NCBI GenBank assembly: GCA_963798915.1
Contig: CAWCVB010000007.1
Span: 32,001-96,000 of the forward strand
From: an uncultured Gemmatimonadales bacterium
GTDB lineage: Bacteria > Gemmatimonadota > Gemmatimonadetes > Gemmatimonadales > GWC2-71-9
Length of the DNA: 64,000 nt
Direction: 5' to 3'
Shown: piece after piece, positions 1 through 64,000 of the stretch
Layout of the letters: each line of letters starts with the position of its first letter
Position numbering within the stretch: position 1 is the first letter of the stretch
Notes under the pieces: model-generated
Seen by the model: the letters and a program-made list of their open reading frames with translations, nothing else
Databases searched by the model: none
What the model was told of the DNA's origin: nothing
Position numbers and translations under genes: made by a program

Positions 1-3040
<3,040 letters not shown>

Positions 3041-3248
3041 CTACACCGCAGAGCGGATGGCGCGATGATCAATGGCACTCACCTCAGTCTTTAATTTGCG
3101 GGGCTGCTGATCCGCCTGGCGCCGGCTTCGTGCCGAAGCAGCCACTCCTTGCGCTCGAGGCCACCGGCATATCCTGTCGGACGTGCGTCAGCGCCGATCA
3201 CTGCGTCGCTTTGTTTCTTGCGACTCACGTGAGGCATTAGCTTTCACC

Positions 3249-3440
3249 ATGACCCGCATCGCTACCATCACCTGCCCGCACTGCGGCGCGCAGCGGACGG
3301 GTGAAATTCCGTCGGATGCCTGCGTCGTCCGCTGGACCTGCCCCGCATGCCGCCATGAGGTCCGTCCCATCGCCGGTCACTGCTGCGTTTTCTGTTCCCA
3401 TAGTGACCAGGACTGCCAGTTGCACTCGTCGGAGATGTGA
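3249..3440 (+). CDS. GDCCVxC-family small Cys-rich metal-binding protein
   Basis: ITCPHCG...CPAC...GHCCVFCS pattern, 63 aa. Confidence 0.75.
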   Translation: MTRIATITCPHCGAQRTGEIPSDACVVRWTCPACRHEVRPIAGHCCVFCSHSDQDCQLHSSEM

Positions 3441-3539
3441 CGGCGCGTCTGTCGCGGTTCTGGGGCGGCGCTGTTCCGTCCCGATGGCAGCGGCCAGGCC
3501 GCGTCGCAGGCTCCCATGACTGGTGAGAATGGAGTGAGG

Positions 3540-6500
3540 TTACTCCGGCGCGCCCAAGGCGAGCCGCTGAGCCGACGCCCGCGCCTCTTGCACCATGGGC
3601 TGCAGTTCGGGATCGGCATTACGCCAGGCCGATGCGAAGAACTCGAACTCCGATTGCGCCTCCGCCAGCCGGCCGGTCCGCTCGTAGAGCCGCGCCAGCT
3701 GCAGGTGAGCCAGCGGTACATTCCAGAGCGACTGGAAGGCCAGTTCAGCCGTATCCAACCGGTTCAACTTGAGTGCGACGCGGCCCAGGCCCCATTCCGC
3801 CAGCGTCGAGATGAACCGGTCCTCGAGATTATTTGCCAGCACGTCCTGAAAGCCGCGCATCGCTGCGGTGGCATCGCCGTGCCGCCACCGCGCGAACGCG
3901 TCGGCGAAGCGGACCGCCTCGCCCCACCGGTAGGCGGTGATGCTGTCGCCCGATGTGAGAGCGTGCCGAAGCTGTTGGCGGGCACCCGACAACAATACCG
4001 CATGGGCCTCCCATTGCGCCCGGTTGGCCGCATCGATGAGAGCGCATTGGATTCGGCGGGTATCATCGGCGGGAGTCTCGGTGGTCCGTGACGCGAGCTT
4101 CATCGCCAAGAACAGGGATGGGACCGGAAATTCAAACGTGGCCAGCGCGGCGACCCCACAGCCCCATGAGGTGGTACGACCCCTGGGGTCGTCCGTCACC
4201 GCGAGCGCCTGTCGCAGTCGTCCGTCAATTTGGGCCAGGGCGTAGAAATGCCCGTTCAGGACCGTCGGCAGCGCACTTCCCAGGCGCGGGATCAGCAGGG
4301 GTAGCACCGCCTCACGTTCACGCGCAAATCTGGGATGCTGCAGGTGGTCGAAGACCATCCCGGCGGTGGGGGAGTCGAGCGAATCGAGCGTTTGGCGTGC
4401 GCTGGCCTTCGCGGGCCCCTGGCCAAAGGTCAATGCGAAGGCGAGTTGGGCCGCCCGGGTGCGAGCTGCACCCGGCGCCAGCCGTTCATATGCTTCGACC
4501 TGCTGGGCGATGTGCGCACTGTCTGGCTGCCATACGAAGGCGAGATCCAGCAGGTGCGCCCGAAATGGAGCCGACGTCGGCTGGAGTTCGCTGGCACGCG
4601 TGAGGGCGCGCACCGCTTTTTCGGGCCCCCCGGCCGTCCCCCGGTCGTGAAAGTAGGCGTCTCCCAGCTCATACCACAGTTGGGCGTCATCGGGATATTT
4701 CCGCACGGCTGCCTCGAGCATGGCGACGCCGGCTTGCCTTCCCTGCCAGCGGATCCAGACCGCCCGGGCCAGACTGGCCTCACGAGGAGATAGTCGGCTG
4801 GCCAACCGGTAGGCGACGGCTCGTGCCTCCACTGCACGGGTCTCATGTGCGCTCTCATCCCACGCATACGCCTCGCCCAGGCGGCTGTAGGCCAGCGCAA
4901 AAAGCGTGTCGCTGGCCACGGCACGTTCCCAGGCGGAGGTCGCACCGTTGAAATCCGAGCGGCGGAACCGCGCCTCCCCCTCCAGATAGGCCTTGAGCGC
5001 GCTCAGTGAGGACGTCGTAATACCGGCCAGGTTGATGCCAGGAAGCTCACCTGGATCCCGGTCGAGGATCATGGCCAGCGTCTGCATCCCGAGACGGTCG
5101 GCCAGGACGAGCATGCTGTCCGCCGGCCCTTCCACCTGTAATTGACCGAGAGAGCGATCGCCCTGCAGGTCATGAATGTCTACCAGGAGGCGGACCTGCG
5201 GGCCCGCCACGATGGCAGTACCAATCAGCGCGTAGCGCGCGCCGGTACGACGGGCCACCTCGAGCTTGCTGCTCAGCTCGGTAACGCCGCGATCTCCTCC
5301 TGCCTTGTTCCAGCGGGCCAGGAGCGCTCCCACGCTTGCAGTGCGGAGGCCTGCGGCGCCATCCAGCCCGGTCGAGAGCAGGTCCATCATGCCCTCGCGC
5401 CACAGGTCAAGTCCATCCCCGTACACTCTGAAGGGCAGCACCGCGATGGCGGGGGCCGGGACGTCAGCGACGACGGGTGAATTCGACCTGCCGACCCGCC
5501 ACAGGGCGAAGGACGCGGCGGCCACCAGTGCAATGAGTGTTACAGTGACAGCGGCCCGGCCCCGACCGGTCCGGAACGCCAGGCGGAGCCGGCGGGCCAC
5601 CCCCGCAGCGGGCACCGACGTAAGATCGAGCAGGAGCTGGCTGACGCTCTGGTACCGATCCTCGGGACGCTTCTCGAGCAGCCGCATCACGATCTGGCTG
5701 AGCGACTCGGGGACCGTCGGCACCCGCCGGTTGGGTGGCTCCGGTCGGTCATGCAGGATGGACTGGATGACCGCGCGGTCGTTGCCAGCGGCAAATGGCC
5801 TCGCGCCCGTCAGCATTTCATAGAGTACGACCCCAAGACTCCAGAGATCGGTGCGTACGTCCACCTGGTCGCCGCGCGTCTGCTCCGGCGACATGTAGGC
5901 AATGGTGCCGGGCGTCACGCCGGGGCGGGTGCGACTCACGTCCACGGCCTTGGCAAGGCCAAAGTCCAGGAGTCTCGGAATCCCGTCGGACGCCAGCATG
6001 ATGTTCCCTGGCTTCACGTCGCGGTGAACGATGCCCCGGGCGTGAGCAGCGCCGAGGCCCCGGGCGATCTGCACCGCGACATCGCGCGCCTCCTCAACGG
6101 CCAGCGGTCCCCGCCGGAGCCGCTGCTGCAGGGTCTCGCCATCGTAACAGGCCATGGCGATGAATGGCTGGCCGCCAGTGGTTTCGCCAACCTCATGGAC
6201 GGTGCAGACGTTGGGATGCTCCAGCGCTGCGGCAGCCCGGGCCTCGCCCAGCAGTCGCTCCTCGTCCGCCAGGCCGCCGTCCAGGTGATCGGGCAGCAGC
6301 TTCAGGGCGACGTCGCGATTCAATCGCGAATCTCGGGCCCGATAGACGGTGCCCATCCCACCCGAGCCGATGTGTTCGAGAATCGTGTAGCGGCCGACCA
6401 TGTCACCCGGGGACAATCCAGGTGCAATGAAATGACCGGACGCAGACGAGCCGACCACTTCGCCCAATCGCTCAAAGAAGGCCTCGGCTGGCGCGACATG

Positions 6501-6635
6501 CTCCAGCAACGACAGGAGCTCAGCCCGAAGCTCCTGATCCCCGGCACACACCTGCTCGACGAATGCGGCCCTCGCATCCGCCGGCAGTGCCTGTGCCTCG
6601 TCGAACAGGCGCTCGAGGTCGTCCTGCGGTGTCAT
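3540..6635 (-). CDS. Membrane Ser/Thr protein kinase with TolB-N-like and TPR domains
   Basis: GSGGMGTVY, VALK, HRDVKPGN, DFG motifs; TM helix; IAVLPF; TPR-like helices. ATG overlaps the ECF stop (ATGA). Confidence 0.93.
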   Translation of the reverse strand: MTPQDDLERLFDEAQALPADARAAFVEQVCAGDQELRAELLSLLEHVAPAEAFFERLGEVVGSSASGHFIAPGLSPGDMVGRYTILEHIGSGGMGTVYRARDSRLNRDVALKLLPDHLDGGLADEERLLGEARAAAALEHPNVCTVHEVGETTGGQPFIAMACYDGETLQQRLRRGPLAVEEARDVAVQIARGLGAAHARGIVHRDVKPGNIMLASDGIPRLLDFGLAKAVDVSRTRPGVTPGTIAYMSPEQTRGDQVDVRTDLWSLGVVLYEMLTGARPFAAGNDRAVIQSILHDRPEPPNRRVPTVPESLSQIVMRLLEKRPEDRYQSVSQLLLDLTSVPAAGVARRLRLAFRTGRGRAAVTVTLIALVAAASFALWRVGRSNSPVVADVPAPAIAVLPFRVYGDGLDLWREGMMDLLSTGLDGAAGLRTASVGALLARWNKAGGDRGVTELSSKLEVARRTGARYALIGTAIVAGPQVRLLVDIHDLQGDRSLGQLQVEGPADSMLVLADRLGMQTLAMILDRDPGELPGINLAGITTSSLSALKAYLEGEARFRRSDFNGATSAWERAVASDTLFALAYSRLGEAYAWDESAHETRAVEARAVAYRLASRLSPREASLARAVWIRWQGRQAGVAMLEAAVRKYPDDAQLWYELGDAYFHDRGTAGGPEKAVRALTRASELQPTSAPFRAHLLDLAFVWQPDSAHIAQQVEAYERLAPGAARTRAAQLAFALTFGQGPAKASARQTLDSLDSPTAGMVFDHLQHPRFAREREAVLPLLIPRLGSALPTVLNGHFYALAQIDGRLRQALAVTDDPRGRTTSWGCGVAALATFEFPVPSLFLAMKLASRTTETPADDTRRIQCALIDAANRAQWEAHAVLLSGARQQLRHALTSGDSITAYRWGEAVRFADAFARWRHGDATAAMRGFQDVLANNLEDRFISTLAEWGLGRVALKLNRLDTAELAFQSLWNVPLAHLQLARLYERTGRLAEAQSEFEFFASAWRNADPELQPMVQEARASAQRLALGAPE

Positions 6636-7237
6636 GGAGAACTCTCCAGCGCCCGGCCGACATCCCGATGCAGCCAGGCCTGCGCCATGGCCCAGCCGCG
6701 CTTCACCGTTGCCGGAGAAATTCCCAGCGCTTCGGCCGTGTCCTCGATGCCCATGCCCGCAAAGAAGCGACACTCGACAATGCGACTCTGCCTGGCGTTG
6801 CGCTGTTCCAGGCGCAGGAGCGAGGCGTCCAGGGCGACCAGGGCATCGGCCACCACATCGGATGGATCGGTGTCACCCTTCAGGATGTCCTCGATCTCAT
6901 GCAGCGCCACCTGCTGGCGCCCGCCACCCCGCTTGAGCCGCTGCCTCCGCTTGGCATAGTCGAGCAGGATCTGGCGCATGGCGCGAGAAGCGACCGCCAG
7001 GAAATGCGGCCGGCTCTGCCAGGCCGGCGTGGACTGGTCGACCAGCCGCAGATAGGCCTCGTGAACCAGACCGGTGGTATTGAGGGTGTCGTCCCCATGC
7101 CACCGCTGTCGCTGCCGCTCGGCCAGCCGGTGCAGCTCGGCATAGACCAGCGGGAAGAGCTTGTCGAACGCCTCACGGTCTCCGGACCTCAGGTCGCCCA
7201 GGAGGCCGCTCACCGTGTCCTGGTGGGGGAGTGTCAT
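6632..7237 (-). CDS. Kinase-associated ECF sigma factor (ECF43/TIGR02999-like)
   Basis: LFPLVYAELHRLA, TLNTTGLVHEAYLRL, VECRFFAGM; translationally coupled to the kinase. Confidence 0.92.
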   Translation of the reverse strand: MTLPHQDTVSGLLGDLRSGDREAFDKLFPLVYAELHRLAERQRQRWHGDDTLNTTGLVHEAYLRLVDQSTPAWQSRPHFLAVASRAMRQILLDYAKRRQRLKRGGGRQQVALHEIEDILKGDTDPSDVVADALVALDASLLRLEQRNARQSRIVECRFFAGMGIEDTAEALGISPATVKRGWAMAQAWLHRDVGRALESSP

Positions 7238-7364
7238 ATCAGTCACGCATCCAGCGGCGGGATCGGTGCATGGATTACCCACACACGGTCACTACCAACT
7301 TCCCTCGCCCGGCAGAGGCTGTCAACAGAGACGGCACCGCCAGAACGGCTTCGTCGCCGGCCGA

Positions 7365-7393
7365 TGAGCCAAAATCCGATCGTTTGTCGTGAA
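7365..7393 (+). promoter_or_regulatory. Candidate ECF promoter TGAGCCA-N16-CGTGAA
   Basis: Same TG-N-CGT geometry (7 + 16 nt) as the four-copy motif at 53-58 kb; single copy only. Confidence 0.35.
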
Positions 7394-7500
7394 TAGGGTG
7401 CAGCTCTTTCGACCAGCACCGGGAGGCGATCGGCCGGGTTCGGACGGAGTATGTCTCCCATCTACCGCAGTTCCAAATGGAAATCAAGGAGAGTGCAGCG

Positions 7501-8157
7501 ATGGGCAACAAGTGCTTGCCGCTTGTCTTGCTGGCGGCGATGGCTCAGCTCGTGGGGTGCGCAGGAACAGATTCAGTGGCGCCGACCAGCAATGCGGTCG
7601 CCGGGCCGGTGTCGCTCGCCAGCGCTGCCGCGCCGGTGATTGAGACCGAACTGCCCCTCAGCGCGGTGGGCGGCTCAGGCATCTCAGGAACGGTGACCCT
7701 GACGCGGACAGCTGAAGGACTCTGGGCGGATCTCGCGGTGGACGGCCTGACCCCGGGCTATGCGTACAGCATCTGGTGGGGCATCTTCGACAATCCTCAG
7801 GGATGCGTTGACGCCTGCGATCCCTCCGACCTTGCGGTTCGCGAGGCGCAGGGCAGCCTGGTGAATGGCGGTGGCTTCGTGGCCACCGGCAGCACCGTCT
7901 ATCATCAGACGCACCTGCTCCGTCATGACATCGAAGGAAAGTCCCTCCAGGTTGGTGACGCCTCGGGCGTGGACAATCCATTCAGGGCGGAAGTCCATGT
8001 GGTGGTCCGGAACCATGGCCCGGCCGAGACCGATCCGGCCAACCTGGCGCTGCAGACGGGCACCTTCGCCACCTTCTGCAACCTGCCGATGGTCGGGTGC
8101 GCCAATGCGGCCCTCTCAATGTTCTCGGCGCCGGGCGCTCCCGGACGCGCGGAGTAG
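7501..8157 (+). CDS. Lipoprotein of unknown function
   Basis: RBS AAGGAG, lipobox LVGC, motifs YSIWWGIFDNP, CVDAC, EVHVVVRNHGP. Confidence 0.8.
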   Translation: MGNKCLPLVLLAAMAQLVGCAGTDSVAPTSNAVAGPVSLASAAAPVIETELPLSAVGGSGISGTVTLTRTAEGLWADLAVDGLTPGYAYSIWWGIFDNPQGCVDACDPSDLAVREAQGSLVNGGGFVATGSTVYHQTHLLRHDIEGKSLQVGDASGVDNPFRAEVHVVVRNHGPAETDPANLALQTGTFATFCNLPMVGCANAALSMFSAPGAPGRAE

Positions 8158-8161
8158 CCCC

Positions 8162-9166
8162 ATGTTCAGGTTGTGCGGTCGCGAGCAGGGCGTACGGTTG
8201 GCAGTCGTGATGGCCGCGGTGTGCTCATTCGCGTGCGACGGCCCTGCTCCGACCGACGTATCCGCGGCAACGTTCTCGGCGGCGAGCGGTCACACCGCTC
8301 TCGTCGAGCGCGGTCGCCAGCTCTTTTTCAACGAGACCTTCGGCGGCAATGGCCGCACCTGCGGCACCTGCCATCCCGCCCCGACGCTCGTCCTCACGCC
8401 GGCCGATATCGCCCGGCTGTCCCCAGACGATCCCTTCTTTGCGGGGGCCATGGACGTCGATCCCCAGATGGCCGCGCGCGGCATGATCCGCTATCCACTG
8501 GGCGGCGCCTCCCTGTTCAGCCCGCAGATGACGGTCTTCCGCGGTATTCCCACCATCCGCAATGTTCGCCGCACTGCCCCGTTTACCTCGGACGGGCGGG
8601 CGGCCACGCTTCAGGAGCAGGCGGCCGAAGCGGCGCTGTTGCACCTGCTGGACGGCGCGGCGGACCGGCCCGGCGAGCGGGTACCCACGGCGGAGGAGCT
8701 GGACGCGATCGTTGCGTTCGAGGAGGCGATGTCCGAGCCAGCAACGGGGGGCGTGGGTCTCGATCTCCTGTCAGCCAGGGCACGCGAGGGACGAAAGTTG
8801 TTTTTCGGGAAGGCATCATGCACCAGCTGCCATGTGCCGCCGCTCTTGACCGACAACCAGTTCCACGGCATCGTGGCACGGCGGCCGGACGAAGCGGCTA
8901 ACGATCCGGGCCGCTGCCGGATCGAGCCCTCCTTGCCGGATTGCGCGCAGGGGGGCGCCGCATTCAATACGCCCCAGCTCCGCGGTGTGGCCAAGAGTCC
9001 ACCCTTCTTCCATGACAACAGCCTGGCCACTCTGCGGGCCGTGGTCGACTTCTACAACAGCCAGCGGTTCAGCAACTCGCCGGCCGCACAGCGCCTGGGC
9101 ATTGCGCCGCTGCACCTCACCGAGGCTGAGCGGGAAGCGCTGGTTGCATTTCTCGAAACGCTCTGA
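8162..9166 (+). CDS. Di-heme cytochrome c, bCcP/MauG superfamily, probable lipoprotein
   Basis: Two CXXCH (CGTCH, CTSCH), PTIRNV..TAPFTSDGR, FNTPQLRGV..PPFFHD; lipobox-like SFAC. Confidence 0.87.
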   Translation: MFRLCGREQGVRLAVVMAAVCSFACDGPAPTDVSAATFSAASGHTALVERGRQLFFNETFGGNGRTCGTCHPAPTLVLTPADIARLSPDDPFFAGAMDVDPQMAARGMIRYPLGGASLFSPQMTVFRGIPTIRNVRRTAPFTSDGRAATLQEQAAEAALLHLLDGAADRPGERVPTAEELDAIVAFEEAMSEPATGGVGLDLLSARAREGRKLFFGKASCTSCHVPPLLTDNQFHGIVARRPDEAANDPGRCRIEPSLPDCAQGGAAFNTPQLRGVAKSPPFFHDNSLATLRAVVDFYNSQRFSNSPAAQRLGIAPLHLTEAEREALVAFLETL

Positions 9167-9180
9167 GAGGCAAGCCAACA

Positions 9181-9228
9181 AGAGGGGCCGAAGGCACCGT
9201 ATCGCAGGCCTTCGGCTCCTCTTTCGTT
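9181..9228 (+). terminator. Probable intrinsic terminator
   Basis: 15-bp stem AGAGGGGCCGAAGGC / GCCTTCGGCTCCTCT followed by TTCGTT, just after the cytochrome stop. Confidence 0.65.
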
Positions 9229-9603
9229 CTGAGCCCCCTCTGCGTTGCGTCGTTGCCGTCCACGCCGCACCGGGCTACTTTGTGGTACAAAGCTGACGCG
9301 TTCGATCCCGCGGAAGCTGGTTCATGGCGGGGACCACTCGCTCCACGGAGGTCCAGCGGGCAGACCGCGCTCGCGGGTCGGCTCGGCCGCGTCCGTGGAT
9401 GATCATGGCACTGTCTGATCACGGACGCGTCGGCTGCGTGACGGACGACTTGCCTCCCCAGTCTCGCGAACGTTGGCTCTGCTACTGCGTCGCGATGCCG
9501 TAACGACCAAAGCGCCATCCGCGCCGTCTGACCGAACCTGCAGTCTTGCCCGCGCCCATCTCTATTCTGGAACTTGGCCGCCGCCCACTCCGTAGATCAT
9601 GGA

Positions 9604-11319
9604 ATGCGACGACTCCCGGCATCCCTGCTCGTAATGCTGCTCGCCTGCGCTGGCGGGCCGTTGTCAGCTCAGCAGATCCCGACACTCGACCCCACCGCCG
9701 CCGTTGCGCACTACGGGACTGTCCGACGGGCGCGCGCACTGTACGCCGAAGGGCACTACGCCGAGGCGGAGTCGCTGCTCTCGGCGCTCGTCAGGGAAGC
9801 GTCAGACAACGGTGAACTCTGGTACATCCTGGCGCGAGCTCATGATCGCCAGGGTGAGGCGCGGGCGGCGATCAACGCCTATCGCCATTCCGCCGAAGCC
9901 GGGTACGGCGCGGGGCCGTGGGCCGCGCACCGCATCGCAGAGTTGTACGCGGTCCTTGGCGTGGCCGACTCCGCGCTCGAATGGCTCTCCCGGTCCCTGG
10001 CGCTTCGCTGGGATGACCGGCCGGGAATCGCGGAGGACGACGCATTCGCCACCTTGCGTGACGATCCCCGCTTCCAGCGGCTGGCCGGGATGCCGGCGAT
10101 CACGCCCGGTTCGCGGAACGCGGGCTGGCGTCAGGATGTCGACTACCTCGTCCATGAGGCGAAGCGGATGCACGCTGGTCCGGAACATCTCGCCTTCTCG
10201 ACGGCGTTCGCCTCGGCGGCGCGAGCGCTGAAGGCGCGCGTGCCCGAATTGACGAATGACCAGATCGTGATGGAGATGCGCGCCATTCTGGTGACGCTCG
10301 GTGATGGGCACAGCGCGATCTATGGTCCCGGGCCCGACTCGCCTCTCACGTTCGACGGCGGGATTCTGCCGCTCGAGTTCCACGAGTTCACCGACGGCCT
10401 GTATGTGATTGATGGCGTGGGCGCCCTGGCTCGTTACGCCGGCGCGCGCGTGCTCCGCTTCGGCGACGTGCCGGCCGAGCGGGCGCTCGCGGAACTCGCA
10501 CGCTACACGAACCATGACAACGCAATGACGGTCCGGTGGCTCGGCGATTTCTTCATCCTGCCCACGCTGGACTACCTGCGCGCGATCGGCGCCGCTGGAG
10601 CCGGACACACCGTGACCCTCACTCTGCGGGAAACCAATGGCGTCGTCCGGACCTTGACCGTCGAAGCGCCTGATGGGCCGCTTCCCTTCCCGCGTAAGCT
10701 CCGCCCGCCGCCTGACCAGTCCCATCCACCGCTCTACCTCAGTCAGGTGGACACCAACTACTGGATGCGATCCCTTCCCGATCACGACGCGGTGTACTTT
10801 CAGTTTAACCAGGTGCGCGACAGGAAGGGCGGTCTCTCCATCGCGCAATTCGCGGATTCGCTGCGGTTCGCCCTCGTCCGCACCCACGCGCACGCGCTCA
10901 TTGTGGACGTGCGGCACAACAATGGCGGGAACAACAGCCTCGTGCGCCCGCTGGTGCGGGCGCTGGTCTGGTGGGAGCTCGCGGACTCTGCGCACCGCGT
11001 CTTCGTGATCACCGGACGCAACACCTTCTCGGCGGCCCAGAACTTCATCAATCAGCTGGATCGGATCACCAATGCGGTGTTTGTGGGGGAGGCATCCTCT
11101 TCCAGCCCGAACTTCACAGGCGAAGAGACCAGCCTGATCCTGCCGTACAGCCGGGTAGTCGGCAGCATTTCGACGCAGTACTGGCAGGACTCCAACCCTG
11201 ATGATACGCGGTTGTACATCGAGCCGGACATCCCGGTGGGTCTCTCGTCGGTGGACTATTTCGCCGGCCGGGACCCGGCGCTCGAGGCCATATTCCAGCT
11301 GATCGAAGCCGAGCTCTGA
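9604..11319 (+). CDS. Secreted TPR + S41-like peptidase
   Basis: Signal peptide, N-terminal TPR, LGDGHS, IVDVRHNNGGN, TFSAA, FVGE. Confidence 0.8.
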   Translation: MRRLPASLLVMLLACAGGPLSAQQIPTLDPTAAVAHYGTVRRARALYAEGHYAEAESLLSALVREASDNGELWYILARAHDRQGEARAAINAYRHSAEAGYGAGPWAAHRIAELYAVLGVADSALEWLSRSLALRWDDRPGIAEDDAFATLRDDPRFQRLAGMPAITPGSRNAGWRQDVDYLVHEAKRMHAGPEHLAFSTAFASAARALKARVPELTNDQIVMEMRAILVTLGDGHSAIYGPGPDSPLTFDGGILPLEFHEFTDGLYVIDGVGALARYAGARVLRFGDVPAERALAELARYTNHDNAMTVRWLGDFFILPTLDYLRAIGAAGAGHTVTLTLRETNGVVRTLTVEAPDGPLPFPRKLRPPPDQSHPPLYLSQVDTNYWMRSLPDHDAVYFQFNQVRDRKGGLSIAQFADSLRFALVRTHAHALIVDVRHNNGGNNSLVRPLVRALVWWELADSAHRVFVITGRNTFSAAQNFINQLDRITNAVFVGEASSSSPNFTGEETSLILPYSRVVGSISTQYWQDSNPDDTRLYIEPDIPVGLSSVDYFAGRDPALEAIFQLIEAEL

Positions 11320-11558
11320 GCGAGACGATCGGTGACCTGCCTCTCCTCGTCTCGCGAGCGTTGCCTGCTCCTGCGTCGCGATGCCGGCATGAAACGCCTT
11401 GGCGGCCAGCTCTGCGCCGCCGATGACGAGATCGATGCAGCATCCAGACGGAGAACGGGTACAGGCGGGCTGCCCTCTCGCCGTATCGACCCGCGCATCG
11501 AGCTTGGCGGGCAGCACGCCGGCGCGGCAGACCTCCTGGCGGCGGCGCATCCCCAAGG

Positions 11559-12260
11559 TTAGCCCTTCGGCCCAAACCTCCGCACTACCGTGCCACTATC
11601 GTCGAGAAACTCGATCGCGGCGGTGCCTGCCGAATCGACCACCAGCCGGAGGCGAGGCCGTCCAGCGCCGTCGGCGAGATAGACCGCGGATGAGCCGTCA
11701 AACTGGCGGCCAGCCCAGACGCGCAGGCGGCCGCGAAGCGCCCGCCACTCGGCCAGCGCCTGTGCCTTCCGGACGCTGTCGGTCATCGCCTGGATCATGT
11801 TGTACTGACGGTCCCACGCCATGCTGGTGGTCTCACCGGGGTAGTCATTGATCGCCAGCCCGGCACGGCGGCGGCCGCCGTCCTCCACATACTGCAGCGC
11901 CACCGTCTGGTCACGATCGTACTGGTCGAACGTCAGCGACCCGACCGCAGTGGTGTGGTTCGAGTCAGTCTTGCCCGAGAAGATCAGCCCACCGGCCTCG
12001 GTCTCTTCATCGTTGTAGAAGATCAGCCCCTCGCGCCTTCCTGCCCCGTAGCCGAACGGCACCCCACGCTCGATTGGCCCCGGCGTGCGTGGCGTGTTGG
12101 CGATCACCATCCGGATTCGTCCATCGGGCTCAACCACGTTGATCCGCTCCACCGTGATCTCATCGAAGCGCTGCCGGCGCTGGCTGACGAATGCTGCAGT
12201 GAGTGCCACGGTGCTGAAGGCCAGATTGGCGGCCAGCGTGGCCCGACCCAGGCGGCTCAT
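11559..12260 (-). CDS. Exported hypothetical protein
   Basis: Last gene of overlapping operon; FDEITVERINVVEPDG...RPRLRLVVD. Confidence 0.75.
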   Translation of the reverse strand: MSRLGRATLAANLAFSTVALTAAFVSQRRQRFDEITVERINVVEPDGRIRMVIANTPRTPGPIERGVPFGYGAGRREGLIFYNDEETEAGGLIFSGKTDSNHTTAVGSLTFDQYDRDQTVALQYVEDGGRRRAGLAINDYPGETTSMAWDRQYNMIQAMTDSVRKAQALAEWRALRGRLRVWAGRQFDGSSAVYLADGAGRPRLRLVVDSAGTAAIEFLDDSGTVVRRFGPKG

Positions 12261-12700
12261 GGCTTGTCCTCCTGCAACCGTTCCAGCGTGTGCTGCTGTA
12301 CCGGCGTGAGGGTGTTCTTCATTCGTATCAGCAGCAGCATCTGGCTCCGCTTGAGCTCGAACTCGCGCTTGAGCACCTGATCCACTGCTGCCATTGCGGC
12401 GGCCTCATCGATCCGCTCGGGCCGGAGCAGCGAGGCGAGTTTCTCGTTGGCGGCGCTCAGCTCCCATTGACCCGTGGCGAACTGGTCCTGGATCCGGCGG
12501 ATCTCTGCCTGCATCGCCTTCCGCTGCACGTCGCTGATCCCCAGCTGCCTCTGGTGGCGGATGACCTGGTCGGGCGAGAAGACGAATTGATAGGCGAAGT
12601 GAAACCGGAACCGGCCGGTGTCGGCCGGTGTGGAATCGGTCTGCGCCGCGAGCGGGGCCGCGAGGCCCAGCACCAGCAGCGCCAGCAGCGAGTGTCTCAT
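12257..12700 (-). CDS. Periplasmic Spy/CpxP-like (heavy-metal sensor-like) protein
   Basis: Signal peptide, helical, LGISDVQ and TLTPVQ motifs. Confidence 0.75.
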   Translation of the reverse strand: MRHSLLALLVLGLAAPLAAQTDSTPADTGRFRFHFAYQFVFSPDQVIRHQRQLGISDVQRKAMQAEIRRIQDQFATGQWELSAANEKLASLLRPERIDEAAAMAAVDQVLKREFELKRSQMLLLIRMKNTLTPVQQHTLERLQEDKP

Positions 12701-13041
12701 GGGTGTGGTTCTCCGGCAATGAACACGTCGGGCATCTCATCGACGAGCGAGGTGACCGGCGCGGAGAGGTCGCCGATTCCGGCGAGCGGTGAGTTGAGCA
12801 GGACGTCGGTTTCCGGCTGCCAGTGGACGATCTCTGCGAGGGTCACCGCCGGCAGCGGGTGATGGGCGACCCGAAGCGAGATGACGACCAGCACGACGGT
12901 CGCCGCGGCGCCGACCAGTACCCGGCGTCGGAGCCGGCTCGGGCCGGTGCGGCGGGCGCGCACCGTCTCGAATCGCGGCGCGCGGAAGCGGTCCCATTCA
13001 CGCAAGGCGGCGAACTCGCGTCGCAGTTGTTCGTCATCCAT
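12697..13041 (-). CDS. Single-TM putative anti-sigma factor
   Basis: Directly after ECF; one TM; WQPETDVLL motif. Confidence 0.65.
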   Translation of the reverse strand: MDDEQLRREFAALREWDRFRAPRFETVRARRTGPSRLRRRVLVGAAATVVLVVISLRVAHHPLPAVTLAEIVHWQPETDVLLNSPLAGIGDLSAPVTSLVDEMPDVFIAGEPHP

Positions 13042-13044
13042 CGT

Positions 13045-13557
13045 CTACCCCTCCTTCAGATCGGCCAGCATTGTGGCCAGGCGCGCCTTGCCACGAGCGA
13101 AGTGGGTGCGAGCCGTGCCGAGCGCGAGGCCGAGCACCCCGGCGGCCTCCTCCACTGTCAACTCGTGGTAGAAAACCAGTTCGACCATCTCTCGTTGCCG
13201 GACACTGAGCCGGCCCACAGCAGCGCGGAGCCGGCTGGCCCGGCTGGCGCGTTCAGCAGAGTGATCGGCCGGTGGCGGCGCCGTAGGGGCAACCCGGTTG
13301 CCGTGGCGCTCCAGCAACAGCCGGTGCAACCACAGGCGTCGGCGGCGGTTCGCCGCCGAGATCCGGATCACGCCGTAGAGCCAGGTCCGGAAGGCGGAAC
13401 GGCCGTCGTACCGGGCCTTGCCCTCGAGCACCGCCACGTAGACCCCCTGAAGGAGGTCGTCGGCGTCGTCGGGACGATCGCCGCTGCAGCGCACTGCCCA
13501 GGCCCGTGCATCCAGATGGGCAGCGGCCAGCATCGCACGGAGATCGCCGTGGTCCAC
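13045..13557 (-). CDS. ECF sigma factor
   Basis: DADDLLQ, FRTWLYGV, LSVRQREMVELVFYHELTVEEAA. GTG start with RBS; ATG 13593 is an alternative. Confidence 0.88.
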   Translation of the reverse strand: MDHGDLRAMLAAAHLDARAWAVRCSGDRPDDADDLLQGVYVAVLEGKARYDGRSAFRTWLYGVIRISAANRRRRLWLHRLLLERHGNRVAPTAPPPADHSAERASRASRLRAAVGRLSVRQREMVELVFYHELTVEEAAGVLGLALGTARTHFARGKARLATMLADLKEG

Positions 13558-13740
13558 GTCCGCCCTTCCTCTCGCGATCAGATGGCTGTTCATGAGTGGT
13601 TTGACGCACCGCGCCATAGGACAGCCGCATCGAAGGTGGGTCAAGCGAGCGGCCACAACGTCCGTGATCCAGGTACGCAGATCGCCCGTGATCCCCTCGG
13701 CATCCGGGCATCACCCTGGGAGCTCAGAATCCCGAGTACG

Positions 13741-14238
13741 TCATCTCGATTCTTCTCGCAGATGTTGCACCGGCGAAACCAACGAATCGCGACCGTCCGA
13801 GGCCAGGCATCTACATGTGCCATCAGGCGGCAACCTACTGGCGTACAGTCCCCTGCTGGTGCAGAAATCCGCGCAAACAATGGCGTCGGGCTTGCGCCCA
13901 AGGTTTCCTGTGCTGAGTTGGTGAAGAAACGCCACGAGCAGCAGGCCTGCGGTGGAGCCCATGGCCAAGAAAAGGTGGTTCCTGTTCAGGACGGCCGATG
14001 ATTCCTGGCGTTTGCCCCACCGGTACGCAGCCGCGAGCAGCGCGAGCCACACCAGGCTGAAGGCGGCAAGAACGAGGAGCAGGAGGGAACGATGAACGGA
14101 TGATGGCCAGGCATTGTCTCCCAGCACGAATATCCAGAGTGTGCCGGCGATCGCCCCTGTCAGCAGTACGGCAAGGATTCCGGAAAAGAGAAACGCTGGC
14201 ACACCGAACATCAGCGTATAAAGGTATCGACGCTTCAT
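13741..14238 (-). CDS. Membrane protein with C-terminal Cys cluster
   Basis: 3 TM segments, CADFC..CRC; ATGA overlap with LytTR stop. Confidence 0.7.
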   Translation of the reverse strand: MKRRYLYTLMFGVPAFLFSGILAVLLTGAIAGTLWIFVLGDNAWPSSVHRSLLLLVLAAFSLVWLALLAAAYRWGKRQESSAVLNRNHLFLAMGSTAGLLLVAFLHQLSTGNLGRKPDAIVCADFCTSRGLYASRLPPDGTCRCLASDGRDSLVSPVQHLREESR

Positions 14239-14951
14239 CCCAGGTCGTCCCTGAGCCGGGCCGCGTAGCGACGGCTGATGACCACCAGACCGGAACCGTC
14301 GGTGAGATGGAGACGGTAGGTGTAGTGGGACCACGGTTCCACGCGCTCGATCCGGGCCAGGTTCACGATGGTGGACCGATGGACCTGCCGGAAATCGGCC
14401 GGCAGGCGCCGCACCCACTCCTTGAGCGCCCGCGGCGTATGGATGGACAAGCCACCGGTGGTCCGGACCCGGCTGCCTCCTTCCTCAGCGTCGATACGGA
14501 TGATCGTAGCGATCTCCACGAATTCGGCCCGGTCGCTCGCCTCGAGGAAAATCCAGCGCGCGCCGGTAAAGGCCACGGGGGCTGCCGGCTCACGCGCTCC
14601 CAGGAATGCGTCAACCCTGGAGAGCGATTCGGCCAGGCGATCGGGGTCGACGGGCTTGACGAGATAGTCGAGGGCACGAGCTTCGAACGCGCGAACGGCG
14701 TACGCATCGTACGCGGTCACGAAGATCACCGCCGTAGCTCCGTCCAGTTCCGGCAAGAGGTCGAACCCCGATTCACGGCCGAGCCGAATGTCCAGAAAAA
14801 CAAGATCCGGGCTGGTCCGGAGCGCGAGCCCGCCGGCGGTGGCAAGATCCTTCGCCTCGCCCACCACAGTCACGTTCTCGTGCGCCTGCAGGAGCCGCTG
14901 CATCTCGCGGCGGGCCGGGGCCTCGTCGTCAACCACAATCGCCCTGATCAC
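14235..14951 (-). CDS. LytTR-family response regulator
   Basis: VDDE, FLDI, FVTAYD, YLVKP, FRQVHRSTIVN. Confidence 0.92.
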   Translation of the reverse strand: MIRAIVVDDEAPARREMQRLLQAHENVTVVGEAKDLATAGGLALRTSPDLVFLDIRLGRESGFDLLPELDGATAVIFVTAYDAYAVRAFEARALDYLVKPVDPDRLAESLSRVDAFLGAREPAAPVAFTGARWIFLEASDRAEFVEIATIIRIDAEEGGSRVRTTGGLSIHTPRALKEWVRRLPADFRQVHRSTIVNLARIERVEPWSHYTYRLHLTDGSGLVVISRRYAARLRDDLG

Positions 14952-16006
14952 GGGACGGTTGTCTCCACGGGTTCGTGACTTCGGCGGGGGGCCGTGAGTT
15001 CCAGTGCTGCTAGCACCCGACCATTCCGCTCGGTGAGCTCGAAGCGTCCGTCGTCACCATACATCTGCCGCAGCCGGACTCGGGTGAGATCCAACCCGAT
15101 CCCATCCGGAGACCCGGCCAGCGTGCCCCCACTCTCGACCTCTATTCGCACAGTGGCGCCTGCGACCCGGGCGTGAACCGCGACGAGAAGCACGCCGTCC
15201 GGGCCAGGAGTTCCGTGGTGCACCGCGTTCTCGACGAGAGGTTGAAGGATGAGAGAAGGCAGGAGAACATCGCGCGCGGCCGGATCGATCCAGACATCAA
15301 CCTTCAGGTCCGGCTCGAAACGCGCCTCCTCGATCTGCAGGTAGTCCCGTGCAGCGGCAATCTCCGCCTGGACCGTAGCCGGGCGGCCAAGGTCGGCCGA
15401 GAGGGCATGGCGGAGGAACTCGGAGAGTCGGGTCAGCACGATTCGCGCACGTCCGGGATCATCGACAACGAGGGACCGGATCGTGTTGAGGGCATTGAAG
15501 AGGAAGTGGGGCGCGAGTCGTGCGGCAAGAGACCGGACCTGGGCCTCATGCGCAGTTGCCTGTTGCTCGAGGAGCATCTCCCGAGCCTCCCGCTCGCGAC
15601 CCCATACCAGCGCGCCCACCGCCGCGGCCGACCAGCCAAGAAGCACGATCAGGTATTCCAGATCCACACCGCGAACGAAGCGTACCCATGGGACGACGAC
15701 CCCGAAGGCAGTGATGATTGTGACCAGGATGGCGCGGTCAAGCACGGGCCACAGGAAGAGCCCGATCACCAACGAGCCTATCCCGAGGATGGCCAGCCAG
15801 TCGTTCCGGTCCTTTCGGACTGCCCATCGGATCGCGAGCCACAGAACGCTCGTGATCCCCAGCCCCGTTGCTGCCCGGACCAGGTTCGCGAGCGCCATCG
15901 CCTCCCGCTCCGTCGGCTGCACCTCGGGGAGAATCGCCAGGAAACGGGCGATACCATAGAGGCCCCAAAAGACGACTTGGACGCCGAGCCATCGCTTGCC
16001 GCGCAT
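14948..16006 (-). CDS. LytS-type sensor histidine kinase
   Basis: TM helices, PHFLFNALNTI, LQPLVENAVHHG, GIGL. Confidence 0.92.
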   Translation of the reverse strand: MRGKRWLGVQVVFWGLYGIARFLAILPEVQPTEREAMALANLVRAATGLGITSVLWLAIRWAVRKDRNDWLAILGIGSLVIGLFLWPVLDRAILVTIITAFGVVVPWVRFVRGVDLEYLIVLLGWSAAAVGALVWGREREAREMLLEQQATAHEAQVRSLAARLAPHFLFNALNTIRSLVVDDPGRARIVLTRLSEFLRHALSADLGRPATVQAEIAAARDYLQIEEARFEPDLKVDVWIDPAARDVLLPSLILQPLVENAVHHGTPGPDGVLLVAVHARVAGATVRIEVESGGTLAGSPDGIGLDLTRVRLRQMYGDDGRFELTERNGRVLAALELTAPRRSHEPVETTVP

Positions 16007-16015
16007 GCGAGGAGT

Positions 16016-17719
16016 CTAGTGGGAAGTCACCGGTCCACGCGAGGCGATGCTCCACCGAGCGCCACTTTTCCGAAGCAGCAGCCACTGATCGAAGGATGCT
16101 CCCTGGTACCAGGGAGAACTGTACCGGTAGCGCACGACCATCCGATACGTGTCCGGTCCGGCAGGCTCGAGCCCCGAGAGCTGGACGTGGCTGCCGGTCT
16201 CCCTGGTGGGCGCTCTCCAGGGCTGGGCTCGGGGAATTTCGTGAAGCAGCGCCTGGAACAGCGACGGCTCGAGCGAGTCGCCAGCAATGCGAAGCCCGTC
16301 GATCCAGAGCGGGCGATGGAAGGGCGGGTCATACAGTCGGAGAGCCGCAACGTAGGCGCCCATGGCGTCGTCGGGATCGGTGCTGGTCGCGATCCGTGTC
16401 GCCCGGTAGGAGCCTTCACGGTAGAGTGGATGGATCACGAAGGCCGGCGAGCGCCCCGCAACGGCCTTCTCGAAGGTGACGATGGACCAGAGGGACCGGA
16501 GGAGGAATCTGCTCCCACCCTGCGGCACGAGGACATCAATCGGAGCGGCGCCGAGGTAGATGACAAGGTTCCCGCCCTGCTCGCGAACGTGGAGGGAGGC
16601 CCCGGGTGGAAGCGAGAGGTAGTCGGGCGGTGGGTGATACGAGCCCGGGACGGCAGCGATGATGGCTGGGTCAGCGGCCACCGGCGCGGTGACCGGGAGC
16701 GCCTTCGGCTCGTGACCGTTCGAGAGGTCGATCAGGGCGCGCGCCACGTCGTATGTCATCCCCGCGGCGTAGTCATTCGCCAAAACCACCGCAATCCGAT
16801 CTCCGTCCCGGACCAGCGCCGCGTTGTAGCCCGGGCATCGCCCCGTCTCGGCCCATTTGTCATCATCTGGAAAAAGGTCGGCCCACGTCGCCGCATCGAG
16901 CACCGGGTCGTGTCCGAGTGCCAGAGCCCAGCGGTGGAGATCGCGCGCGGTGGAGACCAGCGAGCCACCGCCGGTCTTGGTGACCATCTCCTGGAACGGG
17001 GCGCGGATCGTTTGTCCAAAGGCGAGCGGGCTGGGTGCGTAGCCCCGAGCGCGGGCCCGCACGATTTCCCCGTCCGACTCATTGTGAGTGTGGGTAAGGC
17101 CCAGCGGCCCCAGGATCTCGTCCTGCAGCAGCGGTCCGTATGGGCGCGCTGCGGCGAGCTCAAGGATCCGGGTCGCCACTGCGTAGCCACCGTTACTGTA
17201 ACGCCGTTCGGCTCCCGGCTCGAAATCGAGCGGCAGCCGGGCGATCGAGTCGACGAGTTGGGCCAGGGTGTGGGGCGCAGGTGACTCTTCGTCGTACGGG
17301 AGTGAGTTCACGCTTGGCACGCCGGCCCGGTGGTCGAGCAGGAGACGGAGAGTGATGCGATCAGCGTCCGGAAAGGCGGGAAGCCATCGCGCGATCGGTG
17401 CGTCCAGGTCCACAACCCCGCGCATGGCAAGTCGGCCGGCCAACGCGCGGGTGAATGCCTTGGTGATGGAAGCGATCCGGAAGACGTTCCCGGTCGCAAG
17501 CGGGATATCCTCCTCGAGGTCCGCCGCTCCGTACGCCTTCTGGAAGAGAACCGAGTCACCACGGGCGACGAGGACCACACCACGGAACACGTGGATTGCC
17601 TGCAGCGGCGCCAGATAGGCGTCGACAGCGGTCTCCAGGTCGCGGCTCGCAGTGCGCGCGCCGGTCGGCGGTCGCGTGGGGGCAAGGGCGGCCAGGACCA
17701 GGAGCGAGAGAACACGCAC
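16016..17719 (-). CDS. Secreted beta-lactamase-like serine hydrolase
   Basis: IASITK (SxxK), LLDHRAG, YSN. Confidence 0.87.
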   Translation of the reverse strand: MRVLSLLVLAALAPTRPPTGARTASRDLETAVDAYLAPLQAIHVFRGVVLVARGDSVLFQKAYGAADLEEDIPLATGNVFRIASITKAFTRALAGRLAMRGVVDLDAPIARWLPAFPDADRITLRLLLDHRAGVPSVNSLPYDEESPAPHTLAQLVDSIARLPLDFEPGAERRYSNGGYAVATRILELAAARPYGPLLQDEILGPLGLTHTHNESDGEIVRARARGYAPSPLAFGQTIRAPFQEMVTKTGGGSLVSTARDLHRWALALGHDPVLDAATWADLFPDDDKWAETGRCPGYNAALVRDGDRIAVVLANDYAAGMTYDVARALIDLSNGHEPKALPVTAPVAADPAIIAAVPGSYHPPPDYLSLPPGASLHVREQGGNLVIYLGAAPIDVLVPQGGSRFLLRSLWSIVTFEKAVAGRSPAFVIHPLYREGSYRATRIATSTDPDDAMGAYVAALRLYDPPFHRPLWIDGLRIAGDSLEPSLFQALLHEIPRAQPWRAPTRETGSHVQLSGLEPAGPDTYRMVVRYRYSSPWYQGASFDQWLLLRKSGARWSIASRGPVTSH

Positions 17720-17847
17720 GGAGACCTCCAGAACAGGGTCGCGAGGGATTTCACGATCCTAACGAGTGGGCTGATGGTTTCCGAAGAGTTTTCCGGTGGA
17801 CGGCGCGAGGAGCGGCTGAACGGTCGGAACCGCAAACGAACGGAGCA

Positions 17848-18090
17848 TCAATGGAGCACGGTGACGTGAAGGTGCGCAGCGCCAGCAACGGTATCAATCT
17901 TGTCGGAAGGAAGTCGGACCAGCTCCTCGCACAACACCTGCCATCGTGCTCCGTAGACCATCCGCAACCTGGCAATGTGTCGCTCGAAAGAGCCCTCCGC
18001 GATGAACTCGGCCAGGATGGCCTGGAGAGACAGCTGCTGGTCGTGCAGCGGCAGGGCACCTTCCCGCTGCAGCTCGATCCTGGAAAGCAT
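17848..18090 (-). pseudogene. Fragment of MocR/GabR-type PLP-dependent regulator
   Basis: QAILAEFIAEGSFERHIARLRMVY internal segment only. Confidence 0.55.
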
Positions 18091-18382
18091 TGGCTGTTCC
18101 GAGATTATCGTTTACTGATCCTTGCGGCATACCAAAGTGCACCGCGGTGGTTCGGTTGCCGGCCGTTCGTCTAGCAGGCCAATCGGCCGAGGCTGGCCGA
18201 ATCGGATCGAGATGAATTATTCAGAAAATCCAGCATGATCCGAACGTGGTGAGATTGATGACCAAACGTGGAGCACATCATGTCGTTCATCCGGTTTCAC
18301 GGACCCGCCGCCTGGTCGGTCTGGTGATCGCGCCTGCCGTCCTGGCCACCTGCCAGGCCGAGCCCAATCCCGGGCACATGGT

Positions 18383-19762
18383 ATGACCATGATGCGAGCA
18401 GCACACGGTAGACCGCGCGTCCCGGCGGGACCTCGTCTGGCGCTGCCGGCACTGATCAGCCTGCTCGCGACCGCGGCGCCAACGCCACCGGTTCATGCCC
18501 CGGCGGCGGAAACTGTTGCGGTCACCCACGTAACAGTGGTCCCGATGGACCGCGAGCGGCGGATCCGGGACCAGACCGTGGTCGTCCGGGATGGACGCAT
18601 CGTGGCGCTGGGACCGGCCAAATCCACGCCGGTGCCGCGCGAGGCGCAGCACATCGACGGCAGGGGCCGCTACCTGATGCCGGGCCTGACGGACATGCAT
18701 GTGCACCTTTTCTGGTCGCGCGATCTCGTGCTGTTCCTGGCCAACGGTGTCACGACGATCCGCAACATGGGCGGCTGGGGTGCGGCGGACAGCATCCTGC
18801 GATTGCGGACCGAGGTCGCACGCGGTGAGCGGGCCGGCCCGACCATCTACACGACCGGCAATTGGCTGGACGGCGACCAGCCGGTACGCGAAATCAACAC
18901 GGTGGTGCCAACTCCCGAGGCCGCACGCCAGATCGTGCGCGCGCAGAAGCTGGCCGGCTACGACTATATCAAGGTCTACGCCCGGCTCTCGGCGCCGGTG
19001 TACGCCCAGATCATGGCAACGGCGCACCAGGTCGGGATCCCGGTCACGGGCCACATTCCCGCCGCGGTCGGGCTGGACGGCGTGCTCGCGGCCGGTCAGG
19101 TGGACATCGCGCATGCCGCGCAGGTCTACCTCTTCGGCTTCCCCGCCGGCCCCGACACCGCCCGCATCGCGGAGGTCGCCCGCCAGATTCGGGAAGCGGG
19201 AACCGCGGTGACCACCACGCTGATCATGATGCAGCGGTCGGCCGCCATGCGCGGCGACAGCGCCTACCTCCGGGAACTGCTCGCACGGCCCCAGGCCCGT
19301 TACCTGGGCCAGGCCGAGCGGCGGTTCTGGGTCGAGGACAACCCGTTTCTCGCCCTGCCGCCTTCCGCCGCCTTTCAGCAAGGCGTCGAGTTCACCATGG
19401 GGCCGCTGGTGCGCGGCCTGCACCAGCAGGGCGTCGACCTGATGCTCGGCACTGATTGCGGGCTCTGGGCCAATCCGCCCGGCTTCTCGGCCATCGAGGA
19501 ACTGCATGATCTGGTCGCTGCCGGACTCTCGCCCTACCAGGCGCTGCGGACGGCCACGGTGAACCCGGCGGAGTTCCTCACGCGCACAACGGGACGCTCT
19601 GCGGGTAGTGGTACGGTCGCGATTGGTGAGCCGGCCAACCTGCTGCTGCTCACGGCCGACCCGTTGGCCAATGTTGGGAACGTCGCGCGTCGTGCCGGTG
19701 TGGTGGTGCGCGGCCGCTGGTGGTCCGAAGCGGAGTTGCAGGACAGCCTTCGGAGCCGGTAA
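18383..19762 (+). CDS. Secreted amidohydrolase family protein
   Basis: PGLTDMHVH, GVTTIRNMG, IKVY, GTDCG, ANLLLLTADPL. Confidence 0.9.
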   Translation: MTMMRAAHGRPRVPAGPRLALPALISLLATAAPTPPVHAPAAETVAVTHVTVVPMDRERRIRDQTVVVRDGRIVALGPAKSTPVPREAQHIDGRGRYLMPGLTDMHVHLFWSRDLVLFLANGVTTIRNMGGWGAADSILRLRTEVARGERAGPTIYTTGNWLDGDQPVREINTVVPTPEAARQIVRAQKLAGYDYIKVYARLSAPVYAQIMATAHQVGIPVTGHIPAAVGLDGVLAAGQVDIAHAAQVYLFGFPAGPDTARIAEVARQIREAGTAVTTTLIMMQRSAAMRGDSAYLRELLARPQARYLGQAERRFWVEDNPFLALPPSAAFQQGVEFTMGPLVRGLHQQGVDLMLGTDCGLWANPPGFSAIEELHDLVAAGLSPYQALRTATVNPAEFLTRTTGRSAGSGTVAIGEPANLLLLTADPLANVGNVARRAGVVVRGRWWSEAELQDSLRSR

Positions 19763-19966
19763 CGTACCACATGCGGTCGGCGCGCACCGGGCAACAACTG
19801 ACGGGAGATATGCGGCGCGGCGTGCGACTGCGACCGGAATCCTCCTGTGATCGCCGAATTCACCGGGGCCGAGCTCGCCGCGCCGGAGTGCGGGCCGGGC
19901 GGAACGCGATCCAACTCGCCTGAGGCCGCGGTAGTCAGTCAGCGCCGCGAGCTACGAGGAGATCTG

Positions 19967-21208
19967 ATGAAGCGAGTGCGTTGTGCCGTCGCGCGTCTGG
20001 TGAAGCCGGGAATCCATGCCGGCACGACATCCATGCTCGCATCGATTTGCGCGCTCATCCTAAGCATTCCGCTGACCGTGGGCGGCTGCGCCGGGCGTGC
20101 TGGCGCGGAACCCATGCCCGACTCACTCATGATCGACAGTACCGCCCGTGCACTGATGCGGCGTGAACACGTCCAGGGATTGGCGCTCGCCGTCATTGAC
20201 GGCGGCAGGGTGAACCAGGTGGCGTCCTACGGGATCCGGAACGCCGCCGGTGACCCGCTCACCACCGAAACCGTCATGTACGGCGCGTCGCTCACGAAGA
20301 CCGCCTTCACGTACCTGGTCATGCAGCTGGTGGACGAAGGACGACTGGACCTCGATGCCTCGATCGCCGACTTGCTGCCGCGTCCACTGCCGGAGTACGA
20401 GGACTATCACGACCTGGCGGGGGATGCCCGCTGGAAGGCCCTGACCATGCGGATTCTGCTCACGCACACGTCGGGGTTCGCCAATTTCCGGTGGCTGGAG
20501 GACGACGGCAAGCTCCGTTTTCACTCCGATCCCGGCACGCGCTACGGCTACTCGGGGGAAGGCTTCTACATCGCCCAGCTCGTACTCGAGCAGGCGCTGG
20601 GGCTGGATGTCGGACGAGAGATGCAGACGCGGATCTTCGACCGCTTCGGCATGACGCGGACCTCGATGCAGTGGCGCCCGGACTTCCGGCCCAACCTGGC
20701 GGATGGGTTTCGAATCGATGGAACGCCAGAGCCGCATGACGAGCGGTCGAGCGTCAGCGCGGCCGGTTCGATGGATACCGACATTGCCGATCAGGCCAGA
20801 CTCTGGGCCGGCATCGTACGGGGCGACGGGCTCAGCCGCCAGGCCCGCGCCGAGATGGTCCGGGCCCAGATGCTGATCACGTCGGCGCATCAATTCCCGA
20901 CCCTGGCTCCCGACACCAACCACGCCAATGTGGCCATCGCGTTGTCGGCCGGTCTGGGGCTGGTGACCTTCCAGGGCCCTCAGGGCAAAGTCTGGTTCAA
21001 GGGTGGCCACAACGAGTGGACCGGCAACATGGTTGTCTGCATTGAGCGGGAGCGGCGCTGCCTGGTGCTGCTGTCCAACGACGTGCGGTCAGAGCGGCTT
21101 TACCCCGAACTCATGCGAGCGGTCCTCGGCGAGACGGGGCTGCCCTGGCCTTGGGAATATCAATGGCTTCCGCCGCACATGTTCGCGCTCGGCACCGGCC
21201 CGCGTTAA
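19967..21208 (+). CDS. Beta-lactamase-like serine hydrolase
   Basis: ASLTK, LLTHTSG, YSGEG, KGG. Confidence 0.88.
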   Translation: MKRVRCAVARLVKPGIHAGTTSMLASICALILSIPLTVGGCAGRAGAEPMPDSLMIDSTARALMRREHVQGLALAVIDGGRVNQVASYGIRNAAGDPLTTETVMYGASLTKTAFTYLVMQLVDEGRLDLDASIADLLPRPLPEYEDYHDLAGDARWKALTMRILLTHTSGFANFRWLEDDGKLRFHSDPGTRYGYSGEGFYIAQLVLEQALGLDVGREMQTRIFDRFGMTRTSMQWRPDFRPNLADGFRIDGTPEPHDERSSVSAAGSMDTDIADQARLWAGIVRGDGLSRQARAEMVRAQMLITSAHQFPTLAPDTNHANVAIALSAGLGLVTFQGPQGKVWFKGGHNEWTGNMVVCIERERRCLVLLSNDVRSERLYPELMRAVLGETGLPWPWEYQWLPPHMFALGTGPR

Positions 21209-21238
21209 CCCGATGTTCGCGCCAAAGAGCCGCTGCCG

Positions 21239-21559
21239 TCACACCCAGACGTCGTGGGGTGCGGTCCGGTCGCCACCTTCGCCGCCGGTGTTGCGCACCC
21301 CTCGCGGCTCGATGAGCAGCAGCGTGACCTCATGCTCCGCGTTTGGCTTGTGCTCGAGCCCTTTCGGCACCACCAACATTTCGCCGGGTGAGAGGCGCAC
21401 GGCGCCGTCGCGAAAGTCGATCCTGAGGCGGCCATCGAGCATCAGGAACGTTTCGTCGGTGTCCTTTTGATACTCGTTCATCTCGGCGACCACCCGGGGC
21501 TGCCACTGCTCATCGATGAGCCCCAGCTTGTCCATGAGGTTGATGGCCTGAGAGGTCAC
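21239..21559 (-). pseudogene. Cupin protein with apparent in-frame internal deletion
   Basis: WQPRVVAEMNEYQ joins directly to KDTDETF; the usual first-motif (F..VWH.H) segment is missing; VPKGLEHKP present. Confidence 0.6.
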
Positions 21560-21758
21560 GCGCTCTCCAGATAAAGTCGACCCGACTCATCGCTCGCTGC
21601 GCCACATGGCGCCCTCGGCGCGTGGCCACCGGCAGGTTCGGCCTCCGCCTGCGCCGGCGACGCTCCGCACCCGTATCAAGCGGTCAACGCGCTTCCTGCG
21701 AAAGTGAAAGCGGGAGGTCGGCCGGGCGACGCACAGGCCGCCCGGCCGTGGGAATGTA

Positions 21759-22118
21759 TCAGCTGCGCTCGTCGAAATGATCCAGGCAGAACTGCTCCAC
21801 CTCCTGCGGATCGCTGGACGCGAACGATTCGCTGCCGAACTGGGAATAGTTCTCGCTGGCGCTCACATACTGGCAGTTGGTGAACATGGAATTCTGGTTC
21901 AGCTTGCTGCCGGCGTAGATCTCGCCCTCCTCGCCATTGGGCAGGGTGACCGGATCAAAATGGAACTTCAGGTTGAAGTGATCGGACTTCGACTGGGCAA
22001 GCTGGACCTGGCCGGCATCGGGCCCCAGCGGGGCGCTGCTGTCCGCACACGCGGCGACGCCCAGGATGCCGCAGGCCGCAACGCTCAGGGCCAAGCGGTG
22101 AATATGAGTGACAAACAT
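21759..22118 (-). CDS. Small lipoprotein, unknown function
   Basis: Lipobox VAAC, RBS GGGAG; GC hairpin at about 21719-21748 downstream. Confidence 0.7.
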   Translation of the reverse strand: MFVTHIHRLALSVAACGILGVAACADSSAPLGPDAGQVQLAQSKSDHFNLKFHFDPVTLPNGEEGEIYAGSKLNQNSMFTNCQYVSASENYSQFGSESFASSDPQEVEQFCLDHFDERS

Positions 22119-22611
22119 GGCAAGACTCCCTTCTGGAAATGCTTACAGCTATTTGCTGACGTCTTTCTACTATAAAAGGCTGACCATCCTCCGCCACCCT
22201 TGGGGGCAGGGACGTCCGGCTGCTTCAGGTCAATAGCTGCGAGTCGAACAGTTCGACGCCAGACCTCAGCGCTATCTCGAAGGCTGCCGCCAGACCGGGA
22301 TGTGGCCGGCGCCGGCGGGGTGCGGCCGAATATCAACTACAGGGCGACTCCGCCGACCAGGCGGAGAATGATGAGCGTCGGTGAAGGACTTCGGGGTCAT
22401 CCTGTCCGCCAGTCCGTTCACAGCAGCGGTCGACGGTGGGTCAGCTCGGTGAAGGATGCTCACCGTCCATTGCCGAGCTCGAACGCGAAGAGACGCGCGA
22501 AAAGTGAAAGGCGAGCTGCGCCCCACAACGGTCCGCCGGCTCGCTCGGCCCATCCCTGGCGAAATGAACCGAAGCGGTGTTTAGATTCCCTTTCCCTGGC
22601 CGGAAGGCCCT

Positions 22612-23655
22612 ATGATGAAACGGGCTGTGAAATGGCTGCTGGCCGCAGTCGTCCTGCTGATTCTGGCGGGTGCGGCAATGCTCGCCCGCCGCGGCTCGAC
22701 ACCGCGCATCCATGGCCCGAGCGCCGTAGCGGAACTCCGGCAGCTGTCCCTGGGCGGGGATCCGCAGTGGGTGCTGATTCGCGGGCAGCATCGCTGCAAT
22801 CCGGTGGTCCTTTTCCTCCACGGCGGCCCTGGCATGCCGACGATGTTCCTCGCCCATGACTTTCAGCGCGACTGGGAGAAGTACCTCACCGTCGTTCAGT
22901 GGGACCGCCTTGGAGCCGGGAAATCCTACGCCGCCGGACTCGCCTACGACTCCTTTACCGTCCGCCGCACGCTCGACGACACGCACGCGCTCGCCTCGTG
23001 GCTGCGCAAGCGCTTCGACGTGCCAGGCGTCGTCCTGGTCGGCCACTCGTGGGGCTCATACATCGGCATGCGTGCCATCGCCGAACGGCCCGACCTTTAT
23101 CTCGCCTACGTCGGCACCGGTCAGCTTGCCGGCTCCCGCGAAGCGCGCGCCCGGGCCCGCGCCGCCGAGCTCCGCCCTCTGGCCCAGGCCCGCGGCGACA
23201 CAGCGCTACTCCAGATGCTCGAGCACGATCAAACTGTTCCCGAGAACACACTCTTCCGATATCACGGTGAGCTGGTCAAGGCTCATAGCTTCCTCCCGAT
23301 CCTCCTCACAGGACTTCGGGCGCGCGAATACACGCTCCACGACGTGCTTGACGTCGGGCGCGGCGCCCAGCGCGTCGGTCGCCTCATGCGCGGCGACGAC
23401 GTGCCGCTCGATTCCGCCGTCCGCAAGGTCCGGGTGCCCGTCTACTTCTTCCTCGGCCGCCATGACATGAATACCCCACCGGCCACCGCGGTCTCGTACC
23501 TCCAACAACTTGACGCGCCCGAGAAGGGGATTCGCTGGTTTGACAGCTCGGCGCACTTCCCCTTCTGGGAGGAGTCCGCCCGGTTCGGCAACGAACTGCG
23601 TGGGATTGCGGACGAGGTGCACGGCGCGGCGCCATGCCGGCTGGCCGGAGGCTGA
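22612..23655 (+). CDS. Alpha/beta hydrolase (proline iminopeptidase-like)
   Basis: LHGGPG, GHSWG, GRHD, SAHFPF. Confidence 0.88.
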   Translation: MMKRAVKWLLAAVVLLILAGAAMLARRGSTPRIHGPSAVAELRQLSLGGDPQWVLIRGQHRCNPVVLFLHGGPGMPTMFLAHDFQRDWEKYLTVVQWDRLGAGKSYAAGLAYDSFTVRRTLDDTHALASWLRKRFDVPGVVLVGHSWGSYIGMRAIAERPDLYLAYVGTGQLAGSREARARARAAELRPLAQARGDTALLQMLEHDQTVPENTLFRYHGELVKAHSFLPILLTGLRAREYTLHDVLDVGRGAQRVGRLMRGDDVPLDSAVRKVRVPVYFFLGRHDMNTPPATAVSYLQQLDAPEKGIRWFDSSAHFPFWEESARFGNELRGIADEVHGAAPCRLAGG

Positions 23656-23909
23656 GATCGCTTCGGTTCAATGTCCGACCTTGGCCTGAATCAGTACAGC
23701 TTGGCCGCGGACCGTGGGCTTTCAGCCGCTCCGGTCGAGTAGCCGCTCGCCGGGAGTCGATGGCGCCGCTTTCCGCCAGCGCCGCGATCTGGATGACCTG
23801 TTCGCCATTGGTCTGCAGGAAACAGCGCTCCTACCGAGCCTTGTGCTTCCGCGCGTCGCGTGGGGCCTTCTGGACAGCACCCTGATCGCGAGGTCTGTGT
23901 GGGTTGGAC

Positions 23910-24593
23910 CTACGGATTGGAGAGTAGCTTCACCGCATGCTCGGCAATCGTCGCCATCTGTCGCTCGCGTTCGCGGGCCCAGCCCGGTAACCGAAGCAGG
24001 TTGGCTCCGAAGGCGGCGAGCGCCATGCCGCCGAACATGCCGAGGACCGTCAACGCCTTGCCCGGCTTGCCATCGGCAGCGACCACCGCCGCCATGAGCA
24101 GTGCCAGCCCGCCCATCATGAGCCCCACCACATTGATGGCAGCAGCGTCTCCCTTGAGCGTGCTGAGACGGAGTTGTTCGCCATGCCCGGTCGGCTCGAC
24201 ACAGATGTGCAGGTTGCCGTTGGACCATTCGCGGAGCCCGCCGGAGCTCATGGCGTGGCCTCGTACGCCGAACGTCGTCCTGAATGCAGCAATCAGTTGT
24301 TCCCACTCTCGATCCGTTGGCGCGCGCGGCAGATCCACCACCCGCGACACCCCGACCGGCAGCCCGAAGGAACGCCGGATCGGCGGCTGCCTCCCGCGGG
24401 CGTCGAGACTCGCCGCCGCTGCTGCGACTCGCGCCGGCTCGATGCCCGCCTCCTGGCCGATCTGCTGGAGCTCACCGAGCGTGAGACCGCCCGGTTCGGC
24501 GGGCAGCGACTGGTCGCGTGGATCGCCTGTCGTCGCGAGACTGAAGATTTCGCGGACCTCATCGTCTCCGTATTTCCGTATCGGCATGGTCAT
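23910..24593 (-). CDS. Hypothetical membrane protein
   Basis: YGDDEVREIF..GLTLGELQQIGQEAGI, two C-terminal TMs. Confidence 0.72.
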   Translation of the reverse strand: MTMPIRKYGDDEVREIFSLATTGDPRDQSLPAEPGGLTLGELQQIGQEAGIEPARVAAAAASLDARGRQPPIRRSFGLPVGVSRVVDLPRAPTDREWEQLIAAFRTTFGVRGHAMSSGGLREWSNGNLHICVEPTGHGEQLRLSTLKGDAAAINVVGLMMGGLALLMAAVVAADGKPGKALTVLGMFGGMALAAFGANLLRLPGWARERERQMATIAEHAVKLLSNP

Positions 24594-24619
24594 CGATTGT
24601 ACAGTGGGCGCCCGGCTTG

Positions 24620-25072
24620 CGCTACCGCTCCGGGGCCCCGGGCCGCGCGCACGAGATGGTCCATCGGAACCCATCCGGATCGCGCACGCGGAAGATGCGG
24701 ACCCCACGGCGTGTCGGTAGGCTCGGTATCCAGGGTGCCAGCATGGGCGCGGGCCCGTACCGCGAGCAGGTCCGCGTCCTGGGTGGTACTGAGCTGGAGC
24801 GAGAAGCCGACGCCCTTCGTGCGGTCAGCGCCCTGCGCGCCGTCGTCCTGTGTCAACAGCACGCGGACGGCGCCGGCCTTGAGCGAAACTGCGACCAGGC
24901 GACCGTTGCGCTCGTGCCGGCGCTCGAGCGTGAAGCCCAGAGCATCCTGGTACCAGGACACGCTCTGGTCCAGATCGCGAACAGTGAGTGAGGCCGCGAG
25001 TTCGTGTGCGTCGAGCGGCTGACCGGCATCGGGTAGATCAGGAGAGATGGACACAGCGGACCTTGATTCCAT
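24620..25072 (-). pseudogene. VOC/glyoxalase, frameshifted
   Basis: LTVRDLDQSVSWYQDALGF...PWG, then RIFRVRDPDGFRWTIS continues in another frame near 24700. Confidence 0.7.
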
Positions 25073-25097
25073 GTGCATGCGGTTCGGCGCCACGGCA

Positions 25098-25134
25098 CCG
25101 CAAGGCAGCCGCAAGGCCGCCGCAAGGCCGCCGC
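25098..25134. repeat. 11-bp tandem repeat CCGCAAGGC(A/C)G x3
   Basis: Units at 25098, 25109, 25120 plus a partial unit; intergenic, upstream of the VOC gene. Confidence 0.8.
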
Positions 25135-25164
25135 GTCACCGCGGAGTAATCAACCTAACGGAGC

Positions 25165-25914
25165 TCACATCCGGTTGTCGTCAGACTGTGTGTACCCGTG
25201 AGCAAGCTGCACCGCGGCGACGACCAGCTCGGTATTGTCATGTGCGTCACTGCCGTCGGGCAGCACCGCGACGTCTTCGAGCCCTGTCCGGATGCCGTGA
25301 CCTCGTTCAAGTGCGCGCCGGTTCACGGCCCAGCAGGCCAGATCATAGCCATGATGCACCTGCTCCAGCTCGATTCCGGCGGACAGCACGATCGCTTCCA
25401 TCTCTGCCGCATGCCGCAACGCCACGGCCGGATCAAGGTCGAGCGGCTCGATCAACACCCGGCGACAGCGGTTCGCGAGGCCAGAGCGTACGAACGCGCG
25501 CGCATCCTTGCTGCTCAACAATCCAGCCTCGATGCCGACGCCCCTGGCCAGCAGCACCTCACACAGGTGGACTATGCCTGGTTCGCCCTGATTGGCCGAC
25601 ACCAGGTCCGGGAGCTCTTCCCAGGCCTCGATAATAGCCAGACGCTCCCGCGGATCGCTGACGATCGCCGCCGATGTGGTCATGGACACGGAAATGCCGG
25701 GGCAGGTGGCTCGGACGGCACGCAGTACGCGTGCACACGCGGCGCTCTCGAGGGTCTCGCAACCCATCTGGTCGAAGGCGTGGACATGGACTGAATGCGC
25801 ACCGGACGCGATGGCGGCGCGTGCCGCGTCGGCGATGTGGGACGGACGACGTGGGGCGGCTGGATGAATCCTGTCGCCGTTCAGCGCAGCCTGCAGGAAG
25901 ACGGTACTCGACAT
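25165..25914 (-). CDS. 3-keto-5-aminohexanoate cleavage (BKACE/DUF849) family
   Basis: LQAALNG, GAHSVHVH, IRTGLED. Confidence 0.87.
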   Translation of the reverse strand: MSSTVFLQAALNGDRIHPAAPRRPSHIADAARAAIASGAHSVHVHAFDQMGCETLESAACARVLRAVRATCPGISVSMTTSAAIVSDPRERLAIIEAWEELPDLVSANQGEPGIVHLCEVLLARGVGIEAGLLSSKDARAFVRSGLANRCRRVLIEPLDLDPAVALRHAAEMEAIVLSAGIELEQVHHGYDLACWAVNRRALERGHGIRTGLEDVAVLPDGSDAHDNTELVVAAVQLAHGYTQSDDNRM

Positions 25915-25956
25915 CTCTTTTCGTGTGTTGCGCGACCTCGATTACGACCGAGCCTG

Positions 25957-26460
25957 CTACGGGGTGAGCGCCGAGGTGTCGCGCAGCTGCCGCTGGTACT
26001 CCGCCTCGTCATAGTGGCCCAGCGACCGCGCGATCAGGCCAACCGGCGCGAATGTCCATTCCTCGCGGCCCGTGATGCGGACAGCCTTGCCCGTGCCGCC
26101 GGGCCCCGTGTTGGTGCCGGTCCACGTCCAGTGGAAGATGGCGGTGTTGCCATCTGCGATCACGGAGTCCATGCGGACGACCATGTCGGGAAACGCCGCC
26201 ATGAAGGCCTGCGCCGTTTCACGAACGGCCGCACGCCCCTTGGCCGGCGCGCCGTCATTCACCTGCAACGATCCCGTATCCGTATAGAACGAGGCCAGGC
26301 TGTCGGGGCTCTGGCTGCTCCAGGCCGCGGCGTAGCGCGTGGCAAAATCGGTGAGCTCGGCGTGCGTCATGGGCGTCGTACCACCTGTGCAGGCAAGCAT
26401 GAGGACACTCGCGGCCAGCCACCACCGTGGCGCCGTTGCGAGCGGCATGAGACGCATCAC
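25957..26460 (-). CDS. SnoaL/NTF2-like lipoprotein
   Basis: Lipobox MLAC, YAAAWSSQ, FHWTWTGTNTGPGGTG. Confidence 0.82.
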   Translation of the reverse strand: MMRLMPLATAPRWWLAASVLMLACTGGTTPMTHAELTDFATRYAAAWSSQSPDSLASFYTDTGSLQVNDGAPAKGRAAVRETAQAFMAAFPDMVVRMDSVIADGNTAIFHWTWTGTNTGPGGTGKAVRITGREEWTFAPVGLIARSLGHYDEAEYQRQLRDTSALTP

Positions 26461-27512
26461 GGCACCAGCGCCAGTCCATTGGGGCCGTCGACCGACCCCA
26501 GGCTGGTGACCGCCCAGTTGCCGAGATCGATGACACTCACGTGATCGTCCTCGGCGTTGGCCACGTAGGCCAGCGCGCCACTCGAGTCCACCAGCACCCT
26601 GATGGGCGACTTCCCGGTGCGGAGCCGCCGCACGGGACGGCCCGTTTCGAGATCCACGACCACGACCGCCGAGTCGCGGGGTGCCGGCGCAAGAATGAAG
26701 CGGCCGTCGGGGGTCACGCCGGAGTAGAGAATCTGGCCGACGCCCAGGTCACCGATCCGTCGCGCAATGCGGAGCTCGGCACTGTCGATGATGAGGAGTT
26801 CATTGCGCCCGGATGCGAGCAGGTGCGTGCCATCCGGCATCCAGCTGAGGCCCCGGATGGGTGTGGCAGTGGGGATCTGGCCGGTGATGTGCCCGCTGTC
26901 CGGGTCCACCCGGTACACGCCCGAATCCGCGGCCATGAGCCAGAGGGTACTGCCGTCGCGGGAGAAGACGAAGTTGTGGGTTCCTGCGGGAACCGGAAAG
27001 CCACGGATACGCTGCCGGCTGGCGACATCGAAGACGAGCATCGAATCGCCCACTTCCGCGTTGACGAACAGCTCATGCCCGTCCGGCGGCCGGAGCTTCA
27101 ATCCATGCGGTGCCTGGCTCGCCCCGGAGCTGGCGGCGTGCAGTGAGTCGCCTGCCAGCCACAGGTGGTCCCGGACCGCGCCGGTCTCGATGTCGATGAT
27201 CGCGACGGATGTGCCGGGCGTACCGAGCCTGGTGTCGTAGTCTCGCAGGCCGAAATTGGAGACATAGGCCGTCCGGCCGTCCGCCGTGACGGCCACTTCA
27301 TGCGGCAATGTGTCGACGGGGATCCGGTGCCGCGCCGCGCCGGTGCGGGCATCGAGCAGGCTTACCTGGCCGGCATTCTCTTCCACGACCACGAGCACCG
27401 GGTCGCGGTGACTGGCGACCGGCGCCCGGGACGGCGAGCAGCCACCGACCGTGAGAGCGGCTGCCGCGACGAGCGCGAGGCGCAGCGCGGGTCCCGGCCC
27501 TGGCAGCGCTAT
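26457..27512 (-). CDS. YVTN/YncE-type beta-propeller lipoprotein; start codon uncertain
   Basis: PHEVAVTADGRTAYVSN and AYVANAEDDHVSVID repeats; in-frame lipobox VGGC upstream of GTG 27398. Confidence 0.78.
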   Translation of the reverse strand: MALPGPGPALRLALVAAAALTVGGCSPSRAPVASHRDPVLVVVEENAGQVSLLDARTGAARHRIPVDTLPHEVAVTADGRTAYVSNFGLRDYDTRLGTPGTSVAIIDIETGAVRDHLWLAGDSLHAASSGASQAPHGLKLRPPDGHELFVNAEVGDSMLVFDVASRQRIRGFPVPAGTHNFVFSRDGSTLWLMAADSGVYRVDPDSGHITGQIPTATPIRGLSWMPDGTHLLASGRNELLIIDSAELRIARRIGDLGVGQILYSGVTPDGRFILAPAPRDSAVVVVDLETGRPVRRLRTGKSPIRVLVDSSGALAYVANAEDDHVSVIDLGNWAVTSLGSVDGPNGLALVP

Positions 27513-30500
27513 CGCCGGCCTCGGTCCGGCACCAGTTCCGCCATGGCTTGCTTCGCCTCGGTCACCCGCGGCTGCAGCTCGGGGTCGGCATTCTTCCAGA
27601 GATCCACGAACCGGCCATAGTACTCCATGGCATGCGCCGTGTCGCCGGCGTTCTGGTACAGCTGGCCAAGGCGAAGCAGGGTCGGCGCCAGGTGGAGCGG
27701 ATCCGCCTCATCCCGGCCGGTCCCCGCCATCTCGACGTACTGCGTGAAATACTTTTGCGCCGAGTCGGGCCGGCCGCCGTGGTCGAATGCCTGGCCAAGG
27801 AGCAAGGGCGTCCATGCCGTACCGTTGAGGGTTGGCAATCCATCCGCATCGGAGTCGCTGCGGCGGTATTGTGCGATGGCGCTATCGATCTTCCCTTCCG
27901 CCAGTGCGATCGCGCCCCGATCGCGCGTCAGAAAGACCCACTGCTGGCGCCGGTCCAGCGAATCCAGCCGCGATTCATACTGGTGCAGCACCTCGCGCGC
28001 CCTGGCCGGGGCGCCAAGACTGGCGTAGGCCCGCGCCAGCCACAGGCTCTGGTCACGCTCGAGCGGCGCGGACGCCGCCGGATGTGCCAGGCGGGTGGAG
28101 TCAAGCGCGGCCAGTCCGCCTGCGGTATTTCCCCGCAGCAGCCCATCCACCATCGCGTGAAAATACGCCACCTGATACGGACTCGCGGGGTCACCGCGGA
28201 CCCGGGCCTTGCCGTCGAGCACCTGGGGATAGAGCCGCTCAGCCTCCCGCAGCCGACCGCGCAGCACCAGCAGGTTGAGTAATTCCTCCTGGGCGCCGAC
28301 CCTGGCGTCCGGGGATCCGCTGTCGATGCCCGCGCGGGCGTGTCGCTCGGCTGCGTCGTATGCGCGGCGAGTCCACAGGTTCATGAACTCCATCGGCCCC
28401 CTCGGGAAGGGCACGCTGTCCCGCTCCATCGTCGCGATCACGGAGTCGGAGGATGTGTACCGCCCCATCCACGTGTACAGATTGGCGAGATTCGCGCGCA
28501 CCGTTCCGTTCCTCGGGTCGTTGTCGAGCGCTCGCCGGTACATTCGCTCGGCGCCGTCGTAGTCCCGAATGGTGGCAAGCGCGAAGGCCAGCGTATTGGC
28601 CGCGTCCACGTTGGTGGAATCAAGTTCCACCGCGCGCCGGAGCGACGGCAGCGCCTTCTTCCGGTCGTTGGTCACCAGCCAGTAGTAGGCTCCTTCCACG
28701 TTGGCACGTTCGCGCTCCGGCAGCCGGTTGCGCAGCCGGAAGCCCTCGGTGAGCGCGGCGCGCGAGCCGGCCTGTCCGGCGGCCCCACCCTGGCTTGAGA
28801 GGGAATAGGAAAGCTGCACCCACGCCATGGCGAAGGTGCTGTCCTGCCGGATGGCGTTGCGGAAATGCTGGATCGCGGCGGGGTAGTCACCTTCGACGTC
28901 ATTCGAGTGGAGCCCGGCAGCGTAGCTCCGCAATGCACCGAGCGAAGCCGTCGTCACCTGGTCGAGGCGCGGCGCATCGTGCACCGCCTTGAGTGACTCA
29001 CCGATCTTCCGACGGAGGGACTTGGTCAGCCGGTCCACGACGGGAATCAGGTCGCCGGCGTCCTTCGCCGACTCGGTGTACGATGCCAGGTCATTGCCAG
29101 ACGACGCCTCCACCAGCTTGGCCGTCACCAGGTAGCCGTTGCCGGCCGGCACGATGCTTCCCGCCACCACCGCCTTGGCCCCCGACCGCTGGGCGATCTC
29201 GCGCGCCGTGGCGTAGTCCACCCGCGCCGTGTCGGGGCGCTGCATCTGTTCCAGTGTCGCCACCAGCGTGCTCGTCGGCAGCACGTGGACGGCGCTGCTC
29301 TGTGCGAGGTTGGTCTTGACCGCCTCCGCGATGGTGCTGCCGAGGGAGGAATCGGCGCCTGGCGAATCGAACGCCGCCACTACCACCCGATCGCTGGCGG
29401 CAAACTTGCCCGACGAGAGCAGCGACGCCGCCGGCCCGATGCCGAGCGCCCGCGTCACCATGTAGCCCGCGATGAGAAGGACGAACGCGCCCACCGCAAT
29501 GATTCCGCCACGAGCGGTGCGTTTCCACGAAATATGGGGCATCGCCTTGATGGCGAGCGTGGCCATCGTGCCCTGACCGGCAGAGAGCGAGCGGCTGCCA
29601 CCAGGCGTGAAGGTGGGTGTCGCTGCGGCGGCCCGGCGGGCGATGTACTGGGTGTACGCGGTGAAGAGCACCACCGGAAGGCCCAGCGCCATCACCACCA
29701 GCGCGCCGGGGAAGACCCAGTCGGGAAGGCCAATCGCGATGATGGCGGCCCGCGCCAGTATGGCCACGGCGACGAATGCACCGGCGTAGATCGCCATTGC
29801 GCGCCACACCATGTTGCGCCCACCCATGAGGATCGCCGGCATCGCGGCGCCCGCTCCCGACGTCGAGGAGACCGCGTCGAGCTGGCTGAGCAGCTCGGTG
29901 GCGCCGGCCGGCCGAGCGTCCGGCTCCTTGGCAAGGCACCGCATTACCAGCGCGGCAAGGGCCGGCGGGCAGCCGGAACGCAGCTCGCCCACCGGCGCCG
30001 GCGTCTCGCTCATGTGGGCGATGAGCAACTTGTGCGGCGACGGGCCAAGGAAGGGCGGCCGGTTGGCGATCAGCTCGTACGCCATGCAGCCAAAGGCGTA
30101 GATGTCAGCCCGGTGATCGGTTGCGGGATCACCGGCGGCTTGCTCCGGGGCCATGTACATCGGGGTGCCCACGGCGGTGCCCAGCTGGGTGATGGTGGCG
30201 CCGACCGGGCCTTCGGCGGCGGCCGCGATCGCCTTGGCGATTCCGAAATCGGTGACGACCGCAGTGTGGCCCGAGAGGAGCACGTTGTCGGGCTTGATGT
30301 CGCGGTGCACCACTCCGCGCTCATGGGCGTAGGCCAGCGCACGGGAGACATCGCGCAGGATACTCACGACGTCCGCAATGGCCAGCGGTCCGCGCCCCAG
30401 ACGGGCGCGGAGGCTTTCGCCCTCCACGAACGGCATGGTGTAATAAGGAAGGCCGTCCACGTCACCCGCGGAGAGCACCGGGACGATGTTGGCCTGCTGG

Positions 30501-30709
30501 AGCGAGGCGGCGACCTGGATCTCGCGCTCGAACCGGGTGGCGGAGAGCGCCGCCGCGAGATCAGGAGAGAGAAGCTTGACCACGACCTTCCTGCCGAGCC
30601 GGTTCTCCTGGGCGACGAACACGCGGGACATGCCGCCACCGCCCAGCTCGCGTTCCAGCGTATAGCTGGACGCAAGTGCCTCCTGCACCCGGTTCTGAAG
30701 GTCACCCAT
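27509..30709 (-). CDS. Membrane Ser/Thr kinase with TPR domain
   Basis: GGGGMSRVF, HRDIKPDN, DFG, several TMs, TPRs, C-terminal WKNADPELQP. Confidence 0.93.
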   Translation of the reverse strand: MGDLQNRVQEALASSYTLERELGGGGMSRVFVAQENRLGRKVVVKLLSPDLAAALSATRFEREIQVAASLQQANIVPVLSAGDVDGLPYYTMPFVEGESLRARLGRGPLAIADVVSILRDVSRALAYAHERGVVHRDIKPDNVLLSGHTAVVTDFGIAKAIAAAAEGPVGATITQLGTAVGTPMYMAPEQAAGDPATDHRADIYAFGCMAYELIANRPPFLGPSPHKLLIAHMSETPAPVGELRSGCPPALAALVMRCLAKEPDARPAGATELLSQLDAVSSTSGAGAAMPAILMGGRNMVWRAMAIYAGAFVAVAILARAAIIAIGLPDWVFPGALVVMALGLPVVLFTAYTQYIARRAAAATPTFTPGGSRSLSAGQGTMATLAIKAMPHISWKRTARGGIIAVGAFVLLIAGYMVTRALGIGPAASLLSSGKFAASDRVVVAAFDSPGADSSLGSTIAEAVKTNLAQSSAVHVLPTSTLVATLEQMQRPDTARVDYATAREIAQRSGAKAVVAGSIVPAGNGYLVTAKLVEASSGNDLASYTESAKDAGDLIPVVDRLTKSLRRKIGESLKAVHDAPRLDQVTTASLGALRSYAAGLHSNDVEGDYPAAIQHFRNAIRQDSTFAMAWVQLSYSLSSQGGAAGQAGSRAALTEGFRLRNRLPERERANVEGAYYWLVTNDRKKALPSLRRAVELDSTNVDAANTLAFALATIRDYDGAERMYRRALDNDPRNGTVRANLANLYTWMGRYTSSDSVIATMERDSVPFPRGPMEFMNLWTRRAYDAAERHARAGIDSGSPDARVGAQEELLNLLVLRGRLREAERLYPQVLDGKARVRGDPASPYQVAYFHAMVDGLLRGNTAGGLAALDSTRLAHPAASAPLERDQSLWLARAYASLGAPARAREVLHQYESRLDSLDRRQQWVFLTRDRGAIALAEGKIDSAIAQYRRSDSDADGLPTLNGTAWTPLLLGQAFDHGGRPDSAQKYFTQYVEMAGTGRDEADPLHLAPTLLRLGQLYQNAGDTAHAMEYYGRFVDLWKNADPELQPRVTEAKQAMAELVPDRGRR

Positions 30710-30940
30710 GGTGAAGCTGCTTTTTGGGAGGGTTCAGGGAGCAATATAGGGTCCAGGCGGGTATGCGGCACCCTGATGGGTCGGGCCGACTGAGGTGCCG
30801 ACCGCCGCTTTGACCACGGCCAGGTGAGCCTCCCAGCGGCGTGCCGCCTGAAGAGTGGTCCTTTCGATCATCGTGAGCACGTGCAGTCGTCGGGATGGTC
30901 CAACCGTCAGCTCAGTCCGCTTGTCAATGCGCGCGCGGCT

Positions 30941-31237
30941 TCACAGCAGCGGGAAGAGCAGCATCAATCCCACAAAGGCAATGCTGAGCCAGAACAGGGG
31001 CCGAGCCCAGCCTACCACGGCGGCCTCGTCTCCACGAGCGCGCGCCCGGCGCACCCACGCCATGGAGCCTGCCAGCGCGACGCTCGGCAGGGCGCTGCCG
31101 GCGAGCCCGATCCCGTAGCCCAGCTTGAGGGCACCAGTCGTGTAGAGGTGATCGGCCCAGAACCAACTCGCGCCACAGAGGATGATGGCCAGGACGAGGG
31201 CCGCAACGGTCGCGAGGTGATAGCGTGCTCGGGTCAT
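30941..31237 (-). CDS. Small 3-TM membrane protein
   Basis: Hydrophobic ORF; its 5' part is duplicated at 33841-33896. Confidence 0.6.
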   Translation of the reverse strand: MTRARYHLATVAALVLAIILCGASWFWADHLYTTGALKLGYGIGLAGSALPSVALAGSMAWVRRARARGDEAAVVGWARPLFWLSIAFVGLMLLFPLL

Positions 31238-31473
31238 TGGCCTGTTCCGGGCTGAGGAAGGTGCTGCGCACCTGCCGGCGACACGAGGAGCCGGCGCGGC
31301 CTGCCACCGTAGCGACGTTGCGGGTCATGCCGAACAGCACCGCCGATGCCAGGCAGAAGATTCCCAGGAACTGGGCGAATGCCGTGGTGACCGGGTTGGC
31401 CAATGCAGCGAATCCATAGATGCCGGCGAGGGTAGAGCACTGCCGCCACGGTCAGGAACACCCTTGCGTTCAC
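31234..31473 (-). pseudogene. Membrane protein, frameshifted copy 1
   Basis: Lacks 38 bp present in the paralog (33953-33990). Confidence 0.6.
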
Positions 31474-31731
31474 GCCATTCTCCGGCAACAGGATGATTGC
31501 CCCAAATGCGGCCTGCCAGTTTGCCCTGTCGGTGAAGTCCTGCCTTGCGTGGGTGCCGTTCGGGTCCGTGACGCGCGTGCCATGAACCGTCATGAAGCGC
31601 ATGGTGATGTCGTCGGATTGGCGACGGTACCCAACTGGGTGATGCGGGTGTGATGTCATCTGCGGTGGATCACATACATTGGCGCGGTGGACCAGACCAC
31701 AGGCTCTGGCCGTGAGCCGCCCGACACACGA

Positions 31732-32355
31732 TCACCCGTCGGCACCCACCGGCGTCGCGACCTCGCGCACGCCGTCCCCGGGCGGTCCGTAACGCCGGGT
31801 GACGAGGCCGTTCGCGGCCACGGGGAACGCCGCGAGCACGGGCGCGATCGCCGCGTAGAGCGCGTCCGCGTCGGGGCCGTACATGTAGAGCACGGCCTTG
31901 CCGCCGCCGACTTCGTTTCCATCGAACGCCCCGGAGCCGCTGGCTAAGATCGCGGCCGAGAGCGCGTCCTCGAGGGTGAAGAGGGGCGCGAGGTCGGACC
32001 CCTCGAACGGAAACGTAACCAACACGCAGTGCTCGCCGTCGGTGACTCCGTCGTCGATCGGCTCGCAACACTCCTCGCGAAACGCAAGCCGACGACCGGG
32101 CTGAAAGAGGGGCGCGGCATGGTGCCGCCACCACGTCGCCGCGGCGGGCGCGCGCTCGGCGAGCAACGACACGGCGGTCTCGGTATCGACAACGTAGCCT
32201 CGGAAGGCGTCCTTCCTGGCGGAGGCGATGCCGGAACTCTGACCCACGACCAGCCCCCGCTTGCCTGGCGGCAGCGGGATCTCCAGACCGACCCACTCCC
32301 GGCGAATCTCCTCCGGCGCCTCTCCGGCCGGTACGGCGATGATCTTGATCTTCAT
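31732..32355 (-). CDS. Two-domain hypothetical protein
   Basis: PAGEAPEEIRREWVG domain plus GAFDGNEVG..LYMYGPDADAL domain. Confidence 0.7.
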   Translation of the reverse strand: MKIKIIAVPAGEAPEEIRREWVGLEIPLPPGKRGLVVGQSSGIASARKDAFRGYVVDTETAVSLLAERAPAAATWWRHHAAPLFQPGRRLAFREECCEPIDDGVTDGEHCVLVTFPFEGSDLAPLFTLEDALSAAILASGSGAFDGNEVGGGKAVLYMYGPDADALYAAIAPVLAAFPVAANGLVTRRYGPPGDGVREVATPVGADG

Positions 32356-32374
32356 CGGATGACCTTGAAATCCA

Positions 32375-32824
32375 TCACTCCAGCTCTCGCAATTGCAGTG
32401 CGTCGAATTCCAGGATGCGCGGAGGGTCCTCCGTGAAGTCGGAGTACCGCATCCACGTCGGTCGGGCCCTGAAATACGTGAGGCCGGGCCAGTGCTGGCG
32501 CTCCCGACCGCCTGGAAACACCGCAAGGTAAAGATCGACAAGGCGGCGGCGGTCGGCGCCAACCGGCTCATCCACGACACCTTCATATTGGACCGTGCGC
32601 TCATCGGGAGTGTTCAGGCCTCCGATGACGAAGGCGATGTGCGGGCGATGCCGAAGGTTTTGCGCCTTCCGCGAACTGGCTAGCGTATCAAAGATGATCT
32701 CGAAGGCGTCCGTGATGGCGATGCCAATCACGGCGCTCTGCGGCCCTCCCGACGCGTGCGTGGAACTCTGCACCGCGTAGGGGTGGCTGCGCAGGAAGCC
32801 CAACAGGGCAGCTCGAGTGATCAT
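32375..32824 (-). CDS. Pyridoxamine 5'-phosphate oxidase-like FMN-binding protein
   Basis: PQSAVIG, FDTLASSRKAQNL, TVQYEG. Confidence 0.83.
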   Translation of the reverse strand: MITRAALLGFLRSHPYAVQSSTHASGGPQSAVIGIAITDAFEIIFDTLASSRKAQNLRHRPHIAFVIGGLNTPDERTVQYEGVVDEPVGADRRRLVDLYLAVFPGGRERQHWPGLTYFRARPTWMRYSDFTEDPPRILEFDALQLRELE

Positions 32825-32976
32825 GACCTCAATGTGTGGCGCTGGAAACCAACCAGCGCTTCAGCGGCAAGGCATCTGGCGGAGCGGCGCATCCTGGAAT
32901 CGAAGATGCCGCGCGCCCAGCTGACACGCTGTCGCTCGCCCAGCAGCAAGAGCGCGCCAGGTGGCAGCAATGCGAG

Positions 32977-33666
32977 CTACCCCACGGCGCCAAAAAGGCG
33001 CCCGATCATGGCGGTCACGCCCATCGCGACGGCACCCCAGAAGGTGACGCGGACGGCCGCGCGCAATGGAGCGGCTCCCCCCAGGCGCGCCGCCACCGTC
33101 CCGAGGAGGCCCAGCAGAAGCAGCGACGCGCCAATGGTCACCGGCACCACCACGCTGATCGGGAGCACCAGGACGACCAGCAACGGCAGGACCGCACCGC
33201 CTGCGAACGAGGCGGCCGACGCCAGCGCCGCTTGCAGCGGTCGAGCAGCGCTCAGCTCGGACAGGCCCAATTCATCGCGAGCATGCGCCCCCAAGGCATC
33301 GTGGGACATCAGTTGCGTGGCGACCTCGGACGCCAGCGCGGGTTCCACGCCCCGCCCCACATAGATAGCGGTGAGCTCCGCGTGCTCCGCCTCGGGTCGC
33401 GTGGCGAGTTCCCCGCGCTCGCGCGCCAGGTCGGCGTGCTCGGTGTCGGCTTGGGAGCTGACGGAGACATACTCGCCCGCAGCCATCGAAAGGGCGCCCG
33501 CGACCAGCCCGGCAAGCGCGGTGAGGAGAACCGGACCACGCGCTGCCTCGGCCGCCGCGACGCCGACCACGAGACTGCTGGTGGAGATGAGGCCATCATT
33601 GGCGCCGAGGACGGCGGCGCGGAGCCAGCCGATGTGGGCGGTGCGATGGCGCTCGACGTGGACCAT
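32977..33666 (-). CDS. VIT1/CCC1 family transporter
   Basis: LRAAVLGANDG, SMAAGEYVSV, HARDELG. Confidence 0.93.
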   Translation of the reverse strand: MVHVERHRTAHIGWLRAAVLGANDGLISTSSLVVGVAAAEAARGPVLLTALAGLVAGALSMAAGEYVSVSSQADTEHADLARERGELATRPEAEHAELTAIYVGRGVEPALASEVATQLMSHDALGAHARDELGLSELSAARPLQAALASAASFAGGAVLPLLVVLVLPISVVVPVTIGASLLLLGLLGTVAARLGGAAPLRAAVRVTFWGAVAMGVTAMIGRLFGAVG

Positions 33667-33769
33667 GCCGAAGGGTACGTCGGCGGGAGAACGGCCGCCA
33701 CTTGACGCCGGCTTCTGCGGCGACCAGGCCGACGGACATCACGCACTGCGCCGATGACCTGTCCGCGCA

Positions 33770-34033
33770 TCAGCAGCCGGTATTGTGAGGCCGACGGCGG
33801 GAGCAGCGTTCGTCGCATTGCCCCATCGATGGAACCCAGGACCAACTTGCGCCACAGAGGACAACGGCCAGGATGAGGGCCGCAACGGTCGCGAGGAACG
33901 CAAGGGCGCCAGCCGAGTTGACCAGTGGAGCGGATCCGTAGATGCCGGCGAGCGTCTGCGGAAAGAAGAAGTACCAGATCCCGTAGAGCAGGTAGAGCAC
34001 CGCCGCCACGGCCAGGAACACCCTTGCGTTCAT
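33770..34033 (-). pseudogene. Chimeric copy 2 of the 31.2-kb membrane gene pair
   Basis: MNARVFL 5' end fused to LATVAALILAVVLCGASW of the second gene. Confidence 0.6.
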
Positions 34034-34093
34034 GCCGTGCTCCGGGAGCAGGTGGTTACCGACCTGGACACGGCACTGCGTCACGGGCTGCCA

Positions 34094-34547
34094 TCAGAGC
34101 GGGCGGTAGTGATGTTCCGTGAATCGCTTCCAGCCCTTTTTCGACCTCGACTCGACGGCCCACCTGAAGCCGCCGTCTCCCGAGGGCCAGTAGATCATCC
34201 GGGCCAGGCCCGCCGGCATCCGTGCCTCGAACCCGATGGCGGACGGATGGACATCGCTGACATCCGCCATTGCACCGGTGGAGCGCTTGCCGTCCGAGGT
34301 GAACGACCAGAAGCTGAGCACGCCCGACTCGCCGACCCCGAATATGGCGTGTTCCAGGTATTCCCTGCCCGGAATGCCCCATGCTGCATCCAGGACCACG
34401 ACCGCGCCGCCGAGCGCGCGGGCGAACGTCCGGGTACAGCGCACCTGGCCCATTGGGGATTCCGTCGATGCGGACCAGGTACCGAGTAGCGGGTCAAGCA
34501 CGCCAAGCTTGCCTCGGCCACGCTTCCAAGCTCCGGATTGCGCACAC
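34094..34547 (-). CDS. Hypothetical beta-barrel (DUF1579-like) protein; start uncertain
   Basis: LDPLLGTW...FWSFTSDGKRS...WKRFTEHHY. Confidence 0.6.
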
Positions 34548-34644
34548 ATCTCGACTCCGTTTCTGGCACCTGCCGTCCGGGTGACAAATGGAGCTGAGAT
34601 TGTACAGCGTGGCACGACCGGGAGCCAGCGGCCAGCGGCGGCCT

Positions 34645-34674
34645 CTTGACAAGAAAACTTGTCAAGCGTAATAT
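34645..34674 (+). promoter_or_regulatory. Sigma70 promoter with overlapping palindromic operator
   Basis: TTGACA-N17-TAATAT; palindrome CTTGACAAG-AAAA-CTTGTCAAG; GTG start 7 nt after the -10 (leaderless). Confidence 0.85.
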
Positions 34675-34680
34675 CGCTTC

Positions 34681-35283
34681 GTGCTCGACATCCAAGTCAT
34701 TGATGATCCGGCGGCCGCGACGGTAGCCCTGGAGCCGACCCGCAGCCGGCTCCTCTCCGAGCTGGCCGCGCCCGCCTCGGCCGCAACGTTGGCCACGCGG
34801 GTCGGCCTGGCTCGGCAGAAGGTCAACTACCACCTGCACGCACTGGAGGCGCATGGCCTGGTGCGGCTGGCCGAGGAGCGGAAATGGGGCGGGCTGACGG
34901 AGCGGCTGCTCGTCGCGACGGCCGCTTCCTATGTCGTCAGTCCAAGCGCCCTGGGCCCGGTTGCCGTCGACCCGGATCGGGAAGTCGATCGGCTGTCCGC
35001 GAGCTATCTCATCGCCCTGGGCGCCCGGATCGTCCGCGAGGTGGGCGACCTCGTTCGTCGTGCGACCGCGACCGGCAAGCGCCTGGCCACCCTGGCGGTG
35101 GATACCGAGGTTCGCTTCCGGTCGCCCTCGGACCGGGCGGCGTTCACCCATGAACTGGCCGAGGCAGTCGCAAAGCTCGTTTCCAAATATCACGATGCAT
35201 CCACTCCCGGCGGCCGCGCGCATCGGCTGGTCGTTGTGGCACACCCTCTACCCCAGAAATCCGAGTCCAAGGAGCCAGCATGA
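34681..35283 (+). CDS. ArsR-type wHTH regulator
   Basis: SAATLATRVGLARQKVNYHLHALE. Confidence 0.88.
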   Translation: MLDIQVIDDPAAATVALEPTRSRLLSELAAPASAATLATRVGLARQKVNYHLHALEAHGLVRLAEERKWGGLTERLLVATAASYVVSPSALGPVAVDPDREVDRLSASYLIALGARIVREVGDLVRRATATGKRLATLAVDTEVRFRSPSDRAAFTHELAEAVAKLVSKYHDASTPGGRAHRLVVVAHPLPQKSESKEPA

Positions 35284-36104
35284 GCGTGAAGCAAGAAGCC
35301 AACGGTCGCCGGTCCGTCCAGGTCGAATTCGAGGTCCCCGGCACGCCGGAGGAAGTCTGGCAGGCCATCGCGACCGGGCCGGGTATTTCGGCCTGGTTCG
35401 TGCCGGCTGAGTTCGAGGAGCGCGACGGGAAACCCGTCGCCATGACCTTGAAGTTCGGCCCGGGCATGGAGCCCAGTGCTGCCGTGACCGCGTGGGATCC
35501 GCCGCGGATGTTTGCCGCCCAGAATGAGGGTTGGGGTGGCTCGCCGCCCATCGCAACCGAGTGGAGCGTGGAAGCGCGTGCGGGTGGTGTGTGCCTCATC
35601 CGCATTGTTCACAGCCTGTTCGCCAGCACCGACGAGTGGGACAACCAGCTGGAAGGCGCCAAGTCCGGATGGTCAGGTTTCCTGGCGATTCTGCGGATCT
35701 ATCTGGCGCACTTCCGCGGCCAACGCTCCGCCCTCATGCAGGTCACCGCTCCCGTCGCGGGTACGGACGCGGAAACCTGGGACACGCTGACTTCAGCATT
35801 GGGATTGAAAGGCCTGGGCGTCGGGCAGCGCTGGACCACGCCCGCAGGTGTCTCACCGCTGGGCGGCGTGGTGGAGTATCTCACCGAGGATCCGTACGAC
35901 GCCTTGCTGAGGCTCGATACGCCGGGGCCTGGCATCGCGGCCCTTGGCGCCGTCACCTATCCCGGTGGCCAGGGCATGGTGGCGATGAACTTGTACGCGT
36001 ATGGCGATCAGGCCGACGCAACGGTCGCCCGTGAGACACCGATATGGCAAGCGTGGTTTGAGGAACGCTTCCCGATGCCAACCGAGCTGAGCAAGAGCGA
36101 ATGA
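35280..36104 (+). CDS. SRPBCC/AHSA1 domain protein
   Basis: PEEVWQAIATGPGISAWF; coupled to the regulator. Confidence 0.88.
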   Translation: MSVKQEANGRRSVQVEFEVPGTPEEVWQAIATGPGISAWFVPAEFEERDGKPVAMTLKFGPGMEPSAAVTAWDPPRMFAAQNEGWGGSPPIATEWSVEARAGGVCLIRIVHSLFASTDEWDNQLEGAKSGWSGFLAILRIYLAHFRGQRSALMQVTAPVAGTDAETWDTLTSALGLKGLGVGQRWTTPAGVSPLGGVVEYLTEDPYDALLRLDTPGPGIAALGAVTYPGGQGMVAMNLYAYGDQADATVARETPIWQAWFEERFPMPTELSKSE

Positions 36105-36165
36105 GAACGCTCGCGATCATCTGGCATTCGATGGTTTCGAGGTCAGTTGCATGACGTCTGCCCCG

Positions 36166-36618
36166 TCAACCACTTGTCTGCTGGCCGAGCTCCTGGGCGA
36201 GTCCGACGAGAATCCCTTCGGGGCCTCGGATGTAGCAGAGCCGATATGCGTGTTCGTATTTCACCACGTCGCCGACGAGCTTCGCGCCGAGCTTGCCGAG
36301 CCGGGCGAGTGTATCGTCGATGTCCTCCACGGTGAACATCACACGCAGGTAGCCGAGCGCGTTCACCGGGGCCGTGCGGTGATCGGCGACCACTGGGGGT
36401 GCCAGGAACCGCGACAGCTCCAGCCGGCCGTGGCCATCGGGCGTCCGCATCATGGCGATCTCGACCCGCTGGCCGCTGAGGCCCGTGACGCCGTCTGCCC
36501 AGGCTCCCTCTATGGGCGCGCGCCCCTCGAGGTCGAGCCCCAGCTCCGTGAAGAATGCAATGGCGGCATCGAGATCTTCGACCACGATACCGACGTTGTC
36601 CATCCGCTTGACCGTCAT
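36166..36618 (-). CDS. VOC/glyoxalase family protein
   Basis: MDNVGIVVEDL, YRLCYIRGPEG. Confidence 0.9.
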   Translation of the reverse strand: MTVKRMDNVGIVVEDLDAAIAFFTELGLDLEGRAPIEGAWADGVTGLSGQRVEIAMMRTPDGHGRLELSRFLAPPVVADHRTAPVNALGYLRVMFTVEDIDDTLARLGKLGAKLVGDVVKYEHAYRLCYIRGPEGILVGLAQELGQQTSG

Positions 36619-36793
36619 GGTTTCTCCCGGGCGTCTGAACGCTCAGCGTAAGAGGCAGGGCCGCGGCGCGCGACCGACTGCGCCATGCGTCTGTCGATCC
36701 ATCCTGGCCGGCCCCTCAATCCGGCCAAAGCGCAGGAACTCGGACGTCACCCCTCACCGAAGAGGATCCTGACGCCCTGCCCCGCCCACTGCC

Positions 36794-37117
36794 TCAAGGC
36801 CTGACCAGGACTTCGCGCCAGAACCCGAACTCGGCCGCGCCGTCAAGAAAGGACTCGGCGGTCGCGAGGAACGCCTGCATGTGGGGCGTCTGCATGTGGG
36901 GCCCGGTAAACGCCTCCAGGCTCTCCCAGTTTTCGATGATCATGAGCCGCAGTGGGTTGTTCGGGTCGTCGTGCACCCGGATGCCGTGACAGGCCGGTTC
37001 CCGGGCCATCACCGTCTCGATGTTTGCCTCCAGCTCGCGCCGCGCCGTCTCCAGCATGTCGGGCCTGATGGCACAGGTGATCACAACGGTGACCGGTTCC
37101 GCCGGTTGGCTCATCAC
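36794..37117 (-). CDS. ABM-family putative monooxygenase
   Basis: REPAC, IENWESLEAF, HMQTPHMQAF. Confidence 0.8.
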   Translation of the reverse strand: MMSQPAEPVTVVITCAIRPDMLETARRELEANIETVMAREPACHGIRVHDDPNNPLRLMIIENWESLEAFTGPHMQTPHMQAFLATAESFLDGAAEFGFWREVLVRP

Positions 37118-37170
37118 TTCTCCAGGTCCTGCGGGTTCAGGTGCCGTGTGCGCTTTCTTCCGGCGCCGCG

Positions 37171-37617
37171 CTAGGGCGTGAGGTCGAGCGCTGCCTGCCC
37201 GCTCTGTACGTCCACGGGAACAGAAACCTGCTCATGGACAATGAGCCAGCGGCCATTCATCCGGCGGTAGCAGGCGGTCCAGCGGATCCAGCGGCTGCTC
37301 TTCCCGCCATTCGGGTTGGTCCAGCCGGTCCGGTTGAGGCTGTAGCTGAAGGCCACGGCTTCGCCGGTCGTGATGTGCAGGTCGTGGACCTCGTACTCGA
37401 TTGCTCCCGGGACCGCCTCGAAAAGCTCCAGCCAGCGTTTCCTGAACTTCGCGCCGCCGCCGTGCCGCAGCGGCGGGCCCAGGTCGAAGGAGACGACATC
37501 GGGTGCAAACACCGACATCACGCGGTCGGCGTCCTTGTCCCGGATGCCCTGGGCAAGGGTAGCGACCAGATCGCGAATGGAGGCCTCGGCCGACGCCGGA
37601 ATTTCGGGAGAGTTCAT
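37171..37617 (-). CDS. SnoaL-like NTF2 protein
   Basis: DVVSFD, RWTACYR, WLIVHEQVSVP. Confidence 0.87.
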   Translation of the reverse strand: MNSPEIPASAEASIRDLVATLAQGIRDKDADRVMSVFAPDVVSFDLGPPLRHGGGAKFRKRWLELFEAVPGAIEYEVHDLHITTGEAVAFSYSLNRTGWTNPNGGKSSRWIRWTACYRRMNGRWLIVHEQVSVPVDVQSGQAALDLTP

Positions 37618-37720
37618 GAGGACTCAAACTCCAGGAACTGTCATTCTGAGGCTGCGCGCGCGACGGAAGGGGCCGAAGCTGAAGGCGTGGTTTCGCGCTC
37701 CTTTACAGCGCTCGGTTCGG

Positions 37721-38368
37721 TCAGCGACGCCTCGTCAGCACGACATGGGTTGCGGCGGCAGTCGGCACATGGGTGGTGCACTCGTAGCCCAGGGCCGTGA
37801 GATCGAGACCGTACAGGAGATGCTCGCCGGACCCCAGCACCCTGGGCGCGATCGCCACATGCAGCTCGTCGATGAGCCTGGCTTCGAGGCACTGGCGGAT
37901 CGTCGACACGCCGCCGCCGATCTCCACATCCTTTCCCTCCGCCGCCGCCGTTGCTCGTTCCAGCGCCTCGCGGACACCGCCCGTGACAAAGTGGAATACC
38001 GTGCCGCCTTCCATCGGGACCGGCGGGCGCCCGTGATGCGTCAACACAAATACCGGGCCGTGATAGGGCGGGTTCTTGCCCCACCAGCCGCGCCAGGCAT
38101 CATCGGGCCAGGGACCACGAATCGGGCCGAACATGTTGCGTCCCATGATCCACGCGCCGATGCCTTCGCCAAAACGCCCAGCGAACTCGTCATCGACGCC
38201 GGTGGTGCCGCCGGTCTTCCCACCCATGCGCTGGAACGTGCGGGTCGGGAAGAACCACTCGTGTAACGCCTCCCCGCCGACGCCGAGGGGCTCCTCGCGA
38301 GTCTGGCGCGGGCCGGCCCCATAGCCGTCGATCGAGATCGTGAAATTGTGGACGCGCACACGAGCCAT
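37721..38368 (-). CDS. Dihydrofolate reductase/RibD C-terminal family protein
   Basis: ISIDGY, IMGRNMF, IGGG, IDELH. Confidence 0.9.
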   Translation of the reverse strand: MARVRVHNFTISIDGYGAGPRQTREEPLGVGGEALHEWFFPTRTFQRMGGKTGGTTGVDDEFAGRFGEGIGAWIMGRNMFGPIRGPWPDDAWRGWWGKNPPYHGPVFVLTHHGRPPVPMEGGTVFHFVTGGVREALERATAAAEGKDVEIGGGVSTIRQCLEARLIDELHVAIAPRVLGSGEHLLYGLDLTALGYECTTHVPTAAATHVVLTRRR

Positions 38369-38411
38369 TGTCTGCTCCCGGGCAAGGGTGGCATTCCGAG
38401 ACGCGCGGCAC

Positions 38412-39314
38412 TCAGCCGCGACAGATGCCGGGCCTCAGGCGAAAGAAACGCGCAGCGTTGTTGCAGAGGATATCGTCCTTCTGCGCATCGGTCAGAAAGT
38501 CAGCTTGAAGAATGACGTCGATGCCAAGTCCCTGCAGGTTCGCGAAGTCGGAGCCGAACATGATACGCTGAGCGAAGCCCGATTGCACCAGGCTCCGGAG
38601 ATAACTCAAATAGGCATCGCGCGCCACGATGTTCTCGAACTGAAGGGCTCCAAGGTCGACGTACACGTTCGGGTGGGCGTACATGAGCGCAAGCATGGAC
38701 TCGAGCCGCGGCCAGCCTGCGTGCATGATATAGACGCGAAGCTTCCGGTGCCGAAGCAGCACTTCCTCCAGGAGAAGCGGGTCGCCTGCCGCCATGCGGA
38801 AGTTCGGCGATTTGTGCGGAAACGGGCTGATCTCATAACCAATGGCACGCGGACCCGGCCCCATATGCAGCGCCACCGGCACGTCGAACTCTTCGGCGAG
38901 TCGCCAATAGGGCTCAAGGCGCGGATCGTTGGGTGACATGCCCATGAATTGGGGCATGAGTTCGCCGAACAGCCGGATGCGATGAGCCTGAAGCTCGCCC
39001 CGCAACCACATCGTGTCGGGAAACTCGGCCCCGTTACTGAAGCACCGGGCACCTGATATCGGCGCCTCTCCTGCCTCACACGGAAACATCAGTCCAAAGT
39101 AGAAACGGCTGGTGTCGGCCTTGCTCCACTCGGCCAGGTCGGCCTCAAGTCCGGAGATGATCGCGAACCGTACATTGAGTGAATCGTGGGCGAGCGCCAC
39201 AGCCTGCGGCGGCGCTCCGGCATGGACGTGCGTGTCGATCACGGCCCGCCGCTGAGCGTAGGCGGCAGTGGACGAGGTGACGATCAGCAGGGCAGCGGCG
39301 ACTGGAATGCGCAT
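38412..39314 (-). CDS. Secreted amidohydrolase_2 protein
   Basis: IDTHVH, PVALHMG, MHAGWP, FGSD. Confidence 0.86.
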   Translation of the reverse strand: MRIPVAAALLIVTSSTAAYAQRRAVIDTHVHAGAPPQAVALAHDSLNVRFAIISGLEADLAEWSKADTSRFYFGLMFPCEAGEAPISGARCFSNGAEFPDTMWLRGELQAHRIRLFGELMPQFMGMSPNDPRLEPYWRLAEEFDVPVALHMGPGPRAIGYEISPFPHKSPNFRMAAGDPLLLEEVLLRHRKLRVYIMHAGWPRLESMLALMYAHPNVYVDLGALQFENIVARDAYLSYLRSLVQSGFAQRIMFGSDFANLQGLGIDVILQADFLTDAQKDDILCNNAARFFRLRPGICRG

Positions 39315-39583
39315 GGTAGTGAAGACTCCGTGGTTACGAGCGGCATCACGACAAGCGCTTCGGCGGCGGGCGGCGGCCCGCCCACCACTCAATCTTGATC
39401 CTCGACCTGACAGGCGCTAGCCAGGAAAGGTGCCCGGGCCGGCGGCCTGCCTGTCGAGCCAGCGTAGCAGCCTGGCGCGTCGATCCCGGATGATCGTTGC
39501 CGCCAGAAGGCGTCTCGCACTTGGCGCCTATCCGCCACGGGAGGTTGCAACGTATCGATACTGCGGCCCTCTCGTGATGGCGG

Positions 39584-40162
39584 CTATCCAGACAATCCGG
39601 ACTGCAGTTTCGCGAAGTACCACAACCAGCCCAGGAGCTGGATGGCCACTGCGACGGCCTGAATCCACGACTTCCTGATGAAGATCGCCGCAATGCCGGT
39701 GGCGATGGCCATGGGGACAATGACATAGTTCTGGGCCGGCCATTGCATTGCGCTGGCACCTTGACCGAGCCCGGCGTTTGTGATGATGGTGACCAGAGAG
39801 AGGACGGTGTAGGCGAGAAGGTACTTGCGCCCTTCGTCGGCATGAAAGGCCTGCAGGTCGATCTCGCCCTGTTCGGGGATGCGCGGCGACACCAGGCGTG
39901 CATTCAGGTAGATGCCCGCGGCGACGACGAAGTAGAATGCAACCGAACCGACGCTCCAAGTGGTCACTGCATGCAAATCCCACAGGCCGATCCACCAGGC
40001 GCACGTGAACATCAACGCGGCGCACATCCAGCCTGCATTGAACCATGAGAGTCGTACCCGCTTCGAAGCGATAATGATCTCGCCCGCGGTCGACAGGAGG
40101 TGGGTGACGGCTGCGGCATACACGAACGACAACAGCACAAGGATGAAATCGTACGCGTGCAT
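39584..40162 (-). CDS. Multi-TM hypothetical protein
   Basis: About 6 hydrophobic segments, RBS GGAGG. Confidence 0.72.
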   Translation of the reverse strand: MHAYDFILVLLSFVYAAAVTHLLSTAGEIIIASKRVRLSWFNAGWMCAALMFTCAWWIGLWDLHAVTTWSVGSVAFYFVVAAGIYLNARLVSPRIPEQGEIDLQAFHADEGRKYLLAYTVLSLVTIITNAGLGQGASAMQWPAQNYVIVPMAIATGIAAIFIRKSWIQAVAVAIQLLGWLWYFAKLQSGLSG

Positions 40163-40356
40163 TCGTGACAACCTCCGGCAATGCGGGCCGCCTGACGCCA
40201 CCCAGAAAGAGCATCGATGCTCCCTGACGACCGGCGCTTCAGCGGCGGGCCGGCAACCCGCACATTGGTCAATCTGACGCGTGCGGTTCAACGGCGGCGT
40301 GCGCCGCCGTCCGCTACAGGCTGTGGTGCGGCCGCATGGATCGCCACACGATGGGG

Positions 40357-40817
40357 CTAGCGCACCCGGATGTACCTGAGCTGTAGATCCGGCTCCCATC
40401 CGGTCCCACGATTCATCTCACCACGCGCGTCCATTCGGTGCCGCCGTCGTGCAGCGTCGCGGTGTATCGTTGTGCGAAGGCCGGAGAATCTCGCCACCAG
40501 CGCCATTCATCGTTGCGCAACGCCACCACGTATCGGCGCGAGACTCCGCGCTCGTCGAAATAGAGCATGGAACACTCATTGGTGTCATCGTCCGTGCCGA
40601 GGACCGCGATGCCGCTTGGAATCTGCGGTTCGTCGATCTCGGAGCGCCAGATCAGGAAGGCGCCGCCATCAGCCCACGCGAAACTCGCGCGTCCATGCAG
40701 CGCCACCCCTGGAAGGAGTGGGTGCGAGCCTTCCGTCCGCCATTCGCCGAGAAGGAAGCTTAGCGGCTCCAGCGTTGGATTCGGAATGGCGGCTTCGTGT
40801 GCAATAGGTGTGGCCAT
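40357..40817 (-). pseudogene. DUF1579-like protein, frameshifted near the 3' end
   Basis: LSFLLGEW...YFDERGVSR; tail GEMNRGTGWEPDLQLRY is in another frame. Confidence 0.62.
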
Positions 40818-40990
40818 ATCGATCTCGCGGACCGGTTGAATGACGACGATGCCGAGATACGTAATGTGGGCGGCCTGACGGACTGGTACCTCGACGGCGG
40901 GCCGCCGATCCGCACTCCAGTCAATATTCTTCCCGGCAGCTGCACCCGCGATTCGTTTGGATCGTCGAGCGCGTCGGTCCCAAAGCGATG

Positions 40991-41797
40991 TCAGGGCGCC
41001 GTCCCGGCGAGCCCAAGCAGGACGTCAACCAGTTCCCGAGGTCGTGTCACCATCGCATCATGGCCGGCCCCCTGGATCTTGCGCACCGGCCATCCGAGCG
41101 AGGCCGCCCGCTCAGACGCTCGGACGAAACCTGGAATCGATGATACCGAAACGAAACTGCAGGGTACGGAATCCAGGGTGCCACCCAACACTGATGAGGG
41201 GTCAGTGAATGTTCGAACCGGCTGGTCGCAGATCCTTGGCTGCATCCACGCAACATCTGCCGGGTCTCGGATTCCCAACGCGGCGAGGGAGTAGACGGCA
41301 GACATCGGAACACGCCAGCCCGCTCCCAGCTGGTTGGCGATGTCATCGAAATTCACCTTCGGATTGTTGTCCTGGACGGAACGTCCAGGCTGTGGAATCA
41401 GGCCATCGACGAATATGATCTGGCGGAGACGGGCCTGCTGTCGTTTCGCCGCCCCTCCGGCCACCATGCCGGCATAACTATGGACGACCAGCACGACATC
41501 CCGCAGGTCCTCCGTCTCGAGCACTGCAACGAGATCTTCCACGTGAGTGGTCAGTCCAATTTCCGGCCGAGCCAGATGGCGTCGCTCGCCGAGTCCGGAA
41601 AGCGTCGGTACCCACACGTCATGGCCCCGTTCGCGAAGCAGGGGCACCACTTTCCGCCAGCACCATCCTCCGTGCCACGCGCCATGCAGCAGCACGATTC
41701 GCATCCGAGCAGGGCGCTGCGCGCTGGCCAACGTGGGCAGGGTCAGGAGACCGGCGGCGGCCGCCAGAAGACTGCGTCGCGAAATGGTCTGGTCCAT
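40991..41797 (-). CDS. Tat-exported alpha/beta hydrolase (esterase-like)
   Basis: SRRSLL Tat motif, HGAWHGGWCW, HSYAG, GHDAM. Confidence 0.86.
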   Translation of the reverse strand: MDQTISRRSLLAAAAGLLTLPTLASAQRPARMRIVLLHGAWHGGWCWRKVVPLLRERGHDVWVPTLSGLGERRHLARPEIGLTTHVEDLVAVLETEDLRDVVLVVHSYAGMVAGGAAKRQQARLRQIIFVDGLIPQPGRSVQDNNPKVNFDDIANQLGAGWRVPMSAVYSLAALGIRDPADVAWMQPRICDQPVRTFTDPSSVLGGTLDSVPCSFVSVSSIPGFVRASERAASLGWPVRKIQGAGHDAMVTRPRELVDVLLGLAGTAP

Positions 41798-41996
41798 TCG
41801 AAGCTCTCGAAGGTTGGCCTGACGAACTGCCTTTCGACGGCGGGCTGGCAGCCCACACACCTGGTCAATCTTCAGTCTCGGCCCGACGGACGCCAGTACT
41901 GCACGGAGTTGCGGCCGATGGCCGGCCTCCACGACCGGCGCTTCAGCAAGCGCCTGTTGGGCGGTGGGTCGCAATCAGTACACGCGAGAGGAACGC

Positions 41997-42407
41997 TCAG
42001 GCCAGCCCAAGCTGCTGCAGCAGACCTGATTGGTCCCACTGTTCCCAACGCTCGGCCACCATCCCACCTTCAAGGTGATCGATGATCAGCCCATCCACCG
42101 TGACCGAACGACCGGTGGGCGGGACCGGCCCCAGAGGGCCGTGATGGGTACCCGTCGCGCGCCAGCGAATCGCCACACGAGGGCCATCGATCAGTTGGTC
42201 CTCGATGGTGAGGTGCAGGTCAGGGAACGCCGTCAGAAGGCCGGCCATGAACTCCTTCCACGCCGCGACGCCATGAATGGGTTGCGCGACGCCAGTGATG
42301 TGCACGGTACAATCGGTTGCAAAGACCCCATCCGCAGCGGAAACGTCCCCTCGATTCAGGCCCTCCACCCAGAGGCGTTCGTGCTCGACCACCTTTGACA
42401 CGGTCAT
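41997..42407 (-). CDS. Ester cyclase (SnoaL-like)
   Basis: AFPDL, RWRATGTH, PTGR, LLQQLG. Confidence 0.87.
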   Translation of the reverse strand: MTVSKVVEHERLWVEGLNRGDVSAADGVFATDCTVHITGVAQPIHGVAAWKEFMAGLLTAFPDLHLTIEDQLIDGPRVAIRWRATGTHHGPLGPVPPTGRSVTVDGLIIDHLEGGMVAERWEQWDQSGLLQQLGLA

Positions 42408-42474
42408 GTATGACCTCGCGTGGAATAAGAGGTGCTCTCTGGGTGCAAGCGACAGTGCTACCGACGCGAGGTTA

Positions 42475-42660
42475 TCACTTCGGCGCGAGTTCGGCGTACC
42501 AGTAGGCTGCCGTGAGGCCACCGTCCATGATGAAGTCGCTGCCGGTAAGGAAAGCGCCCTCCTGGCCCATCAGCAGCGCGCCAACCGTTCCAATCTCATC
42601 CGGCGTGCCGGCACGCCCGACCGCGGAGACTGCGATCATGCGCCGGTACCCTGCTTGCGG
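42475..42660 (-). pseudogene. C-terminal fragment of an SDR oxidoreductase
   Basis: GRAGTPDEIG...FLTGSDFIMDGG without N-terminal Rossmann fold. Confidence 0.7.
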
Positions 42661-43054
42661 CCTCACGTAGCCAAGCTCTATTGCGAGGCGCCGCGCCGGG
42701 GTTAAATGCACGAGTAGCGATCGCGCCGTTCCCATGGACGAGTTGACACCGATGGTTGCCGATGCGGGGACGTTCGATGAATGGCAGCGCGTTCGTGAGC
42801 CACTCGACCGCCTCGCGGACGTTGGGGTAGCAGAGGACGGGTACGACCGCGCTACTCGGTGCTGCTCAGTTCTTCTTCAGTATGGGCTCGGCCAACAATC
42901 CATGCCTCCCTGTTCGCCTTGTAGCTCTGAATCTGTGTACTGCGGTAGCGTCTGGATAGGGTGGTAACCCGATCCGCCTGGGGGCTTCGGGCCCGTTCGT
43001 TCGGCTGGGTGCGACCCGTCGCCGGACCACTTCTGCCACGGGACCGTAGCACAG

Positions 43055-43921
43055 CTACGGCTCTGCGTCGAGAAAATCGTTCACCATTGGAACGATGATG
43101 GGCATGCGCTGCATCAAGGTCACGTGAGTGGTGTTGGGCAAGATGGCCAATCGCGATGCGGAGCGCGGCTTCATGTCGCCGTGGATCTCGCCACCCTTCA
43201 GGCGAAACATCTCCGCGACGTGCGCGAGCCGCACGCCGTCAGCGTCGCCGTGGATGAAGAACATGGGCGTCGTGGTGGCCTTGAGCTTGTCGGCTCCGAA
43301 GTCGTACTCTTTCGAGGCCGTGGCGACGACTCGCCGGACGAAGGTCGGAAAGTTGTCCGGAGTCGGACTCAGCTTCTTGTACTCGGCCTCAATGGGCGAG
43401 CCTTTGAAAGCGTCCGCCGTGAGTTGGAGGATAGCTTCGCGCGCTTCCGGGATCATGCCGTCTCGGCGGAACGTGGACGAAATGATGACTGCCCTTCGCA
43501 CCTTCTCGGGATGGCGGATCGCACACTGCATCGCCACGGCGCCGCCCATGCTGTAGCCGATAAGGTCCGCGCGCGGGATCTTGAGATAGTCGAGCAGCGC
43601 GGCCACGTCGTCGGCGAGGTTTTCGTAGGTGATATCGCGTGGGATATCCGCCGTGCGGCCGTGGCCTTGCAGTTCAACGGCAATGACTTGCCGAGTCTTG
43701 GCGAGCTCGCTGATCCACCCGTCCCAGTTGTTGGTGATGGTCATGAAGGCGCCGTGAAGCAACACCACCGGGTCGCCGCCGCCGTGGATTTCGTAGTACA
43801 TGTTGAGTCCATTGACTGGCGCGTAGCCCGTCGTTGGCTTCTGCTGCGCCGCCGTGTCAGTGGCCACCAGCGTCATCAGGAGGAAAGTGGTTGTCCACAT
43901 GCTGGTGTAATTCCGTTTCAT
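43055..43921 (-). CDS. Secreted alpha/beta hydrolase
   Basis: LLHGA, GHGRT, GYSMGG, PNTTH. Confidence 0.9.
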
Positions 43922-44010
43922 CTGAACACTCCTTGCGAACTCACCCACTACGGGAATCGTTGGTCCCCCTCCCGGAGCCAGCGATGTACGCGCACACGGG
44001 ATTGGCTGCG

Positions 44011-44521
44011 TCATGGTGTCTCTGTGCTTGATCCCAGGCTGACGAGAAGCTCGTCGAGTTGGTCGAGCGTCTCGGGCAACGCGCCCATCGATCCAGATTC
44101 AAGCGCTTCCTTCGAGGGATAGAGATCGTGCACGACCAACAACGTCTTGCCGGCGTTTTCCTCGAAGGTCACCGTGGTGATGGTCTTGCCGTCGTCTCCT
44201 TCCTCATTGGTCCAAACCAGGCGTGAGGGCGGTGTCACTTCGAGGTAGGTGCCGAAGAACTCCATCGTCGAATCTTCGTGGCGAAACGCCAGACGATACT
44301 GCCCCCCAACGCGAACATCCATTTCGCAGGAAAGCAGGGTCAGCCCGTACGACTTTGGGACCCACCACCTCCTGAAGAGGTCCGCCTTGGTCCACGCCTC
44401 GAACACGAGGCGGGCAGGACCGTTTACGGTTCGCGTGACGACGAGTTCGCGTTCGGACTTCCGTTCCACCGTCGTAGGGTTCTTCGTGGGGGTGGCGTCA
44501 CTTTGCTCTTCTTTCGTCCAT
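44011..44521 (-). CDS. SRPBCC/AHSA1 protein, 5' end apparently frameshifted
   Basis: [20 protein letters not shown] 44521 with RBS is out of frame by one base. Confidence 0.7.
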
Positions 44522-44864
44522 CGACTCCCTCCTTCCGTGTGCATTCCTCGACCACGTTGTCCAACTCGTCGAAGCGTGCGCTCCAGAGCTGGCGGTACCT
44601 CTCGATCCATGCCGCCTCTTCTTCCAGTCCGCGGAGGCCGAGCCTGCAGGTCCGTACGCGCCCGACCTTCTCCGTGGTGACGAGCCCCGCTTGCTCCAGG
44701 ACCCCTACATGTTTCTTCATGCCCGTGAGGGTCATGTCGAACCTCTCGGCAAGGGCCGTAATCGAGGCGTCCGCATGCCCGAGTTGCTCCAGAACGCCAC
44801 GTCGGGTGGCGTCCGAGAGCGCGCCGAACGAGGCGTCGAAGTGATTTTGGCGATACTGAACCAT
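44424..44864 (-). CDS. ArsR/SmtB regulator
   Basis: ALSDATRRG, KHVGVLEQAGLV, GRVR. Confidence 0.85.
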   Translation of the reverse strand: MVQYRQNHFDASFGALSDATRRGVLEQLGHADASITALAERFDMTLTGMKKHVGVLEQAGLVTTEKVGRVRTCRLGLRGLEEEAAWIERYRQLWSARFDELDNVVEECTRKEGVDGRKKSKVTPPPRRTLRRWNGSPNANSSSREP

Positions 44865-44876
44865 GTGGTTCAGTAT
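44853..44876. promoter_or_regulatory. Palindromic operator overlapping the ArsR start codon
   Basis: ATACTGAACCA-TG-TGGTTCAGTAT, perfect 11-2-11 inverted repeat. Confidence 0.8.
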
Positions 44877-44911
44877 ACAGCATGGCGTGACGGCATGCAA
44901 TGGGGGGCTGA

Positions 44912-45608
<697 letters not shown>

Positions 45609-45612
<4 letters not shown>

Positions 45613-45648
45613 AACGACAGGCAGATCAGCTGCATTTGCGTGTTAGAC
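45609..45648 (-). other. Collapsed attC site abutting the IS110 end
   Basis: GTCTAAC-ACGCAAATGCAGCTGATCTGCCTGTC-GTTAG; 14-bp end complementary to 46121-46134. Confidence 0.72.
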
Positions 45649-46107
45649 AGCTCGCTCGCGCTCCGACCGCCACTCGATGTATCGACCTGCCAAGGAAATC
45701 AGAAGTGTGCTCAAGGCGACCAAGTCGAGCAGCAGCACCCAAAGCGTGTCCAGGCCAACGATGGGGCCCATATGCATGCCCACGACCGCGAGCACCAGCG
45801 TCCACGGCACCAGGACGAGCAGCGCGACGAGCGCCCCGATGGGCCGCCACCACGAGCGACGCTCTGACCACGGTCGCAGCGCCACATAGATCACCACAAG
45901 CGCCGCTGCGCTCAGGCCCAAATGCCAAGGCAGGTCTCTTGGCCCGTTGTGGTGATAGCTAGGGAGCCCTATGGGGCGCGGAACAAAGGGATCTCGTCCC
46001 CACGCATCCCACAGTCCCCATACGACAAGGAGCCACAGCAGCAGAAGCCCGTACTTGCGCAAGAAGACGGCACCTGCACTGACTTCGCGCTCCTCACCAC
46101 TGCGCAC
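45643..46107 (-). CDS. Cassette-borne membrane protein
   Basis: 4 TMs; starts just after attC R'; stop TAA lies inside the next R'' box. Confidence 0.7.
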   Translation of the reverse strand: MRSGEEREVSAGAVFLRKYGLLLLWLLVVWGLWDAWGRDPFVPRPIGLPSYHHNGPRDLPWHLGLSAAALVVIYVALRPWSERRSWWRPIGALVALLVLVPWTLVLAVVGMHMGPIVGLDTLWVLLLDLVALSTLLISLAGRYIEWRSERERAV

Positions 46108-46127
46108 GGATGCCCTCCTCGCGAGCT

Positions 46128-46235
46128 GTCTAACGATCAGAGCGTAAGCTGCAAGCCACGCGCCCGGCACGCACCGGAGGAGCGGGGCGGACTCCTGGCG
46201 CGCGCAGTCTTGGCAGCTTCACGCCCAAGCCAGGC
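46128..46235 (-). other. attC site with mutated R'' (GCCTGGC)
   Basis: Arms GCGT(G)AAGCTG / CAGCTTACGC, R' GTTAGAC. Confidence 0.7.
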
Positions 46236-46710
46236 TGCACAGTTACCGCTGCTGACGACTGAAATACCGGCCTTGCTGAAGCTGCTTCGGCCAGGTATGA
46301 AAGCCAGGAGCGAACAACTCCAAGCGCGTGGCAGCATGTCGCTCGTCCACTCGTCTGAGTTTGTCCACGGCAAGTAGTCACGCGCATCTCGCAGGAAGTC
46401 CAGCCCATGATCGGCATCCAGGTCGGCCGCGCGCAGGTTGAGGTGGTTCTGATACCACGCGTAGGCCTGTCCGAACTGCTGAGGTGGAAGGCTCGCCATG
46501 AAACGCCGGTCCAACGTCGCGAGTACTCCTTAGGTCGCTCCTCGGGTTCAGCGGCTCGTTAGCCAGCAGGCGCAATGAAGCGAGAATCGGCGTACTCACG
46601 CGAGCACAGATCCGTGCGCGCCAGCACCGAAATGCGTCGCGTCGCGTCCATGCTGCAGCAAGCGTCAATACTCTCGTTGATTGTCCGCGCCAGCCGAGCC
46701 ATTGCCTGCC

Positions 46711-47619
46711 TCAGTTGTCTACGAGGGTAACCTGCAGCCCGCCGAGCGCTTTCCGCGCGATGGAGACGCGTCCCGCTTCTCCCGGCTCGAGAAGACCTCG
46801 ATCGGCGAGAAAGCGCCTAGCGTCCCCAACAGAGCGGACGCCGATCACAATCTCCCGCATGCCGGCCTTCTCCGCCTCGACCAGCCGAATGGCAGGGCCG
46901 TCGCCGAAACTGAACAGGCCGGCCGATTCCTGCGCCGGGCTGGCGATCAGGTTCCGCCACTGCTCGGCAGCTTTCGCCAGGTCGGTCACCCCAAGCACGA
47001 TCTCCTTCACCGCGATTACCCCGAGGGGCCCACCATGTCGTCGGACCAGATCATCATGCGCGACCTTGTGAACCTCGTGGATTCCTTTCCGATCGGGGTA
47101 ATCGCAAATGAAGACGACGCTTGCTGGGCCGAGGCCGGTGAGATCCGTATTGATCCATCCTATGACCTCAGCGCCGGTAGAATCCTTATAGTGGGTCACC
47201 TCTGACGTCGAATGGCTGATCCCCCGGCGATTGAGCTCCGCGACCGCAGCTTCAGTATCGCCAACGGGCTCGAATGCGAGGCTCTTCCACTCCGTTGGAA
47301 GAGTTTCGCCCTTGCCAACCGCCCAGGTCACCAGTTCCAGCACCGTATTCCCGACCGAGAGCCCCCCGCTGGCAAAGTTCCCATAGCTCTTGTAAGGCCA
47401 TGCCACCGCCAGACCCAGCGTGTCGCGGAAGAAATTGAAATGCGATTCCGCCTGGGGAGACGTCGCGAAGAAGTGGTCCACTCTCGCGAGGAGTGGCGTT
47501 CGGGCCGCGGAGGCATCTAAGGAAAGCTTGGCGTCATCCCTGCGCTGAGTTGCGTCCCGTCCGCAGGCCACAACAGCAAGGCTGAACAGCACAGCAGTGA
47601 CCTGCCTGGCCTTCGCCAT
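46711..47619 (-). CDS. VOC/glyoxalase-like lipoprotein
   Basis: Lipobox VVAC, RVDHFF, FASGGLSVGNTVLE. Confidence 0.75.
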   Translation of the reverse strand: MAKARQVTAVLFSLAVVACGRDATQRRDDAKLSLDASAARTPLLARVDHFFATSPQAESHFNFFRDTLGLAVAWPYKSYGNFASGGLSVGNTVLELVTWAVGKGETLPTEWKSLAFEPVGDTEAAVAELNRRGISHSTSEVTHYKDSTGAEVIGWINTDLTGLGPASVVFICDYPDRKGIHEVHKVAHDDLVRRHGGPLGVIAVKEIVLGVTDLAKAAEQWRNLIASPAQESAGLFSFGDGPAIRLVEAEKAGMREIVIGVRSVGDARRFLADRGLLEPGEAGRVSIARKALGGLQVTLVDN

Positions 47620-47924
47620 CGTTGCCTCCTTGCGCGACCGGCGAGGGTCGAGCTTGCGCGCATTGAACGACTCGGAGCGCTTTCTGGCGGTATGCATCTG
47701 CGATCGCGAGGGCCCGCTCAGCATACGCGAGGACGCCACTCCCGACGGGGACGCTCGGTGAGCGCGAGGCCGAGTCCGCGAAACTGGGTGCTCGGTTACG
47801 CGCGGATCGCGCTCGGAGCCGCATTCCTGTCCGGCATCGCCGACCGCTTCGGTCTGCGCGTCTATCCGCTGAGCCACTGCCGCCACTGTGAAGCGTCCGC
47901 AACACACCGGAACGGGGGTGGGTA

Positions 47925-49007
47925 TCAGGGCGACCGGCCAGGCGCTCCCAGCACCCCCTCGGCGTCCACGATCTCCACCCCCTGCATCTGCCCCAGCAGG
48001 CTGCCGAACCAGGGCTTGTGCGAGGATCCCACGATGCAGAGCACGCGCGCTCCCGGCAACTTCCGGAATGCGGCCCGGACGTTGGCGACCATTCGGAGGT
48101 TACGGGTCTCCCATCCCCCAACATAGATTCGGCCGTAGCGCTGTGGAGACGGCTCGCCCAAGGCGGCTCCGAAGTCGGCGGCCACGACGACACGCAGGTA
48201 CGCGGGGCTGTTTATATACCGGTAGAGGGCCAGCATGTCGCCCGTCTTCACCAGCTCGTCCTCGTGCTCGACTGCCGACGCCGCCGACGGGTCGGCGGCA
48301 TTCCACGCCTGCTGGATCGCCCGCCCGAAAGCGGCCGCGTCAGGCACGTCGAGATGGTCACCGGTGTGGTCATCGACGGAAAACACGCGCTCGAGCCCCA
48401 GCCGAGCGGCCAGCCGCGCACCCAGGAGGTAGTTCTCGTTCCGGCGCGAGGCGAGGCTGTCGAGCAGGGCCGCCAGGGTGCCATCGAGGCCGTCGCCGCC
48501 ATGACGCTCGGTCGGGGGCAGCCGGAGCCACTGCACCAGGGCGGAGGGCGAATCGCCGGCGCTCAGGAACAGAGACGCCAGGTGTCGGCGCAAGCCCGGG
48601 CCAGGGAGTGCCGGCCACGCCTCCAGGGTTGCGTCCACCCGGGCCAAGGCCTCGGGAACATCCAGGCCAGTGGATGCACTGGCCGCCATGGTGCTCCAGC
48701 AATACCGGTTCATGGTGCTGGCATAGGCGGCGTGGCGGAGCGCCATGAACGCGCATTGCTCGCCGGAAAGGCGCTCGATAGTGATGATGTCGGGTTTGAA
48801 CGCCGCCAGGCGGTCGAGCACGGGCTCCAGAGACTCGGGGAGCCCCGCATCCTGCACGGTGGACAGATGCGTTGTTCCAAGCACCAGGATCTGCGCCGGT
48901 GGCCCGGCCAGCTTCCGGTCCAAGTTGGAGAGATCGATCTGCGCCCGCGCCAGGCCGGGTGAGGCAAGTGTCAGGATCAGGGCCCAGATCGTGAGCCGCG
49001 TAGTCAT
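47925..49007 (-). CDS. Secreted DUF5694-like protein
   Basis: ILVLGTTHL, WETRNLRMVAN, IVGSSHKPW. Confidence 0.78.
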   Translation of the reverse strand: MTTRLTIWALILTLASPGLARAQIDLSNLDRKLAGPPAQILVLGTTHLSTVQDAGLPESLEPVLDRLAAFKPDIITIERLSGEQCAFMALRHAAYASTMNRYCWSTMAASASTGLDVPEALARVDATLEAWPALPGPGLRRHLASLFLSAGDSPSALVQWLRLPPTERHGGDGLDGTLAALLDSLASRRNENYLLGARLAARLGLERVFSVDDHTGDHLDVPDAAAFGRAIQQAWNAADPSAASAVEHEDELVKTGDMLALYRYINSPAYLRVVVAADFGAALGEPSPQRYGRIYVGGWETRNLRMVANVRAAFRKLPGARVLCIVGSSHKPWFGSLLGQMQGVEIVDAEGVLGAPGRSP

Positions 49008-49382
49008 GAATCCACTCCGGGCGACTATCCTGGGTGTCAGAGCCCGATTGTCACATTTGTTCGACGTTAGCCGAATGTCAACTCGCCGGCCATACCGGAG
49101 TCTTCGAGTTTCTCGATCGCTCGCGCGCTCAGATCTCACCACCCCGCAACGCTCGTCCCGTCCATGCGTCTGGCAGGCGGAGGTCACGCCTGCCTTCGAG
49201 CCGGATGCGGTGCCAGAGCGAGTCCGCAAGGCAGCGGCCAGATACATGAGTTCGCGGTCGTAGTCGCGGTCGCTCGGATCCCATCCCTTGTGTGCCGTGG
49301 TTGCGTAGCGCTGGAGAAAGTGGCCGAGCTCCTGCTGGAGCTTTTTCCCGCGATTGCTCATCGATCCTCGATCGCAAGGGCC

Positions 49383-49442
49383 GTCTAACGCCCAGCATCA
49401 GCGGCGCCGCGAAGCGCCGTCCGCTGCATGCTGTTGTTCGGC
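49383..49442 (-). other. attC site (60 bp)
   Basis: GCCGAAC..CAGCAT(G)CAGCGG(A)CG...CGCCGCTGATGCTG..GTTAGAC, two unpaired bases. Confidence 0.88.
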
Positions 49443-49483
49443 AGCACCGCGCTTGCATCTCAGCACGAACAGTTGCTTCCGGC

Positions 49484-49864
49484 TCAAGAGCCCGCGTCCT
49501 TGGCCTTAAAAGGAACGACCTCGACCGTCCCCTCCGGAAACTCGACAGTGAAGTTCAGAAGCTCGCCGTCGACCGCCTCGATATACTGCGCGAGCGTGCT
49601 CATCAGCAGGTCGCCACGTTTTTCGATCTGTGAGATTGCTGACTGCGTACGCCCAAGCCGGGCCGCCATCTCCTCCTGCGAAATCTGGCGCGCTTCGCGC
49701 AGCTCTCGTAAGCGCGGGCCGGTGATGAGGTCCTGTCGGCTTTCAGCGGATTGCTCGCGCCACCCTGGATCGACCTTATCTCGAAAATCGCCCAGCAGTT
49801 TCTTGCCCTGGCTGATCGCATCTTTTTCGATGGGCGTCAGTCTGTCCCACAATTTCTTGGCCAT
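49484..49864 (-). CDS. XRE-family HTH protein (orphan antitoxin-like)
   Basis: LRELREARQISQEEMAARLGRTQSAISQIEKRGD. Confidence 0.85.
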   Translation of the reverse strand: MAKKLWDRLTPIEKDAISQGKKLLGDFRDKVDPGWREQSAESRQDLITGPRLRELREARQISQEEMAARLGRTQSAISQIEKRGDLLMSTLAQYIEAVDGELLNFTVEFPEGTVEVVPFKAKDAGS

Positions 49865-49941
49865 GATTGCTCCTCGGTGTTTGTTCGGCTATCTCTCCGG
49901 AGGTTCGACATAATCGGCCACTCAGAGGCCGCCCAGAACAG

Positions 49942-49970
49942 AACATAAGGTCTGAGTGATATAATGTCAA
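49942..49970 (-). promoter_or_regulatory. Sigma70 promoter
   Basis: TTGACA-N17-TATGTT in an AT-rich patch upstream of the XRE gene. Confidence 0.7.
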
Positions 49971-50049
49971 GCTTATACAGAATGAATCGCCCAAGGGGCT
50001 TCTGGGCTCGTCGGCAGCAAGCGCCTGTTTGGCACTAACCGTCGCGCAG

Positions 50050-50370
50050 TCGAGCAGTAGCGTCGAGTCCGCGCCAACCGTGATGAGGCGTGTCGGGCGT
50101 TCGTATTCGGCGGGGCCGCGACCGGTGCGGCCGACTTGTTCCACCGCTCCAGACGGAAAATCAGCAACGTACAAAGCTCGCTCTCGCGGATCGATGACGA
50201 GCACCCGACCATCGGGAAGCGCTCGGACCGAGGACACGCGGGTGAACTCATGCGCGGCCGAGTCACGCGGAGGCTCTAGCGCGAGGAGCGGCGATTCGGC
50301 ACCCGCGAGCGAGCTGGCTGCGAGAAGCTCGGCAGTCGGAACAATCGGCGAGAGTACGCGCATCCTTTGA
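50050..50370 (-). pseudogene. 6-bladed beta-propeller fragment
   Basis: VRALPDGRVLVID, GRTGRGPAEY, ADSTLLLD; ends next to a half attC at 49998-50033. Confidence 0.6.
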
Positions 50371-50689
50371 TGACCACTGCGCAATCTCGATATTCATGAA
50401 CTTGGGGTCATGGAGAAGGTTTTTCGAGCCTTCAGCTCTTCTGGTTGGAGTGCGGAGTGGCCGGGCGCGCCCGCCCATTCATGGTAGACGCCGAGGTCGA
50501 TATCGAATGCGGCTCCTGTCGCCCAGGGTCGGATCTGCGTGTGACATTTGCGCCGCCGCGGCGCTGGGTTTGCGTTTCACTGGCCCGCCCAATACGTCGG
50601 GGTAACGGGCGGCTGTCGCCGCCATATCGGCGTGCACGCCGGTGAGCGGGCGTGAGGGGAACGCCGCCAGGATGTCGGCCGCAGCCGAA

Positions 50690-51235
50690 GGCAACCTGTT
50701 GCCGCGGCAGTGCGACACCCCGCCAGACAAACTCTTCCCCAACGATGTTCAGCACAAAAAAAGGGAGCCACGCGCTGAGAATTCAGTACCGGCCGGGACC
50801 GAGCGGCTCGAAAGCCATGAAGGAGGGACGAAAATTCTTCCCGTCTTGCAGCATCCGCAGCGCGACGCCGATGCCGCCGGTAAGTGCAACGACGGCCGCC
50901 AGCCCTCCAACAGCCCAGAGCCAGTCGGCGCCATTCATCGGGCGAAGCCACAGCCGCGCACCCAACGAACCTAGCCTTCCTGGACGCCGTTCTCGATACA
51001 ACAGCAGGGCAGCCGTGAGAAGCAGGGGGCCAAAAAGGACGATGCTTGCGGCCAAGAACCACATCACCACCGTCTCAGCCCCGGTGGCGGAGACGAACGC
51101 CGGGACGGCTACCCGCGTAGTCAGGAACAGCAGCAGAGCCCCGGCCCCGAACAGCGCAGCAGAGCCGCCCAGGCCCATCGGAGGAACCCGATCAGGCTCC
51201 GGCCCTTCGCGCCTTTCAAAACCATTGGCTGACAA
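50690..51235 (-). pseudogene. CAAX/Abi (CPBP) protease cassette gene, frameshifted and truncated
   Basis: TM helices, then NIVGEEFVWRG in another frame. Confidence 0.65.
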
Positions 51236-51256
51236 TGGCCATTCTCCCGCCCGTAC

Positions 51257-51327
51257 GCCGAACGCTTTGCGCTTGAGCCGTGAGGGCGTGCGGCCTACGC
51301 CCTCGTCGGCTCCAAGCGCGGTTAGGC
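51257..51327 (-). other. attC site (71 bp)
   Basis: GCCTAAC-CGCGCTT(G)GAGCCG..GAGGGCGT...ACGCCCTC.CGGCTCAAGCGC..GTTCGGC. Confidence 0.82.
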
Positions 51328-51349
51328 CGTCTATGCCTGTGCCGGCTGG

Positions 51350-52001
51350 GGCGTACCAGCCATAGTAGCGTGTGGTGACCTGGCCCTTGTCCGGGATGTG
51401 CACCAGCACCCGCGCGAGGAACGCTCTCGGATCGAGCGTCTCGGTGCCCGCCGTCGGCCCCTCGGCCTTGTCCAAGCGATACGTCACCGTCTTCGCCGCG
51501 CGGTCGTAGGTCAGCCGCTCCAGTGCAAGGGGATTCCGCGCACAGTAGCGGGCCAACCGGGTCGCGAACCCGGCGCGCGCCCACCGAGGCCAGCCGCCGG
51601 TGGACCTCGCTCCTGCGGCAGATCTTTGAGGTCGACCCGCTCCGCTGCCCCACCTGTCACGGGACCATGCGGATCGTGGCGGTCATCACCCAGCGGTCGG
51701 TGATCGATCAGATCTTGGCGCACCTCGGCACCCGCACCACTGCCGCGGCACGGAGCCCGCCGTCCACTCGGGCGCCGGCGCCTTGGGGCCCGCCGAGTCG
51801 ACGCACGGCCACGCCGGCGTCCTGACAGACCGTGACCTCGCAGGACCGAATGTCACCGCGGCCCCCGACCCGCCGCGAGGCCAAATGGACCAGCGAAGAC
51901 CCGAGCCAACACCCCAACGGCCCCACCCGCACCGCCGGCAGGCCGGTGACGCGGCGCCCGGAGCTGCGGTACCTTCGGGTGACCAGGATTGAAATTCCTA
52001 T
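51350..52001. mobile_element. IS91-like (Y2/HUH) transposase remnants in opposite orientations
   Basis: Minus 51350-51570: RLARYCARNP...HIPDKGQVTTRYYGWYA; plus 51572-51825: LLRQIFEVDPLRCPTC...IDQILAHL. Confidence 0.75.
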
Positions 52002-52015
52002 TCGGTCCGAATCGT

Positions 52016-53080
52016 TCACGGCCCTGCCGCCGAACGCTCCAGCGATGGGTCACCCATCTTCCAATCAAAGGGCGGTCCCTTGTTGATGCTGTAGACCATG
52101 AGCCCCACCTCAGACGAGATAACGTCCTGGTCCGTCATCAGCGCCAGTTGCTTCTCGGCCTTATCCACCTGCCCCTGGATCATGGCGCGCTGGGAGGCCG
52201 GCATCGCGGCAATTTGCTGTTTCAGCTTTTCCATATCGGTCCGGGCCTTTGCCATCTCCCGCTGCTGCTTCGGATCGAGTTGCGACCCGCCCATGAGACC
52301 AGTAATCCCCATCAACTGGCTGCGCGGCTCGTACATCGTCCCGACCTCGGCGTAGTTCCACTGATTCAGCTCGATCTTGATGGGCATCGACTGGTCCTTT
52401 TTCTTCATGCTGCCGAACACCCGGAGCTGGAGCTGGACAAATTTCTCGGTGTCAATCCATAGACTGATCTTGTCTACCACAAACTCTGCCTCCCCAACCT
52501 GCCGGGGCGAGAGGTCCGAGAGGCCCTCGGCGACCAGAAGGAACGCGGGCCGTCCCCCGAAGACCGTGTTCGTGCCCACCAGCCTGGCCCGCTGCGCGAA
52601 AGCGGCGACTCCCATTGCCTGGTCGGTCGCATCCTGCCGTCCATCGTTTTCCCGGTAGCTGGCCGCCTGCGCCAGGAACCCCGGAAAGGTGGCCATCGCC
52701 TCATCGATCTTGGCACTCGCCATCCCACTGCCTGGAACGCCGGCGATGGACTGCTTCATCGCGCCGCCGATCATGCCGACCAGCGGACCCATTTGCGCTG
52801 CCGCCGCCTGCAGGTCGATGTCATTGGCGGCGTTTCGGGAGTCCCGCTTGGCCCACTCTGAGATGGGAACCAACCGGTAGAGCGGGACGCCGCCGCTACC
52901 CGGGAAGCCCTCGTAGTAGAGCGGTGCCTCTGCTCCACCGTTCACCTTGATGATGATGGTGTAGTTGCGGACGGTGGCCATCCGGTCCATCTGCTTTGCG
53001 GCGGCGGTCGCAAGTATTTCCTGGGCGGTTTGCTGCGGTGCCGCCGCAACGATGGCGGCGAGAGCAATAGTGGCGAGCAT
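52016..53080 (-). CDS. Secreted hypothetical protein
   Basis: Signal peptide MLATIALAAIVAAA, RBS GGAGG; Met/Gln-rich helical segments. Confidence 0.82.
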   Translation of the reverse strand: MLATIALAAIVAAAPQQTAQEILATAAAKQMDRMATVRNYTIIIKVNGGAEAPLYYEGFPGSGGVPLYRLVPISEWAKRDSRNAANDIDLQAAAAQMGPLVGMIGGAMKQSIAGVPGSGMASAKIDEAMATFPGFLAQAASYRENDGRQDATDQAMGVAAFAQRARLVGTNTVFGGRPAFLLVAEGLSDLSPRQVGEAEFVVDKISLWIDTEKFVQLQLRVFGSMKKKDQSMPIKIELNQWNYAEVGTMYEPRSQLMGITGLMGGSQLDPKQQREMAKARTDMEKLKQQIAAMPASQRAMIQGQVDKAEKQLALMTDQDVISSEVGLMVYSINKGPPFDWKMGDPSLERSAAGP

Positions 53081-53130
53081 GGAGCCTTCCTCCGACGGGG
53101 CAGGGTGATGACGCAACTCGGATCTGGCCT

Positions 53131-53161
53131 CCTGAACGCATTCGAGACCCGAAGCCCGCCA
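53131..53161 (-). promoter_or_regulatory. ECF promoter motif copy 1
   Basis: TGGCGGG-CTTCGGGTCTCGAATG-CGTTCAGG. Confidence 0.8.
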
Positions 53162-53180
53162 CGGCGCCCGGCATCGGAGA

Positions 53181-53211
53181 TGGCGGGATTGGGGCCGGTC
53201 ATGCGTTCAGG
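53181..53211 (+). promoter_or_regulatory. ECF promoter motif copy 2
   Basis: TGGCGGG-ATTGGGGCCGGTCATG-CGTTCAGG. Confidence 0.8.
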
Positions 53212-53238
53212 GAGGCATCCCCTCACCACGGAGTCGAC

Positions 53239-53865
53239 ATGCCCTCCAGGTACACACGCAAGGTGCTCCTCGCAGCCTCGCTCCTGATGGCCCTACCGGC
53301 AGTGGTCGGCGCCCAATCAGGGCCCGCCGCCCTCCAGGTCTGGCTGGACGGCCGCACCGCCCGGATGGCGCCGAAAGGAGTCACTGCCTCGATTGGACAG
53401 GTACTCAATCAGAAGACAGTGATCAAGGCGAAGCTGGACGGGACGCTCAGCGCCGTGCTGTTCATGGCGCTGGTGAAGAATGGAAAGGTCGTCTGGCAAT
53501 CGGAGTCGAAGCCGTTCAATATCCCGGCGTCATCCGCAGGGTCCTCAGGGGGTGCGTTACTTGGACATTTACTGCCCGGAGATCAGTTCCTGCCCGGTGA
53601 TCAATTCCTGCCAGGGGATCAGTTCCTCCCAGGGGATCAGTTCAGCGCGATCCAGGATCACTCGGGCTCCTACTACTCTTCAGCCGCCAAGCAGGTCCCC
53701 GCATCCTCCTTCGCCACGGACGCCGGCAAGATGATCATCGACGGGGTCTTTCCTGACGTGCCACCCTCGATCAAGAGCGGGCGCGTGCTGCTGGTGGCCG
53801 TCGTCCCTGCCTCGACGCACGAGCGGAATGGCGCCTACGCTCTTCCGATGTTCATCGGGCTGTAG
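53239..53865 (+). CDS. Secreted protein with internal (LPGDQF)x4 repeat
   Basis: Signal peptide ending VVGA-Q, RBS GGAG, 208 aa. Confidence 0.82.
   Translation: MPSRYTRKVLLAASLLMALPAVVGAQSGPAALQVWLDGRTARMAPKGVTASIGQVLNQKTVIKAKLDGTLSAVLFMALVKNGKVVWQSESKPFNIPASSAGSSGGALLGHLLPGDQFLPGDQFLPGDQFLPGDQFSAIQDHSGSYYSSAAKQVPASSFATDAGKMIIDGVFPDVPPSIKSGRVLLVAVVPASTHERNGAYALPMFIGL
53572..53643 (+). repeat. 18-bp coding tandem repeat x4
   Basis: CTGCCCGGAGATCAGTTC, CTGCCCGGTGATCAATTC, CTGCCAGGGGATCAGTTC, CTCCCAGGGGATCAGTTC. Confidence 0.95.
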
Positions 53866-53920
53866 TCACCCGGAGGGGACGGCTCCACGCGGCCGGAGCC
53901 GTCCCAGACCCAGGCCTCGC

Positions 53921-55237
53921 TCAGGAATCGAGCCGCACCAGGTCCACCCGTCGGTTCTGCGCCTTCCCCTCCGGCGTGTCGTTGCTGGCCACCGGCTTGG
54001 ACTCGCCGAACCCCATCGCCTCCAGGCGTGCCGCGTCGATGTTCATTTCGGTCACGAGATACTCCATCACCGCCTTGGCGCGGCGCTCCGAGAGGTCCTG
54101 GTTGAATTCCGTGGTGCCGTCGCTGTCGGTGTGTCCCTCGATGGCGATGCGCAGATCGGGATTTCCCTGCAGCATCATGCCGATCTCCAGGAGCGTCGGC
54201 GTCGACTCGGGACGGATGCGCGCGCTGTTGGTGGCGAAGAGCACCCCCTGGGTGCTCACCCTGCCCTCCTCGACCAGCCGGTCGTAGAGGTCGCGGCCCC
54301 CGCCGGCCACCCGCACCGGCCCGATCAGGATCGGATGCTCGGCGCCCGCCGACCCGACGGCCATGAAGAGGGTGTCGCTCCGGGGAAAGACGGCATTCGG
54401 TACGTTGGCCACGCGCCGTTCGCCGAGGTAGACCTTCATGTGCTCGCCGTCGGCCATGACCCGTACCGAGGCGATCACGTCCCTCGTCGCGGCGGCCTCC
54501 ACGGTCGTCAGCACCTCTGGCCCAGCCCCGCCGACCGGCATGAGTCCTGCGCGGGTCATGGCCACGGCCACCACGGAACCCTGGTAGGTACGGGCCGGTC
54601 CCTGGAACGCCCGGCCTGGCATGAGGCGCACATAGGCGTTGCCATGGGTGAGATTGACGCTGTACTCCACCGTGAACTGGTCCGGGAGTGTTGCCGGCAG
54701 CGGGATGGCGAAGATCCCCCCGGACGTGGCGCGGACGTAGCGCATTCCCTCGACGTCCACGATTTCGAAGCTCCCCTGGCTCAGCACGAACCGCCGCGGG
54801 AAGTCTCCCACCACGTCGCGGGTGTAGTCGTCGTAGAAGAGGATCTTGTCGCCGGGCTGGAAGTCGTAATTGGCCCAGGCGCCCTCGCCCGGCCGTGAGA
54901 CGCCGCCGGAGGTCTCGGCGATGCGCGCGCCCTCTTCCGGATCGGAAACCGGTTTCCCCTTCTTGTCGAGCAACACCTCTCCCTCATCATCGGTCAGGAC
55001 GACGTCCTTCCCGGACTTCTCGGCGTCGTTGATGCACCGGAGGTTGTCGAAGGCGCACTGCACCGAGCCCCGGACAATCTTGTCCACCTGGCTGTTGGTT
55101 TCCGATTCCGCCGCCTCCTTGACCGTCTTCTTGAGATTCTTGAAGAACTGGGCATCGGCCCGGTCGGGGGAGAGCAGGAGGGCGAGGAGGATCAAGGCGA
55201 CCCCCACAGCGAGGGGCGGGCGCCGGATGGAAGGCAT
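53921..55237 (-). CDS. Exported OmpA/MotB C-terminal domain protein
   Basis: Signal peptide; IEGHTDSDG, NQDLSERRA, GFGES, NRRV. Confidence 0.9.
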   Translation of the reverse strand: MPSIRRPPLAVGVALILLALLLSPDRADAQFFKNLKKTVKEAAESETNSQVDKIVRGSVQCAFDNLRCINDAEKSGKDVVLTDDEGEVLLDKKGKPVSDPEEGARIAETSGGVSRPGEGAWANYDFQPGDKILFYDDYTRDVVGDFPRRFVLSQGSFEIVDVEGMRYVRATSGGIFAIPLPATLPDQFTVEYSVNLTHGNAYVRLMPGRAFQGPARTYQGSVVAVAMTRAGLMPVGGAGPEVLTTVEAAATRDVIASVRVMADGEHMKVYLGERRVANVPNAVFPRSDTLFMAVGSAGAEHPILIGPVRVAGGGRDLYDRLVEEGRVSTQGVLFATNSARIRPESTPTLLEIGMMLQGNPDLRIAIEGHTDSDGTTEFNQDLSERRAKAVMEYLVTEMNIDAARLEAMGFGESKPVASNDTPEGKAQNRRVDLVRLDS

Positions 55238-55282
55238 CGGATGTCTCCTTGCATGACGGTAACGCGAACGGCCCTTCCCCAT

Positions 55283-55313
55283 CCTGAACGGATTGGGAAG
55301 ACGATTCCCGCCA
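55283..55313 (-). promoter_or_regulatory. ECF promoter motif copy 3
   Basis: TGGCGGG-AATCGTCTTCCCAATC-CGTTCAGG. Confidence 0.8.
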
Positions 55314-55359
55314 CGGAGATTCCGGCCCCGGCTGGGGGGTGGGAAGGGGCTGCGAGGGC

Positions 55360-58014
55360 CTACGGGTTGGAGGGGCCGGCGCCGGTGAGGAGGGCGAGTG
55401 CGTCCCGGCACTCCGCCTGGTGTTCCGCCCGCACGCCCTCGTTGCGGGTCATCCGCTGGACCGCGGAATCGAGAAGCAGGCGCGCGGTCGACGTGTCACC
55501 CAGCAGCATCCGGGCCCGGCCGGTGCGGCAATCCGCCATGATGGCCGCCGGATGCCCCGTGGGTACCTTGCCCCGCAGTATGTCAGCGGCTTCGGACGCC
55601 AGGCGGTTCGCCACCACCCCGTCACCATGCTGGAGCTGGATTTCCGCCCGGGTGAGCATCGGGAAGGCAACGACGTACGACCCCTCCGGCATGATTCGCC
55701 GGTAGATCCGTTCCGCCTCTCGGGCCAGGGAGTCCCCTTCCGCATAGCGCCCCTGCCCCGCAACCGCGACGGCCAGGTTCTGGTATGCACCTGCAACCGC
55801 AGAGTGATTCGGCCCATACCTGGTGAGCTTGGTGGTGAGGAGTTCCCGGTAGATCGCCTCGGACTCGGCATGCAGTCCCGCATTAGTCATCAGGACGCCG
55901 AGATTGTTCCGAACTGCGATCGTGTAGGTGTGGTCGGCCCCCAAGCGGTCATCGAAGATGCCGACGGCCCGCTTCATCAGTTCGACCGCCTCGGCGATCT
56001 CGCCCCGCAGACCGAGGGACTGCCCCAGCGTGTGCGCCGCCATGGCGGTGCCCACGGTGTTGGGCCCCTCGGTCCGTTCGAAGATCGCCAGCGCCTCCCG
56101 GGCCGCCGCTTCCGCTTCCTCGAGGCGATTGGCCTCACGATAGTCGTCAGCGAGTCGTCGAAGGGCCTCGCCCATTTCCTTGCCGCCCGCACGCCGCAGC
56201 GTCGCGACTCCCTCCTCCGTCCACGCCACCGCGGCCATAGGATCAACCTTTCCCTCGAGCAATCCCAGCGCCAGCAACGCCCGGGCCTCCCGCTCCAAGT
56301 CAACCGGCCGCCGGGCACGCTCGATCTCGAGGCGCCGAATCAACAATCCACGGGAGGAGTCGAATTGGGTGGTGCCTCCCAGCAGGTAGGCCAGCTCCCC
56401 GAGGTCGTCGGCGAAGGCGGCGGACATGGTGTCGCCCACCTGGAGCCTCAACGCGACCGCGTCGCCGACGGCCGACGTGGCGGAATCAATCTGGTCGAGC
56501 CTCGTAAACACGGCTCCGATGGTCGACAGCAGTGCCGCCTGGAGTTGCGGTTCGCCGCGCAGTTCTTTCCGAACTTTGCCCGCTCCGATTTGCAGCGCCT
56601 CGACCACCGTGATGTTGCGCCCCCGTTCCGGGTCCGCCGGGGTAAGAGGGTCGGCGCTCTCGAACAGATCGACCAGGAACGACTGGGTCTCCAGCGCGAG
56701 TCGCGTTGCCGCCTGCGCGGCGTCCCGCTCGCGGGCCAGCCGGCGGTTCTGTCTGGCGAGCGCTCCAACGAAGACCGTCGTACCGACCAGCACGACGGCA
56801 AGCGCCGGCAAGAAGATCGGATGCCGACCAATGAACTTCCGCATTCGGTACGTCAGGGATTCAGGATGGGCCGCAATCGGCAGCCCCCGCAGGTGGCGCC
56901 GCACATCCGCGGCCAGCTCGTCCGCAGAGGCATAGCGCTCCTCCGGTTCCACCCGCAGCGCCTTGCCGATGATGACATCGAGGTCGCCGCGCAGCTGGCG
57001 GGAGAGCCGGACGGGGGTCGTGCTCCGGTTGGCCGCCCGGGACTCGGGCACCGGGGTCTTCGGTATCGGAGTACCGGCGATCCGACTGGGCCGCTGCGAC
57101 GAGTCGCCTGAGTCCGTGCCTCCGGCCGTGGGTCGCACACCGGTGAGCAGCTCACGCAGCAGGAGACCCAACTGGTACACATCGGTGGCCGTGGTGATCC
57201 GGCCCCCCTGTCGCTGTTCCGGGCTGGCGTACGTGGGGGTCAGCGGTCGCGCGCCGACCGCCGTCTCTTCGTCGTCCTCCTCAAGCAGCTTTGCAATGCC
57301 GAAATCGAGCAGCTTCACCCGGCCATCGGCGCCGACCAGCACATTCGAGGGCTTGATGTCGCGGTGCACCACGAGCTGGCGGTGCGCCGAATGCACGGCA
57401 TCGGCGACGTTCAGGAAGAGCTTCAGCCGGGCGAGGACGTCGAGCCGCTGGGCGTCGGCCCAGGCGGTGATCGGTTCGCCCTCCACCAGCTCCACGACCA
57501 GATAAGGGCGGCCGTCGGCCGCGGAGCCGCCGTCGAGAAGCCGCGCGATGTTTGGATGGGAGAGCAAGGAGAGAATCTGTCGCTCGACCAGGAAGCGACG
57601 GATGAGATCGTCGGTATCGAGCCCGCGGCGGAGGACCTTGAGGGCAACCCGCTGCTGGTAGGTGCCGTCCGACCGCTCGGCCTCATACACCGTGGCCATC
57701 CCGCCCCGGCCCAGGTGCCGGATGATCCGATAGCGATCGACCTCGGTCCCCGGCGCCAGCGCGCCGGCATCACCCCCGGCTTCGTCCATCGCGAACGCCC
57801 CAAGTACGACCGGGTCCGACGGCGACGTCACACGGCCGGTATCGGAGTCCAATCGGTCGAGGAGTCGCAAGACAAGGCCACGGAGTGCGTCGTCACCCTG
57901 CGCGGCATGGCGGACGAACGCGACACGCTCGGCAGCAGGGTGATCCAACGCCTCCGCCAGCAACCGGTCCACGTCGTCCCAGCGCTCCCAGAGCAGCGGG
58001 CTATCGGGCGTCAT
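55360..58014 (-). CDS. Membrane Ser/Thr kinase with C-terminal TPR array
   Basis: GRGGMATVY, VALK, HRDIKPSN, DFG, one TM, TPRs of the GADHTYT..NNLG type. Confidence 0.93.
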   Translation of the reverse strand: MTPDSPLLWERWDDVDRLLAEALDHPAAERVAFVRHAAQGDDALRGLVLRLLDRLDSDTGRVTSPSDPVVLGAFAMDEAGGDAGALAPGTEVDRYRIIRHLGRGGMATVYEAERSDGTYQQRVALKVLRRGLDTDDLIRRFLVERQILSLLSHPNIARLLDGGSAADGRPYLVVELVEGEPITAWADAQRLDVLARLKLFLNVADAVHSAHRQLVVHRDIKPSNVLVGADGRVKLLDFGIAKLLEEDDEETAVGARPLTPTYASPEQRQGGRITTATDVYQLGLLLRELLTGVRPTAGGTDSGDSSQRPSRIAGTPIPKTPVPESRAANRSTTPVRLSRQLRGDLDVIIGKALRVEPEERYASADELAADVRRHLRGLPIAAHPESLTYRMRKFIGRHPIFLPALAVVLVGTTVFVGALARQNRRLARERDAAQAATRLALETQSFLVDLFESADPLTPADPERGRNITVVEALQIGAGKVRKELRGEPQLQAALLSTIGAVFTRLDQIDSATSAVGDAVALRLQVGDTMSAAFADDLGELAYLLGGTTQFDSSRGLLIRRLEIERARRPVDLEREARALLALGLLEGKVDPMAAVAWTEEGVATLRRAGGKEMGEALRRLADDYREANRLEEAEAAAREALAIFERTEGPNTVGTAMAAHTLGQSLGLRGEIAEAVELMKRAVGIFDDRLGADHTYTIAVRNNLGVLMTNAGLHAESEAIYRELLTTKLTRYGPNHSAVAGAYQNLAVAVAGQGRYAEGDSLAREAERIYRRIMPEGSYVVAFPMLTRAEIQLQHGDGVVANRLASEAADILRGKVPTGHPAAIMADCRTGRARMLLGDTSTARLLLDSAVQRMTRNEGVRAEHQAECRDALALLTGAGPSNP

Positions 58015-58573
58015 CTCCTGCCAGCGCCTCGAGCAGGTAGGCCTTGGCACGCGTCCATTCCCGCTCCACGGTCCGGGTTGAGGTGTCCAGCACGGCCGCC
58101 ACTTCGTCCACGGTCAGCCCCCCGAAGAACCGGAGCTCCACCACGCGCGCCATCCGGGGATTGTGCTGCGCGAGCCGCTCCAGCGCCTCGTCCACGCCAA
58201 GCACGTCCTCGGATCCCTGGTCCGCGTCGATCGTGCCTTCGTCGAGCTCCGGGCGCACCGTCCCGCCGCCGCGCCGCTGGGCCTGGGTGCGCCGAGCGTG
58301 ATCCACGAGGATATGGCGCATCGCCTTCGAGGCGAAGGCGTAGAAGTGCGCGCGACTCTGCCATTCCCCGCCCTCGCTGCCAGCCAGCCGGAGAAACACC
58401 TCGTGCACCAGCGCCGTCGTGGCGAGATCCCCATCTCCACCCGCCATCAGGCGGCGGTGCGCGATGGCCCGCAAGTCGTCGTACGCGAGCGCGATCAGTT
58501 TCGGGAACGCCTCCGCGTCCCCTTCGCTCCACTGGCCCAGGAGATTCGTGATCGTCTGCGGGTTGGTCGCCAT
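58001..58573 (-). CDS. Kinase-associated ECF sigma factor (ECF43/TIGR02999-like)
   Basis: YDDLRAIA, DLATTALVHEVFLRL, VVELRFFGGL; overlaps the kinase start. Confidence 0.93.
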   Translation of the reverse strand: MATNPQTITNLLGQWSEGDAEAFPKLIALAYDDLRAIAHRRLMAGGDGDLATTALVHEVFLRLAGSEGGEWQSRAHFYAFASKAMRHILVDHARRTQAQRRGGGTVRPELDEGTIDADQGSEDVLGVDEALERLAQHNPRMARVVELRFFGGLTVDEVAAVLDTSTRTVEREWTRAKAYLLEALAGDDAR

Positions 58574-58625
58574 CTCTGGAAGCTACGCCTCACCGGGACC
58601 TCGGCAAGACAGCGCCCCTCGGTGC

Positions 58626-58656
58626 CTTTAACGGCGTCCGGGCCGCAATCCCGCCA
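58626..58656 (-). promoter_or_regulatory. ECF promoter motif copy 4 (putative autoregulatory)
   Basis: TGGCGGG-ATTGCGGCCCGGACGC-CGTTAAAG, 52 bp upstream of the sigma ATG. Confidence 0.72.
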
Positions 58657-58675
58657 GAGCGGCACCTGGAAAGGC

Positions 58676-58707
58676 GAACGCCCCCGGCCGACTGGCCGGG
58701 GGCGTTC
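58676..58707 (-). terminator. GC-rich hairpin, probable terminator
   Basis: Perfect 14-bp stem GAACGCCCCCGGCC with 4-nt loop, between the DUF4382 stop and the ECF promoter. Confidence 0.7.
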
Positions 58708-58725
58708 CTTTGCACATGGGGTGAG

Positions 58726-59517
58726 TTACGGCACCAGCGTGAAATCCACTCCGGTGACGTTCTCGGAATTCGCCACGTCAACTGGGGTGACGAGTCCGTC
58801 CTGGTACCCGGTGGCGCGTGCCAAGACCGAGTAGGTGCCCGGCGCGAGGTAACGGAGCACGTACTCCCCCGTCAGGGTGTCCGCGGCGGCGGTAGCGACG
58901 GTGTCCAGGCCCTGGATCGCATACAGCCCGGCCCTGGCCTCGATCGGGAGTACGGTGCCCGCAATCGAGCCCGCCACGTCCATGACGGTCGCGTGAATGA
59001 CCGGCTTGAACGAGGCGGACATCGGTCCGCCCGGCGGTCCCTGGAAGACGAAGCTGCGGGAGACGTCGAAATCGACGAGCAGAACCGTCTCACCCGGGAC
59101 CACCTGCACATTCCCCAAATTCACCTTCAGGCCGGAGGTGGAGCCGCTTGGGACCTTCATCAGCTCGGAATTGCTCCCGCTGGTGAAGGTGAGCGGGTCC
59201 TTGAGCGTGACCCTGGCCGAGTCGACGACCACGCGAAGCTGGTTGTAGCTGCCGACCGGAATCTCGGCCGAGCCGAGGTAGGCCGTCACGCCACCCTGCA
59301 GGTTGAGCAGGTCGTAGGAGGCGGTATCGCTGCTGATGACGTAGGACCCGGCATCGCCGACCACCGAGACCCCCGAGACCCAGATCATGGCGCTTTCGAC
59401 CTCTTCGCCTGGCGCGTCGGCCAGTCGAAGGGTGAGCGTGCCCATATCGGCGGTCCGAGCCGCGACACGCCGGTCCAGCGCTTCCCTGTAGATGGTGATG
59501 TCGGGCAGTTCGGGCAT
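58726..59517 (-). pseudogene. DUF4382 + carboxypeptidase-regulatory-like protein fused to an Fpg/Nei N-terminus
   Basis: MPELPDITIYREAL (Fpg start) in frame with GTLTLRLADAP...LMKVPSGSTSGLK...VDFDVSRS; native signal missing. Confidence 0.68.
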
Positions 59518-59643
59518 GGCTGGCTTGCAAGATCGCGCTGCGAATGCCCCGAGCGCGAGGCGGGCGCTCGGGCTCACGATTGACGCGGCGGGGGCCCCGT
59601 CCGAGTTTCTTCATCCTCTGCACCCCGATGGAGATTCGCGCCG

Positions 59644-59860
59644 ATGATCGCCTGCGTGCTCGCCCTCGCCGCCCTGCTGCAAGCTCCCGCCGACTCCACC
59701 GCGCTCAGTGGGACGCGCAATCCGGCGTACGCCGCCGACGGAGCCCGCGCGGCGACTCGGTGGTGTTCTCGTCGAATCGCGGGGGGCGCTTCTCGCTCTG
59801 GATCGTCGGCGCGGGCGGCGGCGCGCCGCGGCAACTCACCGATACGACGGCGAGCGATAA
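59644..59860 (+). pseudogene. TolB/PD40-like fragment
   Basis: Signal-like start, then SPRGDSVVFSSNRGG..LW..GGAPRQLT in another frame. Confidence 0.5.
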
Positions 59861-59912
59861 GCCATGGAGTCATGGGATCTCCGAGTTGCGCGTCATATTG
59901 TTCGCCATTGCC

Positions 59913-59971
59913 ATCTAACGAGTTGTGCTTCAGCCGCGGGCGGCGATGGCGGCTGCAAGCGCTTGTTAGAC
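59913..59971 (-). other. attC site (59 bp)
   Basis: GTCTAAC-AAGCGCTT(G)CAGCCG...CGGCTGAAGC..GTTAGAT. Confidence 0.85.
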
Positions 59972-59994
59972 GGCATGGCGGCACCGTTGCCGCG

Positions 59995-60399
59995 CTAGCG
60001 TGGGTACCGAGCGAGCGGTGATCGGTCACCGACAAACCAGATGTGCCCGAATGGATCCACGAAACCACCCTGCCGATGCGGACCCCACGGCATGCTGTGC
60101 ACCCGGACCTGGTGACCGCCAACCTCTGCACCAGCAGCGACAGCTCTGGCCACAACCGTGTCGGGACCGTCGCAGAATAGCTCAACTCGCACGGATGGCA
60201 TACCGAGCCGCCCCGGCATGTCCCACCCGTTGTTTTCGGGCTCGCCCAGCAGGATGGGCGCGCCCCCGATCTCGAGCCCAATGACCGAGCCAAGATTCCA
60301 GAGCTCCGTGGCGCCCAACGCCCGTTGATACCAAGCGGAGGCGGCCGGCGCGTCCGGAACGGCAAGCATGACAGATATCTGACAGGTAGTCGCTGACAT
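59995..60399 (-). CDS. VOC/glyoxalase cassette gene
   Basis: WYQRALGA, PWG..RQGGFVDPFGHIW. Confidence 0.85.
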   Translation of the reverse strand: MSATTCQISVMLAVPDAPAASAWYQRALGATELWNLGSVIGLEIGGAPILLGEPENNGWDMPGRLGMPSVRVELFCDGPDTVVARAVAAGAEVGGHQVRVHSMPWGPHRQGGFVDPFGHIWFVGDRSPLARYPR

Positions 60400-60456
60400 T
60401 GGCTGCACCACGATCTGGTGGAAGGTAAAGCGCACTCAAGGCTAGCGCGCCATGCC

Positions 60457-60571
60457 GTCTAACGACCTGCGCTTCCGCTGCGGGGCCTGGCGAGGCCGCC
60501 GCCATCCCCACACTAGCTAAACGCGGCGGCCGAGCGGTTCAGGCCTCGTCGGCAGCAAGCGCGGGTTCGGC
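60457..60571 (-). other. attC site (115 bp)
   Basis: GCCGAAC-CCGCGCTTGCTGCCGAC...GCGGAAGCGCAGGTC-GTTAGAC. Confidence 0.85.
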
Positions 60572-60576
60572 GCCAC

Positions 60577-61185
60577 CTAGTGATCGTCCGGGAGGCTCAA
60601 CACATGGCCAGCCCGCGAGACCGGAACGAGGACCCCTGGACGGGCCGAAAAATTCACCAGAGCAGTACGAAGTGCGGCAGATTCACTGGTCAGGAAGATT
60701 TTGTCGTCATGTCCACCGGACCGAATGTACGGTGTCCGTAAACGCCCTGATTCCAAAGCCGCCTTCAGCGAATCCGTGTCAAACCCCAAAAAATCGAGTC
60801 CTCCTGCAGTCCGCCGCACGACGACTTGCATGTACCCTGGAAGAACCAAACCATTGTACCTGTCCCAATCGCTCGCGCTCGCCGGTGTCACCTCGAAGAC
60901 CCAGGTGCCGGGGCCAAATGGCCCCAACCGGCCCACCAATCGAATCGTGTCGCTGTTGTTGCTAACGGATCGGAGCAGGTACTCCGTAGCCACCGGACCG
61001 CTCGGACTGGTCTTCTGGGTGACCTGAATCAGCGTGGTGTCCCCGCCCTGGATCAGTTGCCAATCCCCGAGCAGGCGTGGCTCGGCGATTGCCGCGCCAT
61101 CAGCGACCATCGGATGGATGGACGCGACCGATGTGCATGCAGTCACCAGCCAGAGGATCGGAAGCATGGCCAACCGTGTGCTCAA
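60577..61185 (-). CDS. Cassette lipoprotein
   Basis: RBS GGAGG, TTG start, lipobox VTAC, EPRLLGDW. Confidence 0.75.
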   Translation of the reverse strand: MSTRLAMLPILWLVTACTSVASIHPMVADGAAIAEPRLLGDWQLIQGGDTTLIQVTQKTSPSGPVATEYLLRSVSNNSDTIRLVGRLGPFGPGTWVFEVTPASASDWDRYNGLVLPGYMQVVVRRTAGGLDFLGFDTDSLKAALESGRLRTPYIRSGGHDDKIFLTSESAALRTALVNFSARPGVLVPVSRAGHVLSLPDDH

Positions 61186-61226
61186 AGATCCCTCCAGTGT
61201 TTGTGTTGCCCGTAGGTTCGAATGGC

Positions 61227-61286
61227 GCCTAACGGCATGGCGATAAGCGGCGGGTGAAGCCCGTCCGCTTCATCGCCGGGTTCGCC
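61227..61286 (-). other. attC site (60 bp)
   Basis: GGCGAAC..GGCGAT(G)AAGCGG(A)CGGG / CCCGCCGCTTATCGCC..GTTAGGC. Confidence 0.9.
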
Positions 61287-61290
61287 GGCA

Positions 61291-62343
61291 TCATCGCATA
61301 ATGGTCTCGCGCAGCCACCCCAGAAGCTGGTTCAAGTAAAGCTCGGATATCGGACCGCCCGAATCCGTCGTCCCAGTCTCCATAAGATGGTCGGCCTGCG
61401 GGATCCGCTGAATCGTCACTGCCGGGTTGGAGCGCGTCGCTTGTCGGATATTCGCGATGCTTTCCTCGACCGGAACCCATGGGTCCGCTTGGGCAAAGAA
61501 GAAGGCGATCGGAACCCGAACCCGAGCGAGTGCGGCCAGCGGATCATAGTCCATCTCCGCGTACCACTTCGTGAGCCTGGGCTCAGCGGGCAGGTCGCCC
61601 CTACCGGGGAGAAAGACCTGGCTGAACCATGGCTCGTGCCGGATGGTCGCGATGGCCTTCTCAGCATCCGTCCTCGTAGCCCGCCCTCGGTAGTAATCGT
61701 TCACCACAGCTCGAATCCGCAGCGCTCGGTCAATGATCTCCGGCGGGTGGCCGGCGGCTCGAAGCGCGGTCGCTGCGGCATAATCCATCTGGCCCGCCGG
61801 GCTCACGCCGGGACCGGACACTGAGACGACGAAAGCGATATCGCGTGACATGGTCGCGGCGAGCGGGCCCAGCCAGCCGCCTTGACTCACTCCCCAGACA
61901 CCTATCCGCTCAGGGTCGATGTCGCGTCGCGATTTCAGCAGTTCAACTCCGGCGATTCCATCCGCTGCGAGGTCCTGGAAGGTCGCTGTGTTGAAATCGC
62001 CGGTGGACGAACCTGAGCCCCGGCGGTCGAAGATTAAGACGGCGATGCCCGCGGCAGGGAGCGCGGTGGCAAGATGCTGATACGCATGGAAACTGCGCGT
62101 CCCGCCGCCCGCAGCATGGAATACGACCACAGCTGGGTACCGCCCGACCCCAGAGGGAATGTACAGGGTGCCCGACAGGTCGATGCTGCCATTGTGAAAG
62201 GAAACCTGTTCTGCCGACTCTGCCGAGCGCCCGGCACCGGCTGGATCAGGGGCCGTTCCAAGAGTCACGAGGGCGCCCAGGATGATGCCTAGCCACATAA
62301 CGGGGTCACGACCCAGAGAGTGAGTGGTGGCGGGCTTGACCAT
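61291..62343 (-). CDS. Secreted alpha/beta hydrolase cassette gene
   Basis: DRRGSGSS, GVSQGG, DPWVP, ADH. Confidence 0.87.
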   Translation of the reverse strand: MVKPATTHSLGRDPVMWLGIILGALVTLGTAPDPAGAGRSAESAEQVSFHNGSIDLSGTLYIPSGVGRYPAVVVFHAAGGGTRSFHAYQHLATALPAAGIAVLIFDRRGSGSSTGDFNTATFQDLAADGIAGVELLKSRRDIDPERIGVWGVSQGGWLGPLAATMSRDIAFVVSVSGPGVSPAGQMDYAAATALRAAGHPPEIIDRALRIRAVVNDYYRGRATRTDAEKAIATIRHEPWFSQVFLPGRGDLPAEPRLTKWYAEMDYDPLAALARVRVPIAFFFAQADPWVPVEESIANIRQATRSNPAVTIQRIPQADHLMETGTTDSGGPISELYLNQLLGWLRETIMR

Positions 62344-62374
62344 TGGTGTCTTCAGGCCTCCGTCGCGGCTTGCC

Positions 62375-62490
62375 GGCGAACGGCTTGCGCTTCTGCGGCG
62401 GGGCCAGGCCGGGGCCGCCGCCATCCCTAACCTACCTAACGCGGCGACCCCGGCGCTTCTGGCCCGGTCCGCAGCAAGCGCGTGTTAGAC
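62375..62490 (-). other. attC site (116 bp)
   Basis: GTCTAAC-ACGCGCTT(G)CTGCGG(A)C...CCGCAGAAGCGC..GTTCGCC; homologous to the 60457 site. Confidence 0.87.
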
Positions 62491-62913
62491 GGCGTCCGAC
62501 CCATCGTGCATACTTGCCGCCGCTGGTCCGCGATGCGTTCGCCAGTAGATGCCACCACCCACGGCACCGAGCACAACTCCCAACGGGCCCGTGATGAAGA
62601 TGCCAAGCATCGGACCTTGGTTTGCACCCGGCGCAAAGATCATTGGCCCAACAAAGCCGATCACAAACCCGATTACGCCGGTGACTAGCGCGCCTGCGAC
62701 GACAGATTCGACCAAGCCCCGCGAGGAGGAGGGTCCGACCCCTCGCTTCCATATGTATCGTGCCGCAGGGAGAGCGCAGGCCAAGGCCACCGCGATGCGC
62801 ACAATAGGGGCTCGGCCGACCGGAACAGGGAATAACACCGAGAGCCAAAAGACGAAGTAGAGAGTGGCCACCCCGGTGAACAGCGCGGCGCAAACGCGAA
62901 GGACTGACTTCAC
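62485..62913 (-). CDS. 4-TM membrane protein cassette gene
   Basis: GFVGPMIFAPGANQGPMLGIFITGPLG; stop TAA inside R''. Confidence 0.8.
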   Translation of the reverse strand: MKSVLRVCAALFTGVATLYFVFWLSVLFPVPVGRAPIVRIAVALACALPAARYIWKRGVGPSSSRGLVESVVAGALVTGVIGFVIGFVGPMIFAPGANQGPMLGIFITGPLGVVLGAVGGGIYWRTHRGPAAASMHDGSDAV

Positions 62914-63030
62914 GGTAGGTTCGACCTCCGACGGCGCACTCCAAGCGAATGCACTGAGAAGCGTTCAGGTGCGAACTCCACGAGTACAGCACACAAAGCG
63001 TTGGGTTCAGAGACCGAGGTCGTTGTGGCC

Positions 63031-63118
63031 GTCTAACGACAGGCGGTTCAGTTGCGGGGCGTGCGCCCGTCACCAATCAATGTTCCTTCCCGGCCTGACG
63101 GGCGCCAGCGGGTTAGCC
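63031..63118 (-). other. attC site with apparently deleted left arm
   Basis: GGCTAAC and GTTAGAC ends plus inner 10-bp IR GCGCCCGTCA; no partner for the CAACTGAACCGC arm. Confidence 0.7.
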
Positions 63119-63132
63119 AACACCGCGCGCGG

Positions 63133-63423
63133 CTACGCACTCAACGCGACGGCCACGGCTTCGGGGTCGACGGCGGCGACGCGGAGCAATGCTCGCGCGG
63201 GCCCGTCCGGCACCCGGCGCCCCTGCTCCCAGTTGCGCAGCGTGGCCACACTCACGCCGATCATCAGCGCAAACTCGGCCTGCGTCACGTCCAGGGCAGC
63301 CCGAATGGCGCGGATGTCGGCCGGCTTGAACGTCGTGACCCGGCGCGGACGACGCTGGCCCCGGCGAATCTGGCCGGCCTGCTTGACACTGGTCACGAGC
63401 CGCTTGAAGTCGGCTGGCTTCAT
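63133..63423 (-). CDS. higA: HigA-like XRE antitoxin
   Basis: TQAEFALMIGVSVATLRNWEQGRRVPDGPA; downstream of toxin, ATGA overlap. Confidence 0.87.
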   Translation of the reverse strand: MKPADFKRLVTSVKQAGQIRRGQRRPRRVTTFKPADIRAIRAALDVTQAEFALMIGVSVATLRNWEQGRRVPDGPARALLRVAAVDPEAVAVALSA

Positions 63424-63737
63424 CGAAACTCCTCCTCGACCAGGCGGCGAAGCCTCTTGAGCTGCGCCGTGGTCAAATCATCCTGCACGTTCTTGGCATA
63501 GACGAGGAGCATGTAGAAGGTCTCCTCCGCGGGATGCCAGTAATAAAGAATTCGCACTCCGCCGCGCTTGCCCCGCCCGCTGCCGGTCCAGCGCACCTTG
63601 CGCAGGCCCCCGGAACCGGGCATGCGCGCGCCCTGCTCCGGGCGCAGCAGCAGGGCGACTTGGAGGGCTCGGTACGCCTCGTCGCTCAGGGTCCCCCGGA
63701 GACTGGCAGTAAAGACGGGGGTCTCGACGAAGCGCAC
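63420..63737 (-). CDS. higB: RelE/HigB-family toxin
   Basis: FVETPVF, GSGGLRKVRW, GKRGGVRILYY, YAKNVQDDL. Confidence 0.9.
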   Translation of the reverse strand: MRFVETPVFTASLRGTLSDEAYRALQVALLLRPEQGARMPGSGGLRKVRWTGSGRGKRGGVRILYYWHPAEETFYMLLVYAKNVQDDLTTAQLKRLRRLVEEEFR

Positions 63738-63742
63738 GGTTC

Positions 63743-63771
63743 AAAGTACGCCAATGGCGTACCTCACGCAA
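63743..63771 (-). promoter_or_regulatory. TA cassette promoter with palindromic operator
   Basis: TTGCGT-N17-TACTTT; palindrome GTACGCCA-T-TGGCGTAC at 63746-63762; GTG follows after 5 nt. Confidence 0.8.
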
Positions 63772-63784
63772 GAGCTCGGGTGTT

Positions 63785-63850
63785 GGCTAACGCGTTGCCG
63801 ATAAGCTGCGGGCGCCGCAGGTGACCGTCAGCTTCAAGGGCCTGTTAGAC
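63785..63850 (-). other. attC site (66 bp)
   Basis: GTCTAAC..T(G)AAGCTG(A)CGG...CCGCAGCTTA..GTTAGCC. Confidence 0.87.
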
Positions 63851-64000
63851 CGCCTTTGATTCCGCAGTCAGTCCTGGCCGCAACCGGTTCCGGTGCGCAG
63901 ACGGGACGCATGCGACATCCTACTTGTTGGCTCCTTTTTGGAGAGTGACACATCCCGAGTGCGTCACGCCCACCACGACGGCGCCCCAGTGACGCGCGCG

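Follow-up and report, generated by a model that had tools for sequence, protein, structure and literature searches.

Within the 64-kb window, by which we mean the whole stretch of DNA analysed, a sigma factor gene and a receptor kinase gene lie next to three genes for exported proteins. The sigma factor is a 190-aa protein (58001-58573, minus strand) of ECF43 type, matching TIGR02999 with 205.8 bits (cut-off 126.15) and PF07638 with 176 bits (8e-52). Its reading frame overlaps by 14 nt that of an 884-aa Hanks-type receptor kinase (55360-58014, minus strand), the start of which is supported by orthologues. The kinase domain spans residues 95-362 with intact catalytic motifs and is followed by one transmembrane helix (400-418) and C-terminal TPRs, which we infer to be periplasmic. 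In sigma2.2 the motif A51-T52-T53-A54 stands in place of the acidic motif. No anti-sigma factor was found among the flanking genes, the neighbours being the DUF4382 gene, the kinase and the exported proteins. The original prediction, made from the sequence alone, had named ATTALVHE (found here from residue 51), the overlap with a transmembrane kinase bearing TPRs and the lack of an anti-sigma factor, and all three hold.

Comparison with described systems revealed every testable hallmark of ECF43, namely the profile match, a +1 kinase with one TM helix and TPRs, xTTA and no anti-sigma factor. As in the ECF43 group of Casas-Pastor 2021 (available text of PMC7826278), we find Sigma70_ECF, a +1 kinase with one TM and TPRs, and S/T in sigma2.2. 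That group is described there as solely proteobacterial, with predicted GTC (-35) and CAG (-10) elements, whereas the present locus belongs to Gemmatimonadota and carries TGGCGG and CGTT. EcfP/PknT of Vibrio parahaemolyticus shares xTTA without an acidic residue, which is why EcfP on its own is inactive and requires phosphorylation of the second Thr (PMC8999054 and PMC13147305, in their available parts); its output is polymyxin resistance (PMC8999054), in contrast to three exported envelope proteins here. EcfK/PknS of Xanthomonas citri, also ECF43, resembles our pair in that the sigma adjoins a receptor of kinase-TM-TPR layout that is extended at its N-terminus, has a conserved sigma2.2 Thr and lacks an anti-sigma factor. 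EcfK differs from the sigma factor studied here in retaining an acidic residue (QATE), where ours has ATTA, in using a second site in the linker, and in switching on a T6SS, where ours has three exported targets nearby; the available part of PMC13147305, on which this comparison is based, gives no EcfK promoter consensus. By homology to EcfP STTA and EcfK T51 (PMC8999054, PMC13147305, as far as the accessible text goes), T53 is the predicted phospho-acceptor of the sigma factor. The claim that an ECF43-type sigma is switched on here by its kinase is supported by this homology, and we consider it very likely that the kinase activates the sigma factor.

All three proteins proposed as co-induced exported targets start with a signal-peptide-like sequence without a lipobox, which supports their export; for the 354-aa protein the signal peptide was recognized by inspection and lies below the hydropathy threshold. 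The largest, of 438 aa (53921-55237, minus strand), consists of a signal peptide, a ~300-aa N-terminal part with an invariant Cys pair and, according to profile matches, OmpA_C at the C-terminus; this peptidoglycan-binding domain (PF00691) was present in 87 of 87 homologues. For the N-terminal ~300 aa, sequence searches of Pfam and PDB found no match, and the protein has neither a lipobox nor a barrel profile match. The smallest, of 208 aa (53239-53865, plus strand), contains four PGDQF repeats. Its structure prediction reached a pLDDT of 46, and the model gave no Foldseek match at E<=0.001 and Atlas matches below 0.9. In genomes G299 and G400 the OmpA protein itself carries a domain homologous to the repeat protein, and these gene fusions, the sole link, suggest that the two proteins are tied to each other.

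The 354-aa protein (52016-53080, minus strand), which the original prediction had left as unknown, can be placed structurally. It belongs to an unnamed family with 772 representatives at E<=1e-3. Its model is middling (pLDDT 66) and displays a LolA-superfamily fold with helical insertions: structural comparison (VIA) gave Z 12.9 with an rmsd of 3.4 over 174 aligned residues, and the six top Foldseek rows all belong to the LolA superfamily (E 1.5e-4). Members of known structure (P. gingivalis LolA3 9tp6, V. parahaemolyticus 3bk5, DUF1329 4z48, NE2245 3buu) share the fold with Z 8.8-12.9, at 7-13% identity, and differ by the extra helical insertions of the 354-aa protein, including a Met/Gln-rich hairpin. 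In contrast to LolA itself, the protein is accessory, predicted to be sigma-regulated and has no lol genes alongside. LolA family profiles gave 0 matches for it, and 4 of 68 homologues match PF17131 weakly (best E 4.5e-4). Judged by the model, the protein has the open beta-barrel fold of the LolA superfamily; the fold alone shows no function. Prediction of a complex between the OmpA-domain and LolA-fold proteins gave a score of 0.00 with controls that were not folded, and is taken neither for nor against binding.

The sequence TGGCGGG-N16-CGTT occurs four times in the 64-kb window, as had been claimed, compared with a mean of 0.04 in shuffled sequences; none of 100 shuffles reached four. Copies precede the LolA-fold gene (53135-53161, minus strand), the repeat-protein gene (53181-53207, plus), the OmpA-domain gene (55287-55313, minus) and the sigma-kinase operon (58630-58656, minus, putatively autoregulatory); the original prediction had counted four following bases into each site. 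All four are in sense orientation, with start codons 31-56 nt 3′ of the motif, so that the motif does lie correctly oriented upstream of all four transcription units. The first two sites are back-to-back, and their divergent -35 boxes are 19 bp apart (53162-53180); this distance and the extension of three of the four copies to AT(G/C)CGTTCAGG were both confirmed. CGTT is followed by CAG in three of the four window sites, where the -35 is TGGCGG. The copy of the sigma gene runs on as AAAG and is the weakest of the four.

The source genome (G000, of a Gemmatimonadales bacterium; 3.3 Mb, 84.8% complete, 66% GC) contains seven exact N16 matches, four of them at this locus. Since each other spacer length between 13 and 20 gave two to six exact matches genome-wide, the three N16 matches outside the locus represent background. 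TGGCGG-N17-CGTT was found 12-110 nt upstream of exactly 4 of 2,474 genes (crude gene calls), all of them at this locus. With a matrix built from 20 sites outside the window, the sites of the LolA-fold, repeat-protein and OmpA-domain genes ranked 1, 2 and 3 in G000 and that of the sigma gene ranked 6. Ranks 4 and 5 (C15) are coding sequence by inspection and rank 7 adjoins another ECF43 paralogue; none of these was accepted as a further regulon member. That the four copies are functionless relics of a local duplication, or chance matches in GC-rich DNA, appears very improbable: the motif was indeed noticed post hoc, and at 66% GC about four chance matches per spacer length occur, but the spacers are unrelated, each of the four copies is placed as a promoter would be, and rearranged loci in several genera have kept the footprint.

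Upstream of the sigma gene we also detected a probable housekeeping-type promoter, TTGCCG-N16-TAGCTT (58580-58607, minus strand), with its -10 beginning 12 nt upstream of the ATG of the sigma gene; the same arrangement is found before the sigma in G183. Across the genome, TANNNT is most frequent at a distance of 12 nt upstream of the first ATG (35 of 1,402 ORFs), vs. 0-11 ORFs at distances of 6-10 and 15-39. A generic sigma-70 scan returned 0 promoters, the 58580-58607 site being below threshold. This leaderless promoter probably primes the loop with a basal sigma-kinase transcript. Besides the motif, the sigma gene probably has this second promoter of housekeeping type, which the original prediction did not include.

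The hairpin reported before the sigma promoter is real. Its 14-bp stem (58676-58707, minus strand), terminator-like with a short U tail only, separates the sigma promoters from the DUF4382 gene, and the surrounding 71-nt region has a folding energy of -40.1 kcal/mol (z -4.95). The DUF4382 gene was rejected as a regulon member: it has no motif, is set apart by the hairpin and is truncated in G159. Another hairpin, of 11 bp (53876-53905), is a possible shared terminator of the convergent repeat-protein and OmpA genes, the 76-nt region around it being not significant as a whole (z -1.3 and -1.7). A terminator scan gave four terminator-like sites, which is chance level, none of them at either hairpin, and Rfam gave 0 matches in 44000-64000.

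To follow the system across the phylum, 401 genomes were searched with profiles; the LolA-fold protein was matched in 38, the sigma factor (E<=1e-50) in 22, the repeat protein in 8 and the N-terminal part of the OmpA protein in 84. Sigma factors at >=67% identity make up one clade, the sigma clade, which comprises nine loci (G000, G159, G183, G245, G400 with two, G368, G230 and the metagenome locus L008) and has a support of 100/99 for its seven rows in the tree. The motif check at orthologous loci was positive throughout: the motif stands before exported genes at 9/9 clade loci, with gene orders differing and spacers diverged. A LolA-fold gene is present at seven of the nine and an OmpA gene likewise at seven. 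Among 28 other ECF43-containing regions the strict pattern was seen in L123 alone, once. The 20 promoter-positioned sites outside the window have spacers that are 37% alike; their core matches by construction, because the search that yielded them used the pattern of the window sites, and outside that pattern an A two bases after CGTT is conserved in 17 of the 20. Frameshifts in sigma, kinase or ompA genes were observed at some orthologous loci (G230, G400, G245).

The positive feedback that had been proposed would be direct in four of the nine clade loci, where the ECF site lies directly before the sigma, and apparently runs via an upstream operon promoter in three, where the site precedes an upstream co-oriented gene. 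It is not universal: no ECF site was seen before the sigma in G368, and L008 begins too near the sigma to judge. Similarly, the description of the regulon as self-contained applies to the 85%-complete G000 and not to its relatives. The repeat-protein orthologue of G245 is 210 kb away from the sigma and still has a site, and distal sites before exported genes occur also in G183 and G400; the regulon is therefore local in G000 but not always. A pattern scan of five genomes against a reversed control gave a clear excess in three (5 vs. 0, 10 vs. 3 and 6 vs. 1) and no excess in two (4 vs. 3 and 6 vs. 6).

At sister ECF43 loci whose outputs are the same, TGGCG-...-CGCT or TGTC-type variants occur with unchanged spacing, and other ECF43 loci carry TGTC at -35. 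Forty further OmpA-family loci were picked by protein similarity, whatever their sigma or motif. At 4/4 of these with an adjacent ECF43, and at 2/36 without, the OmpA gene was preceded by a relaxed ECF43-type motif (Fisher p 1.6e-4, for kin that are not independent); the background of the relaxed motif is 128 of 2,474 genes. The fifth -35 base varied with one residue of the recognition helix: E, D or Q with G at 25 loci, R, K or N with C at four, and A with A at two. For this we used 39 sigma rows, 31 with an assignable, hand-picked site and 8 without a site, five fragmentary or long-branch rows having been left out beforehand. The pairing, a second and post hoc try, is consistent in 31/31 hand-assigned loci; residue and base each change six times along the tree, and of the independent pairs that fall on starred branches 4/4 are concordant (p 0.125). 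The fifth base was preferred over the third since it also fits L128 and L193; the third base (18/19 and 7/7) offered only two independent pairs and was dropped. Pairing of the third -10 base with an aromatic residue of sigma2.4 (21/26, one independent pair) was mixed and is not claimed.

We take the helix residue to be the equivalent of RpoE Arg171. In ECFs the -31 base is determined by the residue equivalent to Arg171, and in the mutagenesis of Todor 2020 C is preferred by Arg (0.88) and Lys (0.98), with Asp and Glu leaning to G (0.44, 0.33) (PMC7776599, available text). Our residue-base pairs agree with these data for R/K-C and weakly for D/E-G, and not for Q, N and A. Of the helix keys that characterize the ECF43 sigmas considered here, six were looked up in the available portion of the PMC7776599 supplement text, with 0 matches. 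At the helix position, Glu occurs in none of the seven ECF43 paralogues that accompany the resident sigma in G000.

The conserved footprint, its restriction to one sigma clade and the co-variation with the helix residue back the proposal that the motif is the promoter of the resident sigma. We are highly confident that the TGGCGGG-N16-CGTT sites are putative promoters read by this sigma, which the evidence favours without proving. A real promoter that is read by another sigma (an ECF43 paralogue or a TGTC-type ECF) or bound by another regulator is improbable. G000 does encode eight ECF43 sigmas, the TGTCCGG-N16-CGTT sites of one paralogue have the same -10 and spacing, and ECF37, ECF41 and ECF42 promoters are of similar geometry; yet the motif tracks the sigma clade across genera and varies with the helix residue of the neighbouring sigma, and the module transfers between genera as a unit.

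The 7.3-kb module (window 51856-59189) is 98.5% identical to a copy in G159, which belongs to another genus. As a core-genome control we used gyrB, since window 10001-30000 served poorly; the gyrB region is 73% identical, and the module is mobile on this contrast. In G183 the module is ~80% and gyrB 78% identical. Both G000 and G159 are assemblies in which the contigs are long and the module is flanked differently, and the simplest reading of these sequences is a recent transfer of the module between genera. On the left end lies a rearranged remnant of an IS91-family (Y2_Tnp) transposase (50783-51825), common to the G159 copy and outside the regulon. A single integron cassette is not claimed: attC-like sites occur around both copies without bounding the module. 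A plasmid search gave sigma homologues only, at < 46% identity.

Taken as a whole, the account of a mobile ECF43 signalling module with a kinase-switched sigma and a three-target output is likely to be right. The weak housekeeping promoter would yield a leaderless sigma-kinase mRNA. By homology to EcfP and EcfK, the sigma, lacking acidic sigma2.2 residues, would bind core polymerase poorly until phosphorylated. A periplasmic cue at the TPRs may trigger autophosphorylation of the kinase and phosphorylation of T53, upon which the holoenzyme would read TGGCGG(G/A)-N16-CGTT at the four promoters, and sigma and kinase would be amplified by their own promoter. Induced would be the peptidoglycan-anchored OmpA_C protein, the LolA-fold protein, which probably carries hydrophobic cargo, and the small repeat protein as a putative partner of the OmpA protein. 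The localisation of the targets and the use of the promoters are what we infer from sequence. As to purpose, envelope maintenance (repair or remodelling) is a guess, to which we give slightly less than an even chance.

With the same promoter and switch, the output may instead be a surface-contact or defence programme, in which the three proteins scaffold variable exported effectors. We regard this as rather unlikely. It ranks second, in view of the BTRD1/beta-lactamase-like, Ig-like (Big_2) and PKD genes that are co-regulated elsewhere, together with genes for beta-helix and He_PIG proteins. EcfK/PknS respond to amoeba contact (available part of PMC13147305), and the distribution is patchy, the LolA-fold gene being found in 0/9 same-genus genomes, with recent transfer evident. 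On the other hand, profile searches gave no toxin, secretion-system or adhesin match in the three targets, OmpA_C and LolA folds are usual components of the envelope, and polymyxin resistance is what EcfP controls (PMC8999054, available text). Envelope maintenance ranks first.

The switch is of a known kind, resembling EcfP/PknT and EcfK/PknS in its working, with the promoter and the target set apparently undescribed. What is new is this promoter itself, an output drawn from three protein families and the table of residues and bases; the known mechanism is unchanged. In the literature found, there is no ECF43 regulon in Gemmatimonadota and no such output; the supplements of Iyer 2020 may carry ECF43 promoter or context data, PMC11406998 contains no promoter data, and 'GGCGG' gave 0 matches in the part of the PMC7826278 supplement text at hand. 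According to the available text of Todor 2020 (PMC7776599), for 47.8% of ECFs the regulon comprises at most three promoters, which are often nearby, and these ECFs are more often horizontally transferred. As small local ECF regulons are common, the architecture is less surprising than the original prediction implied.

Few phosphorylation-activated ECF43 sigmas have been characterized, and no tested promoter consensus was found in the accessible portion of the literature searched. The locus offers four precisely defined candidate promoters together with a predicted phospho-site and the prediction of a one-residue/one-base swap, with a possible use in synthetic biology as an orthogonal kinase-to-promoter switch. 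More speculatively, and with considerable doubt, Gemmatimonadota ECF43/kinase pairs might in many cases govern an accessory set of envelope proteins that is so far undescribed. Its members, the peptidoglycan-anchored OmpA_C protein, the LolA-fold carrier and the PGDQF-repeat domain, would jointly form an inducible route outside Lol for the trafficking or repair of lipids or lipoproteins, with paralogous pairs insulated by a one-residue/one-base code as portable orthogonal cassettes. Large unnamed envelope families of Gemmatimonadota gain here a candidate regulator and a predicted fold.

Two TGTCCGG-N16-CGTT sites were found to flank the ECF43 paralogue on contig C1 of the genome that carries the module (G000), one at C1:230,161 and the other at an exported gene at position 13,368 of the extracted region, and these are probably the paralogue's own promoters. 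For three further ECF43 paralogues of this genome, one candidate site was seen beside each.

In several loci of the sigma clade an exported protein of 146–155 AA, which gave no Pfam match, is co-regulated (L042, 10321–10788; L044, 10719–11180; L119, 6691–7131), and in the Gemmatimonadota genomes G183 and G245 its gene lies before that of the LolA-fold protein. ECF43-type motifs also precede genes for proteins that combine BTRD1 repeats with a beta-lactamase fold, in two different sigma clades (L045, 15204–17900; L132, 3571–6912). Exported proteins with PGDQF repeats are recurrent (loci L130, L154, L155, L156 and L158; proteins P0017–P0019); several of them adjoin ECF43/kinase pairs, and the repeats occur as a stand-alone domain or fused to OmpA or to large Ig-like proteins. 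Among the repeat, OmpA-domain and LolA-fold targets (window 53239, 55237 and 53080) and their homologues (A1, A3 and A5), most of the predicted mature proteins have Gln as the first residue after the signal peptide, which suggests that these exported proteins may carry an N-terminal pyroglutamate; this Gln is almost invariant across 87 OmpA homologues.

Attachment-site (attC)-like inverted repeats sit among small unrelated genes both in the window (59913–59971 and 62434–62490) and in G159, the genome with the module copy (loci L043 and L162), and these genes include, as judged by inspection, a probable toxin-antitoxin pair (window 63133–63737). An integron-integrase fragment is present at C7:119,614 of G000. 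One part of an IS91-family transposase remnant (window 50783–51825) is inverted relative to the contiguous G159 copy, and two additional G000 copies lie at C7:103,945 and C7:106,847. A second segment common to G159, window 34641–36121 (79–92% identity), has its counterpart there approximately 12 kb away from the module copy.

Outside the window, about 30 Hanks-type kinase genes form a near-continuous tandem array on one strand of contig C2 of G000 (~204,000–315,000). In all, gene calling gave 53 kinase-like genes for this genome, and C2 accounts for 36 of them. Genome-wide, TANNNT is enriched 11–14 nt upstream of G000 start codons, indicating that this lineage has a class of putatively leaderless mRNAs.
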